A stretch of DNA of 64,000 nucleotides from Spirochaetaceae bacterium (GTDB lineage: Bacteria > Spirochaetota > Spirochaetia > Treponematales > Treponemataceae). The stretch's first letter is position 1. Each line of letters starts with the position of its first letter. This document shows, piece after piece, positions 1 through 64,000 of this stretch. The stretch covers positions 166,374 through 230,373 of the forward strand of contig JAFZVC010000025.1 in the NCBI GenBank assembly GCA_017618015.1, in the 5' to 3' direction. The notes under the pieces were generated by a model, which searched no databases, was not told where the DNA came from, and saw nothing but the letters and a program-made list of their open reading frames with translations. Position numbers and translations under genes: made by a program.

Positions 1-557
1 AAACAAGCGGTTTCAATTTAGCGCAAAAGCCATTGATTATATATGATAACGGCATTTTAGAAGTAAAATTAAAAATAAACATGTGGGGAAACACACATGT
101 AGCAATAGATGCTGACACACATAAACTTCGCATGAAAGCATCCTATACATCTCAATGGGGATCCTGCGACTTTTCTATCGACAAAAATATTGCATCACAA
201 CTTGCTGAATATGAAAAAGAGCTTTCCATTTGTTTTTCTGTGAAATTCACAAATGTAAATCAATCTTTTGTAATAGACTTTAGAGATAAGGATGAAGGTT
301 CCGCTCTACTTCCTTGGTCAAGAGCATTCAGAGTAGAAGCTTCCGATTATCCAATTGGAAAATGGATTGAGATTGAAATTCCTTTTTCAAATATCACAGA
401 GACAGGCGCCTGGTCAAATACGGAACAGAAGTTTTACGAGCCGCAAAACAAGTTTGACTGGAACCGTTTGGAAGTTCTTTCTCTCAATTTCAATGACAAC
501 GACAACGAATACACCGGCGACGTCTACCTAGACAACATAGTGATTAAGCTGAAGTAA
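1..557 (+). CDS. C-terminal part of a larger protein, carbohydrate-binding-module-like (5' end outside window)
   Basis: Frame 3 is open from the first base of the window to TAA 555-557, so the TTG at 33 in the track is only the first possible start. The tail DWNRLEVLSLNFNDNDNEYTGDVYLDNIVIKLK resembles non-catalytic CBM/CIA30-type beta-sandwich modules. Assignment is by eye only. Confidence 0.4.
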   Translation, partial: TSGFNLAQKPLIIYDNGILEVKLKINMWGNTHVAIDADTHKLRMKASYTSQWGSCDFSIDKNIASQLAEYEKELSICFSVKFTNVNQSFVIDFRDKDEGSALLPWSRAFRVEASDYPIGKWIEIEIPFSNITETGAWSNTEQKFYEPQNKFDWNRLEVLSLNFNDNDNEYTGDVYLDNIVIKLK

Positions 558-587
558 ATTTTGTTCCCCGGTGTGAGCCGGTGCGTT

Positions 588-717
588 GCGGGGGCGGCGT
601 TTGAGCCCCCGCATAGGAGGTAGCCGAAGACCGACAAAGCGGAGCAAGTGACAAAGCTTGCTTTGGCACTTGTGTAGCGACTCGTGGCTGGAGGCGAAGG
701 GGGCTTCCCCCTCCTAT
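588..717 (+). repeat. modular GC-rich intergenic repeat, copy A
   Basis: Hairpin GCGGGGG...CCCCCGC, then ATAGGAGGTAGCCGAAGACC...GGAGCA..., closed by CCTCCTAT (8-bp pairing with ATAGGAGG). Confidence 0.55.
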
Positions 718-749
718 CCGATTATGCGAAAAATCATTATATTTAATAC

Positions 750-1829
750 ATGACTTATCAGGATGAATACCTTAAATGGAGAGGTGACCTTGTTTTTTGC
801 AAAGAGACATTCTCTCCCGTAGATATGCTCATTTTCTCGGAACTTGTGTATTCTCCGCTGGAAAATGTGGATCCGTCGTGTTTTGGAAAGAAACTCGGCG
901 AGCTTTTTCCGCTAGTTTATCCGGATGGCGTCGTGGACGGCACTTCTTCTTTGGACGAGGAGCTTTTTTACTTATGGACGCAGCTACGTGAAGCCCCCCG
1001 CTTTGAGGAAATCCGACTTGTTAATTTCGTCTCTAAGTTTGATGTCTCCGAGCAGATGCAGTTTGCCGCCGCGACTTTTGTTTTCGGCGACATGATGGTC
1101 ATCGCTTTCCGTGGCACGGATGCGTCGATAATCGGCTGGAAAGAAGATTTGAACATGGGATACGAGACACCAATCCCGTCGCAGACAGAAGCGGTTGCAT
1201 ACATCGATTCTGTTTCTGTGCGCAATAAAGACATATATCTGTGCGGACACAGCAAGGGCGGCAATCTTGCAATGTACGGCGGGGCTTTCTGCAAGAAACC
1301 AAAGCGGATAAAGGCGATTTACAGCTTTGACGGTCCCGGGTTCGATGATGATATCCTTGCTACAAACAAGTGGATGGCAACAATGGAGAAGGTTTCGTCC
1401 TATATACCGGAGTCGTCGATTATCGGCATGATTCTGAGCCACAGCTGCGAATACACGATTGTAAAAAGCGACAACGTTGGCATTATGCAGCACGATCCTT
1501 TCAACTGGCATATCGATGCGGGCAGGTTCGAGGAAGTTGCCGAGACATCTTTTGGAAGCAGGCTGTTCCGCGGCACGATGCAGCGGTTTCTTGCGTCTTG
1601 TCCGAAGGAACAACGGCGGGTCCTTGTGGAGACTGTCTTCAAGATTATCGAGGCGAGTGGTGCGACTATCACGAACGATATCATTCCAGGGCTTTTGAGG
1701 CATTTGGGCGATGTAAAGCGGATTCTGCAGGAAGTGCCGGAAGAGGACAAACAGGCTTTGTCGCAGATGGGGCGCATTTTTGCGGATGCGGGCAGCACGA
1801 GCTTCAAGCTGCTGATGAGCAAGCTGTAG
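750..1829 (+). CDS. Mbeg1-like / DUF2974 alpha/beta hydrolase (lipase-like)
   Basis: It has a nucleophile elbow LCGHSKGGNLAMYG (GxSxG) preceded by AFRGTD...GW.EDL, as I remember for DUF2974 proteins. The ORF is 359 aa. Confidence 0.6.
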   Translation: MTYQDEYLKWRGDLVFCKETFSPVDMLIFSELVYSPLENVDPSCFGKKLGELFPLVYPDGVVDGTSSLDEELFYLWTQLREAPRFEEIRLVNFVSKFDVSEQMQFAAATFVFGDMMVIAFRGTDASIIGWKEDLNMGYETPIPSQTEAVAYIDSVSVRNKDIYLCGHSKGGNLAMYGGAFCKKPKRIKAIYSFDGPGFDDDILATNKWMATMEKVSSYIPESSIIGMILSHSCEYTIVKSDNVGIMQHDPFNWHIDAGRFEEVAETSFGSRLFRGTMQRFLASCPKEQRRVLVETVFKIIEASGATITNDIIPGLLRHLGDVKRILQEVPEEDKQALSQMGRIFADAGSTSFKLLMSKL

Positions 1830-2046
1830 GCGCGAACTCGCGTTCTGTCGGGCTTTCTGCCGAACCCCCGCGCGGTGTCGAAAATCTTTAGTACAAATTT
1901 CTTTTTTTCGGGTCTAGATTACCAATAGTTTTAAATTCATTATCTTTATACTTTCCAAAATCTCCAATATGTGCTAAATTGCTATTGTATGGTTCTTTTA
2001 ATCATTCTTTTATTGTCTGTACGTAGGAGCCGTGCAAGGGAGGACT

Positions 2047-2412
2047 ATGAACGAAGCTGTTTTGATTATCGAAGCTAATGAAATGCCTACCGATTCTAAT
2101 GTCATTTTTGACAGACTTATGAAGATGCTCGAATCTACCGGTCGTGTCAAAGACGTTGAGCGTACAGCATCCGACATAAAAGCCCGTGATTGGGCTTCCG
2201 GCGTGCGCATGGTTGACAGACTTTTATTGCATCATTCAAAAACAGAGGGAGTTTCCGATTTCTGCGCGGCAGTAATCATATTCCCAGGAAATGTTGTTCA
2301 TGGACTTTTTGCCTGGCCCGAGAATACGGACGGCAACTTACAGTGCATCGCGACTGTAATTGAGCGCATCGAGAAGATGCGGTTTAACGCAGCGGCAAAA
2401 AAAGCCGCATAA
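2047..2412 (+). CDS. hypothetical protein
   Basis: GGGAGG lies 5 nt upstream of ATG 2047, while the track start at 2032 lacks an RBS. No domain recognised. Confidence 0.4.
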   Translation: MNEAVLIIEANEMPTDSNVIFDRLMKMLESTGRVKDVERTASDIKARDWASGVRMVDRLLLHHSKTEGVSDFCAAVIIFPGNVVHGLFAWPENTDGNLQCIATVIERIEKMRFNAAAKKAA

Positions 2413-2419
2413 TTGTGGA

Positions 2420-2472
2420 CTAGGGAAGGGGGAAGCTCGCTGGAAACTTCGCACTTCGTGCTCGTAGCGCGT
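2420..2472 (+). repeat. modular GC-rich intergenic repeat, short copy
   Basis: AGGGAAGGGGGAAGCTCGCTGGAAACTTCGCACTTCGTGCTCGTAGCGCG. Its GCTGGAAAC..GCAC-loop-GTGC core is 20/23 identical to the reverse complement of 47249-47271. Confidence 0.55.
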
Positions 2473-2475
2473 TCT

Positions 2476-2931
2476 TTATCCTTTCTTAACTAACCGGAAC
2501 TCTTCGAACACAACAAGCATATCGGGGTTGAACTCATAGCCCATTATATCTGCGTCTTCCTGAAAAAAATCGTCGTGGTTCGCACGCCAGCTTTCAAGGC
2601 TTTCATCCTCGCCTTCTTTTTCCGCCATGCTCCACGGAACTTGGTTGTACGGCACAATCTCAACGCTTACTTCCTGAATTATGCCGCACGGGTTCCCGTT
2701 CCAGTCAGTTAAGACGCAGTATGTGCCTGCTTTTGGAAGCGGCTCGTTATCTATTTTATATGCTTCTAGCGCAGATGTCGTTCCGCGTTTTTTGCCGGAT
2801 AGCACCATCGCGGTAAGTTCCACAGCCATCTGCTCATCTATTCCGAAAGACATCTCGCCAGCGTACGGCAAGTTTTTCCTGTCCGGGCTTTCCCGAACGA
2901 AATCATTCCAGTAATCCTCAACTTTTCCCAT
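2476..2931 (-). CDS. ASCH domain protein
   Basis: Start moved to the internal Met (MGKVEDYWNDF...). The pattern LSGKKRGTTS ... Y.IVPY ... EGE resembles ASCH/YqfB-like proteins. Confidence 0.55.
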   Translation of the reverse strand: MGKVEDYWNDFVRESPDRKNLPYAGEMSFGIDEQMAVELTAMVLSGKKRGTTSALEAYKIDNEPLPKAGTYCVLTDWNGNPCGIIQEVSVEIVPYNQVPWSMAEKEGEDESLESWRANHDDFFQEDADIMGYEFNPDMLVVFEEFRLVKKG

Positions 2932-3095
2932 TTTCCGCCTCTTGTTATCAGCTGCGCATTCCAGTGTCGCGCTCAAAAAAAACTGCTTGCCGCGATTTTC
3001 GCGTTTGTCGCGTCGCGTTGCCTCTTTGCCGCGCGCCCCGAGCTTCCCACGGCTCTTGTCACTATTCTATACTTTATAGTACAAATAGGGAATCT

Positions 3096-4526
3096 ATGGT
3101 CAGAGCAGAAAAATTCAATTGGAAAGAATTGATTAAACAAATATCAGTCATCGCGATTCCCGTCGCCATGCAGAACTTGCTTTCAACGACTGGCGGCATG
3201 ATAGACACCATGATGATAGCCTCGCTTGGCGAGCTGTACGTCGGTTCCGTCGGATTGTGCGCCCAGTTTTCGTTCCTGATGTTCGCGGGCTACTGGGGTT
3301 TCGTCGGCGGCGGAATGCTTTTTTTCGCGCAGTATTGGGGCGCAAAAGACTACAAGGGAATCGAGCGGTCTTACGGCATAACGCTCACCTGCATGTTGAC
3401 CGTCTCGCTGATTTTCTCCGTCGCGGCGACATGCTTCCCAGAAGTCGTGCTTTCCATGTACACGGATAAGCTCCAAATCCGGGAAATTGGCGTTGATTAC
3501 ATACGGATTGTTGGCTTTTCGTACCCGCTTCAAGTTATGGCGATGGGCATGAGCGCGCTTCTCCGCTCGACGGAGAAAGTGAAGATTCCGCTTTACGGCG
3601 CGATTGCATCAGTTTTTACGAACACGTTCATGAACTGGGTGCTCATCTTCGGAAACTTGGGCGCACCGGCTCTTGGCGTTAAGGGAGCGGCTGTCGCGAC
3701 AGTCATTTCTGGCGGCGTGAACGTCCTCGTCGTCATGGCTTTCGCGGCAATCTCCAAATATCCGCATCTTTTCCGCGTCAAAAACTTTTTCAAATGGGAC
3801 AGGGCGTTCCTCTCAATTTATTTCAAGAAATGCTTCCCGATTATTTGCAACGAGGTGCTTATTGGCGTTGGAAACATGGTGATAAACATCGTGCTTGGAC
3901 ATCAGGTGGAGGAAGCGATTGCGGCTGTCGCGGTTTTCAGGACACTGGAAGGGCTTGTAATCGGATTTTTCGCCGGATTTTCGAGCGCGGCATCTGTCCT
4001 TGTCGGAAAAGCCGTCGGCGCGGGCGAAACGGAGCTTGCGTTCCGGCGTGCAAAACGCATCGTATATTTTTGCCAGATAACGATTTTAGCGATCGTCCTG
4101 ATTCTGCTTGCGGTAAACTATCCGCTGCTTCACGCCATGAGCCTTTCGGGGCTTTCGTACACGTACGGCAGGGGACTAATCATCATTTACGGAATCGCGT
4201 GCATTATCCGCATGGGAAACTGGACGCAGAACGATACGTACCGCTCCGCAGGAGACGCGGCTTACGGCACAATTTTGGAGATTGTGTTCATGTTCGCTAT
4301 GGTCCTGCCGTGCCTTTTGTTGGCGAACAACGTCTTTCACGCGCCGTTCCTTGTCGTGTTCGCGATGTGCTACGTTGACGAGCCTATCCGCTACGTGCTG
4401 ATGCAGGTTCACATGTATTCTGGAAAATGGATAAAGCCCGTCACCCCGGAAGGAGTGGCAGGCCTCGAAGAGTTCAAAAAACGCCGCCTGGAACAGCGCT
4501 CAGAAGTCGCTTCCGCGCAAAGCTGA
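3096..4526 (+). CDS. MATE family efflux transporter
   Basis: Polytopic membrane protein with the N-terminal signature ...IAIPVAMQNLLSTTGGMIDTMMI typical of MATE/NorM. The track start at 2964 would overlap the divergent ASCH gene, so ATG 3096 is preferred. Confidence 0.8.
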   Translation: MVRAEKFNWKELIKQISVIAIPVAMQNLLSTTGGMIDTMMIASLGELYVGSVGLCAQFSFLMFAGYWGFVGGGMLFFAQYWGAKDYKGIERSYGITLTCMLTVSLIFSVAATCFPEVVLSMYTDKLQIREIGVDYIRIVGFSYPLQVMAMGMSALLRSTEKVKIPLYGAIASVFTNTFMNWVLIFGNLGAPALGVKGAAVATVISGGVNVLVVMAFAAISKYPHLFRVKNFFKWDRAFLSIYFKKCFPIICNEVLIGVGNMVINIVLGHQVEEAIAAVAVFRTLEGLVIGFFAGFSSAASVLVGKAVGAGETELAFRRAKRIVYFCQITILAIVLILLAVNYPLLHAMSLSGLSYTYGRGLIIIYGIACIIRMGNWTQNDTYRSAGDAAYGTILEIVFMFAMVLPCLLLANNVFHAPFLVVFAMCYVDEPIRYVLMQVHMYSGKWIKPVTPEGVAGLEEFKKRRLEQRSEVASAQS

Positions 4527-4531
4527 GTTTT

Positions 4532-4619
4532 AGCACACAAGGATGTGCGCGAAAAGTGGACGAGTTTCGCGTATGCGAAACTCGCGTAGTAAGCACAGCA
4601 TGGACGCTGTGCTTACGTC
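4532..4619 (+). repeat. three-hairpin GC-rich module, copy 1
   Basis: H1 is GCACA/TGTGC, H2 is CGAGTTTCGC-gtat-GCGAAACTCG, and H3 is GTAAGCACAGC-atggac-GCTGTGCTTAC. It lies between the convergent MATE and lysA stops. A homologous copy is at 47107-47190. Confidence 0.7.
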
Positions 4620-5897
4620 TTACATTAATGCGAGAATGTCGTCGAGAGTTTCGCGGCGGCGGATAACCTGCACGCTTCCGTCTTTACGGATAAGCACTTC
4701 CGCAGGACGTGGACGGCTGTTGTACGGGCTGCACATACTGTATCCGTATGCGCCTGTGTCGAGTACGCACGCCAAGTCTCCGCGCTGAATAGCCGGAAGC
4801 ATCCTTGCCTTTGCAAGAATATCCCCAGACTCGCAGATGTTTCCTGTTACGGTCTGTTCCGTTAAGCCCGCAGCCCGATTGCACGGTACGCCGCCGCGCA
4901 GAACTTCAATGTCGTGCCAGCTGTCGTACATTGAAGGGCGAACGAGCACGTTCATACCAATATCCGTACCGCAGTACGTTACGCCTGAGTTTTGTTTGAC
5001 GGCGTGGAATCGTCCCAGAATTACGCTGCCTTCCGCAACGCAGAAGCGGCCTGGCTCGCTCTTGAAAAGCGGTGCGCTTCCGTATTTCGCCACGAAATCG
5101 TCAAGTATCGGTTCAAGACGCTGCTTGAAGCTTTCCATTGGGAAAGGCTTCTCGTCATCGAGCTTGTGATACGGAATGCCGTAGCCGCCGCCAAAGTCGA
5201 TGAACTCAAGGTTCTTAAACTGCTCCGCAATGCGAAGAAGGTTCGTAACCGCATCAAGATACGGCTGCGGATCCATGAAAAGTGAGCCGATATGCTGGTT
5301 TATGCCGGCGATGCGAAGGTTATATTTGTCGGCAAGCTTGAAAATCTCTGGAATATCGGCTTCCTGAATGCCGAATTTCGTCTTTTTTCCAGCTGTGACA
5401 ACTTTGTCGCAGTGACCGGCACCTACGCCTGGGTTGATGCGGACTGCGCACCTTTCTGAACCGGCGGCGGCTTTTCCCGCGTCACTCAAGCTGCGGTGAG
5501 TCTCGCCGTAAAGCTCAAGCTGAGCAAGACTGTCCAAGCTCGTCATAATTCCCTGCTCAATCGCGAACGCAAGCTCTGTTTCAGCGACGTTGTTCGGAAC
5601 AAAGAAAATGCGCTCCTTTGGGAAGCCTGCTTTCAAAAGAAGCGTGACTTCTCCGGGGCTCATCGCGTCGCAGTTAAGCCCTTCTTCAAGCGCAAGCTTA
5701 AGAATATGTATGTTCGTATTCGCCTTTACAGAGTAGTTGGCGGTGTAGGGGTATTTCGTAATGACTTGGGAAACTTCGTGCATCCGCTCGCGCAAAATGC
5801 GTTCGTTGTAGACGTACAAAGGGGTTCCGTAAGTTTCGGCGAGCTTTTCCGGCTCGTTCCCTTCAAAAAAGTTAGAATGTGTTATGTATGATTCCAT
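4620..5897 (-). CDS. lysA: diaminopimelate decarboxylase
   Basis: Orn/DAP/Arg decarboxylase family 2 pattern: YSVKANTN (PLP lysine), DFGGGYGIPY, EPGR, CESGD. The ORF is 425 aa. Confidence 0.9.
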   Translation of the reverse strand: MESYITHSNFFEGNEPEKLAETYGTPLYVYNERILRERMHEVSQVITKYPYTANYSVKANTNIHILKLALEEGLNCDAMSPGEVTLLLKAGFPKERIFFVPNNVAETELAFAIEQGIMTSLDSLAQLELYGETHRSLSDAGKAAAGSERCAVRINPGVGAGHCDKVVTAGKKTKFGIQEADIPEIFKLADKYNLRIAGINQHIGSLFMDPQPYLDAVTNLLRIAEQFKNLEFIDFGGGYGIPYHKLDDEKPFPMESFKQRLEPILDDFVAKYGSAPLFKSEPGRFCVAEGSVILGRFHAVKQNSGVTYCGTDIGMNVLVRPSMYDSWHDIEVLRGGVPCNRAAGLTEQTVTGNICESGDILAKARMLPAIQRGDLACVLDTGAYGYSMCSPYNSRPRPAEVLIRKDGSVQVIRRRETLDDILALM

Positions 5898-5906
5898 GTT
5901 TAATCC

Positions 5907-6896
5907 TTATAACAAATGTGCCCGGATCTCTTCGCCGCTGAGCGGACTCAAGTACGCCGGTGGTACATCGAACACCGTCTTGCAGCCTGTCTGTCCCTCG
6001 TTTTTCATGCGGAAAACCGCGCGCGCGTATGCAATCAGAACGCTCGATGTGAATGCCGGGTTCGAGTCGAGCTTAAGACTGTACTCGATGACGTTGTTGT
6101 ACTCTTTGTTCCAGCCTGTCTTTCCTGTGCGGAAAACAAAACCACCGTGAGGAATCTCCGAATGGTTCTTCTTCAGTTCTTCCTCGCTGATAAAATGAAC
6201 TGTCGTGTCGTAATCGGCAAAATAGTTCGGCATTTCTTTGATTTCTTTCTCGATTCTTGCTTTGTCGGCATCGGTCGCTCCGTCCTCGGCTACAACGAAG
6301 CATTCGCGTGTGTGCTTCTGGCGTGTCGTAAGCTCCGGATTCTTGCCCGCGCGTACTGCATCGAGCGCTTCCTGAACCGGAATCGTGTACTGTTTGCCAT
6401 CCTTAACGCCCTTGATGCGGCGGATAGCATCGCTGTGGCCCTGGCTAACGCCTTTTCCCCAGAACGTGTAGTCGTTTCCTTCGGGCAGGATGCAGTTAGC
6501 ATAGAGCCTGTTCAGGCTGAACATTCCGGGATCCCATCCGCAGCTGATGAGCGCCGTGTTGCCGGCTGATTTTGCCGCCGCGTCTACATTTGCGAAATGC
6601 TCCGGAATCTTTGCGTGCGTGTCGAAGCTGTCGATTACGTTGAAATATTTTGCGTAAACTGGTGTCTGTTTTGGAAGGTCGGTCGCGCTGCCACCGCAGA
6701 TGATAAGAACGTCAACTTCGCTTTTGTGTTTTTCGATGTCGTTGACGCTGTAGACGGGAACTCCCGCCGTAAGAATCTTCACGGATGCAGGGTCGCGCCG
6801 CGTAAAAACTGCCGTAAGCTCGCAGTCGGGGTTCTGTTTGATGGCGCACTCAACGCCACGTCCAAGGTTGCCGTATCCTAAAATACCGATTTTCAT
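5907..6896 (-). CDS. ddh: meso-diaminopimelate D-dehydrogenase
   Basis: It has the MKIGILGYGNLGRG Rossmann start, CGWDPGMFS and WGKGVSQGHSDA motifs characteristic of Ddh. It lies directly upstream of lysA. Confidence 0.85.
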   Translation of the reverse strand: MKIGILGYGNLGRGVECAIKQNPDCELTAVFTRRDPASVKILTAGVPVYSVNDIEKHKSEVDVLIICGGSATDLPKQTPVYAKYFNVIDSFDTHAKIPEHFANVDAAAKSAGNTALISCGWDPGMFSLNRLYANCILPEGNDYTFWGKGVSQGHSDAIRRIKGVKDGKQYTIPVQEALDAVRAGKNPELTTRQKHTRECFVVAEDGATDADKARIEKEIKEMPNYFADYDTTVHFISEEELKKNHSEIPHGGFVFRTGKTGWNKEYNNVIEYSLKLDSNPAFTSSVLIAYARAVFRMKNEGQTGCKTVFDVPPAYLSPLSGEEIRAHLL

Positions 6897-7642
6897 TTAT
6901 ATCCTCCTAGGTTCAAAAGCGTTATCTTATTTTTCAACGCCTCTTTCATTACCGAAACTAAGTTTTTCTGCCCCGAATAAAGGCATGTGTCGCTCTCGGA
7001 GCCGGTGAACTCGCCTGTCATCACGTACGCCGAGTCAACAATCATGCGGATTTGTCCCGGCTCTGCGTCCGTAATGTACACCGCCGATTCTGCCGCTTCA
7101 TCGAGCTTACCCGACAATTCCGTCAGCTCTGCCGGAAGCCTCTCCGTAAGCAAAACGATCTTTTTCCCGCCGCTTATCTTTTCAGAAAGCTCGCCGCAAA
7201 ACTGCGCCACAATGTCTGACGGAGCCATCATGTAAAGACGGTGCTCCATATCAGCGAGCATCTGCCGGATTTTTCCGCGGATGTTTGCCGCACCTTGAAT
7301 CGTGATGTAGCCGTCTGTTGTGTCGCGGTGGGCAGGCGCATGTGCTTTGAGAAACTCGCCTTTTTCCGCGAGGCTTGCGAGTGTGCTTTCCACAAACTGC
7401 GGAACTGGTACGGGCGTGTATTTGACTGCCTCGCCTTTTATAAGGTAAGACGCGCCTTTATCCGCAAGCCCCGCCAGCGATGCGTATGCGTTTGAGCGGG
7501 ATATTCCTGTCTCCTTGGAAACTTCGTAACCCGTCATTTCTCCGTGCTTCAGGAGCGTTTCGTAAATAACGGCTTCCTGCCGGGTCAGTCCGAACGAGAT
7601 GAGGCAATCGGGAAATGTGTTTTTTTCAAGCGCGCATGTCAT
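6893..7642 (-). CDS. TrmB-family transcriptional regulator
   Basis: N-terminal winged HTH LTRQEAVIYETLLKHGEMTGYEVSKETGISRSNAYASLAGLADKG. Its stop overlaps the ddh start in an ATGA overlap (6893-6896). Confidence 0.7.
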   Translation of the reverse strand: MTCALEKNTFPDCLISFGLTRQEAVIYETLLKHGEMTGYEVSKETGISRSNAYASLAGLADKGASYLIKGEAVKYTPVPVPQFVESTLASLAEKGEFLKAHAPAHRDTTDGYITIQGAANIRGKIRQMLADMEHRLYMMAPSDIVAQFCGELSEKISGGKKIVLLTERLPAELTELSGKLDEAAESAVYITDAEPGQIRMIVDSAYVMTGEFTGSESDTCLYSGQKNLVSVMKEALKNKITLLNLGGYK

Positions 7643-7699
7643 AGTTGTCGATTATTCCGGGCGAGTAGTACTAAAAAGAACTACTTATCCGACAGGCAC

Positions 7700-7728
7700 A
7701 ATATATCCGATTAGTTAGCCTGTGTCAA
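7700..7728 (-). promoter_or_regulatory. sigma-70 promoter of the TrmB-like-ddh-lysA operon
   Basis: The minus strand reads TTGACA-17 nt-TATATT, about 58 nt upstream of the regulator's ATG. Confidence 0.55.
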
Positions 7729-7736
7729 CAGCCATT

Positions 7737-8078
7737 TTACACGAAGTATTTTTTGCAGATTTTGTTGTAGGTGATAATCAGGCATGGCAACCCGATGGCA
7801 CACATCGCGACGAGTACCATGCCCGCGACAAACAGATCGTAAAAGGCGAACGGGATGTTCGTGGCGATAACGAGCGCGGCTACAAACCACATCTTTCCGT
7901 TGGCGCGGTTGTAGCCTGGAATGTCCGAGACTTTCTCCGCCGGAACGTTGGAGAAAGTCCAGAAGTTCATGGGATCTTTTCGTTTGAACGAATAGATGCC
8001 CACCGCCACGAACGCACCTGAACAGCACAGAATAGAAACAATGTATATCACTAACCCGAATGTCTCAGATTTGTTCAT
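7737..8078 (-). CDS. small integral membrane protein
   Basis: AAGGAG RBS upstream of the ATG. Three predicted hydrophobic helices. No family recognised. Confidence 0.5.
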   Translation of the reverse strand: MNKSETFGLVIYIVSILCCSGAFVAVGIYSFKRKDPMNFWTFSNVPAEKVSDIPGYNRANGKMWFVAALVIATNIPFAFYDLFVAGMVLVAMCAIGLPCLIITYNKICKKYFV

Positions 8079-8096
8079 GGCCGGCTCCTTGTGATT

Positions 8097-9647
8097 TTAA
8101 TACTGTGGCGTGTTCTGCCTGTTCCTGAAATCAGTGCAGTTTGCAAGGTTCCGCTCGAACGTTGCCTTGTAGTTGTCAAGAATCTGGAAATCCTTGTTGA
8201 ACTGGCTGCCCGGAATCGCCTCGTCGATGCGAAGCAAATCGGCATACATGTTTTCTATCAGTTTAATGCATGTGTTCAGCTGATAGATTATCTCGTCCAT
8301 AATTGTGTCCGAGGTGTCAACGTTGCCAAGGACAGGAAGAACAGGCTCTCCGTTCGTGTAAACTGTCGCATTCGTACCGTTGTTACGGATTGCATCGTTA
8401 TACTGGCGCTGAAGTTCGGCGATGTTGTCTGATCTTCGTGCGATATCGATTAGCAGGCGTGCATAGCGGATGTATGCCTCGGACTGCATTATCCTTTCTC
8501 CGGTGATTGTTGCGGACTGATCCGCGCTCTTTTGGACAAGATAAACCGGGATTGCGGAACCTGATTTTTCGGCATTTTCCATAGTCTTGTAGCTGTACGA
8601 GAACCATGCTATTGGCTTTGATTTGTCGAAGTCGCCTGAAAGAAGAAGCTCCGTTACTATCGTCTCGTAATCACCGTTGTGGATCGTATCAAGCTCGTAA
8701 GAAACGCTTTGTCCGTCGATGACGTTTTTATAACCCCAAGTTTCAAGGAGCGTCACGCTGTCGGCAAGCTTCAAGTTCATTTTCATGTCACGCGCGGCAG
8801 GAACGAGAAGCCTGTCAAGTTCGGTACTGAATGTTTCTACCATTTTCTCGTGGTTCGATATAAAGCGTGAGCTTCCACCGCCTTCTTCCGCAATGTCTGT
8901 CATAAGGTTTACGTCGGCAGATGTTCCGAGCGCGATGCAGGACACGTTTATATCAAGCTTGTTGTACTGCTTTGCAAGGTTTACGATATCTTCCGTCGTT
9001 TTTCTGTTGTCGTTGTGCTCTCCATCGGTAAGCAGAATTACGCGGTTGTTGTAGGTTGGGTCGTAGTTCGCGATAACTTCCTGGTAGCCTGTTGCAAGTC
9101 CTGCGTAAATGTTTGTTCCTCCGTTTGCTCTCATTGACTGGACTTTGTTCTTGAACTGCTGTTTTTCAACGTATGTTTTCATCTGCGTCGCGGGGAAGTA
9201 AACTGCCGCATCGTTGCTGAATGCGATGAGTGACACGTAATCCGTGGAACGGACGTTTTCGATGAAGATTTCGAACGAATCTTTTACCCAGTCCATTTTG
9301 TTAGCGGATGACATTGAGCCGCTGCAGTCGATTACGAACGCAAGGTTGAACTTGGGCAAGTCTTTGAAAGCTGTTTTCTGGGCTTTCATGCCAAGCTGAA
9401 GATAAGCAAGCTCGCCTTTTTGCTCCGCATCAAGGATGAAATTGACTGATGCGTTTTCTGGAAGGGGATAGTCGTAATCGACCTGCGAAAGATACGCGTC
9501 GATTTCTATTTCGTTTGCGGGGGTTATGTAACCCTGGTTTGAAAGATACATCGCCCTGTCGGAAGAGGTGGTGCTTTCTTTTTTTCCGCCGGCAAAAACA
9601 AGGCTGGCAGAGATTGCGATAAGCATTATTAAAAGAAATCTTTTCAT
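8097..9647 (-). CDS. secreted von Willebrand factor A (VWA) domain protein
   Basis: MIDAS motif FVIDCSGSM. Signal peptide MKRFLLIMLIAISASLVFA. The second ATG (9647) has GGAG 6 nt upstream. Confidence 0.75.
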   Translation of the reverse strand: MKRFLLIMLIAISASLVFAGGKKESTTSSDRAMYLSNQGYITPANEIEIDAYLSQVDYDYPLPENASVNFILDAEQKGELAYLQLGMKAQKTAFKDLPKFNLAFVIDCSGSMSSANKMDWVKDSFEIFIENVRSTDYVSLIAFSNDAAVYFPATQMKTYVEKQQFKNKVQSMRANGGTNIYAGLATGYQEVIANYDPTYNNRVILLTDGEHNDNRKTTEDIVNLAKQYNKLDINVSCIALGTSADVNLMTDIAEEGGGSSRFISNHEKMVETFSTELDRLLVPAARDMKMNLKLADSVTLLETWGYKNVIDGQSVSYELDTIHNGDYETIVTELLLSGDFDKSKPIAWFSYSYKTMENAEKSGSAIPVYLVQKSADQSATITGERIMQSEAYIRYARLLIDIARRSDNIAELQRQYNDAIRNNGTNATVYTNGEPVLPVLGNVDTSDTIMDEIIYQLNTCIKLIENMYADLLRIDEAIPGSQFNKDFQILDNYKATFERNLANCTDFRNRQNTPQY

Positions 9648-9802
9648 TTTACACTCCATGTTACTATTGTAACTCAGAAATTCTGAGTTTTCAATGAAAA
9701 CGCAAGGTGCGAAAATCTACCCGCATTGCCTTTAAAAGCAGAATGGCTATAATAGCGGTTATGTTTCGGTTACCCAGACACCGCTTTGCTAAAAGCGTAG
9801 AT

Positions 9803-11128
9803 ATGACGAAAGGCTCCATCGCTGGAAATCTCCTAAATTTCGCGCTTCCTCTTTTTTGCGGCAACATTTTTCAGCAGCTTTACAACACTGTGGACAGCAT
9901 CGTCGTGGGAAACTTCGTCGGCAAGGAAGCCCTTGCGGCAGTTGGCTCTGTTGATTCCGTGATTTTCACTTTCATAGGCTTTTTCTTAGGAATGGCGACA
10001 GGTGCCGGTGTCGTGATTTCGCAATATTTCGGCGCAAAAGACGAGAAAAACGTGAGTCGCGCTGTCCATACGACGATTGTCTTTACGTTCGTGCTCAGCG
10101 TAGTCTGCACGATAAGCTCTCTGTTCGCTCTGCCGCTTTTCCTAAAACTGCTCGCCATTCCTGCGGACGTGTACGATGAAGCCCGCGTCTATTTGCAGAT
10201 TTATTTTGCGGGTGTTTCCGGAATGCTCTTTTATAACATGGGGTCGGGCATACTCCGCGCTGTGGGCGACTCCCGCCGTCCGCTCTTGTTCCTTCTTTTT
10301 TCGTCCGTTGTGAACATCGTGCTCGATTTGCTTTTTGTCGCCGTTTTCAAGATGGGCGTCGCCGGAGCCGCCTGGGCAACTATAATTTCGCAAGGGCTTT
10401 CCGCGCTTCTTGTTCTTTTTGTTTTGGTGCGTGAAAAAGAGATGTACAGGCTCAGCTTCAAAAAACTGAAGCTCGACCGGTTTATGCTGCGGAATATCGT
10501 GAAAATCGGGTTTCCGAGCGGCCTTCGCATGATGATTGTGTCGTTCTCGAACGTGTTCGTTCAGTCATACATAAACGCGTTCGGCTCGGCGGCGATGGCT
10601 GGATGGTCGAGTTACGGCAAAATCGACAAAATCTGCATTTTGCCTTCGCAGAGCATAGATCTTGCGATAACGACTTTTGCGGGGCAGAACCTTGGCGCGG
10701 GCAACATCGAGCGCACGAAAAAGGGAACGCGGACGGCGCTGTTTATGAACTGGGCGGTGTCGTTCGTTCTGATAGCCGTTACGGTGATATTCGCGGAAAA
10801 GCTTGTCGCGTGTTTTAATCAGGATGCGGATGTGCTGCGTTTTGGAACGATGTTCGTCCGGTACATGATGCCGTTCTATTTGGTTCTAAGCGTTAATTCC
10901 ACACTTTCCGGCTCGCTTCAGGGTGCGGGAAACACGAAAATTCCTGTCGCAATAATGATGGGAAGCTTTATTGTCGTGCGTCAAATTTATCTTTTCATAA
11001 TATCAAAAGTTACTACATCTGTTTTGTGGATTGTGCTCGGATATCCCGTCGGTTGGTGCTTGAGCAGCCTGCTGATGGCAATTTACTACCACCACGCTGA
11101 TTTGGAGCGATACAGGTTAAAATCGTAA
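9803..11128 (+). CDS. MATE family efflux transporter
   Basis: DMTKGSIAGNLLNFALPLFCGNIFQQLYNTVDSIVVG is the canonical MATE N-terminus. Earlier in-frame starts at 9707 and 9743 cannot be excluded. Confidence 0.8.
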   Translation: MTKGSIAGNLLNFALPLFCGNIFQQLYNTVDSIVVGNFVGKEALAAVGSVDSVIFTFIGFFLGMATGAGVVISQYFGAKDEKNVSRAVHTTIVFTFVLSVVCTISSLFALPLFLKLLAIPADVYDEARVYLQIYFAGVSGMLFYNMGSGILRAVGDSRRPLLFLLFSSVVNIVLDLLFVAVFKMGVAGAAWATIISQGLSALLVLFVLVREKEMYRLSFKKLKLDRFMLRNIVKIGFPSGLRMMIVSFSNVFVQSYINAFGSAAMAGWSSYGKIDKICILPSQSIDLAITTFAGQNLGAGNIERTKKGTRTALFMNWAVSFVLIAVTVIFAEKLVACFNQDADVLRFGTMFVRYMMPFYLVLSVNSTLSGSLQGAGNTKIPVAIMMGSFIVVRQIYLFIISKVTTSVLWIVLGYPVGWCLSSLLMAIYYHHADLERYRLKS

Positions 11129-11166
11129 GGGCGCATTTTGGCAGCCGTAAGCGTCCGCCAAAATAA

Positions 11167-12420
11167 TCAGTCATCCAGAGTAACCGTTATATTTTCCTGA
11201 TTTTTGCCGCGCTGTACCGTGAGCACAACCTTGTCGCCTGGGCGTTTGCTTTCCAAAAGCGAATAGTAGTCCGCAATCGATGTCGTCGCTGTGCCGTCAA
11301 CCGCCACGATTACGTCGCCGCCAAGATAAATCGTTGTGTAGTTAAAGCGGCTTCCGTACTGGACAGCCTGCGTTCCCGCCTTAAGCCCCGCTTTTACGGC
11401 GTTGCTCGACTCGTCCAGTTCCGAAACAAGCAGTCCCGATGACACTGAAAGCCCGGCGTACTTCGCTATTTGTGACGTAAGCTGTATGAGCTTTCCGTTG
11501 ATTGTTCCGCGGTGAACTTTTCCGTACTGAATCAAATCTGCTACGACACGCTTGGCTGTATCCACGGAGACAGCAAAACCGATTCCCGCGGAACTTCCAG
11601 AGGTGGAGTAAATCATCGTGTTAATGCCGATCATGCGGCCCTGCGTGTCCAAGAGCGGTCCGCCGGAGTTACCCGGGTTTATGGCAGAGTCAGTCTGAAT
11701 CATGTTACGGATTATTGTGCCGTCCTCGTTCTTAATAGGTCTTCCAAGCCCGGAAACGATACCGGTCGTGAGCGTTCTTTCAAAACCGAACGGGTTTCCT
11801 ATAGCGAGAACTTTCTGCCCGACCTTAAGGCTTTCTGAACTGCCGAACGGAATTGTAGAAAGCTCCATGCCGGCGGGCGGGTCGAACTTCAATACGGCTA
11901 TATCAGATGCGGAATCAGTTCCGATGACTGTTCCTTCGTACTGCGAGCCGTCAGAAAGCGATATGTAGATTTTGTATGCATTTTCTATGACGTGAAGGTT
12001 CGTCACGATATAGCCACGTGCGTCGATTATTGAGCCAGAACCGGAGCCTGAATCCTGCGGAACGGCGTTGAAGAACCAGTCGTACGCCATGACCTGCGTG
12101 CTTATGTTGACGACAGCCTCGTTGCATTTTTCATAGACTGATATGTTCTGAAGCTCATCCTGAGTATATCCAGATGTGGTGTTCGCTGTCTGTACGACAG
12201 GTTCTTTCGTGTTTTGGCGAAGCGATGAAATAAAAACTTCCGTTTCTTCATCGACGGTTTTTGTGTCGGTTGAAGTTGCCGCGACAATCTTGTTGTCGGT
12301 TTCTGCCGAAACTTTAGCATTCGTAAGCTTATATGTGATAAAGCCGGTAGCTGCTGCGACTGCGGCAATTGTAATCAGTATCGTTATAAAAAGATGTTGG
12401 CGTGTATATAGCTTCATCAT
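11167..12420 (-). CDS. htrA: HtrA/DegP-family serine protease with PDZ domain
   Basis: Trypsin-like catalytic motifs TNLHV (His), DIAVLK (Asp) and GNSGGPLLD (Ser). It has a C-terminal PDZ-like region and an N-terminal membrane anchor. Confidence 0.85.
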   Translation of the reverse strand: MMKLYTRQHLFITILITIAAVAAATGFITYKLTNAKVSAETDNKIVAATSTDTKTVDEETEVFISSLRQNTKEPVVQTANTTSGYTQDELQNISVYEKCNEAVVNISTQVMAYDWFFNAVPQDSGSGSGSIIDARGYIVTNLHVIENAYKIYISLSDGSQYEGTVIGTDSASDIAVLKFDPPAGMELSTIPFGSSESLKVGQKVLAIGNPFGFERTLTTGIVSGLGRPIKNEDGTIIRNMIQTDSAINPGNSGGPLLDTQGRMIGINTMIYSTSGSSAGIGFAVSVDTAKRVVADLIQYGKVHRGTINGKLIQLTSQIAKYAGLSVSSGLLVSELDESSNAVKAGLKAGTQAVQYGSRFNYTTIYLGGDVIVAVDGTATTSIADYYSLLESKRPGDKVVLTVQRGKNQENITVTLDD

Positions 12421-12504
12421 AATCTCCGAAAAAAAAGCGATTTCATTTAAAATATAGCCTCAAAGTAATGGAAAAGGCAAGATAATGTGATAGAATAAAA
12501 ATAT

Positions 12505-13062
12505 ATGAAACGTTTTGTATGTATTTTATGTGCGCTTATGTGCGTTGTAGCAGTCACTGCCGAATCTGGATTCGATTTTACGTGGGCATTTGGTTCTTCA
12601 GGTATTATTTATGGGGATCCTGATTTTGTGACTCAGTTCGATACGATTAAGGCTCGTGGAAACAAGGATATTGTCCTTTCTGGTGAGGCGGGCATACGGA
12701 TGATGTTCACCGATTATATCGGCGTAACAGTAAATGCGATTCTAAACTTTGACATGCTCATGTTTGAAGATTTCAATCTTTTCTTCGACTATGGCATTGC
12801 AAGCGGAGTAAGAGTTTTCACAGGTCTTGGCGGGCTTAACCTTGGCATTGAGTATGTGACGGGCCGGAGAACCGATTTCGTTCATGATGCCGTTACTACA
12901 TCGTCTTCCTGGGGCAATGGTTTCCGCTTTATGATTGAGTACGAGTTCAAAAATCTGATAAAGACTTTTTCTCCGTCACTCGGAGTTGCATGGCGAAGAA
13001 TGCCAAGAGGCAACAACGCGGCGGATAATATAATAACTTTCTATATTAGAGCACCGTTCTAA
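12505..13062 (+). CDS. putative outer-membrane beta-barrel protein
   Basis: Signal peptide MKRFVCILCALMCVVAVTA, alternating amphipathic strands and a C-terminal Phe (...FYIRAPF). Confidence 0.45.
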   Translation: MKRFVCILCALMCVVAVTAESGFDFTWAFGSSGIIYGDPDFVTQFDTIKARGNKDIVLSGEAGIRMMFTDYIGVTVNAILNFDMLMFEDFNLFFDYGIASGVRVFTGLGGLNLGIEYVTGRRTDFVHDAVTTSSSWGNGFRFMIEYEFKNLIKTFSPSLGVAWRRMPRGNNAADNIITFYIRAPF

Positions 13063-13072
13063 GGAAAACTGT

Positions 13073-13999
13073 ATGAGCGCGCAGAATCATTCCGTTTTAA
13101 GCGTTGGCAATGTGTCGGTCGATATTAAGGCATTCTGTGGCGAGGAACTTGTCCCTGGCGCATATCGGGATGGTAGCATAGAGCTCGTTCCGGGCGGAGT
13201 AGGGCGCGGAATGGCGATAAATCTCAAGCATCTTGGATTTTCGTCAGCTATCTGTTCTGTTGTTGGAAAAGATCTTTTTGGCGATTTTCTACGGACTGGA
13301 CTGGAAAAAGATAAAATCTCGACGGAGCTTTTAAAGACAAGCAACGAAAACAAAACGGCTCTTTTTTCGGTTATGGCGTCATCCGGGCGGGCTGCGCGAT
13401 GTGTTTACAGTATGCGGATTCTGCAGGAAATTGTTTTTGATGACGCGGTTAAGGCGTTTTTGGATGCGGGAAAAGCCGATGTTCTGTGCATGGATTCTAA
13501 TCCGCCGGAGGAAACGCTCGCAAGGTTTTACAAGTATGTTGATGATAAGCCGATTTTTGTGTTCCAAAACGCGACAGCACCTGATATAGCGCGGAAAAGC
13601 TTGCCTTATGCAAAACGCGTCAATTTGTTCGGCTGCAATGAGTTCGAGGCGGCTGAAATTCTGGGGGAAGAAGCTTTCCCAGATCCGGCTTGCGCAGCGA
13701 AACTCGCTTCTTTGGGATTCCGTCATTTTATAATCACTTTTGGTGACAGAGGCGTTATGGTCTACAAAGACGGCGAGGTTTGGAACGAGAAACCGTACAA
13801 TCCGTCTTATATTGAAGATACTGTTGGTGCGGGTGACGCGTTCGCATCGGGATATTTGTTCGGATATGTCACCGGACAGCCTGTGAAACGATGTATTCAG
13901 TATGGTCTTGCCTGCGCGAAGGAAACGCTTCATACGCGGCAGACGGTAAGCGAATTCCTTTCTCCTGATTTTTTGGAATCGTACCCGGATTTCCGCTAA
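13073..13999 (+). CDS. PfkB-family carbohydrate/nucleoside kinase
   Basis: It has the GGVGRG N-terminal motif and the DTVGAGDAF anion-hole motif of ribokinase/PfkB kinases. Confidence 0.75.
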   Translation: MSAQNHSVLSVGNVSVDIKAFCGEELVPGAYRDGSIELVPGGVGRGMAINLKHLGFSSAICSVVGKDLFGDFLRTGLEKDKISTELLKTSNENKTALFSVMASSGRAARCVYSMRILQEIVFDDAVKAFLDAGKADVLCMDSNPPEETLARFYKYVDDKPIFVFQNATAPDIARKSLPYAKRVNLFGCNEFEAAEILGEEAFPDPACAAKLASLGFRHFIITFGDRGVMVYKDGEVWNEKPYNPSYIEDTVGAGDAFASGYLFGYVTGQPVKRCIQYGLACAKETLHTRQTVSEFLSPDFLESYPDFR

Positions 14000-14017
14000 T
14001 TCGCTGCGGGGAAAAAG

Positions 14018-15226
14018 ATGCGGTACGGTTTTGCAGTCGATATAGGAACGACGAATATCGAGATTTCGCTGTGGGATCTTGATTCGAGTGCGACTTCAGT
14101 TTGTGGCGATCCCGCTGGCGAGGCTTTAGTTCTCCGCACGGTTCCCCTAAAAACAAAAAATGTCCGCAACTGTCTTTGCTATTACGGCGCAGATGTCGTT
14201 TCCCGCATTTTGTACGCTCATTACAACGGTGTTGAAGTCCTGCAAAAAAAACTCGTCGCGCAACTGAAAGAAGAATTTGATTTGATGATTCGCGAAGTTC
14301 ACGGCGAATCTGCCCCGGAAGAGTCCCGGTCTGAGGCTGCCCGCGCCGTATTTACTGGAAACACGGTGATGCTCCACATTTTGAGTGGGCTTTCTGTGTC
14401 TGGTTTTGAAAAAGCACCTTTTACGCCTGTTTCTCTTTTTGGGGGCGCGGAGCCTGCCGCTTCTGCGCTCGCGTCGCTTTCTGATGAAGTCGTTCTGCCG
14501 CCTTGTATAGGCGCGTTCCTTGGTGCGGACATTGTGTGCGCATCATTAACCGCGGAAAACGCCGTTTCCGGCGGCTTTGCTTCGGGCGGCGCACCTGGTG
14601 CGGAAGCGGGTTCTGCACAAGGAGTGCCGTATATCGTCATCGACATAGGTACGAACACGGAAATAATGCTTGTTGATGCTGACGGAACGCGAACAGCTTG
14701 TTCCGCAGCGGCAGGCCCCGCGTTTGAGGGCGGCGGTCTTAGCGTAGAGATGAAAGGTTCTGCGCTCGTCGCAGAACTGGCACGTATGCTCGATGAAGGC
14801 ATTATGGACGAAACGGGATATATTTCAGAGAACAATGCGGACGAGCGCAGAACAACACTTAACCAGCAGGATGTACGCCAGCTTCAGCTCGCGAAGGGTG
14901 CGACAGCCGCTGCTGTAGAAACGCTCTTGCAGTCTGTCGGGCTTGACGCAGCAGGCATAAAAAAATGTTTTATTTGCGGTAATTTTGGCAATGCACTCGA
15001 CATATATGCTGTAAAAAAGACAGGGCTTTTGCCTGCTGCTCTTGCGGAAAAAGCTGTTTACGCGGGGAACGCGGCCCTTCGCGGCGCGGAACTTATCCTG
15101 CTTTCTAAGACCGCCGCCCTGCGCCATGCATCAGAAATTGCGGCAAATACGGTTGTCCTGCAGCTTGCGGATAGCCCTGTTTTCGCGGAAAAATACATAC
15201 AACGAATGAATTTTGTCGCGTTCTAA
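14018..15226 (+). CDS. ASKHA-fold ATPase domain protein (DUF4445 / RACo C-terminal-like)
   Basis: It has the phosphate motifs DIGTTNI and VIDIGTNTE plus AAGPAFEGG, as in DUF4445 proteins. No N-terminal 2Fe-2S domain is present. Confidence 0.6.
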   Translation: MRYGFAVDIGTTNIEISLWDLDSSATSVCGDPAGEALVLRTVPLKTKNVRNCLCYYGADVVSRILYAHYNGVEVLQKKLVAQLKEEFDLMIREVHGESAPEESRSEAARAVFTGNTVMLHILSGLSVSGFEKAPFTPVSLFGGAEPAASALASLSDEVVLPPCIGAFLGADIVCASLTAENAVSGGFASGGAPGAEAGSAQGVPYIVIDIGTNTEIMLVDADGTRTACSAAAGPAFEGGGLSVEMKGSALVAELARMLDEGIMDETGYISENNADERRTTLNQQDVRQLQLAKGATAAAVETLLQSVGLDAAGIKKCFICGNFGNALDIYAVKKTGLLPAALAEKAVYAGNAALRGAELILLSKTAALRHASEIAANTVVLQLADSPVFAEKYIQRMNFVAF

Positions 15227-15293
15227 AAATGCCCGCGCCCTATCTTCGCGTCACAATAAAAAAAATCCGCACAAAAACGTGCGGATTTTTTTG

Positions 15294-16517
15294 TTACACT
15301 TTGCTGTGTTTTCGGAACTCGCTCGGCGTCATGCCTTTTATGCCCTTGAACACGCGCGTGAAGTAGTTCATGTCGCTGAAACCAACGAAAGTCGCGATAT
15401 CTTCGATGCTCGCGTTACTCGTCTCCAAAAGCTCGAACGCTTTTTCAATGCGCCGCTGATTGATGTACGTCGAAATAGAGAACTTCGTCTCGCGGTTGAA
15501 CACTGCAGAAAGATAGTTCGGGCTTACGTTTATCGCCGAGGCGATTTCCGGCAGATGGATATCCGAGCTAAGGTGCGTGTTGATATAGTTCAATGCCTGG
15601 CGAACCATCGGCGTGTATTTGATAAGAGAATGCTGCGTTACGAGCTTGCAATACTCAACGATGCAGTCTTCCTGAAGCTTGCGGAGTTCTTCTACACTGT
15701 TCTTGTTCTCTATCATAGAGATTATCTGGTTAGAAAGGCTGTCTATGTAAAGCGGATGAACATACGCCTTTTCGACGGCTTTGCGCAGAATCGTGTTATG
15801 GATGATACACAGGTTCTTTGCGTTGCGGAGCGATGCCATGTACCGCTTGTTGTTCTCGAGCTCGACGCGGAGAATGCACCAAGTCTGCAGTGCGCCTACG
15901 CTGTTTCCCTGCGTAACGTCCGCTTGCATCCTCGTTTCGAGCGAGTAGCGGCGTTCCGTCTGCGCCATGTAGATGTGCTCTTCCTCTATGAAGTAATCGG
16001 CTGACTCCACCTTTTTCTCTGTTCCGAACGGATAAACCGACCGGCATTCAGGTTCGCCCGTTATGCCGTAGTAGTTGTTTATGCAGCTTCTTGCTACGGT
16101 GATAATCTTTGTGCTTGAGCATATCGGGATGGAATGATAGTACATTTTGAGTGGCGATGCATATGCCGCCTGCAGGTTGTTGCGGAGCAGTGCCTTTTGC
16201 GTAAGGTTGTCCGGCATCTGCTGCGTAAAGTAAGGCCCTATCACAATAAAAGCCGGATTCTTGTAGTCTTCCGATTCAGGAAGCCTCATGGCTGCCCATT
16301 TAAGGAAGTAGTGGTCTTCTATATCGTATACGATTTTTTCAGAAAGCTTGTTAAGATATGCCAGAATATCAGCACCGTTGTAGGACATTCCTGCCATCGG
16401 CGGGGTAAGCTTCGAGAAAAAAGCCGTAGCCGACTCTTCCGTGTTCTCTATTACAGAGACATTCACAGAAAGTAAGGTTTCTATAAGTTCTTTAGTAAAA
16501 GGTATTATCGCGTTCAT
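15294..16517 (-). CDS. AraC-family transcriptional regulator
   Basis: C-terminal double HTH (…IASAINVSPNYLSAVFNRETK…IEDIATFVGFSDMNYFTRVFKGIKGMTPSEFR). Start moved to MNAIIPF (ATG 16517). Confidence 0.75.
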   Translation of the reverse strand: MNAIIPFTKELIETLLSVNVSVIENTEESATAFFSKLTPPMAGMSYNGADILAYLNKLSEKIVYDIEDHYFLKWAAMRLPESEDYKNPAFIVIGPYFTQQMPDNLTQKALLRNNLQAAYASPLKMYYHSIPICSSTKIITVARSCINNYYGITGEPECRSVYPFGTEKKVESADYFIEEEHIYMAQTERRYSLETRMQADVTQGNSVGALQTWCILRVELENNKRYMASLRNAKNLCIIHNTILRKAVEKAYVHPLYIDSLSNQIISMIENKNSVEELRKLQEDCIVEYCKLVTQHSLIKYTPMVRQALNYINTHLSSDIHLPEIASAINVSPNYLSAVFNRETKFSISTYINQRRIEKAFELLETSNASIEDIATFVGFSDMNYFTRVFKGIKGMTPSEFRKHSKV

Positions 16518-16669
16518 TTTGATTAATCTCTCTACAGTTTTGCCCGTACCTATAATTTTATTCCATAATCTTAAAAAAAACAACAAATTCGTAATTTTTT
16601 GAACACATTTTTTTGTAAATTTCTTTAAAACTGCTGAAATCTGCAAAATGTTTAAGATTTTTTGCGTCC

Positions 16670-16698
16670 TTGACTAACGAAACGACGATTTGTAAGAT
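16670..16698 (+). promoter_or_regulatory. sigma-70 promoter of hisHF, positioned for a leaderless transcript
   Basis: TTGACT-17 nt-TAAGAT. The -10 box ends 5 nt before ATG 16704, and there is no SD. Confidence 0.45.
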
Positions 16699-16703
16699 TA
16701 GCC

Positions 16704-17390
16704 ATGATTGGTATTATAGACTACAACGCTGGTAATATTAAAAGCGTTGAGCGGGCTTTGGACTCGCTCGGAATTGAGTATGTCTGCTCCAAGAATCCGT
16801 TGGAGCTTCAAAAATCCGATAAAATTATTTTCCCTGGTGTGGGCGAGGCGAACTTCGCGATGAAGCAGCTTAACTCGAACGGTGGCGCGTCTTTTTTGAA
16901 AGACTTTGCCGCTTCCGGTAAGCCGCTGCTTGGTATTTGCCTTGGCTCGCAGATTATTTTTGACTATTCGGAAGAAGGCGATACGCAGTGCCTTGGCATT
17001 CTTAAGGGAAAGATCCGCCATTTTGAGAACCTTTTCAAAGAAAACAACGTAAGTTATATAGGAAGCGATTCAAAGCGACACGGCGATTCTGGGGCTGTGC
17101 TTAAAATTCCGCACATGGGATGGAGCTCGCTGACGTTCAATAAGGACGGTACGCCCGGAAGTTCCGATTTCTATCTTGTTAAAAACGTTCGCGACGGCAG
17201 CGACTTTTATTTTGTACACTCATATGTGATTCAGCCGGAGAGCGAGGATGTCGTTGTTATGTGGGCGGATTACGGTGTGCCTGTTCCGGCGGTGATTCAC
17301 TGCGGTAACGTTATGGCGGCGCAGTTCCACCCGGAAAAATCGGCGGAGTGCGGTCTTTCTGTGCTGCGTGCTTTTGCGGAGGGGGTCTGA
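16704..17390 (+). CDS. hisH: imidazole glycerol phosphate synthase, glutamine amidotransferase subunit
   Basis: [15 protein letters not shown] start, catalytic GICLGSQ and the HSY / FHPEKS triad motifs. Confidence 0.85.
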
Positions 17391-17391
17391 A

Positions 17392-18171
17392 ATGCTGAAA
17401 AAAAGAATTATCGTTTGTCTTGATGTTAAGGACGGACGCACGACAAAAGGCGTTAAGTTTTTGAATAACGTAGATATAGGCGATCCGGTGGAAATGGCTG
17501 CCGAGTATTACAGACAGGGCGTTGACGAGCTCGTCTTTTACGATATCATCGCTTCTGCGCGCGGACGCGGCCCGATACTCGACCTTATCTCACGCGTTGC
17601 GTCTCAGGTTTTCATTCCGTTCTGCGTTGGTGGCGGCATTGGTACTGTGGACGATATCCGCTCGACGATTCTCGCCGGCGCGGAGAAAATAAGCCTTAAC
17701 TCAAAGGCTGTACAGAACCCCCAGCTCATAAGCGAGGGAGCGCGGATTTTCGGCAATCAGTGCATAGTGCTTGGTATGGACGCGAAAAAAGATGAGACGA
17801 TGCCTTCCGGCTATCGTGTTTATATAAACGGCGGGCGCATTGCGACGGAGCTTGATGCGCGGGAATGGGCTATTCAGGCTGTAAAGCTTGGAGCTGGGGA
17901 AATTGTTCTTAACTCTATGGATGCGGATGGAACCCGCGCCGGCTACGAACTGAACCTTACCCGTATGATCAGCGATGCTGTCAGCGTTCCTGTTGTCGCG
18001 TCCGGCGGTGGCGGAACGGTCGCGCATATGCGTGATGTGCTTTCCGACGGCGAAAATGGCGGCCATGCGGACGCTGCGCTTATCGCGAGCATGGTTCACT
18101 CCGGCGACTACACGATTGGCGGTATAAAGAAAGATCTTGCGAAAGACGGCGTTCCTGTGCGGCTTGTGTAG
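17392..18171 (+). CDS. hisF: imidazole glycerol phosphate synthase, cyclase subunit
   Basis: [18 protein letters not shown] and ASGGGG motifs. ATG 17392 lies 1 nt after the hisH stop. Confidence 0.9.
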
Positions 18172-18172
18172 G

Positions 18173-18670
18173 TCAGCTTTGTTGACCATTTGGCTTTGAC
18201 TGGTTTTTCTTCAAAAATTCTAAAAGTGTCGGCAGATAAAGCCTGTCCTCGTGCGCGATATGCGTCTGAATCCAGTCCCGCAAAAAATGCGCGAATTTCA
18301 AGGCTTCAGCAATTGGAAGATTCTCAATGCGGACGTAAGTTATCTCGCACTTTTCGGTAAACGCGTCGTGGCTTGCCTTGTGCTGTTTGTATCCGCTGAA
18401 ATGAGAGGCAAGCATGAGCCGCTCCTCTTCCCTAAAGTGGGTTCCGGCATATTCCAGGCATTTTTCCATCGTCTGCTTTACCAAAGTTTTGTAATTCCAT
18501 GTGTCATTGTTTTTTAAGAGGCTCTGATAAAAATCGTTGCATAGACTGACAAGATGTTCGTGCTGTTTATCAATTATCGGAATCCCGATTTTGAACTTTG
18601 GATCCCATTCGATGAATTCTGTTTTCTTTGAACTGGATGATATGTGTTTTATCTGCATGTTGCGCTCCAA
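18173..18670 (-). CDS. hemerythrin-like metal-binding protein (bacteriohemerythrin)
   Basis: IEWDPKFKIGIPIIDKQHEHL ... HFREEE ... H..H ... HI..ED matches the H-HxxxE-H-HxxxxD iron-ligand pattern. Confidence 0.8.
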   Translation of the reverse strand: MERNMQIKHISSSSKKTEFIEWDPKFKIGIPIIDKQHEHLVSLCNDFYQSLLKNNDTWNYKTLVKQTMEKCLEYAGTHFREEERLMLASHFSGYKQHKASHDAFTEKCEITYVRIENLPIAEALKFAHFLRDWIQTHIAHEDRLYLPTLLEFLKKNQSKPNGQQS

Positions 18671-18887
18671 GTCAGATTATAATGCAAAATTTGAGGTTTG
18701 GAATATTTTTTTGCAAAAAAAAACAGGATAAACGCTCTCTCCTGCGATTATCCTGCCTTTAATGGGGGGACTTTTTTCATTAATATATGTCAAATCTCAA
18801 CCGAATACATTTACACTATATCAGACTAATCTAAATTTTATCTAAACTGTTTACAAAAATTTTCAGAATCGGTAAAATTCTTTCAAC

Positions 18888-20705
18888 ATGGAAAAAATTG
18901 AGAAGAAACTTTCACAGCTTTTGACGGATGTATTTCCAAAAAACGATTATCAGATTGTAGCCGGAAAGATTGATGGCTGCACGATTTCATCGCTTGTTTA
19001 CGATTCCCGCGCCGTTAAGCCGGGTTCGCTTTATTTTGCGTGGCCGGGCGTTCATGTGCATGGCAACGCGTATATAGCAAAGGCGGTGGAGGCAGGGGCT
19101 GCCGCAGTCGTGTTCCAGGACGATTTGCCCGAAGATGTTCTGCGGGATTTGGATGCGCTTCGTTCTGGCGCGGGCTCTGACGCGAAACGTGATGTTCCGC
19201 TTATAAAAGTTGCCGATTCCCGGTTCGCGATGGCTCCTTTTGCCGCCGCTTTTTACGATAATCCTTCCAAAAAAATGGCTGTTATCGGCGTTACTGGAAC
19301 TGAGGGAAAAAGCACGACTGTCTTTTTGATTTGGCAGTTTTTGCGTCTTTGCGGAAAGAAAGCTGGCTTTTTTTCTACGGTTCAGTATTCGCTCGGTGGC
19401 GATGCGGTGAATAACCCGGAGCATCAGACGACGCCGGAAGCTACTGTGGTGCAGGAAAAGCTGTACCAGATGGCGGCAAACGGCTGCGAGTTCGCTGTTG
19501 TTGAGTCTTCGTCGCACGGGCTTTCTAAAAAGCTTAACAGGCTTGGTTCTGTCTGTTTTGACGTCGGTATTATGATGAACGTGACGAGCGAGCATCTGGA
19601 GTTCCATGGTACTTACGAGCAGTACAAGAGTGATAAGGCAAACCTTTTCCGCGCGTTGGACGAGTGCGACCATGTGAAGACGATTTTAGGAAAGAAGGTC
19701 GAAGTTCCGTCGTTCGGCATTGTGAAAGCAGCTGATCCGGCGGCGGGCTATTTTGCGGACTGCACGAAAAAAGCCGTATACGGCTTCGCGATGGAAACTG
19801 ATGTGGCTGATGGAGCTGGCTCTAGTTGTGCGCTGGCTGCTGATGGAAAGCTTGCGGGCGTTTTCATGGCAGACGGAATAAAATCAGACAGCGAAGGCGA
19901 GTTTTTCAATCTTCACGGAAATTGTGCAGATAGCGCGACTAAAACTGGTGTCACTTTTTACGTTGATAATTGTTATAATATAGACGACATCCGCATTGAT
20001 TTGCCGGGTACGTTCAATGTGTATAATGCTACGGCTGCCATGCTCGCCGTTTCCGGAATACTCGGCGTCCCTGTCGCGTCACTAAAGGATGCGGCGGCGA
20101 AGCTTCTTCCGGTAAAGGGGCGCATGACTGTCGTTGATTGCGGTCAGCCTTTCGAGGTTATCGTTGATTACGCGCACACGCCGTCAAGTTTTATGACGAT
20201 TTTCCCGCCGCTTCGGGAACGGCTTGAACGTGAAGCCGCCGAAAGAGTCGCGCGAGGTGGTTCCGCGGGTGCCGCCCAAACGTGTGTCGCGGAAACTGGT
20301 GTGTCCAGCAAAACTGGCGCGGTTTCCAAGCGCGGCAGGCTTATCGCGCTGTTCGGTTCCGGCGGCGAGCGTGACACTAAGAAGCGCCCAGAGCAGGGAC
20401 GGATTGCGTCGGAATACTGCGACATCGTTATTCTGGCGGACGAAGACCCGCGTGGCGAAGACCCGATGGCGCTGCTCGAAGATATTGCAGCAGGTTGTAA
20501 AAACAGCCGCCGGGACGAGAACCTTTTCCTGATTCCCGACCGTCCGACCGCCATCGCAAAAGCGTTTTCGCTCGCCGAACCAGGAGACATCGTGCTTCTT
20601 TTAGGAAAGGCGCACGAGAACTCGATAATCTACAAAGATTACGTCATGCCTTATGATGAAATTTCAGAAGCGGAAAAGCAGCTTAAGAAGCTTAATGCGC
20701 GCTAA
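18888..20705 (+). CDS. murE: UDP-N-acetylmuramoyl-tripeptide synthetase (MurE; diamino-acid specificity not decidable)
   Basis: Mur ligase P-loop GVTGTEGKST, DYAHTP and FGSGGERD motifs. At 605 aa it is longer than typical MurE because of inserted segments. Confidence 0.85.
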   Translation: MEKIEKKLSQLLTDVFPKNDYQIVAGKIDGCTISSLVYDSRAVKPGSLYFAWPGVHVHGNAYIAKAVEAGAAAVVFQDDLPEDVLRDLDALRSGAGSDAKRDVPLIKVADSRFAMAPFAAAFYDNPSKKMAVIGVTGTEGKSTTVFLIWQFLRLCGKKAGFFSTVQYSLGGDAVNNPEHQTTPEATVVQEKLYQMAANGCEFAVVESSSHGLSKKLNRLGSVCFDVGIMMNVTSEHLEFHGTYEQYKSDKANLFRALDECDHVKTILGKKVEVPSFGIVKAADPAAGYFADCTKKAVYGFAMETDVADGAGSSCALAADGKLAGVFMADGIKSDSEGEFFNLHGNCADSATKTGVTFYVDNCYNIDDIRIDLPGTFNVYNATAAMLAVSGILGVPVASLKDAAAKLLPVKGRMTVVDCGQPFEVIVDYAHTPSSFMTIFPPLRERLEREAAERVARGGSAGAAQTCVAETGVSSKTGAVSKRGRLIALFGSGGERDTKKRPEQGRIASEYCDIVILADEDPRGEDPMALLEDIAAGCKNSRRDENLFLIPDRPTAIAKAFSLAEPGDIVLLLGKAHENSIIYKDYVMPYDEISEAEKQLKKLNAR

Positions 20706-20738
20706 CCGCTGAACATACTAGCACAATAGGAGAAATGT

Positions 20739-21668
20739 ATGCTGGAGCTAAAAAATGTTTCTAAAAGCTACGGTTCCGATTTCTTCGCGGTCAAAGATTT
20801 GTCTTTTATCGCTGAAGAAGGTGCTGTAGTCGGTGTCATCGGGCCTAACGGCGCGGGAAAATCCACGACAATCAGAATGATAATGGACATCATCAAACCG
20901 GATTCCGGTACGATAACGCTTGACGGAAAACCATTCACGTCAGAGGACAAGGACAAAATCGGTTATCTTCCGGAAGAGCGCGGACTTTACAAGAAAGAGA
21001 AGGTTTCTGACGTTCTGCGCTATCTTGCCGCGCTCAAAGGCGTTTCAAAAGCCGACGCGGATGCCCGCATGGATAAGTGGCTTGCCAGGTTCGACCTTAG
21101 CGAATGGAAAAACAAAAAAATCGATTCGCTTTCTAAAGGTATGGCACAGAAAATCCAGTTTATTTCAACGGTCATGCACGATCCTAAGCTTATCTTCCTT
21201 GATGAGCCGTTTTCCGGCCTTGACCCTGTAAGCTCCGACGAGCTTCTTGCGGTTATAAAGGAGCTTAAGCAGGAAGGACGCATTATCCTGTTCTCTACAC
21301 ACGTAATGGAAGTTGCGGAGCGCATCTGCGACCATATTGTTATGCTTAACCACGGTCAGAAGATTCTTGACGGAAACCTTGTCCAGATTCGCAAGGAATA
21401 CGGAAACAACTCTGTTACAGTGGAATGCAAGGGCAATGCCGATTTCCTTAAGAGCCTTTCTGGTGTTAAAGGTGTGCAGGAAAGCGGTTCCGAGTATACG
21501 CTTACACTTGATAACGATGTTGATGGCATGGAGCTTTTCGCTACAGTTGCTACAAAAGCAAAGGAAAACTGCTGTACGGTTAGCCGCTACATGATCAATG
21601 AGCCTAGCCTTCATGCTATTTTTGTAAGCATTGCGGGAAAAGAGGGGGATCAAGACGATGAAATCTAA
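20739..21668 (+). CDS. ABC transporter ATP-binding protein (ABC-2 / NatA-like)
   Basis: Walker A GPNGAGKST, signature LSKGMAQK and Walker B LIFLDEP. Confidence 0.85.
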   Translation: MLELKNVSKSYGSDFFAVKDLSFIAEEGAVVGVIGPNGAGKSTTIRMIMDIIKPDSGTITLDGKPFTSEDKDKIGYLPEERGLYKKEKVSDVLRYLAALKGVSKADADARMDKWLARFDLSEWKNKKIDSLSKGMAQKIQFISTVMHDPKLIFLDEPFSGLDPVSSDELLAVIKELKQEGRIILFSTHVMEVAERICDHIVMLNHGQKILDGNLVQIRKEYGNNSVTVECKGNADFLKSLSGVKGVQESGSEYTLTLDNDVDGMELFATVATKAKENCCTVSRYMINEPSLHAIFVSIAGKEGDQDDEI

Positions 21669-22893
21669 ATTGGGTATAGTATTGGCATACGAGTTCAAAA
21701 AAATCGTATGCAAGAAATCTTTTATTATCGTTACGATACTTGGACCGTTCCTTATGGCGGCTATGGTTCTTATTCCGTCTCTTTCAAGCCTGAACAGTGT
21801 TGACCGCTCGGGAGAGACAATTTCTATAGGTATCCTTTCTGACGGAAACGCTATTACGTATGCAGTAAGGGATACGCTTGTGGCTTCCGGTTGGAATATC
21901 GTTGAGAAAAATGATGAGGAAAGCCTTAAAGCGGATGTTTACGGTAAAACGATAGAAGGTTACCTTGCTCCTGACGGAAATGGGGCTTTTGGTTATTATT
22001 CGACCGAAACAGGAGATCTTTACGTTCATTCTGCGCTCCAAAGTATCGTTTCGAACGTGATTATTTCTAACCGCCTTGCACAGCAGGGATTTGATCCGCA
22101 GACGGTTTTTGGCTTGATGTCACAGACGGAGCTTCCTTCGTATAAGCTTTCTGAAAAGGAAGGTACAACAGAGGAGACGGATTCCGAGGGCGACTATATG
22201 ATGAGGCTGCTTGTTCCGTTGTTCTTCGCGCTCTGTATTTACATGGCGATTCTGCTGTACGGTCAGTCTATCGGCCGCTCAGTAGTTTCCGAAAAATCAT
22301 CCAAAATCGTTGACGTTCTGCTTTCTTCCGTAAAACCGGATGATCTTCTTATGGGTAAGATTTTCGGTGTCGCGCTTTCAGGCGTACTTCAGTTCTCAAT
22401 CTGGATTCTTTTCGCGCTTGTCGGCGTAAGCGTTGTCAGTTCGGTTACAGGCTTTAAGATTCCTGTTCAGCTTGCACCAGCAAGCTTCATCTATCTTGGT
22501 GTTTTCTTCCTTCTTGGATTCTTGCTTTATGGTGCATGTTACGGTGCTGTTGGTGCGGCTTCTGAAGATGAGCAGCACATGGCGCAGCTTTCATATCCGT
22601 TCTTATTGTGCCTTATCGTTCCGATCTGCTTTATTTCAAGCATTTCATCGAACCCGAACTCCACGCTTGCTTTGTTCTTGTCGGAATTCCCGTTCACATC
22701 GCCAATGGTTATGCTTACAAGGGTTGTTGGCGGGGAAGTTCCATTGTGGCAGCTCATTTTAAGTATTGTGCTTCTTGTTTGTTCGATATATCTTGTAATG
22801 AAGCTTTCTGCGAAAATATTCAGAGTTGGAATTTTGCTTACTGGTAAGAATTTCAAATTCAAGGATATGAAACGCTGGCTTACGGAAAAATAA
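21658..22893 (+). CDS. ABC-2 family transporter permease (NatB-like)
   Basis: It has an N-terminal TM helix, a large extracytoplasmic loop and a C-terminal cluster of TM helices. ATG 21658 overlaps the upstream ATPase stop. Confidence 0.7.
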   Translation: MKSKLGIVLAYEFKKIVCKKSFIIVTILGPFLMAAMVLIPSLSSLNSVDRSGETISIGILSDGNAITYAVRDTLVASGWNIVEKNDEESLKADVYGKTIEGYLAPDGNGAFGYYSTETGDLYVHSALQSIVSNVIISNRLAQQGFDPQTVFGLMSQTELPSYKLSEKEGTTEETDSEGDYMMRLLVPLFFALCIYMAILLYGQSIGRSVVSEKSSKIVDVLLSSVKPDDLLMGKIFGVALSGVLQFSIWILFALVGVSVVSSVTGFKIPVQLAPASFIYLGVFFLLGFLLYGACYGAVGAASEDEQHMAQLSYPFLLCLIVPICFISSISSNPNSTLALFLSEFPFTSPMVMLTRVVGGEVPLWQLILSIVLLVCSIYLVMKLSAKIFRVGILLTGKNFKFKDMKRWLTEK

Positions 22894-22950
22894 TCAGGTA
22901 GTGCAGGAGCCGGACAAGTTCCGTGCTCCCGCATTTTCGTAGGGGTTTGT

Positions 22951-24066
22951 ATGAAAATTGCCGTCATTTATGGTGGAAAAACCGGAGAACATGAAGTGTC
23001 ACAGGTTTCCGCATCTTCTGTAGCGAGAAACCTTAATACCGATAAGCACAAAGTCAGTCTTGTAAGTATTACGAAGGCGGGGGAATGGTTTCTTCAGCCG
23101 GAGTCAGAGCTTAAGCGTATAAAGGATGATGAAAAAGCTGTCCTTTCCGATGCTCCGACGGACGTGAAAATTGCGGTTATTCCTGGCGGTGGTGTTAAAT
23201 CTGGTCTTTGCACTGTGGAAAACGGCGTCATCAAACCGCTTGAGACAGATATTGTATTCCCTGTTCTTCATGGAACTTACGGCGAAGACGGACTTCCGCA
23301 GGGGCTTTTCGAGATGGCGGAGCTTCCGTACTGCGGCTGTGACGTTATGAGCAGCGCAGTTTCCATGGACAAGGAAAAAACAAAGCAGATATGGCAGATG
23401 GCAGGCCTTCCTGTCGTTCCGTACATAACTGTGCATCGTGCCGACAGGGATGATGAGGAAGCGTTTAACGCGATAATCAAAAAAAGCGAGCGCGATTTTG
23501 AGTGGCCTGTCTTCATTAAGCCGTGTAAGGCTGGAAGTTCCGTCGGTGCGGGCAAAGCTTCTTCTCGTGATGAGTTTGTTGCCGCTGTTGACGAGGCTCT
23601 TCTTTGGGATGACAAGATTCTTGTTGAGCCGTTTGTTGAGGCACGCGAGATTGAATGCTCCGTTACGGGCTTCCGCGACATAACGTCATATATCCCCGGC
23701 GAGATTATCCCGTCACATGAATTCTACGACTATGATGCAAAATACATTGACCCTGATGGAGCGGCGCTCCGCATTCCTGCCGACCTTGATGACGACAAGA
23801 TTCACGAAGTCCGCGACATTGCGATAAAAGCGTTCAAGGCTTTGGACGGCTGCGGATTCAGCAGAATCGACTTTTTCCTTGACAAAAAGACCGGCGCGTT
23901 TTTCCTTAACGAGATAAACACTATCCCCGGATTTACGAATATCAGTATGTTCCCAAAGCTTTGCGAGGCTTCAGGGCTTCCGTATGCGGACCTGCTCGAA
24001 AAACTGATGGTGCTGGGAATAGAGCGTTTCAACGCGATGCGGTCGCTTAAAACGAGCCGGAAATAG
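22951..24066 (+). CDS. ddl: D-alanine--D-alanine ligase
   Basis: MKIAVIYGGKTGEHEVS start, HG.YGEDG, ATP-grasp core and NEINTIPGFT. Confidence 0.9.
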   Translation: MKIAVIYGGKTGEHEVSQVSASSVARNLNTDKHKVSLVSITKAGEWFLQPESELKRIKDDEKAVLSDAPTDVKIAVIPGGGVKSGLCTVENGVIKPLETDIVFPVLHGTYGEDGLPQGLFEMAELPYCGCDVMSSAVSMDKEKTKQIWQMAGLPVVPYITVHRADRDDEEAFNAIIKKSERDFEWPVFIKPCKAGSSVGAGKASSRDEFVAAVDEALLWDDKILVEPFVEAREIECSVTGFRDITSYIPGEIIPSHEFYDYDAKYIDPDGAALRIPADLDDDKIHEVRDIAIKAFKALDGCGFSRIDFFLDKKTGAFFLNEINTIPGFTNISMFPKLCEASGLPYADLLEKLMVLGIERFNAMRSLKTSRK

Positions 24067-24079
24067 AAATAGAAGATAT

Positions 24080-25543
24080 ATGACACCACACGTTTATCCA
24101 AAAGGTTGTTTTTTCAAGAGCCTCGATGACATAAAAGACAAGAAAGTTACGATTATGGGGCTTGGCTTGAACGGCGGCGGCGAGGCGTGTGTCCGTTTCT
24201 TTTCCAAATACGGCGCATATATCACTGTCACCGACAAAAAAACAGAAGAAGAGCTTGCTCCCACACTCAATTCGCTCAGGCAAGATTCAGCCGTCGATTT
24301 CAGCCGAATCAAGCTTGTTTTAGGCAAACACGAGCTTTCCGACTTTCAGAACGCGGACTGCGTAATCAAAAACCCCGGCGTTAAGTTCGAGGGGAACGAA
24401 TATCTCGCCGCCGCCAAAGCCATAGAAAGCGACATCTCTCTTTTCCTAAGCTTTACAAAGGCCCCGATAATCGCGGTGTCCGGCAGCAAAGGCAAGTCGT
24501 CTACCGTGAGCGCGATTCACTATGGGCTTTGTCAGGCGGGGTTCAAGGCTTTTCTTGGCGGCAACATAACAGTAAGTCCGCTTACGTTTTTAGAACAAAC
24601 TGATGAAACAACGCCTGTCGTTCTGGAGCTTTCCAGCTGGCAGCTCGCCGATTTGCGGGGCAGGGGAGTCCTTAAGCCGAAGATTTCCGTGCTTACGAAA
24701 ATCGTGCCGGACCACCAGAACTGGTACGGCGGCATGGAACCGTACGTGGCAGACAAAAAGCTTATTTACGCTGACCAGACCCCGGACTGCTTTACGCTTT
24801 GCAATGCGGATGACGGTTGGGGAAAAGTTTTCGCGGCGGAGACAAAGGCGAAAGTTGTGTGGTACGGGGAGAACGCTGATATGCCTGTGTGCGTTACTGA
24901 CGCGATTGTTCCCGGCGTTCACATGAAGCAGAACCTTACGAATGCGGCAATCGTGATGACGCTTATGGGCGTTGAGCCGGAAGCCGCCAAAAAGATCCTT
25001 GCGTCATACCCCGGAATTGAACACCGCCTCGAATACTTCTATTCGTGGAATTTTTCAGGTTCAGACGACCACGCAGCTTCCCCACACACGGAATTCCGTT
25101 TTTATAACGACACTACGGCAACCGTGCCCGATGCGGCGGCTGCGGCTCTTGAAGCATTTAACGAAAAGCCAGTTCTTTTTGCGGGCGGAAACGACAAAAA
25201 TCTTGATTTTACGCCTTTTGCCGCTGCGGCGCATAAAGCCGCTGCCATTTATCTTCTTGAAGGAAAGGGCACGGACCACATGATTCCGCTTCTTAACGAG
25301 CGCGGCATCAGTTTTTCAGGACCGTTCAGCTCTCTTAAAGCTCTTCTTACGGCTTTCAAAAACGATGTTTACGCCGGAAAAATCTCTGCGGGCAACTCTA
25401 CAAATGGCGATGCGGCTAAAAATCAGACTGTAAACGTTGTCTTTTCGCCTGGCGCGACATCTTTCGGTATGTTCGCGAACGAGTTCGACAGAGGCAGGCA
25501 GTTCAAGAATCTTGTTAAAGAACTTTTCGCGGGGAACTTATGA
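24080..25543 (+). CDS. murD: UDP-N-acetylmuramoylalanine--D-glutamate ligase
   Basis: N-terminal Rossmann motif VTIMGLGLNGGG and Mur ligase P-loop AVSGSKGKSST. It follows ddl. Confidence 0.85.
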   Translation: MTPHVYPKGCFFKSLDDIKDKKVTIMGLGLNGGGEACVRFFSKYGAYITVTDKKTEEELAPTLNSLRQDSAVDFSRIKLVLGKHELSDFQNADCVIKNPGVKFEGNEYLAAAKAIESDISLFLSFTKAPIIAVSGSKGKSSTVSAIHYGLCQAGFKAFLGGNITVSPLTFLEQTDETTPVVLELSSWQLADLRGRGVLKPKISVLTKIVPDHQNWYGGMEPYVADKKLIYADQTPDCFTLCNADDGWGKVFAAETKAKVVWYGENADMPVCVTDAIVPGVHMKQNLTNAAIVMTLMGVEPEAAKKILASYPGIEHRLEYFYSWNFSGSDDHAASPHTEFRFYNDTTATVPDAAAAALEAFNEKPVLFAGGNDKNLDFTPFAAAAHKAAAIYLLEGKGTDHMIPLLNERGISFSGPFSSLKALLTAFKNDVYAGKISAGNSTNGDAAKNQTVNVVFSPGATSFGMFANEFDRGRQFKNLVKELFAGNL

Positions 25544-26433
25544 AACATCTAATTTCTGCAATGCTTTTTCTATCAATGGTTTTTACAGTTCTTCCAGCAG
25601 AAGAGCCAACTATCGCGCAAACTGATGAAAATTCTTCATCCGCGCCGTCCGCCGGCTTCGATTTGAACCGTCTTACTTTCAACGGAAGCGGCGAGTTTTT
25701 TAAGCTCGATCTGCTCACTGATTCAGTTATTGTTGGCACTGGCGTTACGTTTTTAGGCACAGAAATCCTTATCAATAAATTTGCGCACCTTAAAAACAAA
25801 GTGTGGGATGGCTCGTCTTTCGACAAAAACGATGTGCCGTCTTTTGACCGGGCTTTTATGCAGCCGTTTTCAAGCGGACTCAACACAGCGGGCGACATTT
25901 TTCAGTTCGTGGCTTTGTTAAGCCCTGCCGCTCTTATTGCAGCCCCCATGGAGGAATGGCTCACTATTGGCGTTATGTATGCAGAAACTGTCCTTGCCAC
26001 ATACAGCTTGAAAGAGTTCACGAAAGCCCTTGTAAACAGGACGCGCCCGTACATGTACTATGACGAAAAACCGCTCGATTTAATAGCGAAAGGCGACTGG
26101 AACGAGTCTTTCCCGTCAGGACATTCTGCACTGGCGTTTTCCGGGGCAACTTTTGCTTCGTATGTGTTCTCAAAGTATTTCAGCGATTCGCCTTGGAAAT
26201 ACGTAGTTACAGCTGCATCTTACTCTGTTGCTGCGGCAACGGCTATTTTCCGCGTCGCTGGCGGCAAGCATTTTTTGACCGATGTTCTGGCTGGTGCGGC
26301 GATTGGAACGGCTGTGGGATTTGTAGTGCCATGGCTTCATACGCTTAAAGCTGGAAATACAGGAAATGCGGGTAACAGAGGCGTTGAACCGCAAGTTTAT
26401 TTGGGCGGAATCGGACTTAAAATCAGTTTTTAA
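25540..26433 (+). CDS. PAP2-superfamily phosphatase (possible lipid/undecaprenyl-PP phosphatase)
   Basis: Tripartite acid-phosphatase motif: KALVNRTRP, PSGHS, and R…GKHFLTD in place of the usual SRxxxxxHxxxD. It has an ATGA overlap with the murD stop. Confidence 0.8.
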   Translation: MKHLISAMLFLSMVFTVLPAEEPTIAQTDENSSSAPSAGFDLNRLTFNGSGEFFKLDLLTDSVIVGTGVTFLGTEILINKFAHLKNKVWDGSSFDKNDVPSFDRAFMQPFSSGLNTAGDIFQFVALLSPAALIAAPMEEWLTIGVMYAETVLATYSLKEFTKALVNRTRPYMYYDEKPLDLIAKGDWNESFPSGHSALAFSGATFASYVFSKYFSDSPWKYVVTAASYSVAAATAIFRVAGGKHFLTDVLAGAAIGTAVGFVVPWLHTLKAGNTGNAGNRGVEPQVYLGGIGLKISF

Positions 26434-26447
26434 TCACTCTGTTTCAC

Positions 26448-26483
26448 AAAAAAAAATCCGGTATTCTTTTGGAACACCGGATT
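26448..26483 (-). terminator. intrinsic terminator after small gene 26505-26795
   Basis: 8-bp stem AATCCGGT/ACCGGATT followed by T9 on the minus strand. It could also serve the convergent PAP2 gene. Confidence 0.65.
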
Positions 26484-26504
26484 AGCTGATAATCAGCACT
26501 AAAC

Positions 26505-26795
26505 TCACGCCGCCTTCGGCTTGTACTGGAATGTTTCGGGAATCTTATCAAGAATACGAAGATGTCTGCATGTTGCCGCATCAATCGCAATTTCATGTAT
26601 AAGCTCTGGAACAGAACTATCTATGTAGATTCCCTCTATTCCTTGATAATTGCACAAATCCAACGCTGAGAAAAACCCCCGGATATCATTACGTCTTATC
26701 TCACTTGCTCCGCTTGTAATAATGATGATTGATTTGGAGCCAGTCAAAGAATCAAACAGCAATGTAATCGGTGTTAGTACACTCAAAGGTGACAT
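26505..26795 (-). CDS. hypothetical small protein
   Basis: GGAGGG RBS 7 nt upstream of the ATG, and a terminator follows the stop. No family recognised. Confidence 0.45.
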   Translation of the reverse strand: MSPLSVLTPITLLFDSLTGSKSIIIITSGASEIRRNDIRGFFSALDLCNYQGIEGIYIDSSVPELIHEIAIDAATCRHLRILDKIPETFQYKPKAA

Positions 26796-27020
26796 TTTTT
26801 TCCCTCCACTTAAACAAAATAGAAAACCAATTTTGTTGAGCCGGACTTTTTTCTCCGTTCGCTACAACATATTATATAACATTTTTTTCAGAAAAAAATG
26901 TTACTGCGAATTTTTGTTCTAAAAATTTAGATTTTGTTAAGATTTCGTTAAGAAAACGCGGAATTTGAACAAACAGTGTATGAAAAATGCCATTAAATAA
27001 TATGATTTTTCTCGTTAGTT

Positions 27021-27098
27021 CGTAGCCAACATTCCCTGCATTGCCACTATTGAAGCCCTTGTGGCTGAACTTGTGGCAGATGCAGGGTGTTGGCTACG
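27021..27098. other. 78-nt extended imperfect hairpin downstream of the recQ-hydrolase genes
   Basis: CGTAGCCAACA(tt)CCCTGCAT ... ATGCAGGGTGTTGGCTACG with inner pairing TGCCAC...GTGGCA. No T-tract on either strand. Confidence 0.5.
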
Positions 27099-27147
27099 TA
27101 CTTTTAATAAAGTATTTTAGTTACTGCCATTATGAAAACTGCTTGTT

Positions 27148-27981
27148 CTATTCCCCGTTGACAGGCGCGTACCACTTTCCAGTAGCGCACGCATGTGTCA
27201 AAAAATGAACGGTTTCTTCGGTAAGCTCTTCTGTTAAGTCTGTGTCGATGTTGTGACCGCAGTTCGAGTACATGACGAGCTTGCAGTGTGGCAGGCAGCG
27301 CGCCGTCCGCATCATAAGAGCAGGGGTGCTTATCGGGTCTTCCGCCCCGCCGAGAATTAGCGTTGGTGTCTTTATTGAGGAAAGTGCGTCGCACAGTTTT
27401 TCTTCGCTCCCAAGCTTCATAAGCGGTCTGCCGTAGTCTATCTGTTTTTCGCGCGGATCGGCTTCTGGTAAGTTTTTAAGCCATTCTTCCCGTTCTGTGC
27501 GACGCTTTTGCCGTGCAGAATCGTTTTCTATGGGCGGGTCAAATGGCGGCGGGGCGGAGATAATGCCTTGCAGCAACATTTGGCGGTAAGACATCGCGCC
27601 TTCCGCAAGACTGTGCGGGCCGGGCACAACGGCTACGAACGCATGCACCCGTTCTGGGTGACGAAGCAGCAGATGCCAGCCGATTCCGGCTCCGTGAGAG
27701 GCTCCCATATAGCAGAACTTGTCTATTTTAAGCTTGTCGGCAAGACGGATTACGTCATCGGCAAAAACATCGTACCAAGTGTCGCCGTAGTCTTCCGTAA
27801 CGTATGAGGAAGGCGCGAATCCCCGGAGTGTAAGGCAGTATACATGGTATCCTTTTTTCGCAAGGCTTTGCTGCATTCCTTTCGGATAAAACCCGACTTG
27901 TGCGGAAAGAATCACTTTATCGCCTGCCCCGTATTCTTCGTAGTAGAGTTTTATTTTTTCATCCACTTGAATGTAACTCAT
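27148..27981 (-). CDS. alpha/beta-fold hydrolase
   Basis: Nucleophile elbow YMGASHGAG (GxSxG) and a late His (NCGHN). It is the typical length for the fold. Confidence 0.7.
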   Translation of the reverse strand: MSYIQVDEKIKLYYEEYGAGDKVILSAQVGFYPKGMQQSLAKKGYHVYCLTLRGFAPSSYVTEDYGDTWYDVFADDVIRLADKLKIDKFCYMGASHGAGIGWHLLLRHPERVHAFVAVVPGPHSLAEGAMSYRQMLLQGIISAPPPFDPPIENDSARQKRRTEREEWLKNLPEADPREKQIDYGRPLMKLGSEEKLCDALSSIKTPTLILGGAEDPISTPALMMRTARCLPHCKLVMYSNCGHNIDTDLTEELTEETVHFLTHACATGKWYAPVNGE

Positions 27982-29626
27982 TTCTCACTCCTGTAAATCC
28001 ACGGCGGAAGCCGTTGCGCTTGTAGCAGCCATTTAACTTGTGGGAGCCGTCGCGCTTGTAGCATTCGCGGCACTCACCGCACTTACTACACTTACCGTTC
28101 GCATTTTTCGCCGCATACAACAATCTGTCTTTCCACAGATATTTTCCTTTTGTTATTGTGCCATCTTTAAGAAGTTGCTTCAACAACCCCATGCAGTCGC
28201 CCCTGTCTATAAAACTGCCACAATTCGCACTGTATTTTTCGGTGAGTTGTTCGGCGGCTTGTTCCAAAGTGAAGCATTTGTTGTGTTTTTTGATGAACGC
28301 GGCGGCAGCCTCCATATCAGCGGTTCCTGTTTCTCTTACACCAAGACAAATGTCGCATCCTTCACAAGCGGCTTTTTCCGCTCCCAGAGCATCGAGCAAA
28401 ACCTGACGCCTGCAATTGCCACTGTTTGCCTCCGCGAAATCGCCCATAACTCTTGCCCTGGAACCGGGAGCAGCAAGGGCTGCTTTTTCAGAGTCTTCCG
28501 GGCTCCAGACAAGAATCGATTTCGCGATAGAGCCGTCTCTGCCGCCGCGCCCCGCTTCTTGAATGAACGCTTCGGCGGTTGCTGGAACATCCAGATGGAT
28601 GACAGTTTTAATATCTTTTTTATCCACGCCCATTCCGAACGCGCACGTCACAGCCATTATCGCTTCTTTGTGCGGATGAAACCATTTCTCAACTTTGTCT
28701 TTTTCTTCGCGGGAAAGTCCTGCATGATAAAACTTTACGCAGTCTTTTTTCTCTGGATGCAGAATCTTCATCTGCTCCGCTAAAAGATAAGCCATTTTTT
28801 CGGTCCGCCGGCGCGTTTCGCAAAAAACAAGAAGAGGTTTCTCCTCTTTTTCCGCAAGCTCAAGCACAGCTTTTTCTTTTAAGGCGGCATAATGGACATA
28901 GTAGTGAATGTTCGGTCTGTCCGCTTCGCTACGGACGATATGACCTTCTCCGTCGAAAAGCACTTCGTTTATGCGGGCAAGAACTTCTGGCGATGCGGTC
29001 GCGGTGAACGCAGTGACCTTGCGGACGTTAAGCCGCTTAAGGATAGTGCCCAGCGTCAAATATGCAGGGCGGAACGTGTCGCCCCATTCTGAAACACAGT
29101 GAGCCTCGTCTATTGCGACGTGCGCTATGCCCGCTTTTGAAAGCCGCTCGACAAGCTCGTCTGACTGAAGAACCTCTGGGTTTGCGAGGATGACTTTTGC
29201 GCCTTCTTTTATAAGGCGGAAGCTTTCTTCACGTTCCTGTGCGGTCTGCTGCCCGCGAAAAACTACGGGCGTCATTCCGCCGTCCGTCATGCGCCGCGCT
29301 TGATCAGACATAAGTGCCAAAAGCGGGTACAAAATGAGCGTAGGACCTTCCAGAAGCAACGCGGGTATCAAAAAGCAAAGCGATTTTCCGGCTCCGGTGG
29401 GCAGCAGTACAATTTGGCGCAAAACAGCGGAATCCGACGCAGAATCAGGTGGTTCCAAAATGTTCGCTATCACAAGCCTCTGCCACGGATAAAGGTATTT
29501 TATGCCAAAGTTCTCAAGCGCGGCTGTTGCGACTGGATCAAAATCGGGCTCAAACTCCGCCCCTGCTTTTGCGATTGCAGCTCCCATAGCGGAATCTGTT
29601 AATTCCGTATAATTTGAATTGTTCAT
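27959..29626 (-). CDS. recQ: RecQ-family ATP-dependent DNA helicase
   Basis: Motif I LPTGAGKS, motif II DEAHCVSEWG, TATA, motif VI QEAGRGGRDG, and RecQ zinc cluster C-x-C..C. Start moved to MNNSNYTEL (ATG 29626). Confidence 0.85.
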   Translation of the reverse strand: MNNSNYTELTDSAMGAAIAKAGAEFEPDFDPVATAALENFGIKYLYPWQRLVIANILEPPDSASDSAVLRQIVLLPTGAGKSLCFLIPALLLEGPTLILYPLLALMSDQARRMTDGGMTPVVFRGQQTAQEREESFRLIKEGAKVILANPEVLQSDELVERLSKAGIAHVAIDEAHCVSEWGDTFRPAYLTLGTILKRLNVRKVTAFTATASPEVLARINEVLFDGEGHIVRSEADRPNIHYYVHYAALKEKAVLELAEKEEKPLLVFCETRRRTEKMAYLLAEQMKILHPEKKDCVKFYHAGLSREEKDKVEKWFHPHKEAIMAVTCAFGMGVDKKDIKTVIHLDVPATAEAFIQEAGRGGRDGSIAKSILVWSPEDSEKAALAAPGSRARVMGDFAEANSGNCRRQVLLDALGAEKAACEGCDICLGVRETGTADMEAAAAFIKKHNKCFTLEQAAEQLTEKYSANCGSFIDRGDCMGLLKQLLKDGTITKGKYLWKDRLLYAAKNANGKCSKCGECRECYKRDGSHKLNGCYKRNGFRRGFTGVRNELHSSG

Positions 29627-29801
29627 ATATATTATTATTGAAATTAGAATCGGCTTTTTATCAGTTTTTAACTGGTTTGATGAAAAAAAATCCGTATGCA
29701 CACCAAAATCTGGCAATACATACGGATTTAGCGTATAAGAGTCTGACTCCACAGTGAATTTTCGGCAGCTAGAAAAGAGTTCGCCTTTTTAAGCTGCCTT
29801 T

Positions 29802-31301
29802 TTACTGGATACCTGCTGATTTTAGAAGTGCCAAGTCATTCAGAAGCGTTTTGTCATCAGGAAAATCGTTAAGTCCTTGTTCCAGAATGGTTTTTGCTTC
29901 CTTGTATTTGCCTGCGTTTGCTTTCATAACAAAGTTGTTATGTATCTCAACTATACAGTTTGTGTAGAAAATCTGTGTTGTCTGTTTGAAAGTGTCGCTC
30001 GTAGGAACTTGTTTTTCTGCAAGAAGCGAATCTTCATAACCGCCGCGGAAATCGTAGTTGTTAATCCGTTCGTTCAGTATTGTAAGCCATGCGTTTTCAA
30101 GCTCAAGCAGCAAGCGTTTCCGTTGTGTCTCTGTCACGTTCCCGGAATCAAGCATGCCGTTTATGATATCAGTTTTCTGTCGCGGCGTGGCTCCGTCAAG
30201 TTTTGTGGCAATAAGCAGTTCCATGATGATTTCCTGAGAGTCAGAAAACTGCTTTGCGGAAACGTACGGTTTAAGTTCTTTTGATGCAGCTTCTGCCAAA
30301 TCATACGCTCTTTCTTGATAGCAAAGGAAAATAAGGTTGTTGAACGCCGAGTCCATGTTGCTCTGAATCATTTCTGTCTTGCCCCAGCGTTCTATAAAAC
30401 TTGCGAACCACATTGTGGCTTCGGCGTATTCTGAAGCGGTACAAGAAGATATGTCGGCTGTTTTGTCGTGCATATAAGAACATGGAAGACCGAAAAAGTC
30501 ATCGCGGATTTGTTGCTGCACGGTTGATTTTTCGTTCTTTATAAGGTTATAGAACGCGCCCATGCTAGGGATAGCTGAAAAATAGTCGTTGTTGTCCAGA
30601 TAATCAACGCACAGGTTGTTTGCGATAAGTCCGGTAAAAACCTTGTCGCTTACTTCTTGCCTGTCGGAATAATCTGATTCTGGAACGACATAATACATCT
30701 TCATGTTTTCGCCGTAATCAACGACTCCGGTGCTTCCGGGGTTGAATCCGTACGGATTTGTTGTCTCCACGTCTATCCGGCGTTTCCATCCTGTCGCTTT
30801 GTCGGTGATAACAACCGTGCAGAAAGCGTGGGCGGGCGTTTTCTGACCCTTTACTTCGAGCCCGGCGGCTTTCGCGGCAGCCATGTAAATTAACGCCGAT
30901 GAAACACAGTTGTAGTATCCTGTCTCAAAGACAACATGCACTTTCGACTGATCTTCCCTGTATTCCACAAGAATGTCGCGGTATAAAAGCGTAAGCACAG
31001 CTTTTCCGCGTTCTTCTTCGGACATGCGCATATATTCCTGTGAGGAAACTTCTTTTTTAATGCGTTCAAACTTTTGTAAGGCGCGTCGCCCGGACACCGA
31101 TCGGAGCGGACATTCTGAAAATAAAAGAGAAAGCTTGAAAACTTCATCGGCGTTAAGGTTTTTCGCCGGAATGTAGCCCAATTCCAGTTCGGGGATAAAA
31201 AGTGGTTCTACGGATGGATAGCGTGAAGTACTGCTTGCAAATAAGTTTACGGACGCAGCAACAAGGATTACTGCTAAGAAAAATGATTTTAAAACTCTCA
31301 T
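29802..31301 (-). CDS. secreted transglutaminase-like (Cys-His-Asp) domain protein with helical-repeat C-terminus
   Basis: Signal peptide present. GYYNCVSSALIY (Cys) ... PAHAFCTV (His) ... VETTNP resembles the transglutaminase-like cysteine peptidase core. By eye only. Confidence 0.45.
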   Translation of the reverse strand: MRVLKSFFLAVILVAASVNLFASSTSRYPSVEPLFIPELELGYIPAKNLNADEVFKLSLLFSECPLRSVSGRRALQKFERIKKEVSSQEYMRMSEEERGKAVLTLLYRDILVEYREDQSKVHVVFETGYYNCVSSALIYMAAAKAAGLEVKGQKTPAHAFCTVVITDKATGWKRRIDVETTNPYGFNPGSTGVVDYGENMKMYYVVPESDYSDRQEVSDKVFTGLIANNLCVDYLDNNDYFSAIPSMGAFYNLIKNEKSTVQQQIRDDFFGLPCSYMHDKTADISSCTASEYAEATMWFASFIERWGKTEMIQSNMDSAFNNLIFLCYQERAYDLAEAASKELKPYVSAKQFSDSQEIIMELLIATKLDGATPRQKTDIINGMLDSGNVTETQRKRLLLELENAWLTILNERINNYDFRGGYEDSLLAEKQVPTSDTFKQTTQIFYTNCIVEIHNNFVMKANAGKYKEAKTILEQGLNDFPDDKTLLNDLALLKSAGIQ

Positions 31302-31402
31302 AGAAAAACACTAAAACATAATGATACGGTTGTCAACAATGGAGCAGGCGATTGAGCTGATTACGCTTTGTAGACGGGATTTCGGTGGAAATGATATAAA
31401 AC

Positions 31403-31723
31403 CTAGTCAAACTCCCGCAAAACTTCATTCACATAATCCCGTATATCGCTTGCAATCGCAGATTTTAGTCGTGTCGCGGTTTCCTTGTTTTTTCTGAATG
31501 ATTCTCCAATCGGCATAAAAAGTTTCACAACATCGATTTCCAAAGCCTCTGTAATTTGAGAAAGAGTTTTTTCTTCTGGATAAGAATGTGCTAATTCAAT
31601 GCTTTTTATAGTAGCTTCAGACAGATTTGACTTTTCTGCCAATTGAAATTGAGTATATTTTTTTTGTTTGCGAAGTGTGCGGATGTTTTCTGCAACACGC
31701 ATCCGTATCTCAAAATCTTGCAT
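31403..31723 (-). CDS. XRE-family helix-turn-helix transcriptional regulator
   Basis: ENIRTLRKQKKYTQFQLAEKSNLSEATIKSIE is a classical Cro/C1-type HTH. Confidence 0.75.
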   Translation of the reverse strand: MQDFEIRMRVAENIRTLRKQKKYTQFQLAEKSNLSEATIKSIELAHSYPEEKTLSQITEALEIDVVKLFMPIGESFRKNKETATRLKSAIASDIRDYVNEVLREFD

Positions 31724-31874
31724 TATATTATTTTCAATGAAATTATATTAAGATTACATAGATGAGAAATATACAAAGCTTAAAAAAGTATATATAATCT
31801 ATACAAAAATAAATATCTGTTTTATACTATTTCTTGAAAAGTTTATTTCTAGTAAATAATTTTGGAGGACTTGT

Positions 31875-32780
31875 ATGAAAAGATTTTTAACTGTTGGATT
31901 GATAGTATGCTTACTGTCTGTTTTTACTTCGTGCTTATCGACAGGAGGCGCATCATCTTCTGCTGATTCAGTAGATGTGTCTGGACTTTCTTTGGGAGAT
32001 AGAAAACTGATTTCTGGTGTTTACAACTTTGCGACAGAGAAATCAGATTCTTGGACTATATATGATCCATACTTTGTGTCGATTGATGTTACGAATGAGA
32101 AATACGTGTTTACTGCAAGTTTCGTTGTAGGAAATATAGTAGGTTTGACGAGATATGATTTCACATGTACGGTAACAAAACAAGGTGATGATTTTAAGAT
32201 TGATTTGACGGATATGTCATCATATGCTTGTGATAGAGATTTGAAAAAAGTAAAAGCAGGATCTTCATATAAAGCTTCGGAAAAAGTTGCTGCTGAATAT
32301 GCAAAACAAATGAAAGCAGAAATTCTGCTAAGAATTACAAACTGGTCAGATGATGAGTATACACAGAATCTTAATAAAGCAGTAACATCACCTATTATAT
32401 TGAATTGTATAGCGAACAATTCTGCATTAGTTTTCAAGAAGTTTATTAGTGATTATGAAATTATAGGTAGAACAATAAGCTTGCAAATGAATATAACGTC
32501 TGTTGATGAAGATAACAAGCATGAAGAATTTTCCTATTATGTTACAGGAAAAACTTTGAGAGGATACAAAATAGATGATCTTGGTATAAAGTTTCCGCAG
32601 TATTCAAGTGTATTTGTTTATACAAACAATGATAATGTTATATCATTGACACCGGCTGAGACTCTTGATGGAATAATGGCAGGTGGTACATCTGGTTCTG
32701 TGTATGAAGTAAATGGCACAATTAAGGACGTAAGAAGAAGTGATACAGGTGGTGTATCTGTTATTGAAATATATGAATAA
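31875..32780 (+). CDS. lipoprotein, function unknown
   Basis: Signal peptide with lipobox-like VFTSC. GGAGG RBS. AT-rich gene. Confidence 0.55.
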   Translation: MKRFLTVGLIVCLLSVFTSCLSTGGASSSADSVDVSGLSLGDRKLISGVYNFATEKSDSWTIYDPYFVSIDVTNEKYVFTASFVVGNIVGLTRYDFTCTVTKQGDDFKIDLTDMSSYACDRDLKKVKAGSSYKASEKVAAEYAKQMKAEILLRITNWSDDEYTQNLNKAVTSPIILNCIANNSALVFKKFISDYEIIGRTISLQMNITSVDEDNKHEEFSYYVTGKTLRGYKIDDLGIKFPQYSSVFVYTNNDNVISLTPAETLDGIMAGGTSGSVYEVNGTIKDVRRSDTGGVSVIEIYE

Positions 32781-32820
32781 GTATTTTCAGTAAGGAATTT
32801 ACATCGTATATAATTACAAA

Positions 32821-32874
32821 AATGTCCAGTCTCTGATAGTGTTTTTAATTCTGTTAGCGATTGGACATTTTTTT
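32821..32874 (+). terminator. intrinsic terminator after lipoprotein gene
   Basis: 11-bp stem AATGTCCAGTC/GATTGGACATT (one G-U pair) followed by a T7 run. The loop is large. Confidence 0.5.
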
Positions 32875-32888
32875 GTTTGCGAAGGAAT

Positions 32889-33164
32889 CTAGCAGTAAAA
32901 AGATATTCCTTCGAAATGCTTTTGCCATTCAGAACAGATGTAAGGAGCCCTGATTTCTATTACAGACATAATATCATTAAGAATATGCATCGGGATTTTT
33001 GATTTATTATGGGCAACAATACAATGCATGGATTTTGTAATCCAAATCTTTGTTCCGTTCTTTTGAGGTTTGCCTTGTGCAACATGAACGTGAACAGGTT
33101 CTTTTGGTTCGCCTTCATCTGACCAAAAATAAATTACATAACCACCGATACTAAAAATTTGCGG
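32889..33164 (-). CDS. DUF4160-like small protein
   Basis: MPQIFSIGGYVIYFWSDEGEPKEPVHVHV resembles the DUF4160 N-terminus (MPxI..F.G..I..Y..eH.PPHfH). Confidence 0.5.
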   Translation of the reverse strand, partial: PQIFSIGGYVIYFWSDEGEPKEPVHVHVAQGKPQKNGTKIWITKSMHCIVAHNKSKIPMHILNDIMSVIEIRAPYICSEWQKHFEGISFYC

Positions 33165-33426
33165 CATTACCAAAACCACCTTGTCTGGCGAATTTATAGA
33201 TAACGTGAACACCTTTTTCTATGATGTCTTGGAATTCTTTTATTTCATTATCGGAGAAGCCGTTGTTTTGCCAACTGTAGTTTGGTAAAATGCATGTCGC
33301 ATTAATAAAGCCACCGTCTACTGGGCGTTCGATGTATACCTTAATCTTTTCGCAGTTATTCTCTTCGTAGATACTTGAATGGGTAATCTCGGTTTCGTCA
33401 GGCATAGTCATAAAAGGGTATTTCAT
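33151..33426 (-). CDS. hypothetical small protein (upstream partner of DUF4160-like gene)
   Basis: GGAGG lies 8 nt upstream of ATG 33426 (MKYPFMT...). It overlaps the next gene by 14 nt. Confidence 0.45.
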   Translation of the reverse strand: MKYPFMTMPDETEITHSSIYEENNCEKIKVYIERPVDGGFINATCILPNYSWQNNGFSDNEIKEFQDIIEKGVHVIYKFARQGGFGNAANF

Positions 33427-33546
33427 CTTTGTCGCCTCCGAGTCTGAATTATAACACATTTCGGACATCTTGCAATATTATCTATAACAGCTTGCTTTTG
33501 CATGGATATGCCCTATACTGGAAGTATCATTTTTCAAGGAGTTCTT

Positions 33547-34365
33547 ATGGATAAAAAGCGGATTGTTTTGCTTAGTTCTTTGTTTGTTGCGATTTCTTTA
33601 TTATTCACAAGCTGTGTGACTTCTGGTAAAAATGGAATTGTATCTGAAAAAGAAGGTGTATCAATCAAGACCGGATATTATATAAATGAATGTCTTTTAG
33701 AGCTTGGAGCCGGGGAGGGAAATGGAAAATCGTTTGAGCCTTCTGCAACAGCTCCGTCTGCTGAATTCGAAACAAAGTTGCTTTCTGAAGATTATTCCAA
33801 GACAGAAATAGTCGCGTGGTGCGATGGAAACACGATTTGGTACTATGCGGCAGGATATACGGACATAGAAGACAATAAGATACCGCTTTATTTTGATAGC
33901 AGCGCCATGTTTCTTGGATGTTCAAAACTAATCAAAATTGATTTAAGTAAATTTGATACAAGTGATGTCGGTATAATGGAGAATATGTTCAGCTGTTGTT
34001 CGTCTCTTAAAGAGATTGTTGGTTTGAACATGTTTAACACTAGTAATGTAGTAACCACGCAATTAATGTTTTTCGGGTGTGAATCGCTGGAAACACTTGA
34101 TTTGAGTAGTTTCGATTTAAACGCGGTTAAAGACTTGGATGGAATGTTCTTTGGTTGTGTCGAACTTTCGACTATTTACGTGGCAAAAAATACTGATTGG
34201 AATTTGTTAGATGCCGCAGCAAAACCTTCAAGTACTTTATTTTCATGGTGTTTTTCTTTGGGGGGCGGCGAAGGTACATATTATGATGACAGCCATACCG
34301 ATGTAGCCTACGCGCATGTTGACGGTGGCGAAAGTAACCCCGGTTATTTCACCGTGAAGCCGTGA
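33547..34365 (+). CDS. BspA-family leucine-rich-repeat surface lipoprotein (DUF285-type repeats)
   Basis: Lipobox LLFTSC. Repeats F.GC..L..IDLS.FDTS.V..M..MF..C..L are typical of BspA/DUF285. AAGGAG RBS before ATG 33547. Confidence 0.7.
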   Translation: MDKKRIVLLSSLFVAISLLFTSCVTSGKNGIVSEKEGVSIKTGYYINECLLELGAGEGNGKSFEPSATAPSAEFETKLLSEDYSKTEIVAWCDGNTIWYYAAGYTDIEDNKIPLYFDSSAMFLGCSKLIKIDLSKFDTSDVGIMENMFSCCSSLKEIVGLNMFNTSNVVTTQLMFFGCESLETLDLSSFDLNAVKDLDGMFFGCVELSTIYVAKNTDWNLLDAAAKPSSTLFSWCFSLGGGEGTYYDDSHTDVAYAHVDGGESNPGYFTVKP

Positions 34366-34398
34366 GAGGAAGCGGTTCTTTGTAAAGTCTGGGGCGTT

Positions 34399-34523
34399 GC
34401 GGGGTTGAAACTGAATCAGCTTACCCCGCAGGAAGGGGGAGCCGAAAACGGAGCACGCTTGCGTGCGAACGGTTGAGGCGCGGGGGAAGACCCAGTGAGC
34501 GCGTAGCGCGAACTTCCCCCGCC
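34399..34523 (+). repeat. modular GC-rich intergenic repeat, copy B
   Basis: Hairpin GCGGGG...CCCCGC, AGGAAGGGGGAGCCGAAAACGGAGCACGCTTGCGTGC, and CGGGGGAAG...CTTCCCCCG ending in CCTATC, as in copy A. Confidence 0.55.
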
Positions 34524-34530
34524 TATCATA

Positions 34531-34559
34531 TTGACTTAACTCCTCTAGAAATCTAAAAT
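34531..34559 (+). promoter_or_regulatory. sigma-70 promoter of alaS, positioned for a leaderless or near-leaderless transcript
   Basis: TTGACT-17 nt-TAAAAT. The -10 box ends 8 nt before ATG 34568, and there is no SD. Confidence 0.5.
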
Positions 34560-34567
34560 AACTGATT

Positions 34568-36364
34568 ATGACCGCTAACGAATTACGCTCTAAATACATA
34601 GAGTTCTTCAAATCAAAAAATCATGCTGAGATTTCAGGTCAGTCACTGATTCCTGAGAATGACCCATCCGTTCTTTTTACGACAGCCGGTATGCACCCGC
34701 TCGTTCCATATCTTTTGGGTGAGAAGCACCCTGCCGGAACGCGTCTTACGGACTACCAGAAATGTATCCGCACCGGCGACATCGATGAGGTTGGCGACCC
34801 AAGCCACCTTACGTGCTTCGAGATGCTCGGCAACTGGTCGCTCGGCGACTACTTCAAAAAAGAATCTATCGCGTTCAGCTACGAGTTCCTTACAAGCAAG
34901 GACTGGCTCGCTCTTGACCCGCGCAAAATAAGCGTCACTGTTTTCGCCGGTGACGAGAACGCTCCCCGTGACGAGGAAGCTGCCGGCTACTGGAAAGACA
35001 ACGGCATGCCAGCCGACAAGATTGCATATCTTCCTGCGAGCGACAACTGGTGGGCAGCTGGTCCGACAGGTCCATGCGGTCCTGATACGGAGATTTTCTA
35101 CTGGGTTGGCGAGGGACTTCCACCGGAAGGTTCAAACAAGGGCACAGATAGCGCAAACTGGATGGAAATCTGGAACAACGTTTTCATGCAGTACAACCGC
35201 ATAGACGAAAAGACACTCGTTCCGCTTCCAAAGCAGAACGTAGACACCGGAATGGGCTTGGAGCGCACGAACTGCATCCTTCAGGGCAAGACGTCCGTAT
35301 ATCTTACGGAAGTTTTCCAGCCGATTATCGCAAAGATTGAAGAGCTTTCTGGCTACAAATACGGAAGCGATCCAGAAAAAGACGCTTCTGTCCGCATCAT
35401 CGCAGACCACTCACGTGCAAGCACGTTCATTCTGGGCGACCAGAGGGGCGTTTCTCCTTCGAACTTGGGAGCGGGCTACGTTTTGCGCCGCCTTATCCGC
35501 AGGGCTGTCCGCCACGGAATGAAGCTCGGCATTGACAAAGCGTTCCTTGCCGACATTGCTGCGACAGTTATCGCGAACTTCAGCGTCGCATACCCTGAGC
35601 TTTCTCAGAACGCCGACAAAGTTAAGAAAGAGCTTACGGCAGAGGAAGACCGCTTCCGCGACACGCTGAAAAAAGGCGAGGCAGAGTTCCAGAAGCTGCT
35701 TCCGAACCTTATGAAGAACCCGAAGAAAGAGATTAGCGGCAAGGTTGCTTTCCGCCTGTACGATACATTCGGTTTCCCGCTTGAGCTTACTCAGGAGCTT
35801 GGCGCGGAGAACGGCTTTACTGTTGACGTTGAAGGCTTTAAGGAAGCTGAGAAGAAGCATCAGGAAGCGTCAAAATCACTCGATGCCGGAAAGGCTAAGG
35901 GCGGTCTTGCCGAGCAGTCCGAGATTACGACTAAGTATCATACGGCAACACACCTTCTTCAGCAGGCGCTTGTCAACATCCTTGGCGACCAGGTTGCGCA
36001 GAAAGGCTCCAACATCAACAACGAGCGCATGCGCTTTGACTTTACTTTTGAGCGTCCAATGACTCCAGAAGAGGTGAAAAAAGCCGAAGATATAGTAAAT
36101 GAGCAGATTCAGAAGGATTTGCCAGTTACGATGGAAATAATGAGCCTTGAAAAGGCTAAGGCAGAAGGTGCGCGCGCACTGTTCGCCAATAAATACGGCG
36201 AAGACGTGAAGGTGTACACCATCGGACCTAAGGACAATTGGTTCAGCAAAGAAGTTTGCGGTGGCCCGCACGTTGAGCATACAGGGCTTATCGGTCACTT
36301 CAAGATTACGAAAGAGCAGTCGTCATCAGCCGGTGTTCGCCGCATAAGAGCAGTAATCGAGTAG
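34568..36364 (+). CDS. alaS: alanine--tRNA ligase, short form without C-Ala domain
   Basis: Class II motifs (FTTAGM, GNWSLGDYFK) plus editing-domain HTATHLL and CGGPHV. At 598 aa it ends right after the editing domain. Confidence 0.9.
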   Translation: MTANELRSKYIEFFKSKNHAEISGQSLIPENDPSVLFTTAGMHPLVPYLLGEKHPAGTRLTDYQKCIRTGDIDEVGDPSHLTCFEMLGNWSLGDYFKKESIAFSYEFLTSKDWLALDPRKISVTVFAGDENAPRDEEAAGYWKDNGMPADKIAYLPASDNWWAAGPTGPCGPDTEIFYWVGEGLPPEGSNKGTDSANWMEIWNNVFMQYNRIDEKTLVPLPKQNVDTGMGLERTNCILQGKTSVYLTEVFQPIIAKIEELSGYKYGSDPEKDASVRIIADHSRASTFILGDQRGVSPSNLGAGYVLRRLIRRAVRHGMKLGIDKAFLADIAATVIANFSVAYPELSQNADKVKKELTAEEDRFRDTLKKGEAEFQKLLPNLMKNPKKEISGKVAFRLYDTFGFPLELTQELGAENGFTVDVEGFKEAEKKHQEASKSLDAGKAKGGLAEQSEITTKYHTATHLLQQALVNILGDQVAQKGSNINNERMRFDFTFERPMTPEEVKKAEDIVNEQIQKDLPVTMEIMSLEKAKAEGARALFANKYGEDVKVYTIGPKDNWFSKEVCGGPHVEHTGLIGHFKITKEQSSSAGVRRIRAVIE

Positions 36365-36559
36365 GCCGCATACTAGGCGCATTTTGAACTCGCGGCTTTC
36401 CGCAATGAAACGCCGAAAGCGGCATATTTCGCGCGCTCGTGTAACATTTGTATTTTATGTATGTTTATTGGATATCACGTAGTGTACCACGTACGGTTCG
36501 GAGTGGGAGTTCCCTCCTGACGTTTACTGGAATATATCCTGAACATTAAGGAAGATAGT

Positions 36560-37648
36560 ATGAACAAAAGAATTATTACTTTATTTGCCATGATTGCTGT
36601 TACGGTCGCATCTCTTGCAGCCCAGACAAATCTTCAGCCGCTGGCAACTGTAAAGCTCAATAAGGCAGAGACAATTACACTCAAGCAGCTTAAAGACCGC
36701 TGCGAAGTTTACAAGAAGCAGACGGGAATGACTTCTTTCTCGATTGACCAGAAGAAAGAGATTCTTGACTCCCTTATCAACGAAAAGCTTATCCTTCAGG
36801 CGGCTGCAAAAGCCGGTATGGTCATTACAGACACACAGGCTTATGAGCTTTATATTCAGACGCTCTCAAGCCAGGTAGGCCAGAACGTTACAGAATCCGA
36901 TTTCGCACAGCTCGTAAAACAGCAGTACAACATGAGTCTTGATGACTTTTTCAAGGCTCAGCTCGGTATGACTGGCGAAGAATACAAGGTTTTCCTCAAG
37001 AATCAGTATATCGCGCAGCAGTACGTGATGAAGGTTAAGGAAAGCGGATTCCTTGCCGTAGCCGCAACAGACGAAGAGATCCGTGCATATTACGAAATGA
37101 ACAAGCAGAGTTTCTACCAGAACGATATTTTGAAAGCATTCTTTGTTATTGTTTCTAAGGGAACGGATGCTGCTGCCGCCAAAAAGCTTGCAGAAAGCCT
37201 TTACAACGATGTTAACGCAAAGAAAGTTACTTTTGACGAGCTTAAGGTGAAGATGTCAGAGCCTAACTCCGGTTTCCAGGCTGGCGATATGTTCATCGGT
37301 AAGACATCTCAGGCTGCATCTCAGCTCGGTATTTCATATCAGGATTTGATGAAGATTTTCACCCGCTCAATCGGAAACGTTTCAGAGATTAAGGAAACTT
37401 CAACTGACTTCCAGTTCAATGTAATCCGCGCTCAGTATCCTGCCAAGCTCCTTGAGCTCAGTGATGTTGTTCAGCCGGAATCTACGACTACAGTATATGA
37501 GTACATCCGCAGCTATGTTTCACAGCAGAAGATGTCCGAATACTTCAATCAGGCAACGCAGGAGCTTTGCAACGAGCTTCGTACTTCCAATAACTATCAG
37601 ATGATGAAGACCGGTTCTGCGCTTGATTCTCTTCTTGAAGGTTGGTAA
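36560..37648 (+). CDS. periplasmic SurA-N/PpiC-like chaperone
   Basis: It has a signal peptide and a SurA N-terminal-like helical region (KKEILDSLINEKLILQAA). Weak by-eye assignment. Confidence 0.5.
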   Translation: MNKRIITLFAMIAVTVASLAAQTNLQPLATVKLNKAETITLKQLKDRCEVYKKQTGMTSFSIDQKKEILDSLINEKLILQAAAKAGMVITDTQAYELYIQTLSSQVGQNVTESDFAQLVKQQYNMSLDDFFKAQLGMTGEEYKVFLKNQYIAQQYVMKVKESGFLAVAATDEEIRAYYEMNKQSFYQNDILKAFFVIVSKGTDAAAAKKLAESLYNDVNAKKVTFDELKVKMSEPNSGFQAGDMFIGKTSQAASQLGISYQDLMKIFTRSIGNVSEIKETSTDFQFNVIRAQYPAKLLELSDVVQPESTTTVYEYIRSYVSQQKMSEYFNQATQELCNELRTSNNYQMMKTGSALDSLLEGW

Positions 37649-37654
37649 TCGTAA

Positions 37655-38071
37655 GTGGCAAGACGAAAAGGACGTATAATTGCTTTTCAGGCTCTGTACT
37701 CGTGGGATGTCTCCGGTATGGAGCTTGATGACCTTTTAAAATTCGAGTGGGTCAGCGATGAAACTAAGGAGCGTATGGATGATGAAAGCGATGCTTTCAC
37801 AAGGCTTCTTATTTCTGGAACGATAGAGAACTGCGCCGAAATTGATGAGGTTATAAAAAAGCATCTGATAAACTGGGAATTCGGACGGCTCAATAAGGTT
37901 GATTTGGCAATCCTTCGCATAAGTGTATATTCGCTCCTGTATCAGAAGGATATACATCCGACTATCATAATTGATGAAGCTGTCGATATTTCAAAAGACT
38001 TTGGAACTGATGATTCTTATAAGTTCGTCAATGCCGTTCTTGATAACGTAAGAAAAACATTGAAAGTATAG
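37655..38071 (+). CDS. nusB: transcription antitermination factor NusB
   Basis: GTG start. ARRKGRIIAFQALYSW ... R..... DLAILRISVYSL ... IIDEAVDISK match NusB. Confidence 0.85.
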   Translation: MARRKGRIIAFQALYSWDVSGMELDDLLKFEWVSDETKERMDDESDAFTRLLISGTIENCAEIDEVIKKHLINWEFGRLNKVDLAILRISVYSLLYQKDIHPTIIIDEAVDISKDFGTDDSYKFVNAVLDNVRKTLKV

Positions 38072-38072
38072 G

Positions 38073-39947
38073 GTGCAAATAAGTATGTCGCTATCCTTCC
38101 AAAATGCGATACAGTCCGGTCAGGCTCACAAAAAAAAGCTTGCCGGGCTTTTTTTGTTTTCTGCAAGACGTCAGCGCGCCGCATGGTCATTGTGTCTTTT
38201 CATTGCGGCTGTCGTGTTCTGTGCGCTGTGCCTTTCCGGATGCGGCGAGACAGTTTCAGACGCTTCTTTCGCGGAGCAGCTGGACCTTATAGACGCATGC
38301 ATCCTTAACGGACAGAATGAAGATGCTTTGACGCTTATAGACAAAGTATCTGATGACGCAATTGGACTGGTAAGACAGCTTTCAATAGCCAAGCGGTATA
38401 TAAAGCTTGGCGAGATGGAGAAAACAAAAAAGTTTGTGGAAGGTGCGCTCAAAAAGCAGCCAGAAGCCCCGGAACTTAATGCTTTGTACGCTAATATCCT
38501 GCTTTCTGACGGAAACGTACTTGGCGCGATGAAATACACCGACAAGCTTGCAAATACAAAATGGTCGCCGCTTTATACGGAAGTAGTCATCAGGCGGATT
38601 GTAGCCGAGAACATCTTTATGGACGGCGATTATACTGATTATTTTGTAAAAGCCGCCGAGGCCACGCATAACGAGCGGTGGCTCGTTGATGCTGCCGTAG
38701 TAGAAGCCAGACGTGGCAACTACAAGAAAGCGGCGTCATTGACACCGCCACTCGAGCTTTTTTATCCGGGTACAACCGAAAATGAGCGATTCGCGTATTT
38801 TTGGGCGCTCGTGAACTATGACGCCGGGTATTATCTTGAATGCGTCGATTTATGCAAGTTGTGCGGCAGCATCCCGGATGCGGCTTTGCTCGCATCCGAT
38901 GCGTGGCTCATGTCCGGTGAAGAGGAAGCTGCCAACAATTATTGGCTTGCTATAGTAAACGGTGCGTCCAGCAACTCTGCTTCCGGCGGCTCCGCCAACG
39001 CAAGAAAATCAATCCCAAAAGAAATATACTGCAATGCGGCTATGTATGCCATCAATCACAATGACCTTACAAATGCGTACAGCATCCTTGTCGATATGGT
39101 GTCAAAATATCCTGACTTTGACGAAGGCCTTGTAGTATACGCCAAATACGCGCTTAAAACATCAGGTTCCATGATAACGGAGCCTTATTCTGTGCTTAGC
39201 ACGCTTCAGCAGCAAAAGATGCGAGAAATCCCTTCAATCCCTGTTTCGGATGCATTAGCCCGCATAGAAAAATCGCTCGCGCTCGATATCGAACAAACGC
39301 CAGGCACTCCTGTATCAGAGAAATTCAGGCCCGCGCTTTATGTGGAGTATCTTAGGACTAAATGGCTCAGCGGAAACAGCACCCCGATCCAGTCCCGGAA
39401 AGATATCCTGCTGGCGTTGGAACGGTTCCGCCTGGAAAATGAATGCGAGCCATATCTTGCCGATTTCGCAGTGTGCTGGATGCTCCGCAATTACTACGAG
39501 AATGAGGCGGAAAGCTTCTTTTATGACTACATGGCGGAAAAATACGGGCTGGGTGCCGCAGATTTTGCGGATAACGCCTCGATGCTCAAGGACCGCGAAT
39601 GTATGATTGCGGCTTGGTTCAGACTGAAAAACGGCTTTATTGAAGATGCCCAAAAGCTTTATGAAACTTACGTTTATGAGCGTGGCTGCATCGGTGATAC
39701 AGTAGCTACCATGAATCTTGCCGCTATTTATAACACATATGTCTCTTGGCAAAAGGCTCTTGAACTGTACGGTACGCTTGCAGGAACCACAAAGAACCTA
39801 GAACTCGCCTCTGAAGTGCATTATCGTATGGGTACGATTCAACTTGCCCACAAAGACGAAAAAAATGCCCTGCTCAGTCTTTCTTACAGCATCAAGCTGA
39901 ATCCAGACAATAACAGGGCACGTCACTTGTTGAAAACGCTACAGTAA
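38073..39947 (+). CDS. TPR-like helical repeat protein with N-terminal membrane anchor
   Basis: Hydrophobic N-terminal segment. Multiple A/Y/L-patterned 34-aa-like repeats, with the end of the protein (…NALLSLSYSIKLNPDNNRARHLLKTLQ) TPR-like. Confidence 0.5.
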   Translation: MQISMSLSFQNAIQSGQAHKKKLAGLFLFSARRQRAAWSLCLFIAAVVFCALCLSGCGETVSDASFAEQLDLIDACILNGQNEDALTLIDKVSDDAIGLVRQLSIAKRYIKLGEMEKTKKFVEGALKKQPEAPELNALYANILLSDGNVLGAMKYTDKLANTKWSPLYTEVVIRRIVAENIFMDGDYTDYFVKAAEATHNERWLVDAAVVEARRGNYKKAASLTPPLELFYPGTTENERFAYFWALVNYDAGYYLECVDLCKLCGSIPDAALLASDAWLMSGEEEAANNYWLAIVNGASSNSASGGSANARKSIPKEIYCNAAMYAINHNDLTNAYSILVDMVSKYPDFDEGLVVYAKYALKTSGSMITEPYSVLSTLQQQKMREIPSIPVSDALARIEKSLALDIEQTPGTPVSEKFRPALYVEYLRTKWLSGNSTPIQSRKDILLALERFRLENECEPYLADFAVCWMLRNYYENEAESFFYDYMAEKYGLGAADFADNASMLKDRECMIAAWFRLKNGFIEDAQKLYETYVYERGCIGDTVATMNLAAIYNTYVSWQKALELYGTLAGTTKNLELASEVHYRMGTIQLAHKDEKNALLSLSYSIKLNPDNNRARHLLKTLQ

Positions 39948-39948
39948 A

Positions 39949-40215
39949 TTAGCCGATTACAGCAAGAATATCAGCAGCCTTAAGGATAAGGTGCTCTTCT
40001 CCGTCAATCTTAACGGCTGTACCAGCATATTTGTCGTACATAACGCGGTCGCCGGCTTTTACCTTGATTTTCTCTTTATCGTCTCCGACAGCGACAACAG
40101 TCGCAATCTGTGTTTTTTCCTGTGCTGTGTCCGGAATGATGATTCCGCTTGCAGTCTTTGACTCTGCTTTCTCGATCTTAACGAGAACTCTGTCCGCCAA
40201 TGGTGTAACCTTCAT
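39949..40215 (-). CDS. groES: co-chaperonin GroES
   Basis: [13 protein letters not shown]...[11 protein letters not shown]...G.V.AVG...D.V.Y.KY.GT..K.DGEE.LIL. No groEL is adjacent. Confidence 0.95.
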
Positions 40216-40249
40216 ATATTTCCTCCAAAAGGTTGAATTAAATTGGAAT

Positions 40250-40298
40250 TGTTCATTGTGAACACATTAAAGTTACGAAAAAAAAGCTCCATCGTCAA
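40250..40298 (-). promoter_or_regulatory. putative groES promoter with palindrome TGTTCA-N3-TGAACA at the predicted start site
   Basis: The minus strand reads TTGACG (40298-40293)-17 nt-TAACTT (40275-40270). The palindrome at 40250-40264 lies just downstream. No CIRCE (TTAGCACTC-N9-GAGTGCTAA) is present. Confidence 0.3.
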
Positions 40299-40507
40299 TA
40301 AAAATCGTCGTTGATGCTAACTCCTAACAGGAATTTGGCGGTTCCCGCCCGCACGATGTCGCGGGCGGTCGCTATGTTCCGGGTTCGCTTCCGCTCATTC
40401 CCACGCGGATAAACCGCATGGGAACAGCTTCGCTGCCCTTCACAGCGCTAACCGAGTTCATTTCGAAAAATTGTTTAAAAAAATTTTAGACTATACGTCG
40501 CTTCGCG

Positions 40508-40575
40508 CCGTTAGCGAGAGGAAATTTATTAAAATTCTGCGCTCACGCGCAGGACGCTATCATTCGGTGATAGTC
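40508..40575 (+). repeat. left copy of imperfect direct repeat bracketing the island
   Basis: CCGTTAGCGAGAGGAAATTTATTAAAATTCTGCGCTCACGCGCAGGACGCTATC... aligns without gaps to 46561-46628 with roughly 80 percent identity over the first ~55 nt (hand alignment). Confidence 0.7.
40557..40573. promoter_or_regulatory. candidate operator palindrome CTATCA-N5-TGATAG upstream of FliG-like/AAA+ genes
   Basis: Perfect 6-bp arms (CTATCAttcggTGATAG) 42 nt upstream of ATG 40615. The same half-sites and spacing occur at 42992-43008. Confidence 0.5.
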
Positions 40576-40614
40576 TGGTGCTTTACATTAATAGTGACAT
40601 TGAAGGAGTTGTGT

Positions 40615-41322
40615 ATGAGAAAAGAAAACACTGTTGAGACAAAGAAAGCGCAGGAATTGGTTTCAAAAACAATGGCTACTATCACCGAAGAAACCAAGAA
40701 TATCCTTATTGATTATATCCAGAACGGATATATTGAAAGCCTTTCAAAGGCAATTGCGTATCTCGGAATGAGCCCGGATGAAGCAAATATTCTTCTTGGA
40801 GATATGAGCGAAACTGTGAAAGAACGAATAACAAGCAATATCGCGCACTTTCAAAAACACGACGAAAGTGTCGTTTCTGAAGTTGAACATATTGTTCTGA
40901 CTCGTGGCAAAAAGCATGTTGCAGAAGAATACAAGGTAATCAAAGAGAACCTGCCATTTGCTGGAAAAGAGTTTGCTGAAAAATCCATACAGAATTTCCG
41001 AGCTAAAACACCCATTTTCCAGAAAACACTGGATGAATGTATTTTCACTTTTGAAGACATTAATCAGCTTGATGACCGTGAAATCCAAAAGATACTTTAT
41101 TGGACAGGACATAAGACACTGACTCTGGCTCTAAAAGGAGCTTCCAAAGAGCTTCGGAAAAGAATTTTCCGCAACAAACCCAAAAAAGAGGTGGCTATGC
41201 TCAAAGAAGCCATAGAGTTTTTGGGATCAGTTCGTGATTCGTGGATAGAAGAAGCTCAGGCAAAAATCGTAAAAAACGCTCTGCGTCTTGAAGCTGACGG
41301 TGAAATTGTTATTTGGAGATAA
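40615..41322 (+). CDS. FliG-like protein (middle + C-terminal domains only)
   Basis: The C-terminal half FEDINQLDDREIQKILYWTGHKTLTLALKGASKELRKRIFRN...EEAQAKIVKNALRLEADGEIVI follows the FliG_C signature (LDDR.IQ, LALKGAS.EL, EEAQ.KI, GEIVI). GAAGGAG RBS lies 6 nt before ATG 40615. At 235 aa it is about 100 aa shorter than canonical FliG. Confidence 0.65.
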   Translation: MRKENTVETKKAQELVSKTMATITEETKNILIDYIQNGYIESLSKAIAYLGMSPDEANILLGDMSETVKERITSNIAHFQKHDESVVSEVEHIVLTRGKKHVAEEYKVIKENLPFAGKEFAEKSIQNFRAKTPIFQKTLDECIFTFEDINQLDDREIQKILYWTGHKTLTLALKGASKELRKRIFRNKPKKEVAMLKEAIEFLGSVRDSWIEEAQAKIVKNALRLEADGEIVIWR

Positions 41323-41323
41323 T

Positions 41324-42982
41324 ATGGAAATCGGGATGAAAGAACCTAGAAAAATCAGATGGAATGTGCTGGCTGCAATTGATTATGTTTGCAAACAGAC
41401 AAAGTACAAAAAGCTAAAATACGAGAAAACTCCCCAAATGCAAAAAACACTGGAACGGCTTTGCTCTTATTTTGGCGGAATCAATGAGAATCAGGTTATT
41501 ATCCTCAGCGCAGTTCTTGACCTCCAGCTTTCGCATGACAAAATGACTAATATCAGCGATTTTTTCAATATGACCGCGCTCAGTTATCTTCAGCATAATA
41601 ATGAAATTGAGGATTTGGACGAGCGCGGTTTGTTGGATGTCGGGATAAACGAAGAAGGACATTCATACGATATCCCACAAATCGTAGTTACTGCAATTTT
41701 ACGTAACAGTGAAATAATCATTGAAAAGAAGGAGTTTGATCCAGTTGATTTCGTGAAAGAAGTGACTATGATCTTGGATAATAACTTGTACAATCAATTT
41801 AAAAAAAATAAAGAAAAAGTATATAAACTTGAAACGAAGAATTCAAAACAACCTTTTATAAAACATGTAAAAGCCCTTGTTCCGATACCATCCGATAGAA
41901 GTTGCTTTTATGCGATTTGCAGTGATTTTGTAGATGGTTTTGATACAAATTTGCAGCATGGTTTTCGTAGGGTATATGATAACAATGCAACTTCTAAAAT
42001 AAGAGCGATGCTCTCGGAGAGCCATGTGCTCTTAAAACATGGTCTTGTCGATTTTATCATAAAAGGCAATGTTATTGATTCAACTTTGACCCTGACGGAC
42101 AAAGCTAAAAAAATCTTTCTGGGTGAAAATGAATACCTCTATGAGCGGAAACTGAATGAGAAATCGCTTATCCTGCCGTCATCTATCGTTTCAAAGCATT
42201 TGTTCTACAGCCCGGAAAATCAAAAGCAGATTGATACGCTTTATTCCACTATAGAAAGTAAGAACCTTCTTTCTATACAAAACAGTCTGCGTTCTAAGGG
42301 GTTGTCGACAGGAATATGTATTCTTCTTTATGGAGCACCTGGTACTGGCAAGACAGAATCCGTGTATCAGATTGCAAAGGCAACGAACAGGCAAATCATT
42401 CATGTCGATATAAGTACGACAAAATCGTGTTGGTTTGGAGAAAGCGAAAAACTTATAGAACGTATATTTGTAGACTACAAGCGGTCATGTAAAAAACTTC
42501 TGGCGCACGGAAAAAGTGATATTCCTATTCTTCTTTTCAACGAGGCAGATGCAATCCTGCAAAAGCGCATGGAGTTTCATGGTGGTGGTGTTGAGAAAAC
42601 AGAGAATGCAATGCAGAACATCCTGCTTGAGAACATGGAAAAGTTTGAAGGCATTCTTATAGCGACGACAAACCTTGCCATAAATCTTGATGCAGCGTTT
42701 GAACGGCGGTTTCTGTTTAAAATAAAGTTCGACAATCCATCTGTGGAGGCAAAAACCGCGATTTGGAGATCGAAGCTTGAATGGCTGCCCGAAAATCAGG
42801 CTCAATTATTGGCGAACGAGTATAATTTTTCCGGTGGGGAGATTGATAATGTCGTCAGAAAGGCAACTATGGAAGAAATCCTTACGGGTTCAAGAGTTAC
42901 AATTAATCGGCTTGAAGAAATCTGCAATACGGAAAAACTGAATAATTCCGATTCCGGCAATAAAGTCGGGTTTCATGTATAA
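41324..42982 (+). CDS. classical-clade AAA+ ATPase with uncharacterised ~320-aa N-terminal region
   Basis: Walker A LYGAPGTGKTE, Walker B ILLFNEADA, sensor-1 IATTN, and SRH/Arg-finger region LDAAFERRF. The ATG lies 1 nt after the FliG-like stop. Confidence 0.8.
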   Translation: MEIGMKEPRKIRWNVLAAIDYVCKQTKYKKLKYEKTPQMQKTLERLCSYFGGINENQVIILSAVLDLQLSHDKMTNISDFFNMTALSYLQHNNEIEDLDERGLLDVGINEEGHSYDIPQIVVTAILRNSEIIIEKKEFDPVDFVKEVTMILDNNLYNQFKKNKEKVYKLETKNSKQPFIKHVKALVPIPSDRSCFYAICSDFVDGFDTNLQHGFRRVYDNNATSKIRAMLSESHVLLKHGLVDFIIKGNVIDSTLTLTDKAKKIFLGENEYLYERKLNEKSLILPSSIVSKHLFYSPENQKQIDTLYSTIESKNLLSIQNSLRSKGLSTGICILLYGAPGTGKTESVYQIAKATNRQIIHVDISTTKSCWFGESEKLIERIFVDYKRSCKKLLAHGKSDIPILLFNEADAILQKRMEFHGGGVEKTENAMQNILLENMEKFEGILIATTNLAINLDAAFERRFLFKIKFDNPSVEAKTAIWRSKLEWLPENQAQLLANEYNFSGGEIDNVVRKATMEEILTGSRVTINRLEEICNTEKLNNSDSGNKVGFHV

Positions 42983-42988
42983 AAAAAT

Positions 42989-43011
42989 AGCCTATCATTC
43001 CTTGATAGGCT
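42989..43011. promoter_or_regulatory. candidate operator / hairpin AGCCTATCA-N5-TGATAGGCT upstream of WYL regulator gene
   Basis: Perfect 9-bp arms. The element lies between the AAA+ stop (42982) and a TATAAT box (43017-43022) that precedes the WYL gene. No T-tract follows, so it is not a typical terminator. Confidence 0.5.
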
Positions 43012-43044
43012 GGGTGTATAATATTGATAATATGAGGAGGCTTT

Positions 43045-44046
43045 ATGGCGAAAGAAAGAGTGAAAAAACAGTTTTTGAACGGATATGAGCGTATCTTGAA
43101 AATCGATTATATGATTTCGAACTGGAATTATCCGAGCGTTGAGGATTTTGTAAACGAAACTGGAGCTTCCATTCCGACTATAAACCGCGACCTGCGGGAT
43201 TTGCGCCTGAAATTTGGTGCCGATGAGATATTGCAGTATGACAGGAACAAAAAGGGTTTTTATTACACGCTCCCGTCGTTCCGCATCCCGGCACTGCTCA
43301 CTTCCGAAAAGCAGATAATTGCCGCTCAGCTTATGTCAAATCTTTTGAATCTGATAAAAGACACTCCGGTTTACAAACAGGCAGTAGAGGTGTTTACTTC
43401 GCTTTCTAACGAGATTGATGAGGACACCAAGCTCAACGCTAAAAAGCTTTCTAACCGCATACTGTTTTTGGGAATGGAACCAGTTAAGATTGATGATGAG
43501 ATATGGACAAAGCTGGAGGAAGCCCTCGCGAATAATTATTATGTGAGCTTTAATTATAAAGGTCACAAGGAGAAGTTCAAAGTTCAACCATGGCAGCTTG
43601 TATACAGTCAAGGGATGTGGAGCTTGTATGCGTATAATCAGAATCCTGAAATAAAGAAAACACGCTTCTATAATCTTCCCGGAATGTACAATCTTGAGAT
43701 TGATAAGCAGAACACCTTTGAGTTGCCTGATGATTTTGAGTATACAAAACGCGCAAAAGGAAATTTCCGTCGGTACATTGGCAAAGAAACCTTGCAGTAC
43801 AAGATAAAGATTACTTCCGATAAAACGTTGGACTTCATAAAAACATACAACTGGGCTGAAGATCAGAAGTTCGAAAAACAGGATGATGGCAGTACGATAA
43901 TGACTTTCACGAGCAATCAGGACTGGCCGATTTTCGGCTGGGTTATGAGCCACGGAATGTACGCTCAACCGCTGGAACCTGAGTGGCTAGTGAACGAGTG
44001 GAAGAAAAACGTGAAAGAAATGGCGAAATTGGCGGAGAGGGTGTAG
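43045..44046 (+). CDS. WYL-domain transcriptional regulator (BrxR/CapW-like architecture)
   Basis: N-terminal wHTH (VEDFVNETGASIPTINRDLRDLRLKFG), YDRNKKGFYY, and WYL barrel (VSFNYKGHKEKFKVQPWQLVYSQGMWSLYAYN). GAGGAGG RBS. Confidence 0.8.
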   Translation: MAKERVKKQFLNGYERILKIDYMISNWNYPSVEDFVNETGASIPTINRDLRDLRLKFGADEILQYDRNKKGFYYTLPSFRIPALLTSEKQIIAAQLMSNLLNLIKDTPVYKQAVEVFTSLSNEIDEDTKLNAKKLSNRILFLGMEPVKIDDEIWTKLEEALANNYYVSFNYKGHKEKFKVQPWQLVYSQGMWSLYAYNQNPEIKKTRFYNLPGMYNLEIDKQNTFELPDDFEYTKRAKGNFRRYIGKETLQYKIKITSDKTLDFIKTYNWAEDQKFEKQDDGSTIMTFTSNQDWPIFGWVMSHGMYAQPLEPEWLVNEWKKNVKEMAKLAERV

Positions 44047-44075
44047 AAAAGCTAGGTTGATAAGGAGATTACGTT

Positions 44076-44756
44076 ATGCAATATACCAAAATTGAAAAGA
44101 TAATTAGAGATTCATTGTTAGATGTGAGAGACTTGTATACGAATAAACCAATAACATCGCATGTGATTTTTCCAAAATATTCTGACAACACAGAAAGATA
44201 TTCAGAGCAGGAACTAAAAAGCATCTTTTTGAGCAAGATTGAACAATCTGCATTTTATTATTCTGTCGAAACTCCATCCAGGAACAAATATCGGTTTGTT
44301 GAAAATGACGAGCCAAAAGTTTCATTCTGTGGAGAAGAATCAAAAGAGGTGTTTCAATCTTCTATGATAGATACGACTTTATATGATTCAAATAAAACTT
44401 TATTGAGCCATATAGAATTCAAATATGGACAAAGTTCCGTTTTTTCAATTCAAAAGGATTTTTTAAAGCTGATATGTGAATCACAAAATGTCAAGTACAA
44501 TTATTTTGCTCATTATCTTGGCAATTCAGACAATGGAACAAAAAAAGCGATTTTCAGTAAATATCGACAAGCATTGAATAATATTATGACTATCAATACA
44601 AACATTGATGATTTTGAGAGGAAGATTTCAAAGATCATCATTTTCGTGATGTTTGCAAGGTTGAATGAGATATATAGATTCTCTTTGAAAGATTTTGCTG
44701 AGAATCTCAACCTTGATGCTTATTTGGAAACAATCAGTCAGCCAACAGAACGGTAA
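44076..44756 (+). CDS. hypothetical protein with PD-(D/E)xK-like motif spacing
   Basis: AAGGAG RBS. D99-x14-E114-F-K116 (SSMIDTTLY...LSHIEFKYG) is preceded by an acidic helix (SEQELKS). Nuclease fold is inferred only. Confidence 0.45.
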   Translation: MQYTKIEKIIRDSLLDVRDLYTNKPITSHVIFPKYSDNTERYSEQELKSIFLSKIEQSAFYYSVETPSRNKYRFVENDEPKVSFCGEESKEVFQSSMIDTTLYDSNKTLLSHIEFKYGQSSVFSIQKDFLKLICESQNVKYNYFAHYLGNSDNGTKKAIFSKYRQALNNIMTINTNIDDFERKISKIIIFVMFARLNEIYRFSLKDFAENLNLDAYLETISQPTER

Positions 44757-44801
44757 AGAAGGAAAGCTAATCTGGCGAGTTTGATGAAGAGGGTGTAGAA
44801 T

Positions 44802-45419
44802 ATGAATAAGGAGATGAAAATGGAAGCGGCAAAGAATCAAGAATTAGATAAAAATCTTAATGATGAGGTTTTTGGTTACAATGGTAAAAAATATACTCTT
44901 TATGAATTACGATGTAGTGCAAATAATTATTTAACATCAGATCCTAAAGAATGCAGGCAAAAACTTAAGGAAAAATATGCAAAAGTTTATAATTGCATAG
45001 AACAAGAAGTTCCTCCTTCTATTCTGAAAGAAGTTTATAGTCTTGATTCAAATTTCAAAGAAATATGTGAACCAGTTTCTGGTTATACGAAGAATGATTA
45101 TTATGCCAGTAACTTAGGGAGAATTCGTCATTTTGGTAAGATTATGCTTCAGGATGATACGAATCTTAATGGATATCTTTATTTAAAAGATTATGCTGAA
45201 GGTAGCAACAAGCTATATAAATTTAAGTCAACAACTCCTGTATATACATTTATAGCCTGTGCTTTTTTTAAAGATTTCAATAACGGTACCGAGTTAAAGC
45301 ATATACATCATATTAATAATAATGGTTATGACTCTCGACCTGATAATTTAATTCCACTAACTCAGAAAGAACATTCAATTGCACATGGTCGAGTTATAAA
45401 AAATAGTAAGGAGGCGTAA
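44802..45419 (+). CDS. NUMOD4-HNH endonuclease
   Basis: YYASNLGRIRHFGK...NGYLY is NUMOD4-like. HIHHINNNGYDSRPDNLIPLTQKEHSIAH is the HNH_3 motif. The start could be ATG 44820, which has AAGGAG 6 nt upstream. Confidence 0.75.
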   Translation: MNKEMKMEAAKNQELDKNLNDEVFGYNGKKYTLYELRCSANNYLTSDPKECRQKLKEKYAKVYNCIEQEVPPSILKEVYSLDSNFKEICEPVSGYTKNDYYASNLGRIRHFGKIMLQDDTNLNGYLYLKDYAEGSNKLYKFKSTTPVYTFIACAFFKDFNNGTELKHIHHINNNGYDSRPDNLIPLTQKEHSIAHGRVIKNSKEA

Positions 45420-45420
45420 A

Positions 45421-46431
45421 ATGTTCGAATCAATTGGAAACAAAGATTTAAGACAGGTTTATAATGAACTTTGGGAAAATGAAGCAAATCGCCCTGCAGA
45501 GGTAATACCAACAAATCACTCGGAAGATTCTTTTCAATTTAAGATTAACAAAAAAAATGATATGTGTAATGAAATTGAAAGAATATTTGATCTTAATATA
45601 AAAGATTTTTCGAAAAAGTTTAAAGATGCCTGTTATTCACAGGGACAAGAATATAAGGAGATTTCTAAATTACATTCATCTGCTCTTTGTTCTTTACTTA
45701 TTTTTTCTGGGGTTTCCAACAATAATGAACTACGATTGACTCTCAATGGACAAGAATGTATTTTTTCTTCTGTTTTATTTGAGTATAAGAATAAGGTAAT
45801 AGGTTTTCCTTCGAATGTTGATGTTGTTTTAGTAGGGAAAAATAAGGATAAAACAAAGACAATAATTCTATTTCTAGAATCAAAATTTTCTGAATACCTA
45901 AGAGTTTCAAATATATTTGATGAACTTGGAAAAAGGTATATTACGAATGAGTATTCAAAAGAAATCTACACAGATGATTTTTTAAGAAATATAGGTATTC
46001 AATTGTGTAAAGATGAGAATTCCAAATTAAAAATCTTTTCAAAAAAAAGAAAAGGAAAAATGCGTGATTTCTATGGTTTCAAACCAATAGACGAAAACGA
46101 TGAAACTTATCTTGAGGGAATTAAACAAATGATTTCTCACTATATTGGTGTTGAACATTTTATTGAAGAAGATTTGGAAGATGATCGAAAAATAACTTAT
46201 TGTGCTAAAGACACAGAAGTCTATCTTGGAGAGATTCTTTTTGATTTCAAATTTAAGGACGCCAAAGAAAAGTTACGTAAATATTCTTCATATTACAAAA
46301 AACTAGCGAATAGGTTGAAAAAATTAAATCCAAACATTCATGTATTGGATGATATCTTAAAATATTCTTTATTTAAAGATTTAGATTTTGAAATAGCTGA
46401 TAAGGTAAAAAAATTTTACGGATTAGATTAA
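45421..46431 (+). CDS. hypothetical protein with PD-(D/E)xK-like motif spacing
   Basis: AGGAGG RBS, and the ATG lies 1 nt after the HNH stop. D134-x18-E153-S-K155 (PSNVDVVLVGK...ILFLESKFSE). Nuclease fold is inferred only. Confidence 0.45.
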   Translation: MFESIGNKDLRQVYNELWENEANRPAEVIPTNHSEDSFQFKINKKNDMCNEIERIFDLNIKDFSKKFKDACYSQGQEYKEISKLHSSALCSLLIFSGVSNNNELRLTLNGQECIFSSVLFEYKNKVIGFPSNVDVVLVGKNKDKTKTIILFLESKFSEYLRVSNIFDELGKRYITNEYSKEIYTDDFLRNIGIQLCKDENSKLKIFSKKRKGKMRDFYGFKPIDENDETYLEGIKQMISHYIGVEHFIEEDLEDDRKITYCAKDTEVYLGEILFDFKFKDAKEKLRKYSSYYKKLANRLKKLNPNIHVLDDILKYSLFKDLDFEIADKVKKFYGLD

Positions 46432-46465
46432 CAATAGAAATAAACATTTCTATCCCTGGTATTCG

Positions 46466-46504
46466 TCTCCGTTTATACTAGAAGTATGAGCGGAGATTTT
46501 TTTT
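46466..46504 (+). terminator. intrinsic terminator closing the WYL-nuclease operon
   Basis: 13-bp stem TCTCCGTTTATAC / GTATGAGCGGAGA (one G-U pair), 5-nt loop, then T8. Confidence 0.8.
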
Positions 46505-46560
46505 ACATAAAGCTCCGTAGCCTAATCACAAAGAAAACCGTTCTATGCATCACTTATGCT

Positions 46561-46628
46561 CCGCTAACGAGAGGAAATTTACTTAAATTCTGCACTCAGG
46601 CGCAGGACACTATCTCTCTATGATAATC
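46561..46628 (+). repeat. right copy of imperfect direct repeat bracketing the island
   Basis: CCGCTAACGAGAGGAAATTTACTTAAATTCTGCACTCAGGCGCAGGACACTATC... is the partner of 40508-40575. Confidence 0.7.
46610..46626. promoter_or_regulatory. degenerate third copy of the palindrome (CTATCT-N5-TGATAA)
   Basis: It occupies the same position within the right direct repeat as the left-copy palindrome. Both arms carry one change. Confidence 0.3.
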
Positions 46629-46656
46629 CTCCTGTTTATACTGTATAAACAGGAGG
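46628..46656 (+). promoter_or_regulatory. perfect 14-bp-arm palindrome that contains the RBS of ORF 46661
   Basis: CCTCCTGTTTATAC-T-GTATAAACAGGAGG. The right arm ends in AGGAGG 4 nt before ATG 46661. It is either an SD-sequestering hairpin or a dimer operator. Confidence 0.5.
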
Positions 46657-46660
46657 ATGT

Positions 46661-47029
46661 ATGGCAAATAGATTAGATATGGGTGAATACGCACTAGTAG
46701 AAAGATTCTACGTAGTTGAACCAATTGAAAGGCTTCGTAAAGTCGAACGAATCCAGAGTTTGTCTTTGGTAGAACGTTCTCATTTAATGCGGTTAGTGCA
46801 ATATTTGGAGCGAGATCGTGCCGAAATAATGGCAAAAAATCCGAATCCAAAGCATCTACCGTTTCCAAATGAAAAAAGCGTACAGCCACAAGAAGAAAAT
46901 CCAGCGTATATCCTTGATATCGGTAATCATAATAATGATGACATTTCTGGCGTAATTGTGGATATTGGTAATCATAATAATTATGACAAATCTGGTGTAA
47001 TCGTGGATATTGCCTGTCTAAGAAAATAA
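46661..47029 (+). CDS. hypothetical protein with internal 15-aa tandem repeat
   Basis: AGGAGG RBS 4 nt before the ATG. The C-terminus repeats DIGNHNN(D/Y)D(I/K)SGVIV. No family recognised, and coding status is uncertain. Confidence 0.35.
   Translation: MANRLDMGEYALVERFYVVEPIERLRKVERIQSLSLVERSHLMRLVQYLERDRAEIMAKNPNPKHLPFPNEKSVQPQEENPAYILDIGNHNNDDISGVIVDIGNHNNYDKSGVIVDIACLRK
46916..47011 (+). repeat. 45-bp tandem repeat, 2.1 copies, inside ORF 46661
   Basis: GATATCGGTAATCATAATAATGATGACATTTCTGGCGTAATTGTG versus GATATTGGTAATCATAATAATTATGACAAATCTGGTGTAATCGTG (39/45 identical by hand count), then GATATT. Confidence 0.8.
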
Positions 47030-47106
47030 CTCACTTTTTTAAGTTTCATACAAACGTGTTTAAGACAGCGGAGTTTACCGCTGGGCTAGGGCGTGGAGCA
47101 GTTGCG

Positions 47107-47190
47107 GACGTACATTAAGCGTCCATGCTTAATGTACTTAGCGGGTTTTGTAACAAAACCCGACAGTTTTTGCGCACATCCATGTGCGCA
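47107..47190 (-). repeat. three-hairpin GC-rich module, copy 2 (inverted)
   Basis: The reverse complement reads TGCGCACATggATGTGCGCA, CGGGTTTTG-tta-CAAAACCCG and GTACATTAAGC-atggac-GCTTAATGTAC. Order, linkers and H3 loop match copy 1. An extra outer stem GCGGACGTA/TACGTCCGC sits at 47104-47112 and 47202-47210. Confidence 0.7.
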
Positions 47191-47214
47191 GTTGAATGTC
47201 CTACGTCCGCAAGT

Positions 47215-47330
47215 CGGAACGACCGCGCGTTAGCGTATTTCGCAACAAGCACGGAGTGCGCCGTTTCCAGCTAGCTGCGGAAGGCCCGGCACGCCGTAGG
47301 CGGGCAGCCCCCATAATCATAATTAAATAA
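47215..47330 (-). repeat. modular GC-rich intergenic repeat, copy adjoining the three-hairpin module
   Basis: The reverse complement contains GCTAGCTGGAAACGGCGCACTCCGTGC. On the plus strand the block ends in GCAGCCCCCATAATCATAATT, reminiscent of CCCCCGCCTATCATATT in copy B. Confidence 0.45.
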
Positions 47331-47600
47331 AGAATCTGGTGGGGTGACGCGAAATGAACCATCGGGACAATAAAAGTGTCAAAATGAACCAGTAAAGGGG
47401 GTAAAAAGAAAGGGTGTGTCAAATTTACACAATAGAAGATAATAACAAAGAGTCAAAAAGTAAAGAAAAATCGATAAAAATCTGAGGATAAAAAATTAAG
47501 GTCGTATTTATACGATTTATCTGTCTGCTTTATAAGAAGATGGAAAGGGGTGCAGGTGCAAGGAAATTTTTGGAAATATTTTTTTAAGGATTTGTGATTT

Positions 47601-47616
47601 TGGCACGGTAATTGCA
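47601..47616 (+). promoter_or_regulatory. sigma-54 (RpoN) -24/-12 promoter for the RpoS-like sigma gene
   Basis: TGGCACGgtaaTTGCA matches the TGGCACG-N4-TTGCW consensus at every conserved position. It lies 39 nt upstream of ATG 47655, and GGAGG RBS sits at 47644-47648. Confidence 0.65.
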
Positions 47617-47654
47617 AGTATAGTTGTGTAACGGAAACGTAACGGAGGCAAAAA

Positions 47655-48494
47655 ATGGCTAATGATGATGTAATTCTTGCAATGTACCTTAAAGAGATCA
47701 ACAGAATCCCTCTCCTTTCACGTGATGAGGAAACCGATCTTGCAGCCCGCGCGAAAGCTGGTGACAAGATTGCAAAAGACAAGATTGTACGTGCGAATCT
47801 CCGCTTCGTTGTCAATGTAGCAAAAAAATATCAGAACCGTGGGCTTGATCTTACCGACCTTATCAGCGAGGGAAATATCGGGCTTCTTACTGCCATCGAC
47901 CGTTACGATGTGTCAAAAGGATACCATTTCATTTCTTATGCCGTATGGTGGATCCGCCAGGCAATTCTTAAGGCTATCTACGAGAAGTCAAGGATGATCA
48001 GGCTTCCGCTTAACCGCGCGAACGAGCTTGTTCAGATTGAGAAAGCTCGCAAATCTGTCGGTGGAAGCAAGACAGAAGAGCAGGAAATCCGCGAGATTGC
48101 AGAGATGCTCAACATGGACAAGACTCATGTCCGCGACCTTCTTAATATCGCAAGGGATATGATTTCGCTTGATAGCGCAGTGAATCCTGGCGATTCAGAC
48201 AGTTCATCGCTCGGAGAGTTCATTTCTGACTCACTTTACGATGATCCTGAAGAGCACGTTATGCAGACGAGCATGAGGGAAGATATAGACGCAGTTCTCG
48301 ACAGCCTTACGGAAAAAGAGGCTGAGGTTCTGCGCTGCCGCTTCGGACTCAACGGAAAAGAGTCGATGTCGCTTAAGGAAGTTGGCGATGTGTTCCATCT
48401 TACGAAAGAGAGAATCCGCCAGATCGAGAAGAAGGCTATCCGGCGCCTGCAGCATCCTACACGCATGAACAAGCTGGAAGCTTACGTAGCGTAA
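47655..48494 (+). CDS. sigma-70 family sigma factor, group-2 (RpoS-like), regions 1.2-4
   Basis: Region 2 DLISEGNIGLLTAIDRYDVSKGYHFISYAVWWIRQAI and region 4.2 SLKEVGDVFHLTKERIRQIEKKAIRRLQHP are RpoD/RpoS-type rather than FliA-type. It is only 279 aa. Confidence 0.85.
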   Translation: MANDDVILAMYLKEINRIPLLSRDEETDLAARAKAGDKIAKDKIVRANLRFVVNVAKKYQNRGLDLTDLISEGNIGLLTAIDRYDVSKGYHFISYAVWWIRQAILKAIYEKSRMIRLPLNRANELVQIEKARKSVGGSKTEEQEIREIAEMLNMDKTHVRDLLNIARDMISLDSAVNPGDSDSSSLGEFISDSLYDDPEEHVMQTSMREDIDAVLDSLTEKEAEVLRCRFGLNGKESMSLKEVGDVFHLTKERIRQIEKKAIRRLQHPTRMNKLEAYVA

Positions 48495-48607
48495 GCTTAG
48501 CAGGTCAGCGTTTGGGCGCGGGGCGCGCAAAGTGTGGCGGGCTTAAGTTTTGGCGCGGGTCGCGAGCCTAATTGCGGCGCGCGAAAGCTGGTTCGTGCTG
48601 GCTTTCG

Positions 48608-50836
48608 TCAGTTCCCAATCGTTTCTAAAATGTCCGCCCGCGCAAGTTCTAAGATCGCTTTGTCACGCACCGGGTCCGCTATTCCGAGCGTTATATAGCC
48701 CGACTGTTGGATGCCGTTCACGTCGCCAGGACCGCGCAACTTAAGGTCTTCTTCGCCAATATAAAAGCCGTCGGTGCTTTCGTGAAGCACTTTAAGACGC
48801 GATTTTCCAAGTTCAGTAAGTTTCTCACTGTACACAAGAAAACAGAATGATGCGGCAGTTCCTCGTCCTACGCGACCGCGCAGCTGATGAAGTGCCGCAA
48901 GCCCGAATCGTTCCGCATGCTCTATGACCATGCATGTCGCGTTCGGAACATCCACGCCAACTTCAACGACACTCGTCGCTACAAGGACTTGCGTTTCGCC
49001 TTTGCGGAACGATTCCAGAACGGCGATTTGGTCAGCCTCATCCGTTTTTGAGTGGATAAGGGCGCATTTGAACTCCGGGTAGACTTTTTGCGAAAGGAAA
49101 CTGAACATCGCTTCTGCTGATTTTAGCGTACTTGCAGTTCCGCCAGTCTGCTGTGTGTCTCGGTTCTGTGCGCTGGTTCCGCCGAGGTTTTCGGCTGTTT
49201 CATCCGCGCCAGACGCGTTGCTGTCAGCGTCGTCTGCAAGGCTTTCTATAAGCGGATACACAAAATAAGCTTGATGTCCGTTCCTAAGCTCCTGCCTGAC
49301 AGCCTCGTACACACGAGACTCGTTTCCCTCTTTTGTAAGGTATGTTTTTATTGGCTGGCGGCCGGCGGGCATTGATTTTATTATGGATATGTCCAGATCA
49401 CCAAAAATAGTGTGCGCGAGTGTCTGCGGAATAGGGGTCGCGCTCATAAGCAAAAAGTCGGGAGAGCGGGGCATTATGCCGTTCGCGAGTTTTTCGCGCT
49501 GTACTACGGATTGTCGCCCTTTGTCGAGAACCGCGCTCCGCTGGACGACACCAAAGCGGTGCTGCTCGTCTATTATCACAAAGCGAAGGTCGTGGTACAA
49601 AACTGATTGCGAGAATACGGCATGCGTGCCTATTACTATGTCGATATCGCCGTTTTTAAGAGCGGATAGGAGCGGCGTTCGTCCAGAAGCCTTGAGATTG
49701 CCGGTAAGAAACGCGACTTTTATGCCGAGCGGTTCAAGCAGTTTTGCCGCGTTGTTTGCGTGTTGACGCGCCAGTATTTCTGTTGGTGCCATCATGACGC
49801 ACTGCCCGCCGTAGTCTATTGTGCGGAGCGCGGCAAAAAATGCAGCAAGCGTCTTTCCGGAGCCTACATCGCCCTGTAAAAGCCGCGACATATGGAACCG
49901 CGCGGGAACTGCGTTATCAGCACTAATATCCGGCTGGTTGTTCGACAAGTCTATGTCAAAGTTCATCTCGTAAATGACTTTTTTTTGGTCTTCTGTAAGT
50001 TCAAACGGCAGCCGGTCGAGCAACTGCTTTTGTCGCGGAGAAAGCGTTTCTTCAAACGTCTTTTTGCTGCCATCAGCTGTTTTCATCGCTTCGGCGGCTG
50101 TTTTCCTGTGTTCCTGCGAACGCCGAAGAATCGTCTCCTGAAAGTGGTAAAGCTCCTCGTATATAAGCGAATATTTCGCCTTTTCAGCCATCTCTATGTT
50201 GCGCGGTTCGTGCATAGAAAAAACAGCTTCTTTTTTCAGCATAAGTCCGCGTTTTTCTATGATGCTTTCAGGCAGCTCGTTCTCTATCCCTCGGCAATAC
50301 TCTTTCAGTGCTTTGCCAATCACCTTGCGAAGCTGCGTTTGCGAAAGCCCTGCCGTAAGCGGATATATCGGGAAAACGGCGGAACCAGGAACCGGCTTGT
50401 CAAGAAACTCGTCTATAGATGCGGATTTCGCAAGACATGTCGCTTCGAACGCTGATGTCTGAATCTCGCCATATCGTGGTGCAAATCTTCCTGTGACAGC
50501 TATAACTGACCCGACCGGAAGCGATTTTTCCAAAAAAGAGCGGTTAAAGCAAACAAGCGCTGCAGAAGCTGTTCCATCATCAATTATTATTTTAAGCGTG
50601 CGCATCCTGCCGAACCCGAACCAGTCATGACGGAGTACTTGCGCTATCGTGTGAACTTTTGACGTGCTGTTCCAAGCGGAGAGCGGAATTTTCCGTGTCC
50701 TGTCCTCCCACGTTTTTGGCCAGTAAGAAAGAAGATCTGAAACTGTAAAAATGCCGAGCCTTGCAAGAAGTTTTTCCAAAGAAGGACCGACTCCTGCTAT
50801 CGTGCTGACTGGCGTTCCGATATCCTGTAGCTTCAT
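48608..50836 (-). CDS. recG: ATP-dependent DNA helicase RecG
   Basis: Wedge/OB N-terminus, motif I GDVGSGKT, DEQHRFGV, and QLRGRVGRG followed by the TRG motif region. Confidence 0.9.
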   Translation of the reverse strand: MKLQDIGTPVSTIAGVGPSLEKLLARLGIFTVSDLLSYWPKTWEDRTRKIPLSAWNSTSKVHTIAQVLRHDWFGFGRMRTLKIIIDDGTASAALVCFNRSFLEKSLPVGSVIAVTGRFAPRYGEIQTSAFEATCLAKSASIDEFLDKPVPGSAVFPIYPLTAGLSQTQLRKVIGKALKEYCRGIENELPESIIEKRGLMLKKEAVFSMHEPRNIEMAEKAKYSLIYEELYHFQETILRRSQEHRKTAAEAMKTADGSKKTFEETLSPRQKQLLDRLPFELTEDQKKVIYEMNFDIDLSNNQPDISADNAVPARFHMSRLLQGDVGSGKTLAAFFAALRTIDYGGQCVMMAPTEILARQHANNAAKLLEPLGIKVAFLTGNLKASGRTPLLSALKNGDIDIVIGTHAVFSQSVLYHDLRFVIIDEQHRFGVVQRSAVLDKGRQSVVQREKLANGIMPRSPDFLLMSATPIPQTLAHTIFGDLDISIIKSMPAGRQPIKTYLTKEGNESRVYEAVRQELRNGHQAYFVYPLIESLADDADSNASGADETAENLGGTSAQNRDTQQTGGTASTLKSAEAMFSFLSQKVYPEFKCALIHSKTDEADQIAVLESFRKGETQVLVATSVVEVGVDVPNATCMVIEHAERFGLAALHQLRGRVGRGTAASFCFLVYSEKLTELGKSRLKVLHESTDGFYIGEEDLKLRGPGDVNGIQQSGYITLGIADPVRDKAILELARADILETIGN

Positions 50837-50898
50837 GGTATTGCAAATTATATCATATTAACGTACATTATAGGAACTTACATACGAAAGAATAAAAT

Positions 50899-51567
50899 AT
50901 GGAATCTATAATAACCTTTTTTAGTAGTTACTTCACGTATTGGCCGCTAGTATGCTTTTTTGCTCTTCTTCTTGCTGGTCTTAATCTTCCAATTTCAGAA
51001 GATGTTCTTATAGTGATGTCTGCGCTTATTGCGTATGAGGATCACTCTCAGCTTATTCCGAACTATCTCGGACTTTATGCCGGTATTTATGGCAGTGATA
51101 TAATAAGCTATTGGATGGGACGGCTTTTGGGCGAAGGTGTCCTTAAGTTCAAGTTCATAACAAAAGCTCTTTCGCCGTCTAAAAGGGAATTCCTTTCCAA
51201 AAAGCTTGAGAAGCACGGTTTTTTGACTTTCATAGTCGTGCGTTTTATTCCGTTCGGCATGAGAAACGCGCTGTTTATGACATCGGGCTTAACAAAGCTT
51301 CCTTTCCCAAAGTTCCTGCTTTTTGATGGAATCGCGGCGATTATCAGTTCAATGACGCTTTATTCGCTCGTTCTTTTTATTGGCGAGTCTGCAAAAGAAG
51401 GCTTCAAAATTGTTGGAATAATCCTTTTTATTATTCTGTGGGGTCTGATAATTGCGTTTATAATCAAAAAAGTAATAGACCACAAAAAAAAGAAAAAAGC
51501 TGCGCTTATGCAGGCTTCTGCCGAAGCCTCTGGCGAAGGTTCAGAAGAGCTTAAGAAAGCTGAATAA
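50899..51567 (+). CDS. DedA-family (SNARE-associated) membrane protein
   Basis: GLNLPISEDVLIV... and F.P.GMRNALFMTSG motifs typical of DedA. Lys-rich C-terminal tail. Confidence 0.75.
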   Translation: MESIITFFSSYFTYWPLVCFFALLLAGLNLPISEDVLIVMSALIAYEDHSQLIPNYLGLYAGIYGSDIISYWMGRLLGEGVLKFKFITKALSPSKREFLSKKLEKHGFLTFIVVRFIPFGMRNALFMTSGLTKLPFPKFLLFDGIAAIISSMTLYSLVLFIGESAKEGFKIVGIILFIILWGLIIAFIIKKVIDHKKKKKAALMQASAEASGEGSEELKKAE

Positions 51568-51578
51568 AAACAAAAATA

Positions 51579-51614
51579 CCCCTGGTGCATGAATCGCATC
51601 GGGGGCTTTTTTTT
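51579..51614 (+). terminator. intrinsic terminator after dedA-like gene
   Basis: CCCC...GGGG-closed imperfect hairpin followed by C and T8. Confidence 0.5.
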
Positions 51615-51734
51615 GTAAGTTGTTGATTTGGGCGCGCCCGCCATAAAGGCGGTCAGGCTTTCCGCACTGTGCCGTCTACCGCGGCACATCCCGCGCACGC
51701 GCGGGACTAAAGGTGCTCCAATCCTTCGCGCGAA

Positions 51735-52859
51735 TTATGATTTATCTGTTTTAACTTCCTGTTTTTGATTCTCTTCAGAAAGCTTTGGGTTAATCCAATA
51801 CCAGTATTTGTTATTTCTCATAAAGAAAATTGATACTCTTATCGCTACAGAGACTACGATATACAGGAAGTAAACGGTATACAAAACCGGATGATGAACG
51901 TCAAGAAACAGCGTTGCGCACATAGCGGCGGTTAGCAGAAGATCTGGAATAGGATCTTTTTCTTTCATCGTTATCGCGCTCAAAAGAGCGGCTGAATAAT
52001 TGACATGGAAGAACGTCAGCGTAAGGAAAACTACGGGGAAAGCTCCATTCAGGAAAGGTACGGGGAAAGAAGAGTCTTTTTCAACGAATACAGCTGCAGT
52101 GGAGATAATTGCGCTCAACAGCATGTATAAAAAGAAGTTGAATGATATCTTCTTGGTGCGGATAAATGTTCCTATTATCGATATGGTAGCTCCTACTGCG
52201 GAAAGCAACAGGGCAACCTCTGTAAGGTTTATGTTGACATTTGAAAGGAACGGAATGATGTTTCCTGCAGGCTGATTGAAAAATGCATTTACCGGTTTTA
52301 TAAAACCAATCGTGGCGAAAAGCGAAAGAATCAGAAGTGTTTCGGATGCTCCGAACCGGCTTATATGAAGTTTGTGCGTCACATATTTTTCCCAGAATGC
52401 AGACATCTGCGTCATGTATGAGATATAGAGCATGAACGCTATGACTGCAAGATTTCTTTCGCCATATGCCATGAAGATGCAGAGCATGATTTCTGCGGAA
52501 ACGAAGGTGTCCAGGAAATGATCACAGAATTCGCCGAGCGGTGAACCTGTTTTTGTTCTTCGGGCCTGAATTCCGTCGGCAGCGTCGCCAATCAGGTAAA
52601 TGATGATGCAGAAGGGAATAAGAATCCAGATAGGCCAATCTGTCTTTCTTGCTGTGATTGCGATTGCTGTTGCCAAGAATACGAAACTGTTTGAAATTAT
52701 CGTTATGATGTTCGCTGGAACTTCAAATGGAAGTTTTGCAACAAGCTTTTCAGCCAGAGGGTTAATTACAAAAACGTCAAGGATTGACAGGTTTTCGGCT
52801 GAATAGTTGTAACTTTTCTTTTTATCGCAGTAGTCTGTCGTCGATGTCTTAATATCCAT
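51735..52859 (-). CDS. CDP-alcohol phosphatidyltransferase family protein
   Basis: DGIQARRTKTGSPLGEFCDHFLD matches D-G-x2-A-R-x8-G-x3-D-x3-D. Polytopic membrane protein. Confidence 0.75.
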   Translation of the reverse strand: MDIKTSTTDYCDKKKSYNYSAENLSILDVFVINPLAEKLVAKLPFEVPANIITIISNSFVFLATAIAITARKTDWPIWILIPFCIIIYLIGDAADGIQARRTKTGSPLGEFCDHFLDTFVSAEIMLCIFMAYGERNLAVIAFMLYISYMTQMSAFWEKYVTHKLHISRFGASETLLILSLFATIGFIKPVNAFFNQPAGNIIPFLSNVNINLTEVALLLSAVGATISIIGTFIRTKKISFNFFLYMLLSAIISTAAVFVEKDSSFPVPFLNGAFPVVFLTLTFFHVNYSAALLSAITMKEKDPIPDLLLTAAMCATLFLDVHHPVLYTVYFLYIVVSVAIRVSIFFMRNNKYWYWINPKLSEENQKQEVKTDKS

Positions 52860-52913
52860 AACAGATATTATATCAAAGAGTTGAATTAGTTACAATCTAT
52901 CAGCCTGAAGTCG

Positions 52914-53519
52914 TTAGAACGGCAGTTTTGTCAGCAGCAGCGCGATGCTTCCCATAAGCCAGCTTCCGGCTATCTGCACGATGATGCATGCTGCCAAAGT
53001 TATTCCGAGCTGTGCCTTGTACGAGAACGTCTTGTTTTTGAACAGAGCGAGTACTCGCTTTTGTACAGGATAAATAATCTTGTCGAGCTGGCTCCAGATT
53101 CCGGAGCTGTAGTCTTTGTGGAGCGCGTTTGCAATAAGGCGCAACGCGATAATTATATTGAAGAATGTTATTACTGACGATGCGATTGACCATATAAACT
53201 GAACAAAAGATGCCAATATCGCGCCAAGCCGGAATGCGCCGTTTGCAACTACTGAATTGAGCAGGTTCGAAACAAGTGCAAGAATTCCAAGCGCGATTAT
53301 CGGGGTAAGGTCAAGATTCGCTATATGAAGAAATCTGATTTTTCTGAAAATGTTCAAATATGGGTCACATATCGTTTTAAGATAGCCTGCGAATTTGGAA
53401 TCGCGTGCACCAGGGAACCACGTTATGATTATCCTGATAACGCATACGAACATATAAACAGAAAGAATCCAAGAAACAAGATTGAGAATCCATAAAAGCG
53501 GTGCCATAGTTGCCTCCAT
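52914..53519 (-). CDS. YggT-family membrane protein
   Basis: ...CDPYLNIFRKI....DLTPIIAL... resembles the YggT repeat. The start could be the Met at 53507. Confidence 0.5.
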   Translation of the reverse strand: MEATMAPLLWILNLVSWILSVYMFVCVIRIIITWFPGARDSKFAGYLKTICDPYLNIFRKIRFLHIANLDLTPIIALGILALVSNLLNSVVANGAFRLGAILASFVQFIWSIASSVITFFNIIIALRLIANALHKDYSSGIWSQLDKIIYPVQKRVLALFKNKTFSYKAQLGITLAACIIVQIAGSWLMGSIALLLTKLPF

Positions 53520-53524
53520 TCGAC

Positions 53525-56500
53525 TTAAATAGTCCAGATTTCCATGACTTCCGGCTGCTCCTTGAGCTCAGAAAGAAAATCCTCGTCCGCGGAGACTGTC
53601 ATTGAAGAACCAGCTTTGACAGTGTAGCATTTGTTCATGGTATCCATATGTAAATATAATGAACAATTCCCCGTAGCGCCAAATATAAAATCACGGAATT
53701 TCATCATTTCCCGTTCATTAAACGCCGCCGGATTGATTCTGACGTGGATTTCCTGAATTGAATGAGTCTGCAGTGTGTCAGGATTTTTTATGTCATCAAC
53801 AAGGAATGATGCAGGATCACGCGAAGTATCGATTTTTCCGGTTACGGCGATGATGTCGTCGTTGTGAAGCTGTGACTGAAGCTTCTCCCAAACCTTGGGG
53901 AAGAAAGTCAGGTCTGTCGCGCCGTCAAAATCCTCAAGTTTTGCAAAAGCCATAGGTGCGCCTTTTTTCGTCACAATAGGGCGGATGTCCTTAAGCATAC
54001 CGATTGCCGTGTATGAGCGGTCTTTTGTCACCTTGCCGAGCATAGACGAGCGGAACGTGGCGGCGCGCTCAATCGCCTTGCGGTACGTGTCGAGCGGATG
54101 ACCGGAAATATAAAACCCAAGTATTTCCTTTTCGATAGCGAGTTTTTCGAGCGGGCTCCATTCTTCCGCATCTGTAAAGGTAAAGTCAGCAAACTCTTTC
54201 TCGCCAGTATCCTCGAAAAGGCTTGCCTGTCCATATTCTTTAGCTTCGTTTATCTTTTCCACGTACTCAACGGCACGCTCCATGTTCGTAAGAAGCACGG
54301 CGCGTCCTTGCCCAAGATTGTCGAAAGCACCTGTTTTTATAAGAAGCTCTATAACTTTTTTGCTGACTGTTTTCAGATCAACACGCTCCAAAAAGTCCAT
54401 GAAGCTTTTGTACGGACCGTCTTTCTCGCGCTTCTGTACGATTTCTGCGGACGCGCCTTCTCCCAGACCCTTAATGCCCTTAAAACCATAGACAATTCTG
54501 CCGTCAACGACATCGAAGTAAATATCGGATCGGTTCACGTCCGGCGGGTCTATAGGAATGCCCATTTTGCGCGATTCTGCGATGTAATCCGCAACTCCGT
54601 CCGTAGATGTTATTTCATTGCGCAAGTTTGCCGCCATGAATTCCGCAGGGTAGTTTGCTTTTAGCCAACCTGTCCGGTACGCCAGGACGGAGTAAGCAGC
54701 GGCGTGCGATTTGTTGAAACCGTAGCCTGCGAACGGAACCATTATATCAAAGATTTCGTCGGCATGTTCTTTTGTATAGCCCTGTTTTATTGCTCCTTCC
54801 TCGAACTCAACCTTTTTTCCAGCCATGACTTCTGGCTTTTTCTTTCCCATAGCACGCCGCAGCATGTCCGCGCCGCCGAGCGAGAATCCGGCTATCTTTT
54901 GGGAAACCTGCATAACCTGCTCTTGGTAAACCATAACGCCGTACGTTTCCTTAAGAATGTCTTCAAGACACGGGTCTGGGTATTTTATGGTCTCTGGCTT
55001 CCACTTTCCGTCGATGTACTTCGGGATATAGTCCATAGGACCCGGACGGTAAAGCGCGTTCAAAGCGACAAGCTCCTCAAGGCGGCGCGGTTTTGCCTGC
55101 CTAAGAATCTTCTGCATTCCAGGGCTTTCAAACTGGAATACCGCAACGGAGTCTCCTCGGCAGAAAAGGTCGAACGTTTTCGGGTCCTCTTCTGAAACCT
55201 CTTCGCACTTGAATATCGGGTCTTCGGGCTTCTTATGCTTGTTTATAATATCTTCTGCGTACCTTATGAGCGAAAGCGTCTTAAGACCGAGGTAGTCAAA
55301 CTTAACGAGTCCACACGGCTCAATAATGTCCATCGTGTATTGAACACCGACTTCGCCTGTCTTGTAGTCTTTGAAAACAGGAGCCCAGTTCGGGAGTGCC
55401 GTAAGACCAATAACCATACCTGACGCGTGAAGACCTGTCTGCCTGATTACGCCCTCAAGCTTGAACGCAAGCTCGAAAAGCTTTTGATAGCGCGGGTCGT
55501 CTTTGTACGGTGCAAGAAGTCCACCTTCGCCAGCAGGAAACTTATCCGAAACTTCAAAAGCGTCCTTAAGCTTTGCCTTCGGGTTGTCCGGAACGCACTT
55601 TTTGAGCATGTTAACTTCAGAAAGCGGAATGTTAAGAGCGCGTCCAACGTCGGCAATAACAGCCTTTGGCTTCAGCGTTCCGAACGTTACGATGTGCCCT
55701 ACCTGCGGGTCGCCGTAAAGGTCGCGCGTATGCTGGATGATGTCCTGCCTGTAGTCGAAGTCCATGTCAACGTCAAAGTCAGGCATGGAGACGCGCTCTG
55801 GGTTAAGGAACCTCTCAAAAATCAGCTTGTATCGGAACGGATCGATGTCCGTAATCGTCATTGCGTATGCAACAAGGGATCCCGCGCCGGAACCTCGTCC
55901 CGGTCCAATCGGGATATACGGTTTCGGCTTGTTGTTCACGTTGTCCCACGTCGATTTTGACCAGTTAATGAACTCCCAAACGATAAGGAAGTATCCTGAG
56001 AATCCCATGCTGAAAATAATTCCAAGCTCGTATTCGGCGCGTTCGCGTATCTCGGGCGTAATCTCCTTGTACCGCTTTTTCAAGCCTTCCTCTACGATGT
56101 AACGAACGTAGTCGTCCTGGTTCTGCTTGTAGTCGTCGCCGTGCGTCTGGAACTCTTTCGGAAGCTCGAACCGCGGCAGACAATCTTTGAGTTCCTGCGT
56201 CTTGTACTGATGAATCGTCAGGTTGCACATGTTCGCAATCTTTATCGTATTGTCGAATGCTTCCTGATTCTCTGGGAAAAGAAGACGCATCTCCTGCTCT
56301 GTCTTGAAATACCAGTTGCAGTTACCGTCGCCACCCATCGTCTGGTGCGGTTCGGTCAGTATCTTTTTGAAGCCTATGCAGCGCAAACAGTCCTGCGCCT
56401 CTGCATCCTCTTTCTCGACGTAGTGAATATCGTTCGTAGCGACAAGCGGAATATCAAGCTCTTTCGCAAGCGCGATAAGCTTTTTATTGACGATTTTCTG

Positions 56501-57124
56501 ATCTTCAAGCCCGTGGTCCTGAATCTCGATGTAATAGTGGTCGGGGCCGAAAAGATTTTTGTATTTAAGCGCAAGCTCCTTAGCCTCTGCGTCCATTCCG
56601 GCAAGAAGAAGCTGCGGTAGCTCACCAGCGATACATGCGGAAAGGCAGATAAGACCCTCGTGGTATTTTTCGAGAAGCTCAAAGTCAATTCGCGGCTTTC
56701 CGTAGTAAAGACCTTCCGTGTACGCAATAGAAGAAAGCCAGCTCATGTTACGGTAGCCGGTTTCGTTTTCGCACAAAAGAATCAGGTGGAAGTAATGAGC
56801 GCGTCGGTCACCGTCCTCGCCTTTGTGTGAGTAAGGAACATCGTTTTTTTCAAGATGGCTTCCGTAAGCGACGTAGAATTCCTCGCCTACAATCGGGTTT
56901 ATGCCGTTCGCGTGGCAGATATGCTCAAAGTTCAGTACGCCGAACATGTTTCCGTGGTCGGTCAGCGCGAGCGCGGGCATGTTGAGCCGTTTCGCCTTTG
57001 CGATAAGGTTGTCGAGCTTTGCGCAGCTGTCCAAAAGCGAATAGTCAGAGTGAACGTGAAGATGAACGAAGTTAGCGACCGGGGTTCCTTCCGGCGCGGG
57101 ATCAAAAGTATGAATATCTGCCAT
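53525..57124 (-). CDS. dnaE: DNA polymerase III alpha subunit
   Basis: PHP domain FVHLHVHSDYSLLD, palm PDFDVDF, fingers, and OB-fold C-terminus. 1199 aa counted from MADIHTF. Confidence 0.95.
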   Translation of the reverse strand: MADIHTFDPAPEGTPVANFVHLHVHSDYSLLDSCAKLDNLIAKAKRLNMPALALTDHGNMFGVLNFEHICHANGINPIVGEEFYVAYGSHLEKNDVPYSHKGEDGDRRAHYFHLILLCENETGYRNMSWLSSIAYTEGLYYGKPRIDFELLEKYHEGLICLSACIAGELPQLLLAGMDAEAKELALKYKNLFGPDHYYIEIQDHGLEDQKIVNKKLIALAKELDIPLVATNDIHYVEKEDAEAQDCLRCIGFKKILTEPHQTMGGDGNCNWYFKTEQEMRLLFPENQEAFDNTIKIANMCNLTIHQYKTQELKDCLPRFELPKEFQTHGDDYKQNQDDYVRYIVEEGLKKRYKEITPEIRERAEYELGIIFSMGFSGYFLIVWEFINWSKSTWDNVNNKPKPYIPIGPGRGSGAGSLVAYAMTITDIDPFRYKLIFERFLNPERVSMPDFDVDMDFDYRQDIIQHTRDLYGDPQVGHIVTFGTLKPKAVIADVGRALNIPLSEVNMLKKCVPDNPKAKLKDAFEVSDKFPAGEGGLLAPYKDDPRYQKLFELAFKLEGVIRQTGLHASGMVIGLTALPNWAPVFKDYKTGEVGVQYTMDIIEPCGLVKFDYLGLKTLSLIRYAEDIINKHKKPEDPIFKCEEVSEEDPKTFDLFCRGDSVAVFQFESPGMQKILRQAKPRRLEELVALNALYRPGPMDYIPKYIDGKWKPETIKYPDPCLEDILKETYGVMVYQEQVMQVSQKIAGFSLGGADMLRRAMGKKKPEVMAGKKVEFEEGAIKQGYTKEHADEIFDIMVPFAGYGFNKSHAAAYSVLAYRTGWLKANYPAEFMAANLRNEITSTDGVADYIAESRKMGIPIDPPDVNRSDIYFDVVDGRIVYGFKGIKGLGEGASAEIVQKREKDGPYKSFMDFLERVDLKTVSKKVIELLIKTGAFDNLGQGRAVLLTNMERAVEYVEKINEAKEYGQASLFEDTGEKEFADFTFTDAEEWSPLEKLAIEKEILGFYISGHPLDTYRKAIERAATFRSSMLGKVTKDRSYTAIGMLKDIRPIVTKKGAPMAFAKLEDFDGATDLTFFPKVWEKLQSQLHNDDIIAVTGKIDTSRDPASFLVDDIKNPDTLQTHSIQEIHVRINPAAFNEREMMKFRDFIFGATGNCSLYLHMDTMNKCYTVKAGSSMTVSADEDFLSELKEQPEVMEIWTI

Positions 57125-57316
57125 TTTGGTTCCTTGTTTCAATCCATATTACCCGAATCTTAGGAATAAGGAAAGGGAAAACGACACCTTCGGTTTCTTT
57201 TTCCCTTTCAATCCTTTTTTCTTCCAAGTGTTTGCGTATGTTCAAAACTCTTGTCAGCTGAAAAAAACTGCATTTGTACGGTTTATGCGTTTTTTATGTA
57301 TGTCTATGACGACTGC

Positions 57317-57344
57317 TTACTTTTTTCCTGTTTTACGGTATAAT
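57317..57344 (+). promoter_or_regulatory. sigma-70 promoter of the GAF/fRMsr gene, positioned for a leaderless transcript
   Basis: TTACTT-16 nt-TATAAT. The -10 box ends 6 nt before ATG 57351, and there is no SD. Confidence 0.4.
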
Positions 57345-57350
57345 TGCGAT

Positions 57351-57806
57351 ATGTACAAAACACTTACAGCGCAGCTTGAGTCGCTTTCAGAGGGCATTAC
57401 GTATCCGGTGACGATTCTTTCGAACGCAGCTGCGATTCTTTTTAATTCGCTTGAAGACATAAATTGGGCAGGATTTTATATACTCGACGATTCTGGTAAT
57501 GAAAGTGGAACTCTTTTGCTTGGACCTTTTCAGGGTAAGCCCGCGTGTATGAAAATTCCAGTGGGGAAGGGCGTTTGCGGTACGGCCGTCGCTCGTGGCG
57601 AGACTGTTCTTGTCCGCGACGTGCATGAGTTTCCGGGGCATATTGCGTGTGACAGCGCATCCAATTCAGAGATTGTCGTTCCGATTTTTCATGGGGAGCG
57701 CGTTTACGGTGTTCTTGATATAGACAGTCCGAGCGTCGGGCGGTTTACGGACGATGACAGACGTGCCTTTGAAGAGTTTGTGGCTGTTTTGGAAAAATAT
57801 ATCTGA
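57351..57806 (+). CDS. GAF-domain protein, free methionine-(R)-sulfoxide reductase-like (YebR/MsrC family)
   Basis: GPFQGKPACMKIPVGKGVCGTA ... FPGHIACDSASNSEIVVP ... GVLDIDS is the family signature. The upstream part of the track ORF overlaps the dnaE start and is rejected. Confidence 0.75.
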   Translation: MYKTLTAQLESLSEGITYPVTILSNAAAILFNSLEDINWAGFYILDDSGNESGTLLLGPFQGKPACMKIPVGKGVCGTAVARGETVLVRDVHEFPGHIACDSASNSEIVVPIFHGERVYGVLDIDSPSVGRFTDDDRRAFEEFVAVLEKYI

Positions 57807-57817
57807 GGGGATGAGTC

Positions 57818-60787
57818 GTGTCGGCGGCAAGCAAAACTCTTTTGAATAAAAAATCTTTCGCTTTGTTTCTTTTGTTAGCGTTCGTTCTGTTCACCGTCGC
57901 GTCACAGGAGATTTCGCCAGTTTCTGGCATCCCGCATCTTTTTTATGGCAAGTTTTCCAACGGCCTTGATTATTATTTCCTTGAAGATTATTCCGCGCCG
58001 TCCGCTTCTTTTTGCTATGCGGTGAAAGCCGGCACTTCCGTTCAGACAGCGGATACAACAGGCTTTTCGGAACTGTACGCGCGCCTTTTCTTTTCGCCAG
58101 TCGGCGGTCAGCAATCATTTTATGATAAAGGTGCTTTTTCTGTAAATGCAGAATGTACAAGTGATTATGCGCTTTATTCAGCAACTTTTTCTGCTGACCG
58201 AATGACCGATATCCTTTCTTTGCTTACGAAATGCGCAGCTGCGAAAAGCTTTCCTGATGATGAGCTTTGGATGCAGTATCAGGCTATGAGGCGCAAGGCT
58301 TCCGAGTGGGATGGGTCATCTGAAAGCTACATAAACGGCGCGATGGATGCAAAAATGTTCCCCGCGTATCCGTGGAGCCGCGAGACTGGGCTTTATGCTG
58401 ACTCGTTCAACGGATATTGGGTTGATAGTGCTGCTTCAATACTTGATGAAATGCGGCAAACTTATTATGCGCCGGAAAATGCCGCGCTTTTTTTGTGCGG
58501 GCCGTTCGCGCCGGATGAAGTTTTTAAGCTTCTCGTGAGCCTTGCCTCGGACGAGGATTCTGCGCCTGCCGCAAATAGTGGGCAAGCTGTCAGTTCCGCG
58601 CGGGTTATCGAAAGCGGAACGAGCGTTTTGGAGCTTGCCGCAGTCGCGTCTTCCGGCAAAGGCGGGCTGTATGTTCTCGTCTCTGACGGTTTCTCAAAAG
58701 AGTTCAATCAGATTAGCATTCAGTATGTACTTCCTGAATGTTTTATGACCGCCGCAGGAGCTGCTGCTGTAGAAACGGCGGCTTCCGTTCTTGAGAATGG
58801 CTCTGCTTTCAAAAATATTGTCCTTGCTGACGAAACGTGCGGGATAAAAAGTGCGGATTGGCTTTACTCGTCGTTTTCCCGTAAACAGTCGGGCAGTCGC
58901 CTTATTGTTCAGGCTCTTATGGAAAACGGTGAAGTTTCGCCGGGAACACAGGCTTTGGCTTTTTCCCGCTGTATAAAAAGCGACGCTATTTTTCCCGCTG
59001 ACGAAGTTGCTTATTTTTCTGCTGTGGTCGCGGACAGGCTGAGTTTGTTACGGCGCGATCCATTCACACTGATTCACACGCTCGCGGAGGACTGGGCTTT
59101 TTGTACGCCTGTGTTCACGGAGCTGAACCGCGCCCTTAACGAATCGTTTGCAGAGCAGTTCACCGCTTCGTATGCATCAGCTGCCCGCTCCCTTACTGCC
59201 GCCGAGCTCTCCCACGTTTTAGACAGCGAACCGTATATCTTTTTGCTCTTGAACAACGATGTATACAAGGCAAACAAAGATACGCTTGAAAAAGAAGGAT
59301 TTGTCCTCATCCCTAAAGATAAAGGCATATGGTATAAAACGGGCGAATACAAAGACGGCGGAAATAAGTCTTTCGCGATGCTGGTAGCGGAAAAACTTGG
59401 ATCTGGTCTTGCACCGGAACTGGTGCAGCCTGAGTCATTGGAGCCGCCGACAGCCGAGATACAGCCAGTTACAGAGTTATCAAGCGGCATAGCAAACTAT
59501 ATTGCGCACGGAAAAACCGCGACAACGCAGAAAACGCTTTCCAACGGCATTCCTGTGCTCGTTCGGGACAGTACATCATCAGCTTTTTCGTTCCAGATTC
59601 AGTTTTCTGGCAAAAAAGAAGGTTTTTCCGCGTTCGAACGTGATATGCGAACTGTAATATCTGATGTAATAGCCAATAATATAAGGAAATATATTCTTTA
59701 TTCCGGGGCAGTCCCGTACGATGGTTTTTCCGTTTCGCCTGAATGCACGCTGTACGGTTCATCTGTTGTCGTCAGTACAACGACAGCATATGCTGAACCC
59801 GTTATTTCTTTGACGGCAGAAGCTTTGTTCTTCGGCGAGCTTTCGGCACCCCGCATTGATGAAAGCGCATACAGCCGTAGCTCAGAGTTGAGTTTGAAGC
59901 GTGCTGATGGCGATTTCCAGCTTCATTCGGCGGCGCTCTCGCGGTTGTATCAGGGAGCTGTTGGTGCCGGTTATTTCGACTTGAAAGGTGACTTCTTGAC
60001 GAATATAACCTTTCAGGATATAGAAATGGAGTATCTTTCTATGCTCGATGCGGATTGCCTCTCCATTTCGATTTGCGGTGAGAACGCATCCGATTACGTT
60101 TCTCTTACTGAAAACTGCTTCGGATTCCTTATGGGCTTTTCATCATCGTGCCGAGATTCTGCTGTTTCCGCGCCAATTACGGCTTTCCCCGATGACTCTG
60201 TTCCAGTGACGCTCAGGCGAATCTTCACTTCGTCCGTTAAGCCCGGCGAATATGTCGCTCAACCGCCAAAACTTATCCCGACAGAAGTGTTCTACGATCC
60301 ATTTCACATCTACTTTGAGTGTCCAGCTTACGATTCTCCTGAATACGCTGTTTTTGTTGCGCTTGTGTACGAGCTTGCCGATATTCTTGACGGAATGTGG
60401 GAGCCGGGCGTTCTGCCGTCTTTAGATATGGTTTACAAACCGATTGCGGGCGTATGGTTTCACGGTGTAACCCGCGCTGCTGATGTGTATGATGTTTTTG
60501 CAAAAGGACTTGAAAAGCTTCAGGAGCCGTTCGACGCTGTCCGCATACAGAAAATTTGCGACCGTTATGTCGAAAAGTTCTGTTCCGTGAAGGATTCATC
60601 AACTTCATGTACGGAAAATATGCTCGTAAGCCGGTTCTACGGCAACGAAGTCGCAGATTGCGAAATTACTGGTTATCTTTCTCAGCTTGAACGGCTACAT
60701 AACGCCACCGCCGAAGATTTCGCCAAAATTGCCGCACGTTTTAAAACGCTGCCGTTGCTCCGCAGCGTCTCCGCCGATACAAAATAG
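57818..60787 (+). CDS. large secreted insulinase (M16)-like protein, HxxEH motif not found
   Basis: GTG start and signal peptide. The N-terminal region (NGLDYYFLED...AVKAGT...TGFSELYARLFF) resembles M16 but carries FSELY where HxxEH is expected. Confidence 0.4.
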   Translation: MSAASKTLLNKKSFALFLLLAFVLFTVASQEISPVSGIPHLFYGKFSNGLDYYFLEDYSAPSASFCYAVKAGTSVQTADTTGFSELYARLFFSPVGGQQSFYDKGAFSVNAECTSDYALYSATFSADRMTDILSLLTKCAAAKSFPDDELWMQYQAMRRKASEWDGSSESYINGAMDAKMFPAYPWSRETGLYADSFNGYWVDSAASILDEMRQTYYAPENAALFLCGPFAPDEVFKLLVSLASDEDSAPAANSGQAVSSARVIESGTSVLELAAVASSGKGGLYVLVSDGFSKEFNQISIQYVLPECFMTAAGAAAVETAASVLENGSAFKNIVLADETCGIKSADWLYSSFSRKQSGSRLIVQALMENGEVSPGTQALAFSRCIKSDAIFPADEVAYFSAVVADRLSLLRRDPFTLIHTLAEDWAFCTPVFTELNRALNESFAEQFTASYASAARSLTAAELSHVLDSEPYIFLLLNNDVYKANKDTLEKEGFVLIPKDKGIWYKTGEYKDGGNKSFAMLVAEKLGSGLAPELVQPESLEPPTAEIQPVTELSSGIANYIAHGKTATTQKTLSNGIPVLVRDSTSSAFSFQIQFSGKKEGFSAFERDMRTVISDVIANNIRKYILYSGAVPYDGFSVSPECTLYGSSVVVSTTTAYAEPVISLTAEALFFGELSAPRIDESAYSRSSELSLKRADGDFQLHSAALSRLYQGAVGAGYFDLKGDFLTNITFQDIEMEYLSMLDADCLSISICGENASDYVSLTENCFGFLMGFSSSCRDSAVSAPITAFPDDSVPVTLRRIFTSSVKPGEYVAQPPKLIPTEVFYDPFHIYFECPAYDSPEYAVFVALVYELADILDGMWEPGVLPSLDMVYKPIAGVWFHGVTRAADVYDVFAKGLEKLQEPFDAVRIQKICDRYVEKFCSVKDSSTSCTENMLVSRFYGNEVADCEITGYLSQLERLHNATAEDFAKIAARFKTLPLLRSVSADTK

Positions 60788-60836
60788 AGTGTCTAGAAGT
60801 TCGGGCAAAACGCAACTCCTGTGCAAATTCACGTAT

Positions 60837-61790
60837 TTACCCGCGCTTTTTCTGCTCTTTAAGAGAGTTCCGCTCCCAGAAAACGCCGTCAGAATAGCCT
60901 TGTATCGTTTTGTCTGCATCGGCATCCGCAAGCCGTTTTTCTGCCCAAAGGCAGTATTCTTCGTTAATCTCTATGCCGCAGTACTTTCTGCCAAGTTTTT
61001 TCGCCGTAACGCAGGCGGTGCCGCTGCCAGAAAACGGCTCGAAAACCATGTCGCCTTCGTTCGACGAGGCTAAAATCAGTTTGGCATAAAGCTTTTCCGG
61101 CTTTTGCGTCGGGTGGTCGGTATTTTCTTTCATCGACCAGAACGGCACGCTTATATCGTCCCAAAAGTTAGACGGATGAGTAAGCCTGAAATTTCCTTCA
61201 TCAGTTTCCTGCCAGTCTTTCGGCTTTCCGTCAAGTTTGTATGGGGCTATTACGCGCCGTTTCATCATCACGCTTTCTGTGTTGAACGTGTAGCTTGCCG
61301 GGTTTTTAACAGCGAACCAAATATCTTCCATGCTGTTTTTCCAGTTCGCTTTTGCTCCGCGTCCTTTTTCGCGCTGCCAAGTGATGCGGTTCAGTATCGT
61401 GAGCTCTTTTTCAACAGCGCGCTGCAAAGATGAAGTGCATTTCCAGTCTCCGCAGATATAAAGCGAGCCGTTCGGCTTAAGCTTGCGGCAGACAGCCGGG
61501 AACCAGCTTTCAAGAAAAGCGTCGTATGACTCACTTGTCATCGCGCTGAAAACTTTGCCGCCAAAGTTTTTCGTCAGGTTGTACGGCGGGTCGATTATAA
61601 TAAGGTCTGCAAAAGCGTCCGGGACATGCGCCAGTGCTTTCAAAATGTCGCATTGTATGATTTTGTTCTCGATATTTCCGCATGATTCAAGGATTTCCTG
61701 CGTCACGAGCTTTTCTCGCAGTTGCGGAATCTCTTCTTCTGTAAGCGTGAGCGTTCTATTGTTTGGGGCTTTCACTTTTTTATCTGCCAT
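60837..61790 (-). CDS. beta-class N6-adenine/N4-cytosine DNA methyltransferase (no cognate nuclease nearby)
   Basis: Motif IV IIIDPPYN lies near the N-terminus and motif I FEPFSGSGTA near the C-terminus, which is the beta-class order. Confidence 0.8.
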   Translation of the reverse strand: MADKKVKAPNNRTLTLTEEEIPQLREKLVTQEILESCGNIENKIIQCDILKALAHVPDAFADLIIIDPPYNLTKNFGGKVFSAMTSESYDAFLESWFPAVCRKLKPNGSLYICGDWKCTSSLQRAVEKELTILNRITWQREKGRGAKANWKNSMEDIWFAVKNPASYTFNTESVMMKRRVIAPYKLDGKPKDWQETDEGNFRLTHPSNFWDDISVPFWSMKENTDHPTQKPEKLYAKLILASSNEGDMVFEPFSGSGTACVTAKKLGRKYCGIEINEEYCLWAEKRLADADADKTIQGYSDGVFWERNSLKEQKKRG

Positions 61791-61990
61791 ACTGAAAGGA
61801 TAAAACCGGCACGTTTTTTAGTCAATTACGCTCCGGAATAATGTTTTCGCGCAGGCTTGGAAAACGCGGAAGCCCTGAAATCTCCAATTTTATAGAATGA
61901 CAAATAAAATTTCTTGTGGTAGAATGTTAGTAAACCAGTTTCAATCACACTTACGGAGAAAAGGCTTTAAGTTTACCAAAAGGAAATCCT

Positions 61991-63325
61991 ATGGATTATG
62001 AACTGAAAAGACAGTATTACAACATCTATAGAAACATTCATCAGCTTATAGAAAAATTTGAACGTGATATAGGTGACGTTACTCCTGGCGAGCGTGAAGA
62101 AATCCGTATGGAGATAATTCAGAATTATCTTGTTGTAGGTGAGCGTGAGCCCGCTATCCTTATGCTGAACGATTATATCGATCAGTGGATAACACCCAAA
62201 AATCTTTTCCATTCAGCTGCTCCTGTACGGGCATATGTGCTTCTTATCCTTCTGTACATTAATACCGGCAGAATTGCACTGGCAGAAGAAGTTCTTGATC
62301 GTTTTAAAACATACATAAAATATTCCGTCAAAGATGCGGCTCCATACTCAACGGTCGTTGTATATACAGAACTTCTGGAAACGATGGTTAAGCGTGATTT
62401 CTCTGACGGTAAGACGATGCTCCAGAAAATAGAGAACATGGAAAAGTACTACGAGGATAACAAAAATACACTCCCCGTTGATTTTGCAGTAAGCATATAT
62501 ATGTTCTTTTCCGGTTGTTATTTCCGCATGAAGCAAAAAGACAAGGCGCTTGAGTACTGGAAAAAAGCATACGCCATGTCGGAGGTAGCGGGGCTTCGTT
62601 TCCGTACGTGCGAATTGTACAGATTCCTTTCCAGCTGCTATGAAAATGCCGGAATGTATAAAGAAGCATTGGAAAACTACAATATTTTCTGCAAAAACAG
62701 AAATGAGATATGGAATGCCAAAGAGTACGCCTATTCTGACTATTTGATTACTGAATACGGAATCCAGTCAGCGGCAGAAATAGAAAAAGACTTGCGTGAA
62801 AAGAACAGTTCCCTTCGTGAAAAAGCGAGCAAGGACACTTTGACAGGCTTGTTCAACAGGCGTTATTTGAACAAGACACTCGATGAAATGTTCAAAAAAG
62901 AAGGGGAAATCACATTCCATGCAATTATGTTCGACATTGACTTTTTCAAGGAATATAATGACAACTACGGTCATCTTAAGGGCGACCGCATATTGGAAAG
63001 AATAGGCAGCATGATGTTGGAGTTTTCTTCCGAAAACGCCATTCCTGTCCGTTATGGCGGTGAAGAATTCCTGATGATAATACGCAATCAGAGCATTATG
63101 GAGACAGAGATTGTCGCGAAAACCATTTTGCAGGAGTTGAGGAACAAGCATTATTCACACGATCATTCTGAAACTGCCAAAATTGTGACGTTGAGCGCGG
63201 GTATAGCAGAGTATAAATGCAGTTCGTTCGATGACGTGTATATCCTTTGTGATATGGCGGACAAAGCATTGTACAAAGCCAAGAACAATGGTAGAAATAC
63301 GTGTGTGAGGTACGATGAGCTGTGA
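61991..63325 (+). CDS. TPR-like sensor domain diguanylate cyclase (GGDEF)
   Basis: DTLTGLFNRRYL, DIDFFKEYND..GH and RYGGEEFLMI motifs with a helical-repeat N-terminus. Confidence 0.85.
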   Translation: MDYELKRQYYNIYRNIHQLIEKFERDIGDVTPGEREEIRMEIIQNYLVVGEREPAILMLNDYIDQWITPKNLFHSAAPVRAYVLLILLYINTGRIALAEEVLDRFKTYIKYSVKDAAPYSTVVVYTELLETMVKRDFSDGKTMLQKIENMEKYYEDNKNTLPVDFAVSIYMFFSGCYFRMKQKDKALEYWKKAYAMSEVAGLRFRTCELYRFLSSCYENAGMYKEALENYNIFCKNRNEIWNAKEYAYSDYLITEYGIQSAAEIEKDLREKNSSLREKASKDTLTGLFNRRYLNKTLDEMFKKEGEITFHAIMFDIDFFKEYNDNYGHLKGDRILERIGSMMLEFSSENAIPVRYGGEEFLMIIRNQSIMETEIVAKTILQELRNKHYSHDHSETAKIVTLSAGIAEYKCSSFDDVYILCDMADKALYKAKNNGRNTCVRYDEL

Positions 63326-64000
63326 TGTGGTGTGAAAGGCCAGATTTTAAATCCGGCAGCAAAGAGAAAATAAGAGATTATATCACATACTTTGAAGGTA
63401 CATGCGAGCTTTGCATTGGTAACCTTGGCATCCAGAAGTATTATAACGACGTAGAATCACTCATAGAAAACGAAACTCAGAACGATGATGAGATGAACAT
63501 GCTCCTGTACTATGTGTCTGGAGTTATATGCTATAAAGTTTCTAAATATGAAGAAGCTGTTGAAAGATGGAAAAAGGCAGAGAAATATGCCAGAAAACGT
63601 ACGGATGATGTTTTTCTTGCGAAGATATTTTCTTATTATGCAATAATATATTACATCGAAAAAGATTTTGACCGTTCCGAAGTATATTTTGACGAGTCGG
63701 CATCAATATTTGCGGTTCATAAAATGTATACGGAGCTTTCGCTCCATTACATCAACTATCTGTGGTACAAGAGGTATGATCCTGATAAAAACCAGGTTTC
63801 CGCATATCTTGACCAGGCGTTCTTTTACGTTCAGCTTTCCAACTCTGTAATGGACGCGCGTGTCTACCTTCATCTTGGTTATATCTACAAGACAATTTTC
63901 AACGATTTTATCCGTGGAATAGGATATCTTAATACTGCGCGTGATTTGTGCTGCAAGAACAACAATGTGGAGATGGAAAGCATGACGCTCCACACTCTTG
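63325..64000 (+). CDS. TPR-like protein, 3' end outside window (not in ORF track)
   Basis: ATG 63325 overlaps the preceding TGA (TGATG). The frame is open to the window end and reads MWCERPDFKSGSKEKIRDYITYFEGTCELCIGN...YKVSKYEEAVERWKKAEKYA..., with TPR-like repeats similar to the N-terminus of the preceding gene. Confidence 0.55.
   Translation, partial: MWCERPDFKSGSKEKIRDYITYFEGTCELCIGNLGIQKYYNDVESLIENETQNDDEMNMLLYYVSGVICYKVSKYEEAVERWKKAEKYARKRTDDVFLAKIFSYYAIIYYIEKDFDRSEVYFDESASIFAVHKMYTELSLHYINYLWYKRYDPDKNQVSAYLDQAFFYVQLSNSVMDARVYLHLGYIYKTIFNDFIRGIGYLNTARDLCCKNNNVEMESMTLHTL

Follow-up and report, generated by a model that had tools for sequence, protein, structure and literature searches.

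groES and an RpoD-like sigma factor gene are separated by a roughly 7.1-kb accessory island, situated in a recombination hotspot, which looks like an undescribed anti-phage module. We take it for a probably new form of WYL-controlled nuclease defence module, in which the flagellar-paralogue/AAA component is unusual. On balance, we favour reading the island as one WYL-repressed regulon comprising three nuclease-type genes, an AAA unfoldase, a FliG-like protein and a small repeat protein (G7), in which the regulator G3 would bind a palindrome present at three promoters.

Genomic position and strain variability

The window (the whole 64-kb stretch of DNA that was analysed) comes from a rumen spirochaete. 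The genes of the island and its boundaries are as follows.

39949-40215, minus strand: groES (Cpn10; Pfam Cpn10), core flanking gene, left boundary, outside the island
40615-41322, plus strand: G1, paralogue of the FliG middle and C-terminal domains, 235 aa
41324-42982, plus strand: G2, classical AAA ATPase, 552 aa, starting 1 nt after the G1 stop
43045-44046, plus strand: G3, YafY/BrxR-type regulator (HTH-WYL-WCX), 333 aa
44076-44756, plus strand: G4, PD-(D/E)xK-like protein of an uncurated family, 226 aa
44802-45419, plus strand: G5, NUMOD4 + HNH nuclease as predicted from its domains, 205 aa
45421-46431, plus strand: G6, divergent REase-ARP-like PD-(D/E)xK protein, 336 aa, starting 1 nt after the G5 stop
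46661-47029, plus strand: G7, 122 aa, with two 15-aa tandem repeats (DNA 46916-47005)
47601-47616: sigma-54-type promoter ahead of the sigma factor gene
47655-48494, plus strand: RpoD-like sigma factor gene, 279 aa, core flanking gene, right boundary

The first-pass annotation had described an AT-rich segment here, and windowed GC bears this out: the span 40470-47030 has a GC content of 0.356, against 0.457 for the whole window and 0.469 once the island is removed. The drop occurs in two steps, from flanks of about 0.47 to 0.395 over G1-G3 and then to 0.292 over G4-G6, with the lowest-GC 2-kb windows of the entire 64 kb beginning at 44251-44751. In three related species (L119, L120, L123) the site is empty: the gene order is TPR-groES-sigma-recG and groES and the sigma gene stand only 235-355 nt apart, so that the block of about 7.1 kb is an insertion. 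G7 is not present at these empty sites.

The block is not universal. Strains L010 and L004 have an identical groES but a membrane protein of 745+ aa as cargo, and L006, again with an identical groES, differs in the gene that follows the WYL regulator. The sister strain L105/L106 keeps G1-G4 and G7 (127 aa in L105, 3e-58) and carries, in exchange for segment 44813-46578, a REase-ARP protein, a 311-aa protein, an FlhA_C-like protein and a short AAA protein, homology with L105 resuming at 46578. The island did not arrive as a single piece: it consists of a stable left module (G1-G4) and a swappable nuclease cassette (44813-46578).

Profile searches recovered the domains named in the first-pass annotation (FliG_C, AAA, WYL, NUMOD4/HNH), together with WCX, and, in agreement with it, found no integrase, transposase, methyltransferase or helicase among the seven island proteins; G4, G6 and G7 matched no family. 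The view that no described system fits also holds against PADLOC-DB v2.0.0 (2023), in which no system was matched and the only hits were partial IetA-type AAA and generic WYL matches. The island has no DNA match in 50,697 phage records.

Proteins of the island

G1 matches Pfam FliG_C (2e-29) and aligns over residues 30-235 (206 residues) to the middle and C-terminal domains of T. maritima FliG (PDB 1lkv, 1.3e-24), the C-terminal domain being well conserved. It differs from FliG in lacking the N-terminal FliF-binding domain, in not conserving the EHPQR motif, in scoring below the equivalog cut-off (TIGR00207, 102.8 bits against 226.7), and in lying in a strain-variable island, translationally coupled to an AAA ATPase. 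Its start, earlier put at 40471, is corrected to 40615 by the gene calls.

In G2, the AAA domain is Vps4/CdvC/p97-D2-like (Pfam AAA 4e-21; PDB profile matches to VAT, Afg2, CdvC and p97 of up to 1e-24) and is preceded by some 300 N-terminal residues without annotation; GxPGTGKT, the WFG pore loop, the N-E Walker B and RRF are invariant. Its family occurs widely, both in Bacteroidales that lack flagella and on plasmids, and its neighbours there include WYL, GmrSD-like, SLOG, Sir2 and toxin-antitoxin genes; a few relatives come from contigs with a viral classification. Across 80 G2-family loci, G1 occurs in 5 and is absent from 75, while a WYL gene adjoins it in 21 (Treponema and Bacteroidales) and none is adjacent in 59. 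FlhA-fragment paralogues stand beside G2-type AAA genes at 10 of 30 flagellated Treponema loci and at 0 of 50 Bacteroidales or other loci.

G3 is identified by Pfam WYL (31.6 bits, cut-off 21.8), Pfam WCX (28.1 bits, cut-off 23.9) and the PADLOC WYL model (1e-22), and one source names a member of its cluster YafY. No sequence match to the solved BrxR, CapW or PafBC structures was detectable, and no G3 relative was found among 80 control loci.

The PD-(D/E)xK motif spacing proposed earlier for two of the proteins corresponds to a conserved D...ExK in G4 and G6. In G4, E44/E46, D99, E114-x-K116 and D128 are invariant; the family comprises 1,207 representative clusters and has no Pfam family. Its AF2 model (pLDDT 92.7) gives weak Foldseek matches (best E 4e-3), the nuclease entries among them being restriction-endonuclease-fold proteins. 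G5 exceeds the NUMOD4 cut-off (27.3 bits against 23.4), falls below that of HNH_3 (19.8 bits against 24.8), and matches the PHROG 59 HNH endonuclease (5e-10).

Invariant residues in G6 are E121, D134 and E153-x-K155. REase-ARP (PF22558), PDDEXK_13 and DUF6946, predicted nucleases, belong to the PDDEXK clan CL0236 (PMC10584680), and the cargo of sister and related loci includes clear members (L057, 1.4e-35; L020, 8.8e-29). G6 shows the same motif order (SS, FE, D, ExK, E, Y..QM..H), some of its homologues match PF22558, its family HMM matches the REase-ARP-type protein L115_271 (4e-7), and hhalign against a REase-ARP alignment aligns the motif columns (E 1e-4, probability 56%), a moderate link. 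It differs in that G6 itself is below the Pfam threshold, its family is separate (at least 646 proteins), and its confident model (AF2 pLDDT 95.2) has no structural neighbour in PDB or BFVD. Outside Treponema, G6 homologues often occur without G4 or G5, and they stand alone in L012 and L017; none was found in 2.9 million viral contigs or in the phage records.

Repeats and operator-like palindromes

The non-coding features of the island and its edges are listed below.

40312-40470, no strand: left GC-rich hairpin block, inside the variable region
40505-40575, plus strand: repeat copy 1, promoter/operator region of G1-G2
40557-40573, no strand: O1, operator-like palindrome, CTATCATTCGGTGATAG, exact consensus match, 41 nt before the G1 start
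42989-43011, no strand: O2, operator-like perfect 23-bp palindrome, AGCCTATCA-TTCCT-TGATAGGCT
46465-46504, plus strand: intrinsic terminator closing the G3-G6 unit, 15-bp stem (46465-46497) then T-run
46558-46628, plus strand: repeat copy 2, promoter/operator region of G7, containing O3
46610-46626: O3, operator-like palindrome, CTATCTCTCTATGATAA, one mismatch to consensus
46628-46656, plus strand: perfect 13-bp hairpin, read from the sequence, including the G7 ribosome-binding site AGGAGG
47040-47330, no strand: right GC-rich hairpin block

The imperfect direct repeats reported previously are real (71 nt, 82% identity, present only twice in the window, where chance predicts 0 copies). We rejected them, however, as island edges or att sites: they are the homologous promoter/operator regions of G1 and G7, that is, duplicated promoter/operator DNA of which part of the unit is copy-variable, the 5' unit (about 59 nt) of copy 1 being present in 0 copies in L007 and L105, 1 here and 2 in L005. 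The strong terminator claimed after G6 is present, and the 13-bp hairpin stem ahead of G7 is conserved in L105.

The palindrome, with consensus CTATCA-N5-TGATAG, lies 34-41 nt upstream of the starts of G1, G3 and G7. Exact copies number two in 64 kb (0 expected), the third copy being O3; for O1, 0 exact matches are expected in shuffles, and O2 overlaps promoter-like hexamers and ends 33 nt ahead of the G3 start. O1 is kept upstream of G1 homologues (L019, L020, L021, L105) and O2 upstream of G3 homologues (L019, L020, L021, L033, L061, L115), and homologues of G1, G2, G3, FlhA-like and REase genes are immediately preceded by the palindrome in L015, L019, L020, L021, L024, L031, L033, L034, L061 and L115. 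The Treponema G2 loci, 369 kb in all, have 18 exact palindromes; the other G2 loci have 1 over 570 kb, and the control loci none over 769 kb. G3 is predicted to be a repressor that binds O1-O3.

Recurrence in other Treponema

The genes that share this operator also co-occur elsewhere: at least five Treponema genomes show the same architecture at a different locus, an HNH-REase fusion included. In L020 (G1-G2-G3-HNH-REase-ARP) and L019 (G1-FlhA_N-G2-G3-REase-ARP) the full order is repeated, at positions in the genome that are unrelated to this one. L057 combines G2-G3 with a protein in which NUMOD4-HNH is fused to REase-ARP; in L061, G3 is joined by a DUF6946-HNH fusion and a DUF6946/REase protein, then the operator, FlhA_N and G2; L115 has WYL, a G4-like protein, REase-ARP and FlhA_N; L099 has an AAA gene divergent from WYL, a PD-(D/E)xK-like protein and REase-ARP; and in L034 a G7 homologue follows a G2 homologue (1e-11).

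Proposed function and alternatives

How might such a regulon operate? It would comprise three transcription units (G1-G2, G3-G4-G5-G6, and G7), repressed by a G3 dimer sitting on the palindrome at all three promoters. The WYL domain may bind a ligand made during infection or DNA damage and so bring about derepression; single-stranded DNA is the derepressing ligand for BrxR and DriD, and we propose a similar role for the G3 ligand. Once derepressed, the cassette of G4 (PD-(D/E)xK), G5 (HNH) and G6 (REase-ARP-like) would cut invading DNA, with G5 and G6 probably forming a joint two-nuclease effector. The AAA unfoldase G2 would be co-induced with its FliG-like partner G1, which as adaptor or bait would most likely direct or gate it. 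Counting against this reading are the missing BrxR/CapW/PafBC match of G3, the moderate G6 link, the weak G4 structure matches and the absence from the island of a self/non-self marker such as a methyltransferase by which self DNA would be spared. Since G6 homologues often lack G4 and G5, and G2 mostly lacks G1 and often WYL, the components can work apart.

Overall, what the first-pass annotation observed has been confirmed, and its interpretation stands in part, for the insertion, its variability and its treatment as a unit, the repeats as edges having fallen away.

A rival reading is that G1-G2, the WYL-nuclease cassette and G7 are unrelated elements which piled up at a hotspot tolerant of recombination and form no single system. 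This we regard as rather unlikely: the two-step GC (0.39 against 0.29), the confinement of the L105 swap to 44813-46578, the many G2 homologues without G1 or adjacent WYL (75 and 59 of 80 loci) and the solitary G6 homologues all favour it, but the same palindrome precedes all three units here and G2- and G3-type genes in several other Treponema species, and the full order recurs in L019 and L020. G5 taken singly has the typical make-up of a phage homing endonuclease (NUMOD4 + HNH_3, PHROG 59), the PADLOC "HEase" model matches its L061 relative, and the sister strain L105 lacks it. That it is a selfish free-standing element inserted between G4 and G6, no part of a host system, is nonetheless decidedly improbable, given the fusion of the NUMOD4-HNH module to REase-ARP (L057) and DUF6946 (L061), its position in L020, with the WYL regulator on one side and REase-ARP on the other, the 1 nt between G5 and G6, and the lack of phage DNA similarity in the island.

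We give equally little credence to G1-G2 as a motility module that remodels or brakes the periplasmic flagellar motor, with the nuclease genes merely adjacent. In its FliG_C domain G1 closely resembles genuine FliG, sharing an MFXF-like hinge (IFTFED) and most of the region of the torque helix, and flagellated Treponema are the only hosts in which G2-type AAA genes have FlhA-fragment paralogues beside them. Yet G1-G2 is missing from the same-species strains L010/L004 and from the empty sites, shares a WYL-type operator with the nuclease operon, belongs (through G2) to a family found in non-flagellated Bacteroidales and on plasmids beside the WYL, GmrSD-like, SLOG, Sir2 and toxin-antitoxin genes named above, and does not conserve, in the G1 alignment, the FliM-binding motif EHPQR. 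Scarcely credible, finally, is a prophage remnant or integrative mobile element, to which the low GC, the HNH gene and the viral-classed G2 relatives might point: the island has no integrase, transposase, tRNA or att-like terminal repeat, neither its DNA nor G6 matches the phage records, the viral contigs hold no G6 relative, and PHROG matches are to generic AAA and HNH families only.

Comparison with known systems

Zorya consists of ZorAB, a MotAB-like stator, with ZorC/D or the HNH protein ZorE. The island resembles it in combining a flagellar-motor-derived part with an HNH nuclease in a defence-type locus, and ZorE matches G5 weakly (E 0.003); it differs in having no ZorA/ZorB, in having an AAA unfoldase and WYL regulator in place of ZorC/D, and in that its flagellar part is a piece of rotor (FliG middle and C-terminal domains) or export gate (FlhA fragments), not stator. 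IetAS reportedly pairs the AAA ATPase IetA with the protease IetS (Gao et al. 2020). IetA is the nearest defence model to the G2 AAA domain (PADLOC 1.4e-27; NCBIfam IteA 7e-26), but these partial matches are confined to that domain and below cut-off (91 bits against 510), the N-terminal region of G2 is distinct, there is no IetS-type protease, and the partners of G2 are FliG-/FlhA-like proteins and a WYL regulator.

A WYL regulator ahead of nucleases is a known design: in front of defence operons, repressors of the BrxR family bind inverted repeats whose halves are 5 bp apart, and roughly half of these repressors are encoded close to known defence systems (PMC9122601). During infection, ssDNA has been reported to cause derepression (PMC13622015). 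Like BrxR/CapW (Picton et al. 2022, PMC9122601), the island has an HTH-WYL-WCX regulator heading an operon of defence-type genes, a palindromic operator with a 5-bp spacer in more than one copy, and mosaic downstream cargo. Unlike them, its operator arms are 6-9 bp (against 11 bp), G3 has no detectable similarity to the solved structures, the regulon also takes in a small-protein gene and an AAA/FliG-like operon that precedes the regulator, and the cargo is uncharacterised PD-(D/E)xK and HNH proteins, not BREX, a restriction system or CBASS.

Lastly, both sides of the island carry GC-rich hairpins. The left block (40300-40470, folding z = -3.9) is present in the island-bearing L105, and homology to the alternative-cargo strain L010 stops at about 40311. 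The right block, noted previously, folds with z = -4.25 and has weak copies at other positions in the window.

A predicted WYL-type regulon between groES and the sigma-factor gene

We propose that the island between groES and the RpoD-like sigma-factor gene forms a WYL-type regulon in which nuclease genes are joined by an AAA/FliG-like pair, placed at a hotspot, with its function predicted from sequence. This type of island is recurrent in rumen Treponema and is unassigned to any described system (PADLOC v2), and the picture is more coherent than a random defence-island mosaic.

The drop in composition on which the first-pass annotation had delimited an island is real, with 35.6% G+C at 40470-47030 vs 45.7% for the whole window. 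It is stepwise, from 39.5% across G1-G3 (40615-44046) to 29.2% across G4-G6 (44076-46431), and the lowest-G+C 2-kb windows of the entire 64 kb begin at 44251-44751. Seven genes, all on the same strand, fill the groES-sigma interval. Their GenBank entries, from a Spirochaetaceae MAG, are MBO4704715 to MBO4704721 (J5647_03145 to J5647_03175), labelled only as hypothetical, ATP-binding or WYL proteins, and the samples bearing the locus are ruminant gut metagenomes.

Genes of the island (window positions, strand, product)
40615-41322, +, G1, FliG-like protein, 235 aa
41324-42982, +, G2, AAA ATPase, 552 aa
43045-44046, +, G3, predicted WYL regulator, 333 aa
44076-44756, +, G4, PD-(D/E)xK-like protein, 226 aa
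44802-45419, +, G5, predicted NUMOD4-HNH nuclease, 205 aa
45421-46431, +, G6, REase-ARP-like protein, 336 aa
46661-47029, +, G7, small repeat protein, 122 aa

The strong terminator read from the sequence was confirmed at 46465-46497 (15-bp stem followed by a T-run), as was the hairpin block on the right (47040-47330), which folds much better than shuffled sequence (z = -4.25) and has a GC-rich counterpart on the left (40300-40470; z = -3.9). The sole Rfam match, at gathering thresholds over the whole window and at E <= 1 over the island, was a chance miRNA model. Of the direct repeats of about 65 nt reported at the left edge and ahead of the last ORF, the repetition stands (71 nt, 40505-40575 and 46558-46628, 82% identity, at these two places only in the window) but the island edge does not, the repeat being promoter DNA.

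The predicted regulator and its candidate operator

Both copies of this repeat end in a palindrome of the form CTATCA-N5-TGATAG. The window has two exact occurrences of the palindrome (0 expected from shuffles) and a third that differs at one position; they precede the starts of G1, G3 and G7 by 41, 36 and 34 nt.

Candidate operator sites (window positions)
40557-40573, O1, ahead of G1
42989-43011, O2, ahead of G3, a perfect 23-bp palindrome overlapping promoter-like hexamers
46610-46626, O3, ahead of G7

When the repeat copies were aligned with sister-strain DNA, a unit of ~59 nt upstream of G1 was found in 0, 1 or 2 copies among strains, and the palindrome always comes next. The 71-nt repeat looks like a common operator region, and the island like a single regulon. 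The rival reading of the repeat as att sites or island ends is ruled out, since copy 1 is internal to the island, in front of G1, the copy number of the 5' unit differs from strain to strain, and the operator closes each of the two copies.

The protein expected to act at these sites is G3, a predicted YafY/BrxR-type regulator. It has a WYL domain (Pfam PF13280, 31.6 bits, cut-off 21.8) and a C-terminal WCX dimerisation domain (PF25583, 28.1 bits, cut-off 23.9); its N-terminal region, where a winged HTH is expected, has no Pfam HTH match, the PADLOC WYL model PDLC01457 spans residues 14-258, and a member of its cluster is named YafY by JGI. A phmmer search of all PDB chains for characterised BrxR/CapW gave no match at E <= 1, and G3 is too divergent for a sequence match to solved members of the BrxR/CapW type. 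For BrxR-family WYL repressors, the known binding sites are inverted repeats whose halves are 5 bp apart, and a defence island can have more than one of them (PMC9122601). By analogy, G3 would bind the palindromes and repress G1-G2, its own operon G3-G6, and G7, which is the most natural reading.

The palindrome recurs in other loci (L numbers denote database contigs or loci compared with the window). It stands directly upstream of homologues of G1 and G3 (L019, L020, L021) and of G2 and G3 (L033, L024, L031), and of the WYL gene in L115; in L061 it precedes, with identical sequence, both the WYL operon and an FlhA-like/AAA operon. L015, an unrelated locus, has it ahead of its WYL operon and again ahead of the operon that holds a G6 homologue. 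Treponema loci anchored on G2 homologues contain 18 exact matches over 369 kb, as against 1 over 570 kb of G2 loci from outside Treponema and 0 over 769 kb of control loci. No common palindromes were found upstream of AAA/WYL genes in the Bacteroidales loci, so the operator appears specific to the Treponema branch.

A 15.6-kb locus beside recG in Treponema sp. RGIG7850 (L034) has ten operator-like sites with at most one mismatch, preceding a G2 homologue, a G7-like gene, an FlhA fragment and several unannotated genes, which points to a larger regulon of the WYL-operator type.

The predicted nuclease genes and G7

The G4 family is uncurated, comprising 1,207 representative clusters in an exhaustive profile search, and Pfam assigned a family to none of them. 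No variation was seen at D99 or E114-x-K116 in sets of 46 and 40 sequences, and E44/E46 and D128 are invariant too. The structure model is confident (pLDDT 92.7) and its Foldseek matches are weak (E >= 4e-3, TM <= 0.34), including the PD-(D/E)xK, restriction-endonuclease-fold enzymes Cdn1/Card1, YaeQ, SfsA, NucS and BamHI. The G6 family has at least 646 proteins, with E121, D134 and E153-x-K155 invariant. G6 itself has no Pfam match; some members of its family match REase-ARP (PF22558; homologue P0081, 1.1e-7), a name on whose meaning we found no literature. The G6 family HMM matches the REase-ARP-type protein L115_271 at 4e-7, and hhalign against the REase-ARP alignment places the motif columns in register (E 1e-4, probability 56%). 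The G6 model (pLDDT 95.2) found no credible Foldseek neighbour in the PDB or BFVD, PDB sequence searches with G3 (single sequence) and with G4 and G6 (single sequence and profile) gave nothing significant, and by hhalign the G4 and G6 families are unrelated.

Between these two, G5 is a predicted NUMOD4-HNH nuclease (NUMOD4 27.3 bits, cut-off 23.4; HNH_3 19.8 bits, below its cut-off of 24.8) that matches PHROG HNH families at 5e-10 to 5e-7 and carries HHINNNG...DNL...KEH. It might be merely a selfish homing endonuclease. Against this, locus L057 encodes a single protein fusing NUMOD4-HNH to REase-ARP, and the gap between G5 and G6 is 1 nt. The same fusion and gap argue that G5 and G6 act together.

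G7 has two 15-residue tandem repeats, and a family search returned no family. At 46628-46656 a perfect 13-bp hairpin, CCTCCTGTTTATA-CTG-TATAAACAGGAGG, surrounds its AGGAGG ribosome-binding site; the stem is kept, with a longer loop, in the sister strain L105. The hairpin may be a translational control element or a second operator.

The FliG-like/AAA pair and truncated paralogues of host machines

By its domain matches, G1 is a paralogue of the flagellar rotor protein FliG that covers the middle and C-terminal domains. The C-terminal (torque) domain matches FliG_C (PF01706) at 2e-29 (102.4 bits, cut-off 23.3), and residues 30-235 align with Thermotoga maritima FliG (PDB 1lkv) at 1.3e-24. G1 falls below the FliG equivalog (TIGR00207, 102.8 bits vs cut-off 226.7), with a match that begins at profile position 109, and is without the N-terminal FliF-binding domain. 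The EHPQR motif of the FliG middle domain, which serves in FliM binding, is lost, the T. maritima SEHPQT standing opposite NGYIES.

In G2, the first ~300 residues are unannotated and lead into a classical AAA domain of Vps4/CdvC/p97-D2 type, with PDB profile matches to VAT, Afg2, CdvC and p97. GAPGTGKT (Walker A), a WFG pore loop and FERRF with the Arg fingers are invariant in 22 homologues. The Walker B is non-canonical (ILLFNEAD, with N for the usual D of hhhhDE) and likewise invariant in 22 diverse members; used as a search pattern, ILLFNEAD retrieved 586 relatives. G2 is built like a substrate-threading unfoldase, and G1 is its translationally coupled partner, probably as an adaptor, bait or substrate.

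In Treponema, truncated paralogues of flagellar proteins recur as partners of G2-type AAA genes: in the G2 genome scan, FliG middle/C copies at 5 loci and FlhA N-terminal fragments at 6, with further FlhA fragments in L105 and L115. The 50 non-spirochaete G2 loci have no truncated FliG or FlhA paralogues. Related WYL/REase loci also carry DnaE fragments (PHP and finger domains) and DnaB_C.

Truncated paralogues beside WYL/REase/AAA genes (locus positions)
L105, 14610-16408
L115, 7477-8175
L019, 2447-3205
L108, 5416-9273
L015, 7213-7977 and 10090-10587

The fragments in this set are matched as FlhA C-terminal (2.5e-18) and N-terminal (6e-24, 2e-12), FliG_C (a 441-aa protein, 2e-30), DnaE PHP with partial polymerase (2e-60), DnaE finger (1e-13) and DnaB_C (2e-11). 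We found no published account or explanation of the pairing of an AAA unfoldase with flagellar fragments, and no literature linking FliG, AAA and defence. The pairing is the part of these findings likeliest to surprise a specialist, and it may point to a novel route by which immunity is sensed or executed. A speculative reading, which we regard as improbable, is that WYL regulons of rumen Treponema and some other gut bacteria recruit truncated paralogues of essential machines in an undescribed decoy-based defence logic, with G1-G2 as one instance. FliG middle/C and FlhA N/C fragments would then pair with classical AAA unfoldases, and DnaE PHP/finger and DnaB_C fragments would sit beside nucleases. 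Such fragments could be baits, signalling that a phage is interfering with the genuine machine, or they could be dominant-negative effectors freed by the unfoldase.

Recurrence, known systems and possible mechanism

A genome scan with the G2 family alignment gave 80 loci, where the commonest neighbour of G2 is a WYL gene (21 of 80), mostly directly downstream or divergently upstream. The adjacency is found in both Treponema and Bacteroidales, and for two plasmid copies of G2 a WYL gene is likewise only a few kilobases away. The wider island architecture is repeated in Treponema at unrelated chromosomal positions, and its components are found apart in many genomes.

Loci with related architecture (components as named for the island)
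L020: G1, G2, G3, HNH, REase-ARP
L019: G1, FlhA N-fragment, G2, G3, REase-ARP
L057: G2, G3, single NUMOD4-HNH/REase-ARP fusion protein
L061: G3, DUF6946-NUMOD4-HNH fusion, DUF6946/REase protein, candidate operator, FlhA N-fragment, G2
L115: WYL, G4-like protein, REase-ARP, FlhA fragment
L099: AAA divergent from WYL, PD-(D/E)xK-like protein, REase-ARP

In the Bacteroidales loci L070, L077 and L096 (~4100-6700 in each), two tandem RpoD-like genes (288 aa) lie 39-77 nt upstream of a G2-family AAA gene; a sigma gene is also near G2 homologues in L022, L026 and L079.

The first-pass annotation could match the island with no named system, and the cargo likewise matches none in PADLOC v2 (2023). IetAS is unlike it in two respects: the G2 AAA score is below the curated IetA/IteA cut-off (NF042959, 91.3 bits vs 510, only the AAA domain aligning), and G1-G7 have no IetS subtilase-type or other protease domain. 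Zorya type II differs in its MotAB-like ZorA/ZorB pair, which PADLOC did not find here; the sole PADLOC match to Zorya was ZorE to G5 (E 0.003). Restriction-modification, BREX and DISARM differ too, Pfam, NCBIfam and PADLOC having found no methyltransferase, PglZ or helicase in G1-G7. The island is none of these systems, in line with the earlier exclusion of BREX, DISARM and Zorya. The design is that of a BrxR/CapW-type, WYL-controlled defence island and, given this and the lack of a match to named systems (PADLOC v2, 2023), we file the island outside every one of them, under WYL-controlled defence.

How might such a regulon work? G3 would hold three promoters off until an infection or DNA-damage signal, sensed by its WYL domain, releases it. 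DriD is released by single-stranded DNA (PMC9186387), and according to a 2026 preprint so is BrxR (PMC13622015). The DNA then attacked by G4, G5 and G6 would be either incoming or, in an abortive response, that of the cell itself. The lack of a methyltransferase or other self-marker in the island is a weak point of this model, as is the separate occurrence of the components in many genomes. G2 would thread or unfold a substrate, with G1 serving it. The steps beyond the common palindrome are ones that we infer. If the model is right, it adds a multi-operon WYL regulon to the defence repertoire, and does so in spirochaetes. To our knowledge, this is a phylum whose defence systems have barely been studied. 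It would also provide the first functional context for three uncurated families, namely G4 (~1,200 representative clusters), G6 (at least 646 members) and G2 (thousands of members in Treponema, Bacteroidales and plasmids, annotated just as 'ATP-binding protein'). Because the predicted operator is both short and exact, the regulatory claim is directly testable.

The insertion site and its variation

A metagenome search anchored on the sigma protein identified empty sites. Three related organisms, with sigma proteins 63-71% identical, have the two genes as divergent neighbours, groES being separated from the sigma gene by a gap of 235-355 nt (in L123 the order is TPR protein, groES, sigma, recG); in the window they are 7,440 nt apart. 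Among contigs encoding identical GroES, the site is the same as in the window in L001, L002, L009 and L011. L006 (90% identical DNA) has G1-G3 and then a different gene. In L010 and L004 homology to the window stops near 40311 and an AT-rich membrane protein of 745+ aa (L010 3-2237, L004 2-358) takes the place of the island; it has no Pfam family, and its only PADLOC match is weak (PDC-M09A, 1.5e-4). The sister strains L105 and L106 (G2 96% identical) keep G1-G4 and G7 and have 44813-46578 swapped for four other genes, whose products are a 287-aa REase-ARP nuclease, a protein of 311 aa, a 329-aa protein resembling the FlhA C-terminus and a short AAA ATPase of 265 aa.

With its empty sites and alternative cargo, the block is neither universal nor syntenic in the lineage, and the island is an insertion in a variable site, a hotspot. 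The empty sites, together with the module's presence elsewhere in L019 and L020, rule out G1-G3 as ancestral core genes of the locus. Nor is the island a recognisable prophage or integrative element: a domain search of G1-G7 found no integrase or transposase, which bears out the first reading, a tRNA search of the window gave no target, and there are no att repeats or phage genes, the similarity of the left and right flanks being no greater than chance and phage records and viral contigs giving nothing beyond generic AAA matches. The simplest explanation for the exchange would be homologous recombination through the conserved flanks.

A second strain-variable block of low G+C (~0.33) lies at 31340-34517, with DUF285, DUF4160, an HTH_3 regulator and unannotated genes. 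It is missing from L003 and L005, and L004 has PIN-toxin genes near this position instead.

Two elements were also noted in the flanks. A conserved AT-rich element with ATCGTCAA(T/C)AAAAA (window 40262-40311, L010 2253-2300, and intergenic in L120 and L123) precedes groES in every strain and related species and is probably part of the groES promoter/regulatory region; it does not match the CIRCE consensus. On the other side, a sigma-54-type promoter, TGGCACGGTAATTGCA, is at 47601-47616, ~40 nt upstream of the RpoD-like sigma gene. Its TGGCAC-N5-TTGC motif recurs between groES and the sigma gene in L119, L120 and L123, which suggests control of the RpoD-like sigma factor beside the island by RpoN.

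Follow-up and report, generated by a model that had tools for sequence, protein, structure and literature searches.

A FliG paralogue of middle and C-terminal domains, encoded with a classical AAA+ ATPase on a low-GC island of a rumen Spirochaetaceae genome

The gene at positions 40615..41322 (+ strand) of the 64-kb stretch of DNA analysed here (the window) encodes a 235-aa paralogue of FliG, the protein at the centre of torque reception in the flagellar motor. The paralogue is made up of the middle and C-terminal domains only (FliG_MC, ORF A). It is followed by the gene for a 552-aa classical AAA+ ATPase (ORF B, 41324..42982, +), and the promoter of this pair carries a palindrome in common with the promoter of a WYL-WCX transcription factor gene (43045..44046, +). 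The locus appears to be a bicistronic operon within a mobile low-GC island of a rumen Spirochaetaceae genome, the island being under a BrxR-type WYL-WCX repressor. Together, FliG_MC, the ATPase and the shared operator point to a putative switchable interference with the flagellar motor.

Both open reading frames had been described in the original prediction with their 1-nt spacing, and coordinates, spacing and the quoted peptide motifs of both proteins all proved exact on recheck. FliG_MC starts at ATG 40615 behind a GAAGGAG ribosome-binding site and ends with a TAA stop (41320-41322), from which a single T separates the ATG of ORF B. The view that this is a FliG without its N domain is borne out: residues 129-233 match Pfam FliG_C (1.4e-29), and residues 30-235 align end to end (1.3e-24) with 1lkv, the crystal construct of the Thermotoga maritima FliG middle and C-terminal domains, in an alignment that starts past the N domain. 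The C-terminal domain also aligns with PDB 1qc7. Although the Pfam FliG_M profile scored sub-threshold (0.0027; 18.3 bits vs a 25-bit cutoff), we take the middle domain to be real because the 1lkv alignment spans residues 30-235. The FliG_MC N-terminus corresponds to canonical FliG residue ~95-110, and the N domain that docks on FliF is thus missing. A FliG_N match (E = 0.038) was rejected, as it falls on the ARM_M repeat and marks no N domain.

Homology to canonical FliG (Thermotoga maritima; PDB 1lkv, 4fhr, 3hjl) extends over the whole middle and C-terminal length, with ARM_M, ARM_C, an MFxF-like hinge (here IFTF), the ALKG motif and the torque helix common to both, whereas the N domain, the FliM-binding EHPQR motif and the Gly-Gly hinge of canonical FliG are all absent from FliG_MC. 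In the alignments EHPQ is replaced by G-Y-I-E and the Arg of the motif by Ser/Asn. FliG_MC has, judging by these residues, kept its predicted stator-facing end and lost both predicted anchoring sites (FliF and FliM). It also differs from canonical FliG in lying outside any flagellar operon, behind a WYL-type operator on an island. As had been proposed, this is not the fliG of a flagellar locus: the TIGR00207 fliG equivalog profile gives 103.7 bits, below its cutoff of 226.7, and Pfam scans of the 64-kb window, with ORFs of >=100 aa taken as likely genes, detected no family of flagellar, chemotaxis or stator proteins.

Short FliGs of this kind form a real family, and in a crude tree they cluster separately from the seven canonical FliGs included. 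Across 41 members, the five positions involved in torque generation are largely kept: K264 is unchanged in 33, R281 is unchanged in 29 and replaced by K in 4, D288 is E/D in 40, D289 is unchanged in 37 and R297 is R/K in 30. EHPQ is kept in none of the 41. The window protein retains K264, D288 (as Glu) and R297, but its clade carries R281K and D289A, changes that may weaken or retarget stator binding there. An organism could be assigned to five short-FliG members or loci, and each of these is Treponema or Spirochaetaceae. Searches of phage, plasmid and IMG/VR collections found no short FliG.

The 552-aa protein (stop 42980-42982) contains the classical AAA module that had been predicted (Pfam AAA, PF00004, 4e-21, residues 333-470). 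The module is C-terminal as stated, but it was said to fill a third of the protein and, with its lid, covers residues ~300-540, or ~45%. Two predicted winged-helix-like modules (~ residues 37-116 and 177-257) precede it in the N-terminal part. The Walker A (GAPGTGKT), Walker B (LLFNE), pore-loop (KSCWFGESEK), sensor-1 (TTN) and arginine-finger (ERRF) motifs are invariant or almost so in 54-57 homologues. ATPase competence is assumed, since the Walker B motif has Asn for the usual Asp (hhhhNE vs hhhhDE) throughout the family, the Asn and the catalytic Glu both being invariant. An AlphaFold2 monomer model (pLDDT 81.6) retrieved Rpt, Vps4, p97 and Rix7 in Foldseek at ~1e-11, and a phmmer search of the PDB matched VAT, Cdc48, AFG2 and CdvC. 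By sequence and predicted fold the ATPase belongs to the same AAA clade as Vps4/CdvC, Cdc48/p97/VAT and proteasomal Rpt, and can be classed as a putative substrate-threading AAA+ enzyme (Vps4/Cdc48/Rpt type) with intact pore-loop, sensor and arginine-finger motifs. It has a pore loop like that of Vps4 (K-x-x-W-x-GESEK) and also an RRF arginine-finger motif, features that point to a threading or remodelling role. Unlike these relatives, it has a single AAA module, a bacterial-specific N-terminus and the hhhhNE form of Walker B.

Upstream of the FliG_MC gene lies a 71-nt promoter/operator cassette (40505..40575, +), recognised as a direct repeat and in an intergenic alignment of the window with two related loci, L015 and L002; an 82% identical repeat occurs at 46558-46628, and L002 has three tandem copies. 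Within the cassette, R-box 1 (40557..40573), the palindrome CTATCATTCGGTGATAG, stands 42 nt upstream of the FliG_MC ATG as the predicted operator of the WYL-WCX repressor. R-box 2 (42992..43008), CTATCATTCCTTGATAG with extended arms AGCCTATCA/TGATAGGCT, lies 37 nt upstream of the WYL ATG and directly upstream of an extended -10-like TGTATAAT. The FliG_MC-AAA promoter and the WYL gene promoter therefore carry one common palindrome, CTATCA-N5-TGATAG (6-5-6), of which the 64 kb hold two exact copies vs 0.10 expected; none of 100 shuffles reached two. The palindrome recurs in related Treponema islands. The R-box occupies the same two positions in L002 and L015. In L016 it precedes FliG_MC (with one mismatch), an IstB-like ATPase gene and the WYL gene, and L052 has six R-boxes vs 0.04 expected, among them those before an FlhA-C gene and before both FliG_MC genes (exact for one, one mismatch for the other). 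In L003-6 and L007/8 it stands before the AAA gene. Across the 643 kb compared, R-boxes with <=1 mismatch are nearly confined to these island loci.

The WYL-WCX protein (Pfam WYL 1.7e-07, WCX 2.7e-06), the predicted island repressor, matches PADLOC WYL profiles at 1.2e-22 and 5.1e-16, the second covering residues 14-258. Its N-terminus looks helix-turn-helix-like by eye, with no HTH family detected by profile. It has close homologues next to FliG_MC or AAA genes in L002, L015, L016, L052 and L003-6. The inverted repeats bound by the BrxR repressor have a 5-bp spacer (PMC9122601), as do the window R-boxes. As in BrxR/CapW regulators, WYL and WCX domains, 5-bp-spacer palindromes at the regulator's own and neighbouring cargo promoters, and variable defence-like cargo occur together here. 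The host in our case is a spirochaete, while the characterised BrxR/CapW examples are mostly from Proteobacteria. The BrxR/CapW-type assignment rests on domain architecture; the protein has no sequence match to the solved BrxR/CapW structures.

Cargo of the WYL operon (44076..46431, +) consists of proteins of 226, 205 and 336 aa. The first and last each show a D...ExK-like, putative nuclease motif by eye; the 205-aa protein matches Pfam NUMOD4 (4.4e-06) and HNH_3 (6.2e-04). Homologues of the 336-aa protein are encoded in the WYL operons of L016 and L052, and the cargo following the WYL gene differs between the window and L002. A terminator scan placed a terminator-like hairpin at 46465-46497. 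The island as a whole is ~7 kb long (roughly 40.3-47.2 kb), with a GC content of 0.26-0.42 vs ~0.47-0.50 in the flanks. At related loci the neighbours include GmrSD, DUF2779, REase-ARP, HicAB and PhdYeFM. PADLOC found no complete known defence system in the island.

FliG and AAA genes had been expected to co-occur in other genomes. They do in at least four further lineages (the P0027 contig, L017, L022/23 and L052), where, as in the window lineage, classical AAA genes adjoin a short FliG or lie within a few kb of it. In L022/23 a double-AAA gene is directly upstream of the short FliG, and the P0027 contig has the order FliG_C, a 256-aa protein with a weak FHIPEP match, AAA and WYL. In the other direction, the AAA family is mostly found without FliG, and a PcfJ-like protein, rather than the AAA ATPase, is the commonest short-FliG partner. 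The ATPase family is very large, with at least 7999 members (7999 of 8000 scored candidates at E <= 0.001), some of them in Bacteroidota and Bacilli. Among ~20 other lineages examined no FliG stood beside AAA-family genes, and AAA and WYL relatives in Flavobacterium and Bacteroidales had no adjoining FliG. Downstream partners of short FliGs are an AAA protein, a PcfJ-like protein, a 251-aa protein or none. Clade-A short FliGs are paired with a PcfJ-like protein, outside WYL islands and in ordinary chromosomal contexts; the window's clade resides on mosaic WYL islands, with the operator shared with the BrxR-type WYL repressor as its constant feature. This differs from the picture of FliG_MC and AAA as an obligate two-gene module.

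Our preferred, though tentative, reading, which we think rather more apt to be wrong than right, is that FliG_MC is an inducible soluble rotor mimic that would compete for stators or rotor sites, the ATPase serving to remodel, in a motor-shutdown module accompanied by nuclease-type defence cargo. In the resting state, the WYL protein would sit on the R-boxes and keep the FliG_MC-AAA operon silent. A phage- or damage-linked signal would free the boxes and the soluble fragment would be made. The fragment should be unable to dock on FliF, because the N domain is absent, or on FliM, because EHPQR has become GY-x-x with loss of the motif's Arg, yet it would present the stator-facing C-terminal domain and both armadillo modules. 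With anchoring lost and the stator face kept, it would most likely be a competitor, either titrating MotA stator units or intercalating into or capping the FliG ring, and so uncoupling torque generation from the rotor. The co-translated ATPase might supply the work, pulling resident FliG from the ring for the mimic to exchange in, or recycling mimic complexes. This AAA step is the weakest link, and the ATPase may have its own function within the regulon, because its family usually occurs without FliG.

The same stop or uncouple logic is known from the motor brakes and clutches YcgR, MotI/DgrA, FlgZ and EpsE, which are soluble, made or activated upon a signal and act at the FliG-MotA interface. 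None of these is a FliG homologue (they are PilZ-domain proteins or a glycosyltransferase), and they are not known to have an AAA+ ATPase or WYL partner, whereas a FliG_MC inhibitor would mimic the rotor itself. To our knowledge, all known regulators at this interface are proteins unrelated to FliG; if the reading is true, rotor inhibition or remodelling by self-mimicry would be a new principle, with a built-in switch.

A link to the motor, and with it the brake or clutch reading of the original prediction, is indirectly favoured by the conservation of torque positions in the 41 short FliGs alongside the loss of EHPQ, and by named members that are exclusively spirochaetal while AAA/WYL relatives in Flavobacterium and Bacteroidales have no FliG. 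It is also favoured by soluble flagellar export domains in the same regulon: L052 encodes, in or beside the WYL operon, two FlhB_C proteins and the cytoplasmic domain of FlhA as a soluble protein (FHIPEP positions 332-652 of 657, 5.9e-70), the FlhA-C and FlhB-C proteins having extra C-terminal regions, and the P0027 contig has its weak FHIPEP match. FlhX and other stand-alone FlhB_C paralogues are free cytoplasmic-domain copies of export-gate proteins, and FlhX can act in flagellar export. They offer a precedent for the FlhA-C and FlhB-C copies, with the difference that FliG_MC, FlhA-C and FlhB-C are here island cargo behind a repressor box. R281K and D289A in the window's clade speak against motor shutdown. 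The usual rationale for halting flagella under phage attack is to block a flagellar receptor, and it does not hold in spirochaetes, whose flagella are periplasmic. As for the ATPase, most family members have no FliG neighbour, and its coupling to FliG_MC may be a matter of operon convenience.

BrxR-type regulators are known for the control of anti-phage islands, and we know of no earlier description of flagellar-protein fragments in a BrxR/CapW-type regulon. If one regulon holds nucleases together with soluble fragments of FliG, FlhA and FlhB, motility shutdown may well be part of an anti-phage response, which would join two seldom-linked fields, anti-phage regulation and the flagellar motor. 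In its widest form, which we consider improbable, the proposal is that WYL islands of rumen and gut Treponema would, on a phage or damage signal, express a kit of anchor-less FliG_MC, FlhA-C and FlhB-C with AAA+ unfoldases that shuts down or dismantles the periplasmic motor and export gate, motility arrest being a programmed arm of immunity or stress and the PcfJ-paired short FliGs its chromosomal version.

The strongest competitor to a soluble rotor mimic, one we regard as doubtful, is an anti-phage system with no motor link, in which an IetA/IteA-like ATPase would act as sensor or effector and the FliG fold would have been co-opted as an adaptor, substrate-recognition or inhibitory subunit, the same fold serving PcfJ-like and other partners elsewhere. 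IetA/IteA are indeed the best named relatives of the ATPase core and, like the window ATPase, are classical AAA proteins in defence-island settings. The BrxR-type regulator and nuclease-like cargo are a defence-type setting, and short FliGs swap partners in a modular way. Clade-A short FliGs paired with PcfJ-like proteins outside WYL islands fit a generic adaptor role equally well. However, the matches to PADLOC IetA (1.3e-27, residues 289-533 only) and to NCBIfam IteA NF042959 (6.1e-26, residues 292-536 only) are confined to the ATPase module, the latter far under the family cutoff (91.4 vs 510 bits), and the tandem winged-helix N-terminus is specific to the family of the window ATPase. The IetS protease is absent as well, with no protease family detected among the island genes in Pfam, PADLOC and NCBIfam profile scans. 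One would not expect a co-opted scaffold to retain the precise pattern of MotA-contact charges across 41 diverged members, nor to be limited to flagellated spirochaetes although the AAA and WYL families reach non-flagellated phyla; the soluble FlhA and FlhB domains of the regulon are also left unexplained.

FliG_MC and the ATPase could instead be independent cargo of one WYL regulon, joined by chance and neither touching nor depending on each other. The AAA gene is found alone behind an R-box in L003-6 and L007/8, as is FliG_MC in L016 and L052, and island cargo is mosaic. Such a coincidence is nonetheless unlikely in our estimate: the spacing (1 nt in the window and L015, 5 nt in L002) is kept in three diverged copies of the locus under purifying selection. 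The dN/dS of both genes across these copies, 0.10-0.22 (0.16-0.22 for FliG_MC), indicates that they are maintained. Non-orthologous classical AAA proteins also recur near short FliGs (the double-AAA of L022/23; L052; L017).

It is quite improbable that soluble FliG_MC, and elsewhere FlhA-C and FlhB-C, serves as a decoy or guard, baiting proteins with which phages or mobile elements attack the motor or export gate, with the ATPase sensing or resolving capture. Three flagellar proteins do occur as soluble docking-less fragments in WYL-controlled islands, with interaction surfaces conserved and anchoring determinants lost. Yet no phage factor directed at FliG, FlhA or FlhB turned up in the literature searched, a bait would normally be constitutive whereas the FliG_MC and FlhA-C genes are behind a repressor box, and the phage, plasmid and IMG/VR collections offer no short FliG to suggest an arms race.

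Extra FliG copies are familiar from spirochaetes, where FliG1/FliG2 (Borrelia burgdorferi BB0221/BB0290; Treponema pallidum TP0026/TP0400) are proposed motor modifiers, likewise away from the main role in flagellar assembly. Unlike them, short FliGs lack the FliF-docking domain and have dedicated partners, namely PcfJ-like proteins and AAA ATPases. Borrelia burgdorferi FliG1 is asymmetrically located (PMC7225975), and the two Treponema pallidum paralogues differ in interaction partners, yet FliG-1 and FliG-2 both bind FliF (PMC1943423). That FliG_MC is a housekeeping second rotor protein of this type, placed in the motors of one cell pole to give rotational asymmetry, accords with the two paralogues known in spirochaetes and with the ordinary chromosomal contexts of clade-A short FliGs, but is scarcely credible for a protein that has neither N domain nor EHPQR, falls under the fliG equivalog cutoff and is encoded on a low-GC island of variable cargo behind a repressor box. 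As soluble mimics, short FliGs would still be new candidates for modulating the spirochaete motor, including the differing motor behaviour at the two cell poles, a long-standing question. Two uncharacterised families, the large one of tandem winged-helix AAA+ ATPases and that of the PcfJ-like partners, now have a testable context.

At the far end of the island, the 46558-46628 repeat forms part of a third promoter/operator cassette copy (46558..47029, +), in which a degenerate R-box, CTATCTCTCTATGATAA, is followed by a 122-aa ORF.

The original prediction of a truncated FliG paralogue followed by an AAA+ ATPase was borne out exactly in the coordinates and lengths of its two genes. ORF A (FliG_MC; 40615-41322, plus strand, 235 aa) carries a GAAGGAG ribosome-binding site before its ATG, and ORF B (41324-42982, plus strand, 552 aa) starts 1 nt past the TAA stop of ORF A. 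Profile searches against Pfam recovered FliG_C in ORF A (1.4e-29) and PF00004 (AAA) in ORF B (4e-21), as had been proposed. The FliG middle domain, also claimed, stayed below the Pfam cutoff but was recovered by an unbroken alignment of residues 30-235 (1.3e-24) to 1lkv, the crystallized middle and C-terminal fragment of Thermotoga maritima FliG. Alignment with full-length FliGs agreed with the prediction that the N domain is wholly missing, and further revealed G-Y-I-E in place of the FliM-binding EHPQ, with loss of the motif's Arg, and deletion of the Gly-Gly hinge; FliG_MC keeps the torque helix, the ALKG motif and, in the form IFTF, the MFxF hinge. The proposed location outside any flagellar locus was likewise upheld: in Pfam scans, none of the ORFs taken as genes in the 64-kb window matched a flagellar, chemotaxis or stator family.

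The FliG_MC-AAA locus also occurs on metagenome contigs L002 and L015, beside the same groES gene and with an intergenic gap of 1-5 nt. Across the copies in the window, L002 and L015, dN/dS is 0.10-0.22 for both genes, and both are kept by selection. Between the window and L002, the flanking TPR gene (38073-39947) has a dS of ~1.5 versus 0.24-0.65 for FliG_MC, AAA and WYL, a contrast hinting that strains have recently exchanged the island.

The pair forms the left end of this island, a low-GC stretch of ~40.3-47.2 kb (GC 0.26-0.42 versus 0.47-0.50 around it). The first gene after the ATPase encodes a WYL-WCX transcription factor (43045-44046); it is followed by cargo comprising 226-aa and 336-aa proteins, both with D...ExK-like motifs, and a NUMOD4/HNH protein. 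The genes after the WYL gene differ in L002, and island cargo is therefore variable. Scans of the window for tRNA, Rfam families and att-type flanking repeats found nothing that marks an integration site.

The palindrome CTATCA-N5-TGATAG (R-box), the predicted operator of the WYL-WCX regulator, occurs exactly twice in the window versus 0.10 expected, a count reached by none of 100 shuffles. One copy lies 42 nt upstream of the FliG_MC ATG, the other 37 nt upstream of the WYL ATG and directly before an extended -10-like TGTATAAT; both are found at matching places in L002 and L015. Locus L016, with a FliG_MC of 45% identity to that of the window, has R-boxes before FliG_MC, an IstB/DnaA-like ATPase gene and the WYL gene, and locus L052 has six (0.04 expected), at sites that include both of its FliG_MC genes, WYL and the gene for a soluble FlhA. 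In loci L003-6 and L007/8, which lack FliG, an R-box precedes the AAA gene. In 643 kb of sequence examined, matches with at most one mismatch were nearly restricted to island loci. BrxR, the founding member of this type of WYL regulator, acts as a repressor; its binding sites are inverted repeats spaced by 5 bp, located at its own promoter and at a promoter of cargo (PMC9122601). Because the R-boxes are shared and recurring, and in view of this precedent, the FliG_MC-AAA pair is regarded as part of a predicted WYL regulon.

The R-box and FliG_MC promoter together form a cassette of ~70 nt that is single in the window (40505-40575) and in L015 and present as three tandem copies in L002 (7800-8066); operator copy number thus differs among strains. 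A repeat of the 71-nt cassette with a degenerate box (about 46610-46626) lies at 46558-46628, before a small island ORF of 122 aa (46661-47029); this direct repeat was considered as an att site and rejected, being a promoter cassette. The 122-aa ORF contains a tandem 45-nt unit (46916-47005) encoding DIGNHNN(D/Y)D(I/K)SGVIV. Its AGGAGG ribosome-binding site is enclosed by a perfect 16-nt palindrome (ATCCTCCTGTTTATAC / GTATAAACAGGAGGAT, 46626-46658), a possible translational switch. A gene for a short sigma factor of the RpoD/RpoS-like type (47655-48494, 279 aa) sits at the right-hand edge of the low-GC stretch; assignment as FliA was rejected, as the RpoD/RpoS-like score is far above that of the FliA/WhiG model. 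In PADLOC the protein also hits anti-phage MzaA, over the sigma-like part of the latter (5.4e-47).

FliG_MC has many relatives. An exhaustive phmmer search revealed dozens of 50%-identity clusters of FliG paralogues without the N domain (short FliGs; 229-254 aa) that align end to end with the query, and a profile search added many more; every member or locus with an assignable organism comes from Treponema or Spirochaetaceae. The database entry 100% identical to the protein of the window carries the annotation Spirochaetaceae MAG, and a metagenome scan with FliG_MC returned one locus, the window's own. Mutational work by Lloyd and Blair is said to have defined five FliG positions that generate torque against MotA. 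Among 41 diverse short FliGs (E. coli numbering), position K264 is K in 33, R281 is R in 29 and K in four, D288 is E or D in 40, D289 is D in 37, and R297 is R or K in 30; the five positions are conserved overall, the exception being the clade of the window, with R281K and D289A. EHPQ is kept in none of the 41, G-Y being the typical replacement. Judged by these alignments, the short FliGs are a family, with named members all spirochaetal, in which the stator face is kept and both anchors are lost.

No short FliG was found in IMG/VR, and a phage collection yielded weak matches (E = 5e-5) in four unannotated Listeria phage records and one further record, MT835480.1. This last record ("Bacteriophage sp." from human faeces) was considered as a source of a phage short FliG and rejected: positions 37212-49838 hold an ordinary flagellar operon (flgC-fliE-fliF-fliG-fliH-fliI-fliJ), and at least this stretch looks bacterial and not viral, in a record that looks mislabelled. 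The plasmid matches examined either were full-length fliG on megaplasmids or chromids or lay in unannotated stretches.

In a crude neighbour-joining tree, the short FliGs stood apart from the canonical FliGs, of which seven were included, and fell into two clades. Clade B unites the island and R-box loci (the window, L001, L016 and L052); the 251-aa gene that follows FliG_MC in L001 is unrelated to the ATPase N-terminus, the FlhA cytoplasmic domain and the other proteins compared. Clade A loci have ordinary chromosomal surroundings, and in five lineages (L017/18, L019, L020/21, L022/23 and L051) the short FliG is followed, overlapping or closely, by a PcfJ-like gene encoding 520-573 aa (L017:8732-10294, L019:8677-10398, L020:8756-10405, L022:8750-10348 and L051:7741-9306). 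The Pfam PcfJ domain covers just the last ~110 residues of this partner, which has a conserved H-N-C-V-A-S-Y motif and invariant Cys and Glu residues; these conserved residues suggest an enzyme or metal site. A four-sequence profile of the partner found no match in the PDB, and its single-sequence AlphaFold2 model (pLDDT 32.6) was unusable.

Genes for classical AAA ATPases turn up repeatedly near short FliGs, in forms that are not orthologous. The contig P0027 has the order FliG_C, a protein of 256 aa that weakly matches FHIPEP, a window-type AAA, WYL and REase-ARP; in L017 a gene of the window's ATPase family lies 2 kb from the FliG_MC-PcfJ pair; in L022/23 a gene for a 755-aa double-AAA protein is directly upstream of FliG_MC-PcfJ; and AAA genes are also present in L052. 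The last, a Treponema-type island, further encodes an FlhA reduced to its cytoplasmic domain (388 aa; FHIPEP positions 332-652/657, 5.9e-70) and two proteins of 235 and 363 aa that start with an FlhB cytoplasmic domain and have C-terminal regions without assignment. All three lie in or beside the WYL operon (L052:13459-16738, minus strand), with R-boxes preceding the FlhA and WYL genes. AAA ATPases and soluble FlhA/FlhB fragments thus recur with short FliGs, and taken together with FliG_MC, the L052 fragments indicate that the islands gather anchor-less copies of three cytoplasm-facing flagellar components.

The AlphaFold2 model of the ATPase, built from 54 homologues (pLDDT 81.6), predicts a classical AAA module preceded by two helix-helix-helix-hairpin modules (approximately residues 37-116 and 177-257). 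By fold and sequence, the core resembles proteasomal Rpt, Vps4/CdvC, Cdc48/p97/VAT, AFG2 and Rix7, each of them an enzyme that threads or remodels its substrates. Across the family, there is no or almost no variation in Walker A, the catalytic Glu, the Vps4-like pore loop (KSCWFGESEK), sensor-1 and the RRF arginine fingers. The Walker B sequence is LLFNE, and its Asn (N406, codon at 42539-42541), which replaces the usual Mg-coordinating Asp, is the same in all 54-57 aligned family members, Bacteroidota included. Since the AAA core dominated the Foldseek matches of the full model in both libraries, and a profile search of the PDB found no match for the N-terminus, the putative winged-helix identity of that region is read solely from predicted secondary structure. 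A relationship of the N-terminus to PcfJ was rejected (hhalign probability 0.2%). The family is very large (7999 of 8000 scored candidates at E <= 0.001), and its members among the matches listed are mostly ~550 aa long and in many cases labelled Treponema; a scan of genome contigs with the ATPase returned only six loci.

The account that we favour, with clearly less than even confidence, is one in which release of the WYL repressor would switch on the FliG_MC operon; the soluble rotor fragment would compete for MotA or FliG-ring sites and so uncouple the motor, and the ATPase may power subunit exchange or recycling. Against it stand the altered torque-helix charges in the clade of the window, the periplasmic position of spirochaete flagella, which removes the obvious phage-receptor rationale, and an ATPase family that mostly stands alone; it also leaves PcfJ unexplained. 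A defence module working independently of the motor, with the FliG fold as its adaptor, is possible and rather unlikely; the best named relative of the ATPase is the anti-phage ATPase IetA/IteA, matched over the core only and far under the family cutoffs, and the short FliGs generally keep their torque positions. Somewhat more doubtful still is that FliG_MC and the ATPase are independent cargo genes joined by chance, a reading that the recurrence of AAA genes near short FliGs speaks against. Relatives of the ATPase in Bacilli, Flavobacterium and Bacteroidales lie beside WYL-WCX, GmrSD and DUF2779 genes with no FliG nearby, and FliG is also absent from the IMG/VR contigs that carry family members. 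That FliG_MC serves as bait for flagellum-attacking factors we consider improbable; soluble FlhA and FlhB fragments in a related island speak for it, the absence of short FliGs from IMG/VR against it. A housekeeping, FliG1-like rotor variant is very improbable; FliG_MC falls far short of the 226.7-bit cutoff of the curated fliG equivalog model, with a score of 103.7 bits.

Each component is of a known kind, namely the FliG fold, the classical AAA ATPase and the BrxR-type regulator. Literature searches turned up neither a FliG family without the N domain nor FliG-like proteins in islands of the WYL or defence type, and those on FliG paralogues, PcfJ and flagellar decoys returned nothing on the short-FliG family; both the family and its combination with the other components appear undescribed so far.

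Elsewhere in the window, an apparent second low-GC patch (29802-34365; GC 0.35 at 32-34 kb) holds an HTH_3 regulator (31403-31723), a DUF285 protein (33502-34365) and ORFs of 498 and 301 aa without Pfam matches. At 57818-61790, an ORF of 989 aa that matches no Pfam family at E <= 1e-5 adjoins an N6/N4 DNA methylase gene on the opposite strand (60837-61790), and the two could be an uncharacterized restriction-modification or defence pair.

Follow-up and report, generated by a model that had tools for sequence, protein, structure and literature searches.

In Caulobacter crescentus, DriD recognises ATACGAC-N7-GTCGTAT. Its site takes up the −35 position in promoters without a −35 hexamer, and DriD activates these promoters (PMC13004042, PMC9186387). 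At its targets didA, bapE and CCNA_03891 the distance from the site to the −10 box is constant, and a didA oligo with an optimised −35 has the hexamer in place of site positions 7–12 (PMC13004042, PMC9186387). From the position of this hexamer it follows that the DriD dyad lies about 19 nt ahead of the −10 box. In the promoter of driD itself the site is placed differently, and repression has been suggested there (PMC13004042, PMC9186387). The WYL proteins BrxR (E. fergusonii pEFER, Acinetobacter) and CapW are repressors of BREX and CBASS. BrxR recognises 10–11-bp inverted repeats with a 5-bp spacer and CapW recognises 19–24-bp palindromes; these sites overlap or follow the −10 box, where the bound protein acts by steric block, and for BrxR a second box is known within the same island (PMC9122601, PMC9122588, PMC11662680). 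In mycobacteria, the ‘sigma adaptation’ promoters of the WYL-family factor PafBC have a canonical −10 box, no −35 hexamer, and an element at −23 to −28 (−26) (PMC8635444). No WYL regulator of a spirochaete is described in the literature that we searched.

The window analysed here, a stretch of 64,000 nucleotides from a Spirochaetaceae bacterium, contains a low-GC island with a gene for a wHTH-WYL-WCX regulator. A palindrome with the core CTATCA-N5-TGATAG lies in the promoter of this gene, and again in the promoter of a neighbouring gene pair for a FliG-like and an AAA+ protein. Our comparisons show that the palindrome is a real, conserved and phased promoter element. It is most probably the binding site of the WYL regulator of the island, and as such it ties the FliG-like/AAA+ pair and the WYL-nuclease operon together. 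The main interest lies in the activator-like architecture of these promoters and in the content of the putative regulon.

The island, its WYL regulator and the palindrome sites

The island (Table 1) has a GC content of 0.26–0.41, versus about 0.45–0.50 around it. From left to right, the gene order is groES (minus strand), FliG_C-like, IetA-like AAA+, WYL-WCX, a 226-aa gene, NUMOD4/HNH, a 336-aa gene, ORF122 and a sigma-70-family gene. In 8 of the 11 genomes of the same genus the groES and sigma genes are adjacent, and the site is thus empty. The closest genome with this empty arrangement, G090, aligns to 40151–40308 and 47373–47713, with junctions near 40308/47373. Hence, all three palindrome sites and both copies of the repeat discussed below lie inside the insert. 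The genome that is closest by sigma identity (G116, locus L066; 95%) carries a gene for a HipA-like kinase at the same place, which marks the groES–sigma interval as an insertion hotspot. No tRNA genes were found in the window.

Table 1. Positions, in the window, of the island and of the features within it
Feature	Position	Strand	Description	Basis
Low-GC island	40309-47372		~7.06 kb, between groES and sigma-factor gene	empty-site junction alignment
65-nt unit, copy 1	40492-40552	+	hairpin A 40495-40511, linker TTAGCGAGAGGAAATTTATTAAAATT, hairpin B CTGCGC-TCAC-GCGCAG 40537-40552	
Site 1	40554-40576		ACGCTATCA-TTCGG-TGATAGTCT; promoter of FliG-like/AAA+ pair	
Predicted −10 of FliG-like/AAA+ unit	40584-40589	+	TACATT, 10 nt past core	
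Target unit 1	40615-42982	+	FliG_C-like (40615-41322) overlapping IetA-like AAA+ (41288-42982)	
Site 2	42989-43011		AGCCTATCAttcctTGATAGGCT; perfect 9+5+9 palindrome AGCCTATCA-TTCCT-TGATAGGCT; own promoter of WYL gene	
Predicted −10 of WYL operon	43017-43022	+	TATAAT, 8 nt past 17-nt core	
WYL regulator gene	43045-44046	+	333-aa wHTH-WYL-WCX regulator	Pfam WYL and WCX; profile; fold match
WYL-operon downstream genes	44076-46431	+	unknown 226-aa, NUMOD4/HNH nuclease, unknown 336-aa	
65-nt unit, copy 2	46544-46605	+	fused to site 3	
Site 3	46607-46629		ACACTATCT-CTCTA-TGATAATCC; degenerate copy 5' of ORF122	
Predicted −10 of ORF122	46637-46642		TATACT, 3' of site 3	

The regulator matches the Pfam domains WYL (1.7e-7) and WCX (2.7e-6). 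A single-sequence phmmer search of the protein against the PDB gave no match, and a profile was needed. The profile, built from eleven homologs, matched PafBC (7e-13), DriD (8e-6), CapW (1e-5; HTH, residues 27–88) and BrxR. The AlphaFold (AF2) model (mean pLDDT 73) predicts an HTH (residues 32–74) that carries a β-wing, together with a helical linker and the WYL and WCX domains. The top 30 Foldseek matches were all WYL regulators, with TM-scores near 0.4 and DriD as the best match (1e-13). No other DNA-binding domain was found among the island proteins, and the WYL protein is the only HTH protein that is conserved at the ortholog loci. Reading the specificity off the recognition helix was tried and proved uninformative. 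The helix, SIPTINRD, is almost identical in the WYL clade L018–L024, whose promoters are without the motif, and specificity is therefore not readable from it.

The sequence at site 2 is as the earlier note had described it, a palindrome between the stop codon of the AAA+ gene and the TATAAT box of the WYL gene. It starts 6 nt past the TAA stop (42980–42982) and ends 5 nt ahead of the TATAAT box and 34 nt ahead of the WYL ATG. Its exact CTATCA-N5-TGATAG core occupies 42992–43008, and its dyad centre, at 43000, lies at about −29 relative to the predicted transcription start. The same half-sites with the same 5-nt spacer recur at site 1, again as the note had stated, in the core CTATCAttcggTGATAG (40557–40573). 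This core ends 42 nt 5' of the FliG-like ATG at 40615, and its dyad centre (40565) lies at about −31. The degenerate copy at site 3, with the core CTATCTctctaTGATAA (46610–46626), lies 34 nt 5' of the ORF122 ATG at 46661; it has two half-site mismatches to CTATCA-N5-TGATAG and is a weak site at best. The exact motif occurs twice in the window and was found in none of 100 shuffles. When up to two mismatches are allowed, the window has four matches versus a shuffle mean of 1.4, and site 3 alone is thus not significant.

Directly 3' of site 3, at 46626–46658, lies another long and perfect palindrome, CCTCCTGTTTATAC-TGT-ATAAACAGGAGG, within which falls the ribosome-binding site of ORF122, AGGAGG. 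In the predicted fold of the ORF122 leader this palindrome is dominant (−35 kcal/mol, z = −3.7), and the predicted structure suggests a further, translational layer in the control of ORF122.

The earlier note proposed a search of the whole genome for the motif, and this search bore out its specificity for the island. The 3.28-Mb assembly contains only two copies of CTATCA-N5-TGATAG, both in the island, where 0.28 would be expected from base composition. Among all spacers of 0–15 nt between CTATCA and TGATAG, no length other than 5 was enriched in the genome. A symmetrised matrix, trained only on 19 foreign sites, was also run over the own genome of the island. Its best matches were site 2 (29.6 bits), site 1 (23.4 bits) and site 3 (16.5 bits), so that the degenerate copy ranks third in the genome. 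Ranks four and five were taken by the promoter of a WYL paralog on contig C93 (16.2 bits) and by a divergent promoter on contig C37 (15.4 bits), where the match adjoins a probable WYL N-terminal remnant. In total, five matches reached at least 15 bits, versus about 0.5 in shuffles.

These two other contigs deserve brief mention. The divergent intergenic region on C37 (about 25200–26120) has two tandem CTATCA-N5-TGATAA sites. One of them faces a gene for an unknown 238-aa product and has a TATAAT box 9 nt past the site; the other faces the short ORF, resembling the N-terminal HTH of a WYL regulator, that is probably the remnant. The paralog on C93 (L102, 38001–52000) has 29% identity to the island regulator, and its promoter carries the 65-nt repeat unit described below, together with a TTATCG-N5-TGATAG site. 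It lies directly 5' of a genuine flagellar operon (flgC, fliF, full-length fliG, fliI) and 3' of a VWA-like DUF2201 gene and a FlhB_C-like gene. A FliG-like match on this contig was considered as a second copy of the island and rejected, since it is the genuine flagellar fliG.

The half-sites are also those of tetO, in which the hexamers CTATCA and TGATAG are separated by a 1-nt spacer instead of the 5 nt found here. No genomic site has the two hexamers at a spacing of 1 nt, and no TetR-family gene or domain was found among the island proteins. The likeness is coincidental, as the earlier note had thought probable.

Conservation of the palindrome and the protein that may read it

WYL homologs are present in 118 of the 201 genomes of the family, with up to 10 per genome. 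The closest of them in this set (76–77% identity) belong to another genus, which fits horizontal transfer. A collection scan yielded a set of 12 WYL orthologs with 63–79% identity, from T. ruminis, T. bryantii, Treponema sp. JC4 and rumen/gut MAGs. In 11 of these 12, AG(A/C)CTATC-N6-TGATAGTCT is kept exactly 8 nt ahead of the −10 box, which reads TATAAT in ten and TATTAT in L082. The 11 promoters share the order CTATC-N7-GATAG, then TCTGGGTG ((T/G)CTGGGTG), then the −10 box. There is free variation in the spacer, and the genes upstream are not the same; at two loci the stop codon of the upstream gene falls inside the right arm of the palindrome.

The FliG-like gene shows a comparable pattern. 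An ortholog of it (40–48% identity) lies within 5 kb of the WYL gene at 11 ortholog loci, and nine of these 11 have the same palindrome about 40 nt 5' of the ATG, 10–11 nt ahead of TATATT. The palindrome is kept whether the gene is co-directional with the AAA+ and WYL genes or convergent and several genes off. At L086 and L088 the FliG-like/AAA+ pairs are orthologous to that of the island and have the same order. The joint consensus is tAG(A/C)CTATC-N6-TGATAGTCT, with arms of 8–9 bp and a free 5-bp centre, and the symmetric consensus from 23 sites is AGACTATC-N7-GATAGTCT. Covariation in an outer-arm hairpin (AGCC..GGCT versus AGAC..GTCT) was apparent with 4 orthologs, was gone with 12, and was rejected.

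Since sites occupy the promoters of the WYL operon and of the FliG-like/AAA+ pair, and weakly that of ORF122, the island would form one regulon. A shared WYL site that ties both modules together had been suggested in the earlier note, and the sequence comparison supports this suggestion. If the FliG-like/AAA+ pair and the WYL-nuclease operon indeed act as one unit, this matters for the role of the FliG-like protein.

Only one ortholog locus, L084 (ruminal_MAG_422; 3800–4000, 8900–8990), is without the palindrome in its WYL promoter, where an unrelated GC-rich stretch has replaced it. The FliG-like site of this locus is also degenerate (ATATCATTAAATGAGAG), as if the WYL and FliG-like sites decay together.

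In the ortholog alignment the core of the palindrome is conserved in sequence, with no compensatory changes, and position 6 is often T·T. The outer arms are not consistently symmetric, and their symmetry is broken in L083, L085 and L086. This combination argues for read-out by a protein and not for a structure. We consider it highly improbable that the palindromes act as nucleic-acid hairpins, with site 2 as a transcript end or attenuator and sites 1 and 3 as structured leaders or repeats. Such hairpins would explain why the RNA of site 2 has a stable predicted fold (−16.4 kcal/mol, z = −3.8) and why, on the sense strand, several of the asymmetries could still pair as G·U. Furthermore, site 2 has a T-run after the stem on the minus strand, and sites 1 and 3 adjoin a unit with co-varying hairpins. 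However, the coding strand has GGGTGTATAAT instead of a U-run after site 2, the A-run is not conserved in the orthologs, and no minus-strand gene ends there. Sites are also found in divergent regions, and always at a fixed distance from a −10 box, so that they would lie upstream of the transcript start. The transcript-end hairpin, which had been kept as an alternative for site 2, is therefore not supported.

Which protein reads the palindrome? Judging from its symmetry, location and conservation, it is in all likelihood the DNA site of the wHTH-WYL-WCX regulator of the island, bound as a dimer. In one genome after another the CTATC...GATAGTCT flavour of the motif accompanies the clade-A WYL orthologs, also where these entered the genus of the island by horizontal transfer, and relatives without the island are also without the motif. 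Counts of the looser TATCA-N5-TGATA core are only suggestive, because the background is 3–8 per genome, and a 14-base extended motif was therefore used for the co-occurrence. All 4 sampled genomes that have a clade-A WYL carry this motif, as do 6 of the remaining 197; its reversed control gave 5 hits. Of the eight outside matches, three stand at the head of operons with other WYL paralogs and a fourth at the head of a homologous operon, while two resemble chance matches. Since the genomes are related and thus not independent, the co-occurrence is support rather than a test.

An alternative, which we rate as improbable, is that another protein reads the palindrome (a WYL paralog such as the one on C93, an unrecognised factor, or a regulator independent of the island), while the island regulator has its targets elsewhere. 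Besides the island regulator, the genome encodes two or more WYL paralogs, of which the one on C93 carries a related site in its promoter. In T. bryantii the paralogs number up to 10, and many other genes are preceded by a second flavour of the motif, ATATCA-TTTAR-TGATAT; a paralog could bind some of the sites, especially those of this flavour. The recognition helix, moreover, is not diagnostic. Yet it is clade-A WYL that the CTATC...GATAGTCT flavour tracks across genomes, and the WYL protein stands alone as a DNA-binding candidate within the island.

Promoter architecture and the sign of regulation

When all loci are taken together, a −10-like hexamer lies 8–11 nt past the 17-nt core in 40 of the 44 gene-facing site orientations. 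Each of the 13 WYL-ortholog promoters has a gap of exactly 8 nt, and nearly all others have one of 10–11 nt. Measured from the dyad to the predicted −10 box, this amounts to 17 nt at the WYL promoters versus 19–20 nt at the target promoters. Start codons lie 34–53 nt downstream of the sites, whereas in the opposite direction the distances show a diffuse distribution. The 8-nt versus 10–11-nt split could point to different regulation of the regulator and its targets, and it bears on the question how the phase of a site sets the sign of WYL regulation.

Relative to the predicted transcription starts, the site extends from about −40 to −18, over the −35 position. No conserved −35 hexamer was found in the ortholog promoters: TATAAT or TATATT is kept among them, while the −35 window (ATCATT, ATCGAA, ATCTCA) varies freely. 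The adjoining groES promoter, by contrast, reads TTGACG-17-TAACTT. With no −35 hexamer, the palindrome promoters look intrinsically weak. An alternative promoter in which the right arm serves as −35 (TTGATA-18-GATAAT) is not conserved in the orthologs and was rejected.

Thus, the core ends upstream of the predicted −10 box in those 40 orientations, rather than at or 3' of it as in BrxR and CapW. Based on the predicted boxes, the arrangement is that of DriD and PafBC, with a −10 box without −35 hexamer and a site over the −35 position at a constant distance. A site over −35 at a fixed phase, in promoters without a −35 hexamer, favours a mechanism like that of DriD. We tentatively prefer such a model, although we rate it as somewhat short of probable: the WYL dimer would sit on the palindrome, control the island as one regulon and activate its targets. 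A ligand would activate the dimer, and as in DriD, PafBC and CapW this ligand would probably be ssDNA. The dimer would then take the place of a −35 element, with its dyad 19–20 nt ahead of the −10 box, and recruit RNA polymerase to the target promoters. In its own promoter the site is 2–3 bp closer to the −10 box (17 nt), and the regulator may autoregulate differently there.

The likeness to DriD extends over both the protein and the site. Like the island regulator, DriD is a wHTH-WYL-WCX protein of the homodimer type and of about 330 aa, and no protein matched the fold better. In both cases the site is a pseudo-palindrome whose conserved half-sites are separated by N7; both sites lie over −35 in promoters with a −10 but no −35 box, at a fixed distance, with the dyad about 19 nt ahead of −10. 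In addition, a separate and differently placed site in the regulator's own promoter has been proposed for DriD as well. There are also differences. The half-site ATACGAC of DriD is unrelated to AGACTATC of the island, and the identity between the proteins is only 15–18%. DriD controls chromosomal DNA-damage genes, whereas the island regulator adjoins FliG-like, AAA+ and nuclease genes on a mobile island. Activation is shown for DriD, whereas for the island regulator we infer it.

PafBC offers a second point of comparison. It is a WYL-family factor and the best profile match, and the right half-site GATAG of the island promoters lies at −23 to −28, as does the PafBC element. However, PafBC works as a heterodimer, and its non-palindromic element is read by a single HTH. 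The element found here is symmetric and has two half-sites, which would place both HTH domains on the DNA.

With the same binder and the same regulon, the WYL dimer might instead be a repressor of the BrxR/CapW type that covers the −35 and spacer region at rest. Binding of ssDNA by the WYL domain would then make the dimer leave the DNA, and the nucleases and the FliG-like/AAA+ pair would be derepressed. We regard this as quite possible but rather doubtful. BrxR and CapW belong to the same protein family, have inverted repeats in the promoters of their own loci and head defence-type gene sets. The studied WYL repressors of defence systems bind inverted repeats of 19–27 bp in their own promoter regions, and the BrxR repeats have a 5-bp spacer, like the 9+5+9 form here. 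Tight repression also makes sense for a WYL gene at the head of a predicted-nuclease operon in a horizontally acquired island. A site that spans −40 to −18 would block the polymerase, and the WYL promoter, with its perfect TATAAT box and an A/T-rich upstream tract, might work unaided.

Nevertheless, the sites of BrxR and CapW lie at or 3' of −10 and not over −35, while the island site is upstream of −10, phased, and part of −35-less promoters. A repressor would not need the strict phasing of 8 or 10–11 nt that is seen at some 40 promoters, and these promoters look intrinsically weak. Finally, the profile and fold matches to BrxR and CapW are weaker than those to the activators DriD and PafBC. 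The BrxR/CapW analogy drawn in the earlier note is thus not the best fit for a site over the −35 of −35-less promoters with DriD-like phasing.

Several points weigh against the activator model that we prefer. Regulators with a site in their own promoter are most often negatively autoregulated. The studied WYL regulators beside defence-type nucleases, BrxR and CapW, are repressors, which by analogy would speak for repression here. Moreover, the 2–3 bp difference in spacing between the WYL and target promoters does not fit a single rigid activation geometry. All in all, the sequences establish the motif, its uniqueness, conservation and phasing, and the family of the protein; the identity of the binding protein, its ligand and the sign of regulation are what we infer, and for the sign the analogy with DriD slightly favours activation. 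The architecture suggests that WYL regulators on defence islands need not all be repressors like CapW and BrxR. If true, a DriD-like activation on a mobile island would widen the view of how islands are controlled.

The 65-nt repeat unit and related islands

Sites 1 and 3 form the 3' ends of a direct repeat of ~87 nt (about 40489–40575 and 46541–46628), with 82% identity over the best 71 nt. Because the two sites share this duplicated module, their likeness is largely inherited. In copy 1, the 65-nt unit is joined to site 1 via GACG. We searched the repeat unit across genomes by nhmmer, and found that the first ~65 nt of the module are a repeat that occurs throughout the Treponemataceae, with hairpin A, the conserved linker ..TTWGC.AGAGGAAATTTATT.. 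and a GC-rich hairpin B. Further copies are found, for instance, at L058 (1791–2070) and L059 (1894–2257). The hairpins co-vary: hairpin B is 94% paired, with double changes at 5 of its 6 pairs, and the covariation score was 0.405 versus 0.133 in shuffles, a value reached by 0 of 500 shuffles. A search of Rfam with the repeat and the palindromes gave no RNA family at E up to 1.

In G199 the unit forms tandem arrays of 64–66 nt. The 66-nt spacing of the matches resembled a CRISPR array, a reading that was rejected, as the whole 64–66-nt unit repeats without unique spacers. The 87-nt repeats were also considered as attL/attR or as a target-site duplication. This was rejected too, since no copy is present at the empty site of G090 and the two copies are internal to the island.

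Most copies of the unit are without the palindrome, and site 2 and most ortholog palindromes are without the unit. As they occur apart, the unit and the palindrome are separable parts that are sometimes fused. Fused copies precede the FliG-like gene, ORF122, the C93 WYL paralog and an AAA+ gene of T. bryantii, as well as the WYL genes of T. ruminis and Tb.RUG.220. The unit may represent a REP-like element or an insulator, or it may belong to a portable promoter cassette. In view of these fusions, one might argue that the likeness of the sites reflects the spread of a repeat, with the palindrome simply forming the end of an 87-nt element that is mobile or was duplicated, and having no regulatory function itself. 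We find this hardly credible. Apart from the separate occurrence of the two parts, the palindrome of copy 2 is more diverged than the rest of its module, and yet the palindrome is the most conserved stretch across the orthologs.

The results provide a precise cis-element with a consensus, a phasing and three ranked sites in this genome, and with dozens of sites in cultured relatives, T. bryantii and T. ruminis among them. They also invite a wider, speculative scenario for rumen and gut Treponema, which we think rather unlikely. Phased TATC-N7-GATA elements would form ‘hybrid’ promoters without a −35 hexamer that are activated by WYL regulators. A cue from DNA damage or phage might then co-induce nucleases, cytoplasmic domains of flagellar proteins in soluble form (FliG_C, to which T. 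bryantii adds FlhA_C and FlhB_C) and unfoldase-type ATPases. This would couple defence to interference with the flagellar motor or export gate, and the system might spread on islands by means of a cassette of repeat, operator and promoter.

An island of more than 18 kb is present in T. bryantii NK4A124 (L055, G150:C6:66000–84000) and XBD1002 (L056). Nearly every transcription unit of the T. bryantii island is headed by either ATATCA-TTTAR-TGATAT or CTATCA-N5-TGATAG. The island encodes three FliG_C-like proteins, a soluble FlhA C-terminal domain and an FlhB C-terminal domain, and also a MoxR AAA+ protein with a VWA/metallopeptidase, a DnaB_C-like ATPase, a PLD-like protein and a DUF6946-NUMOD4-HNH nuclease.
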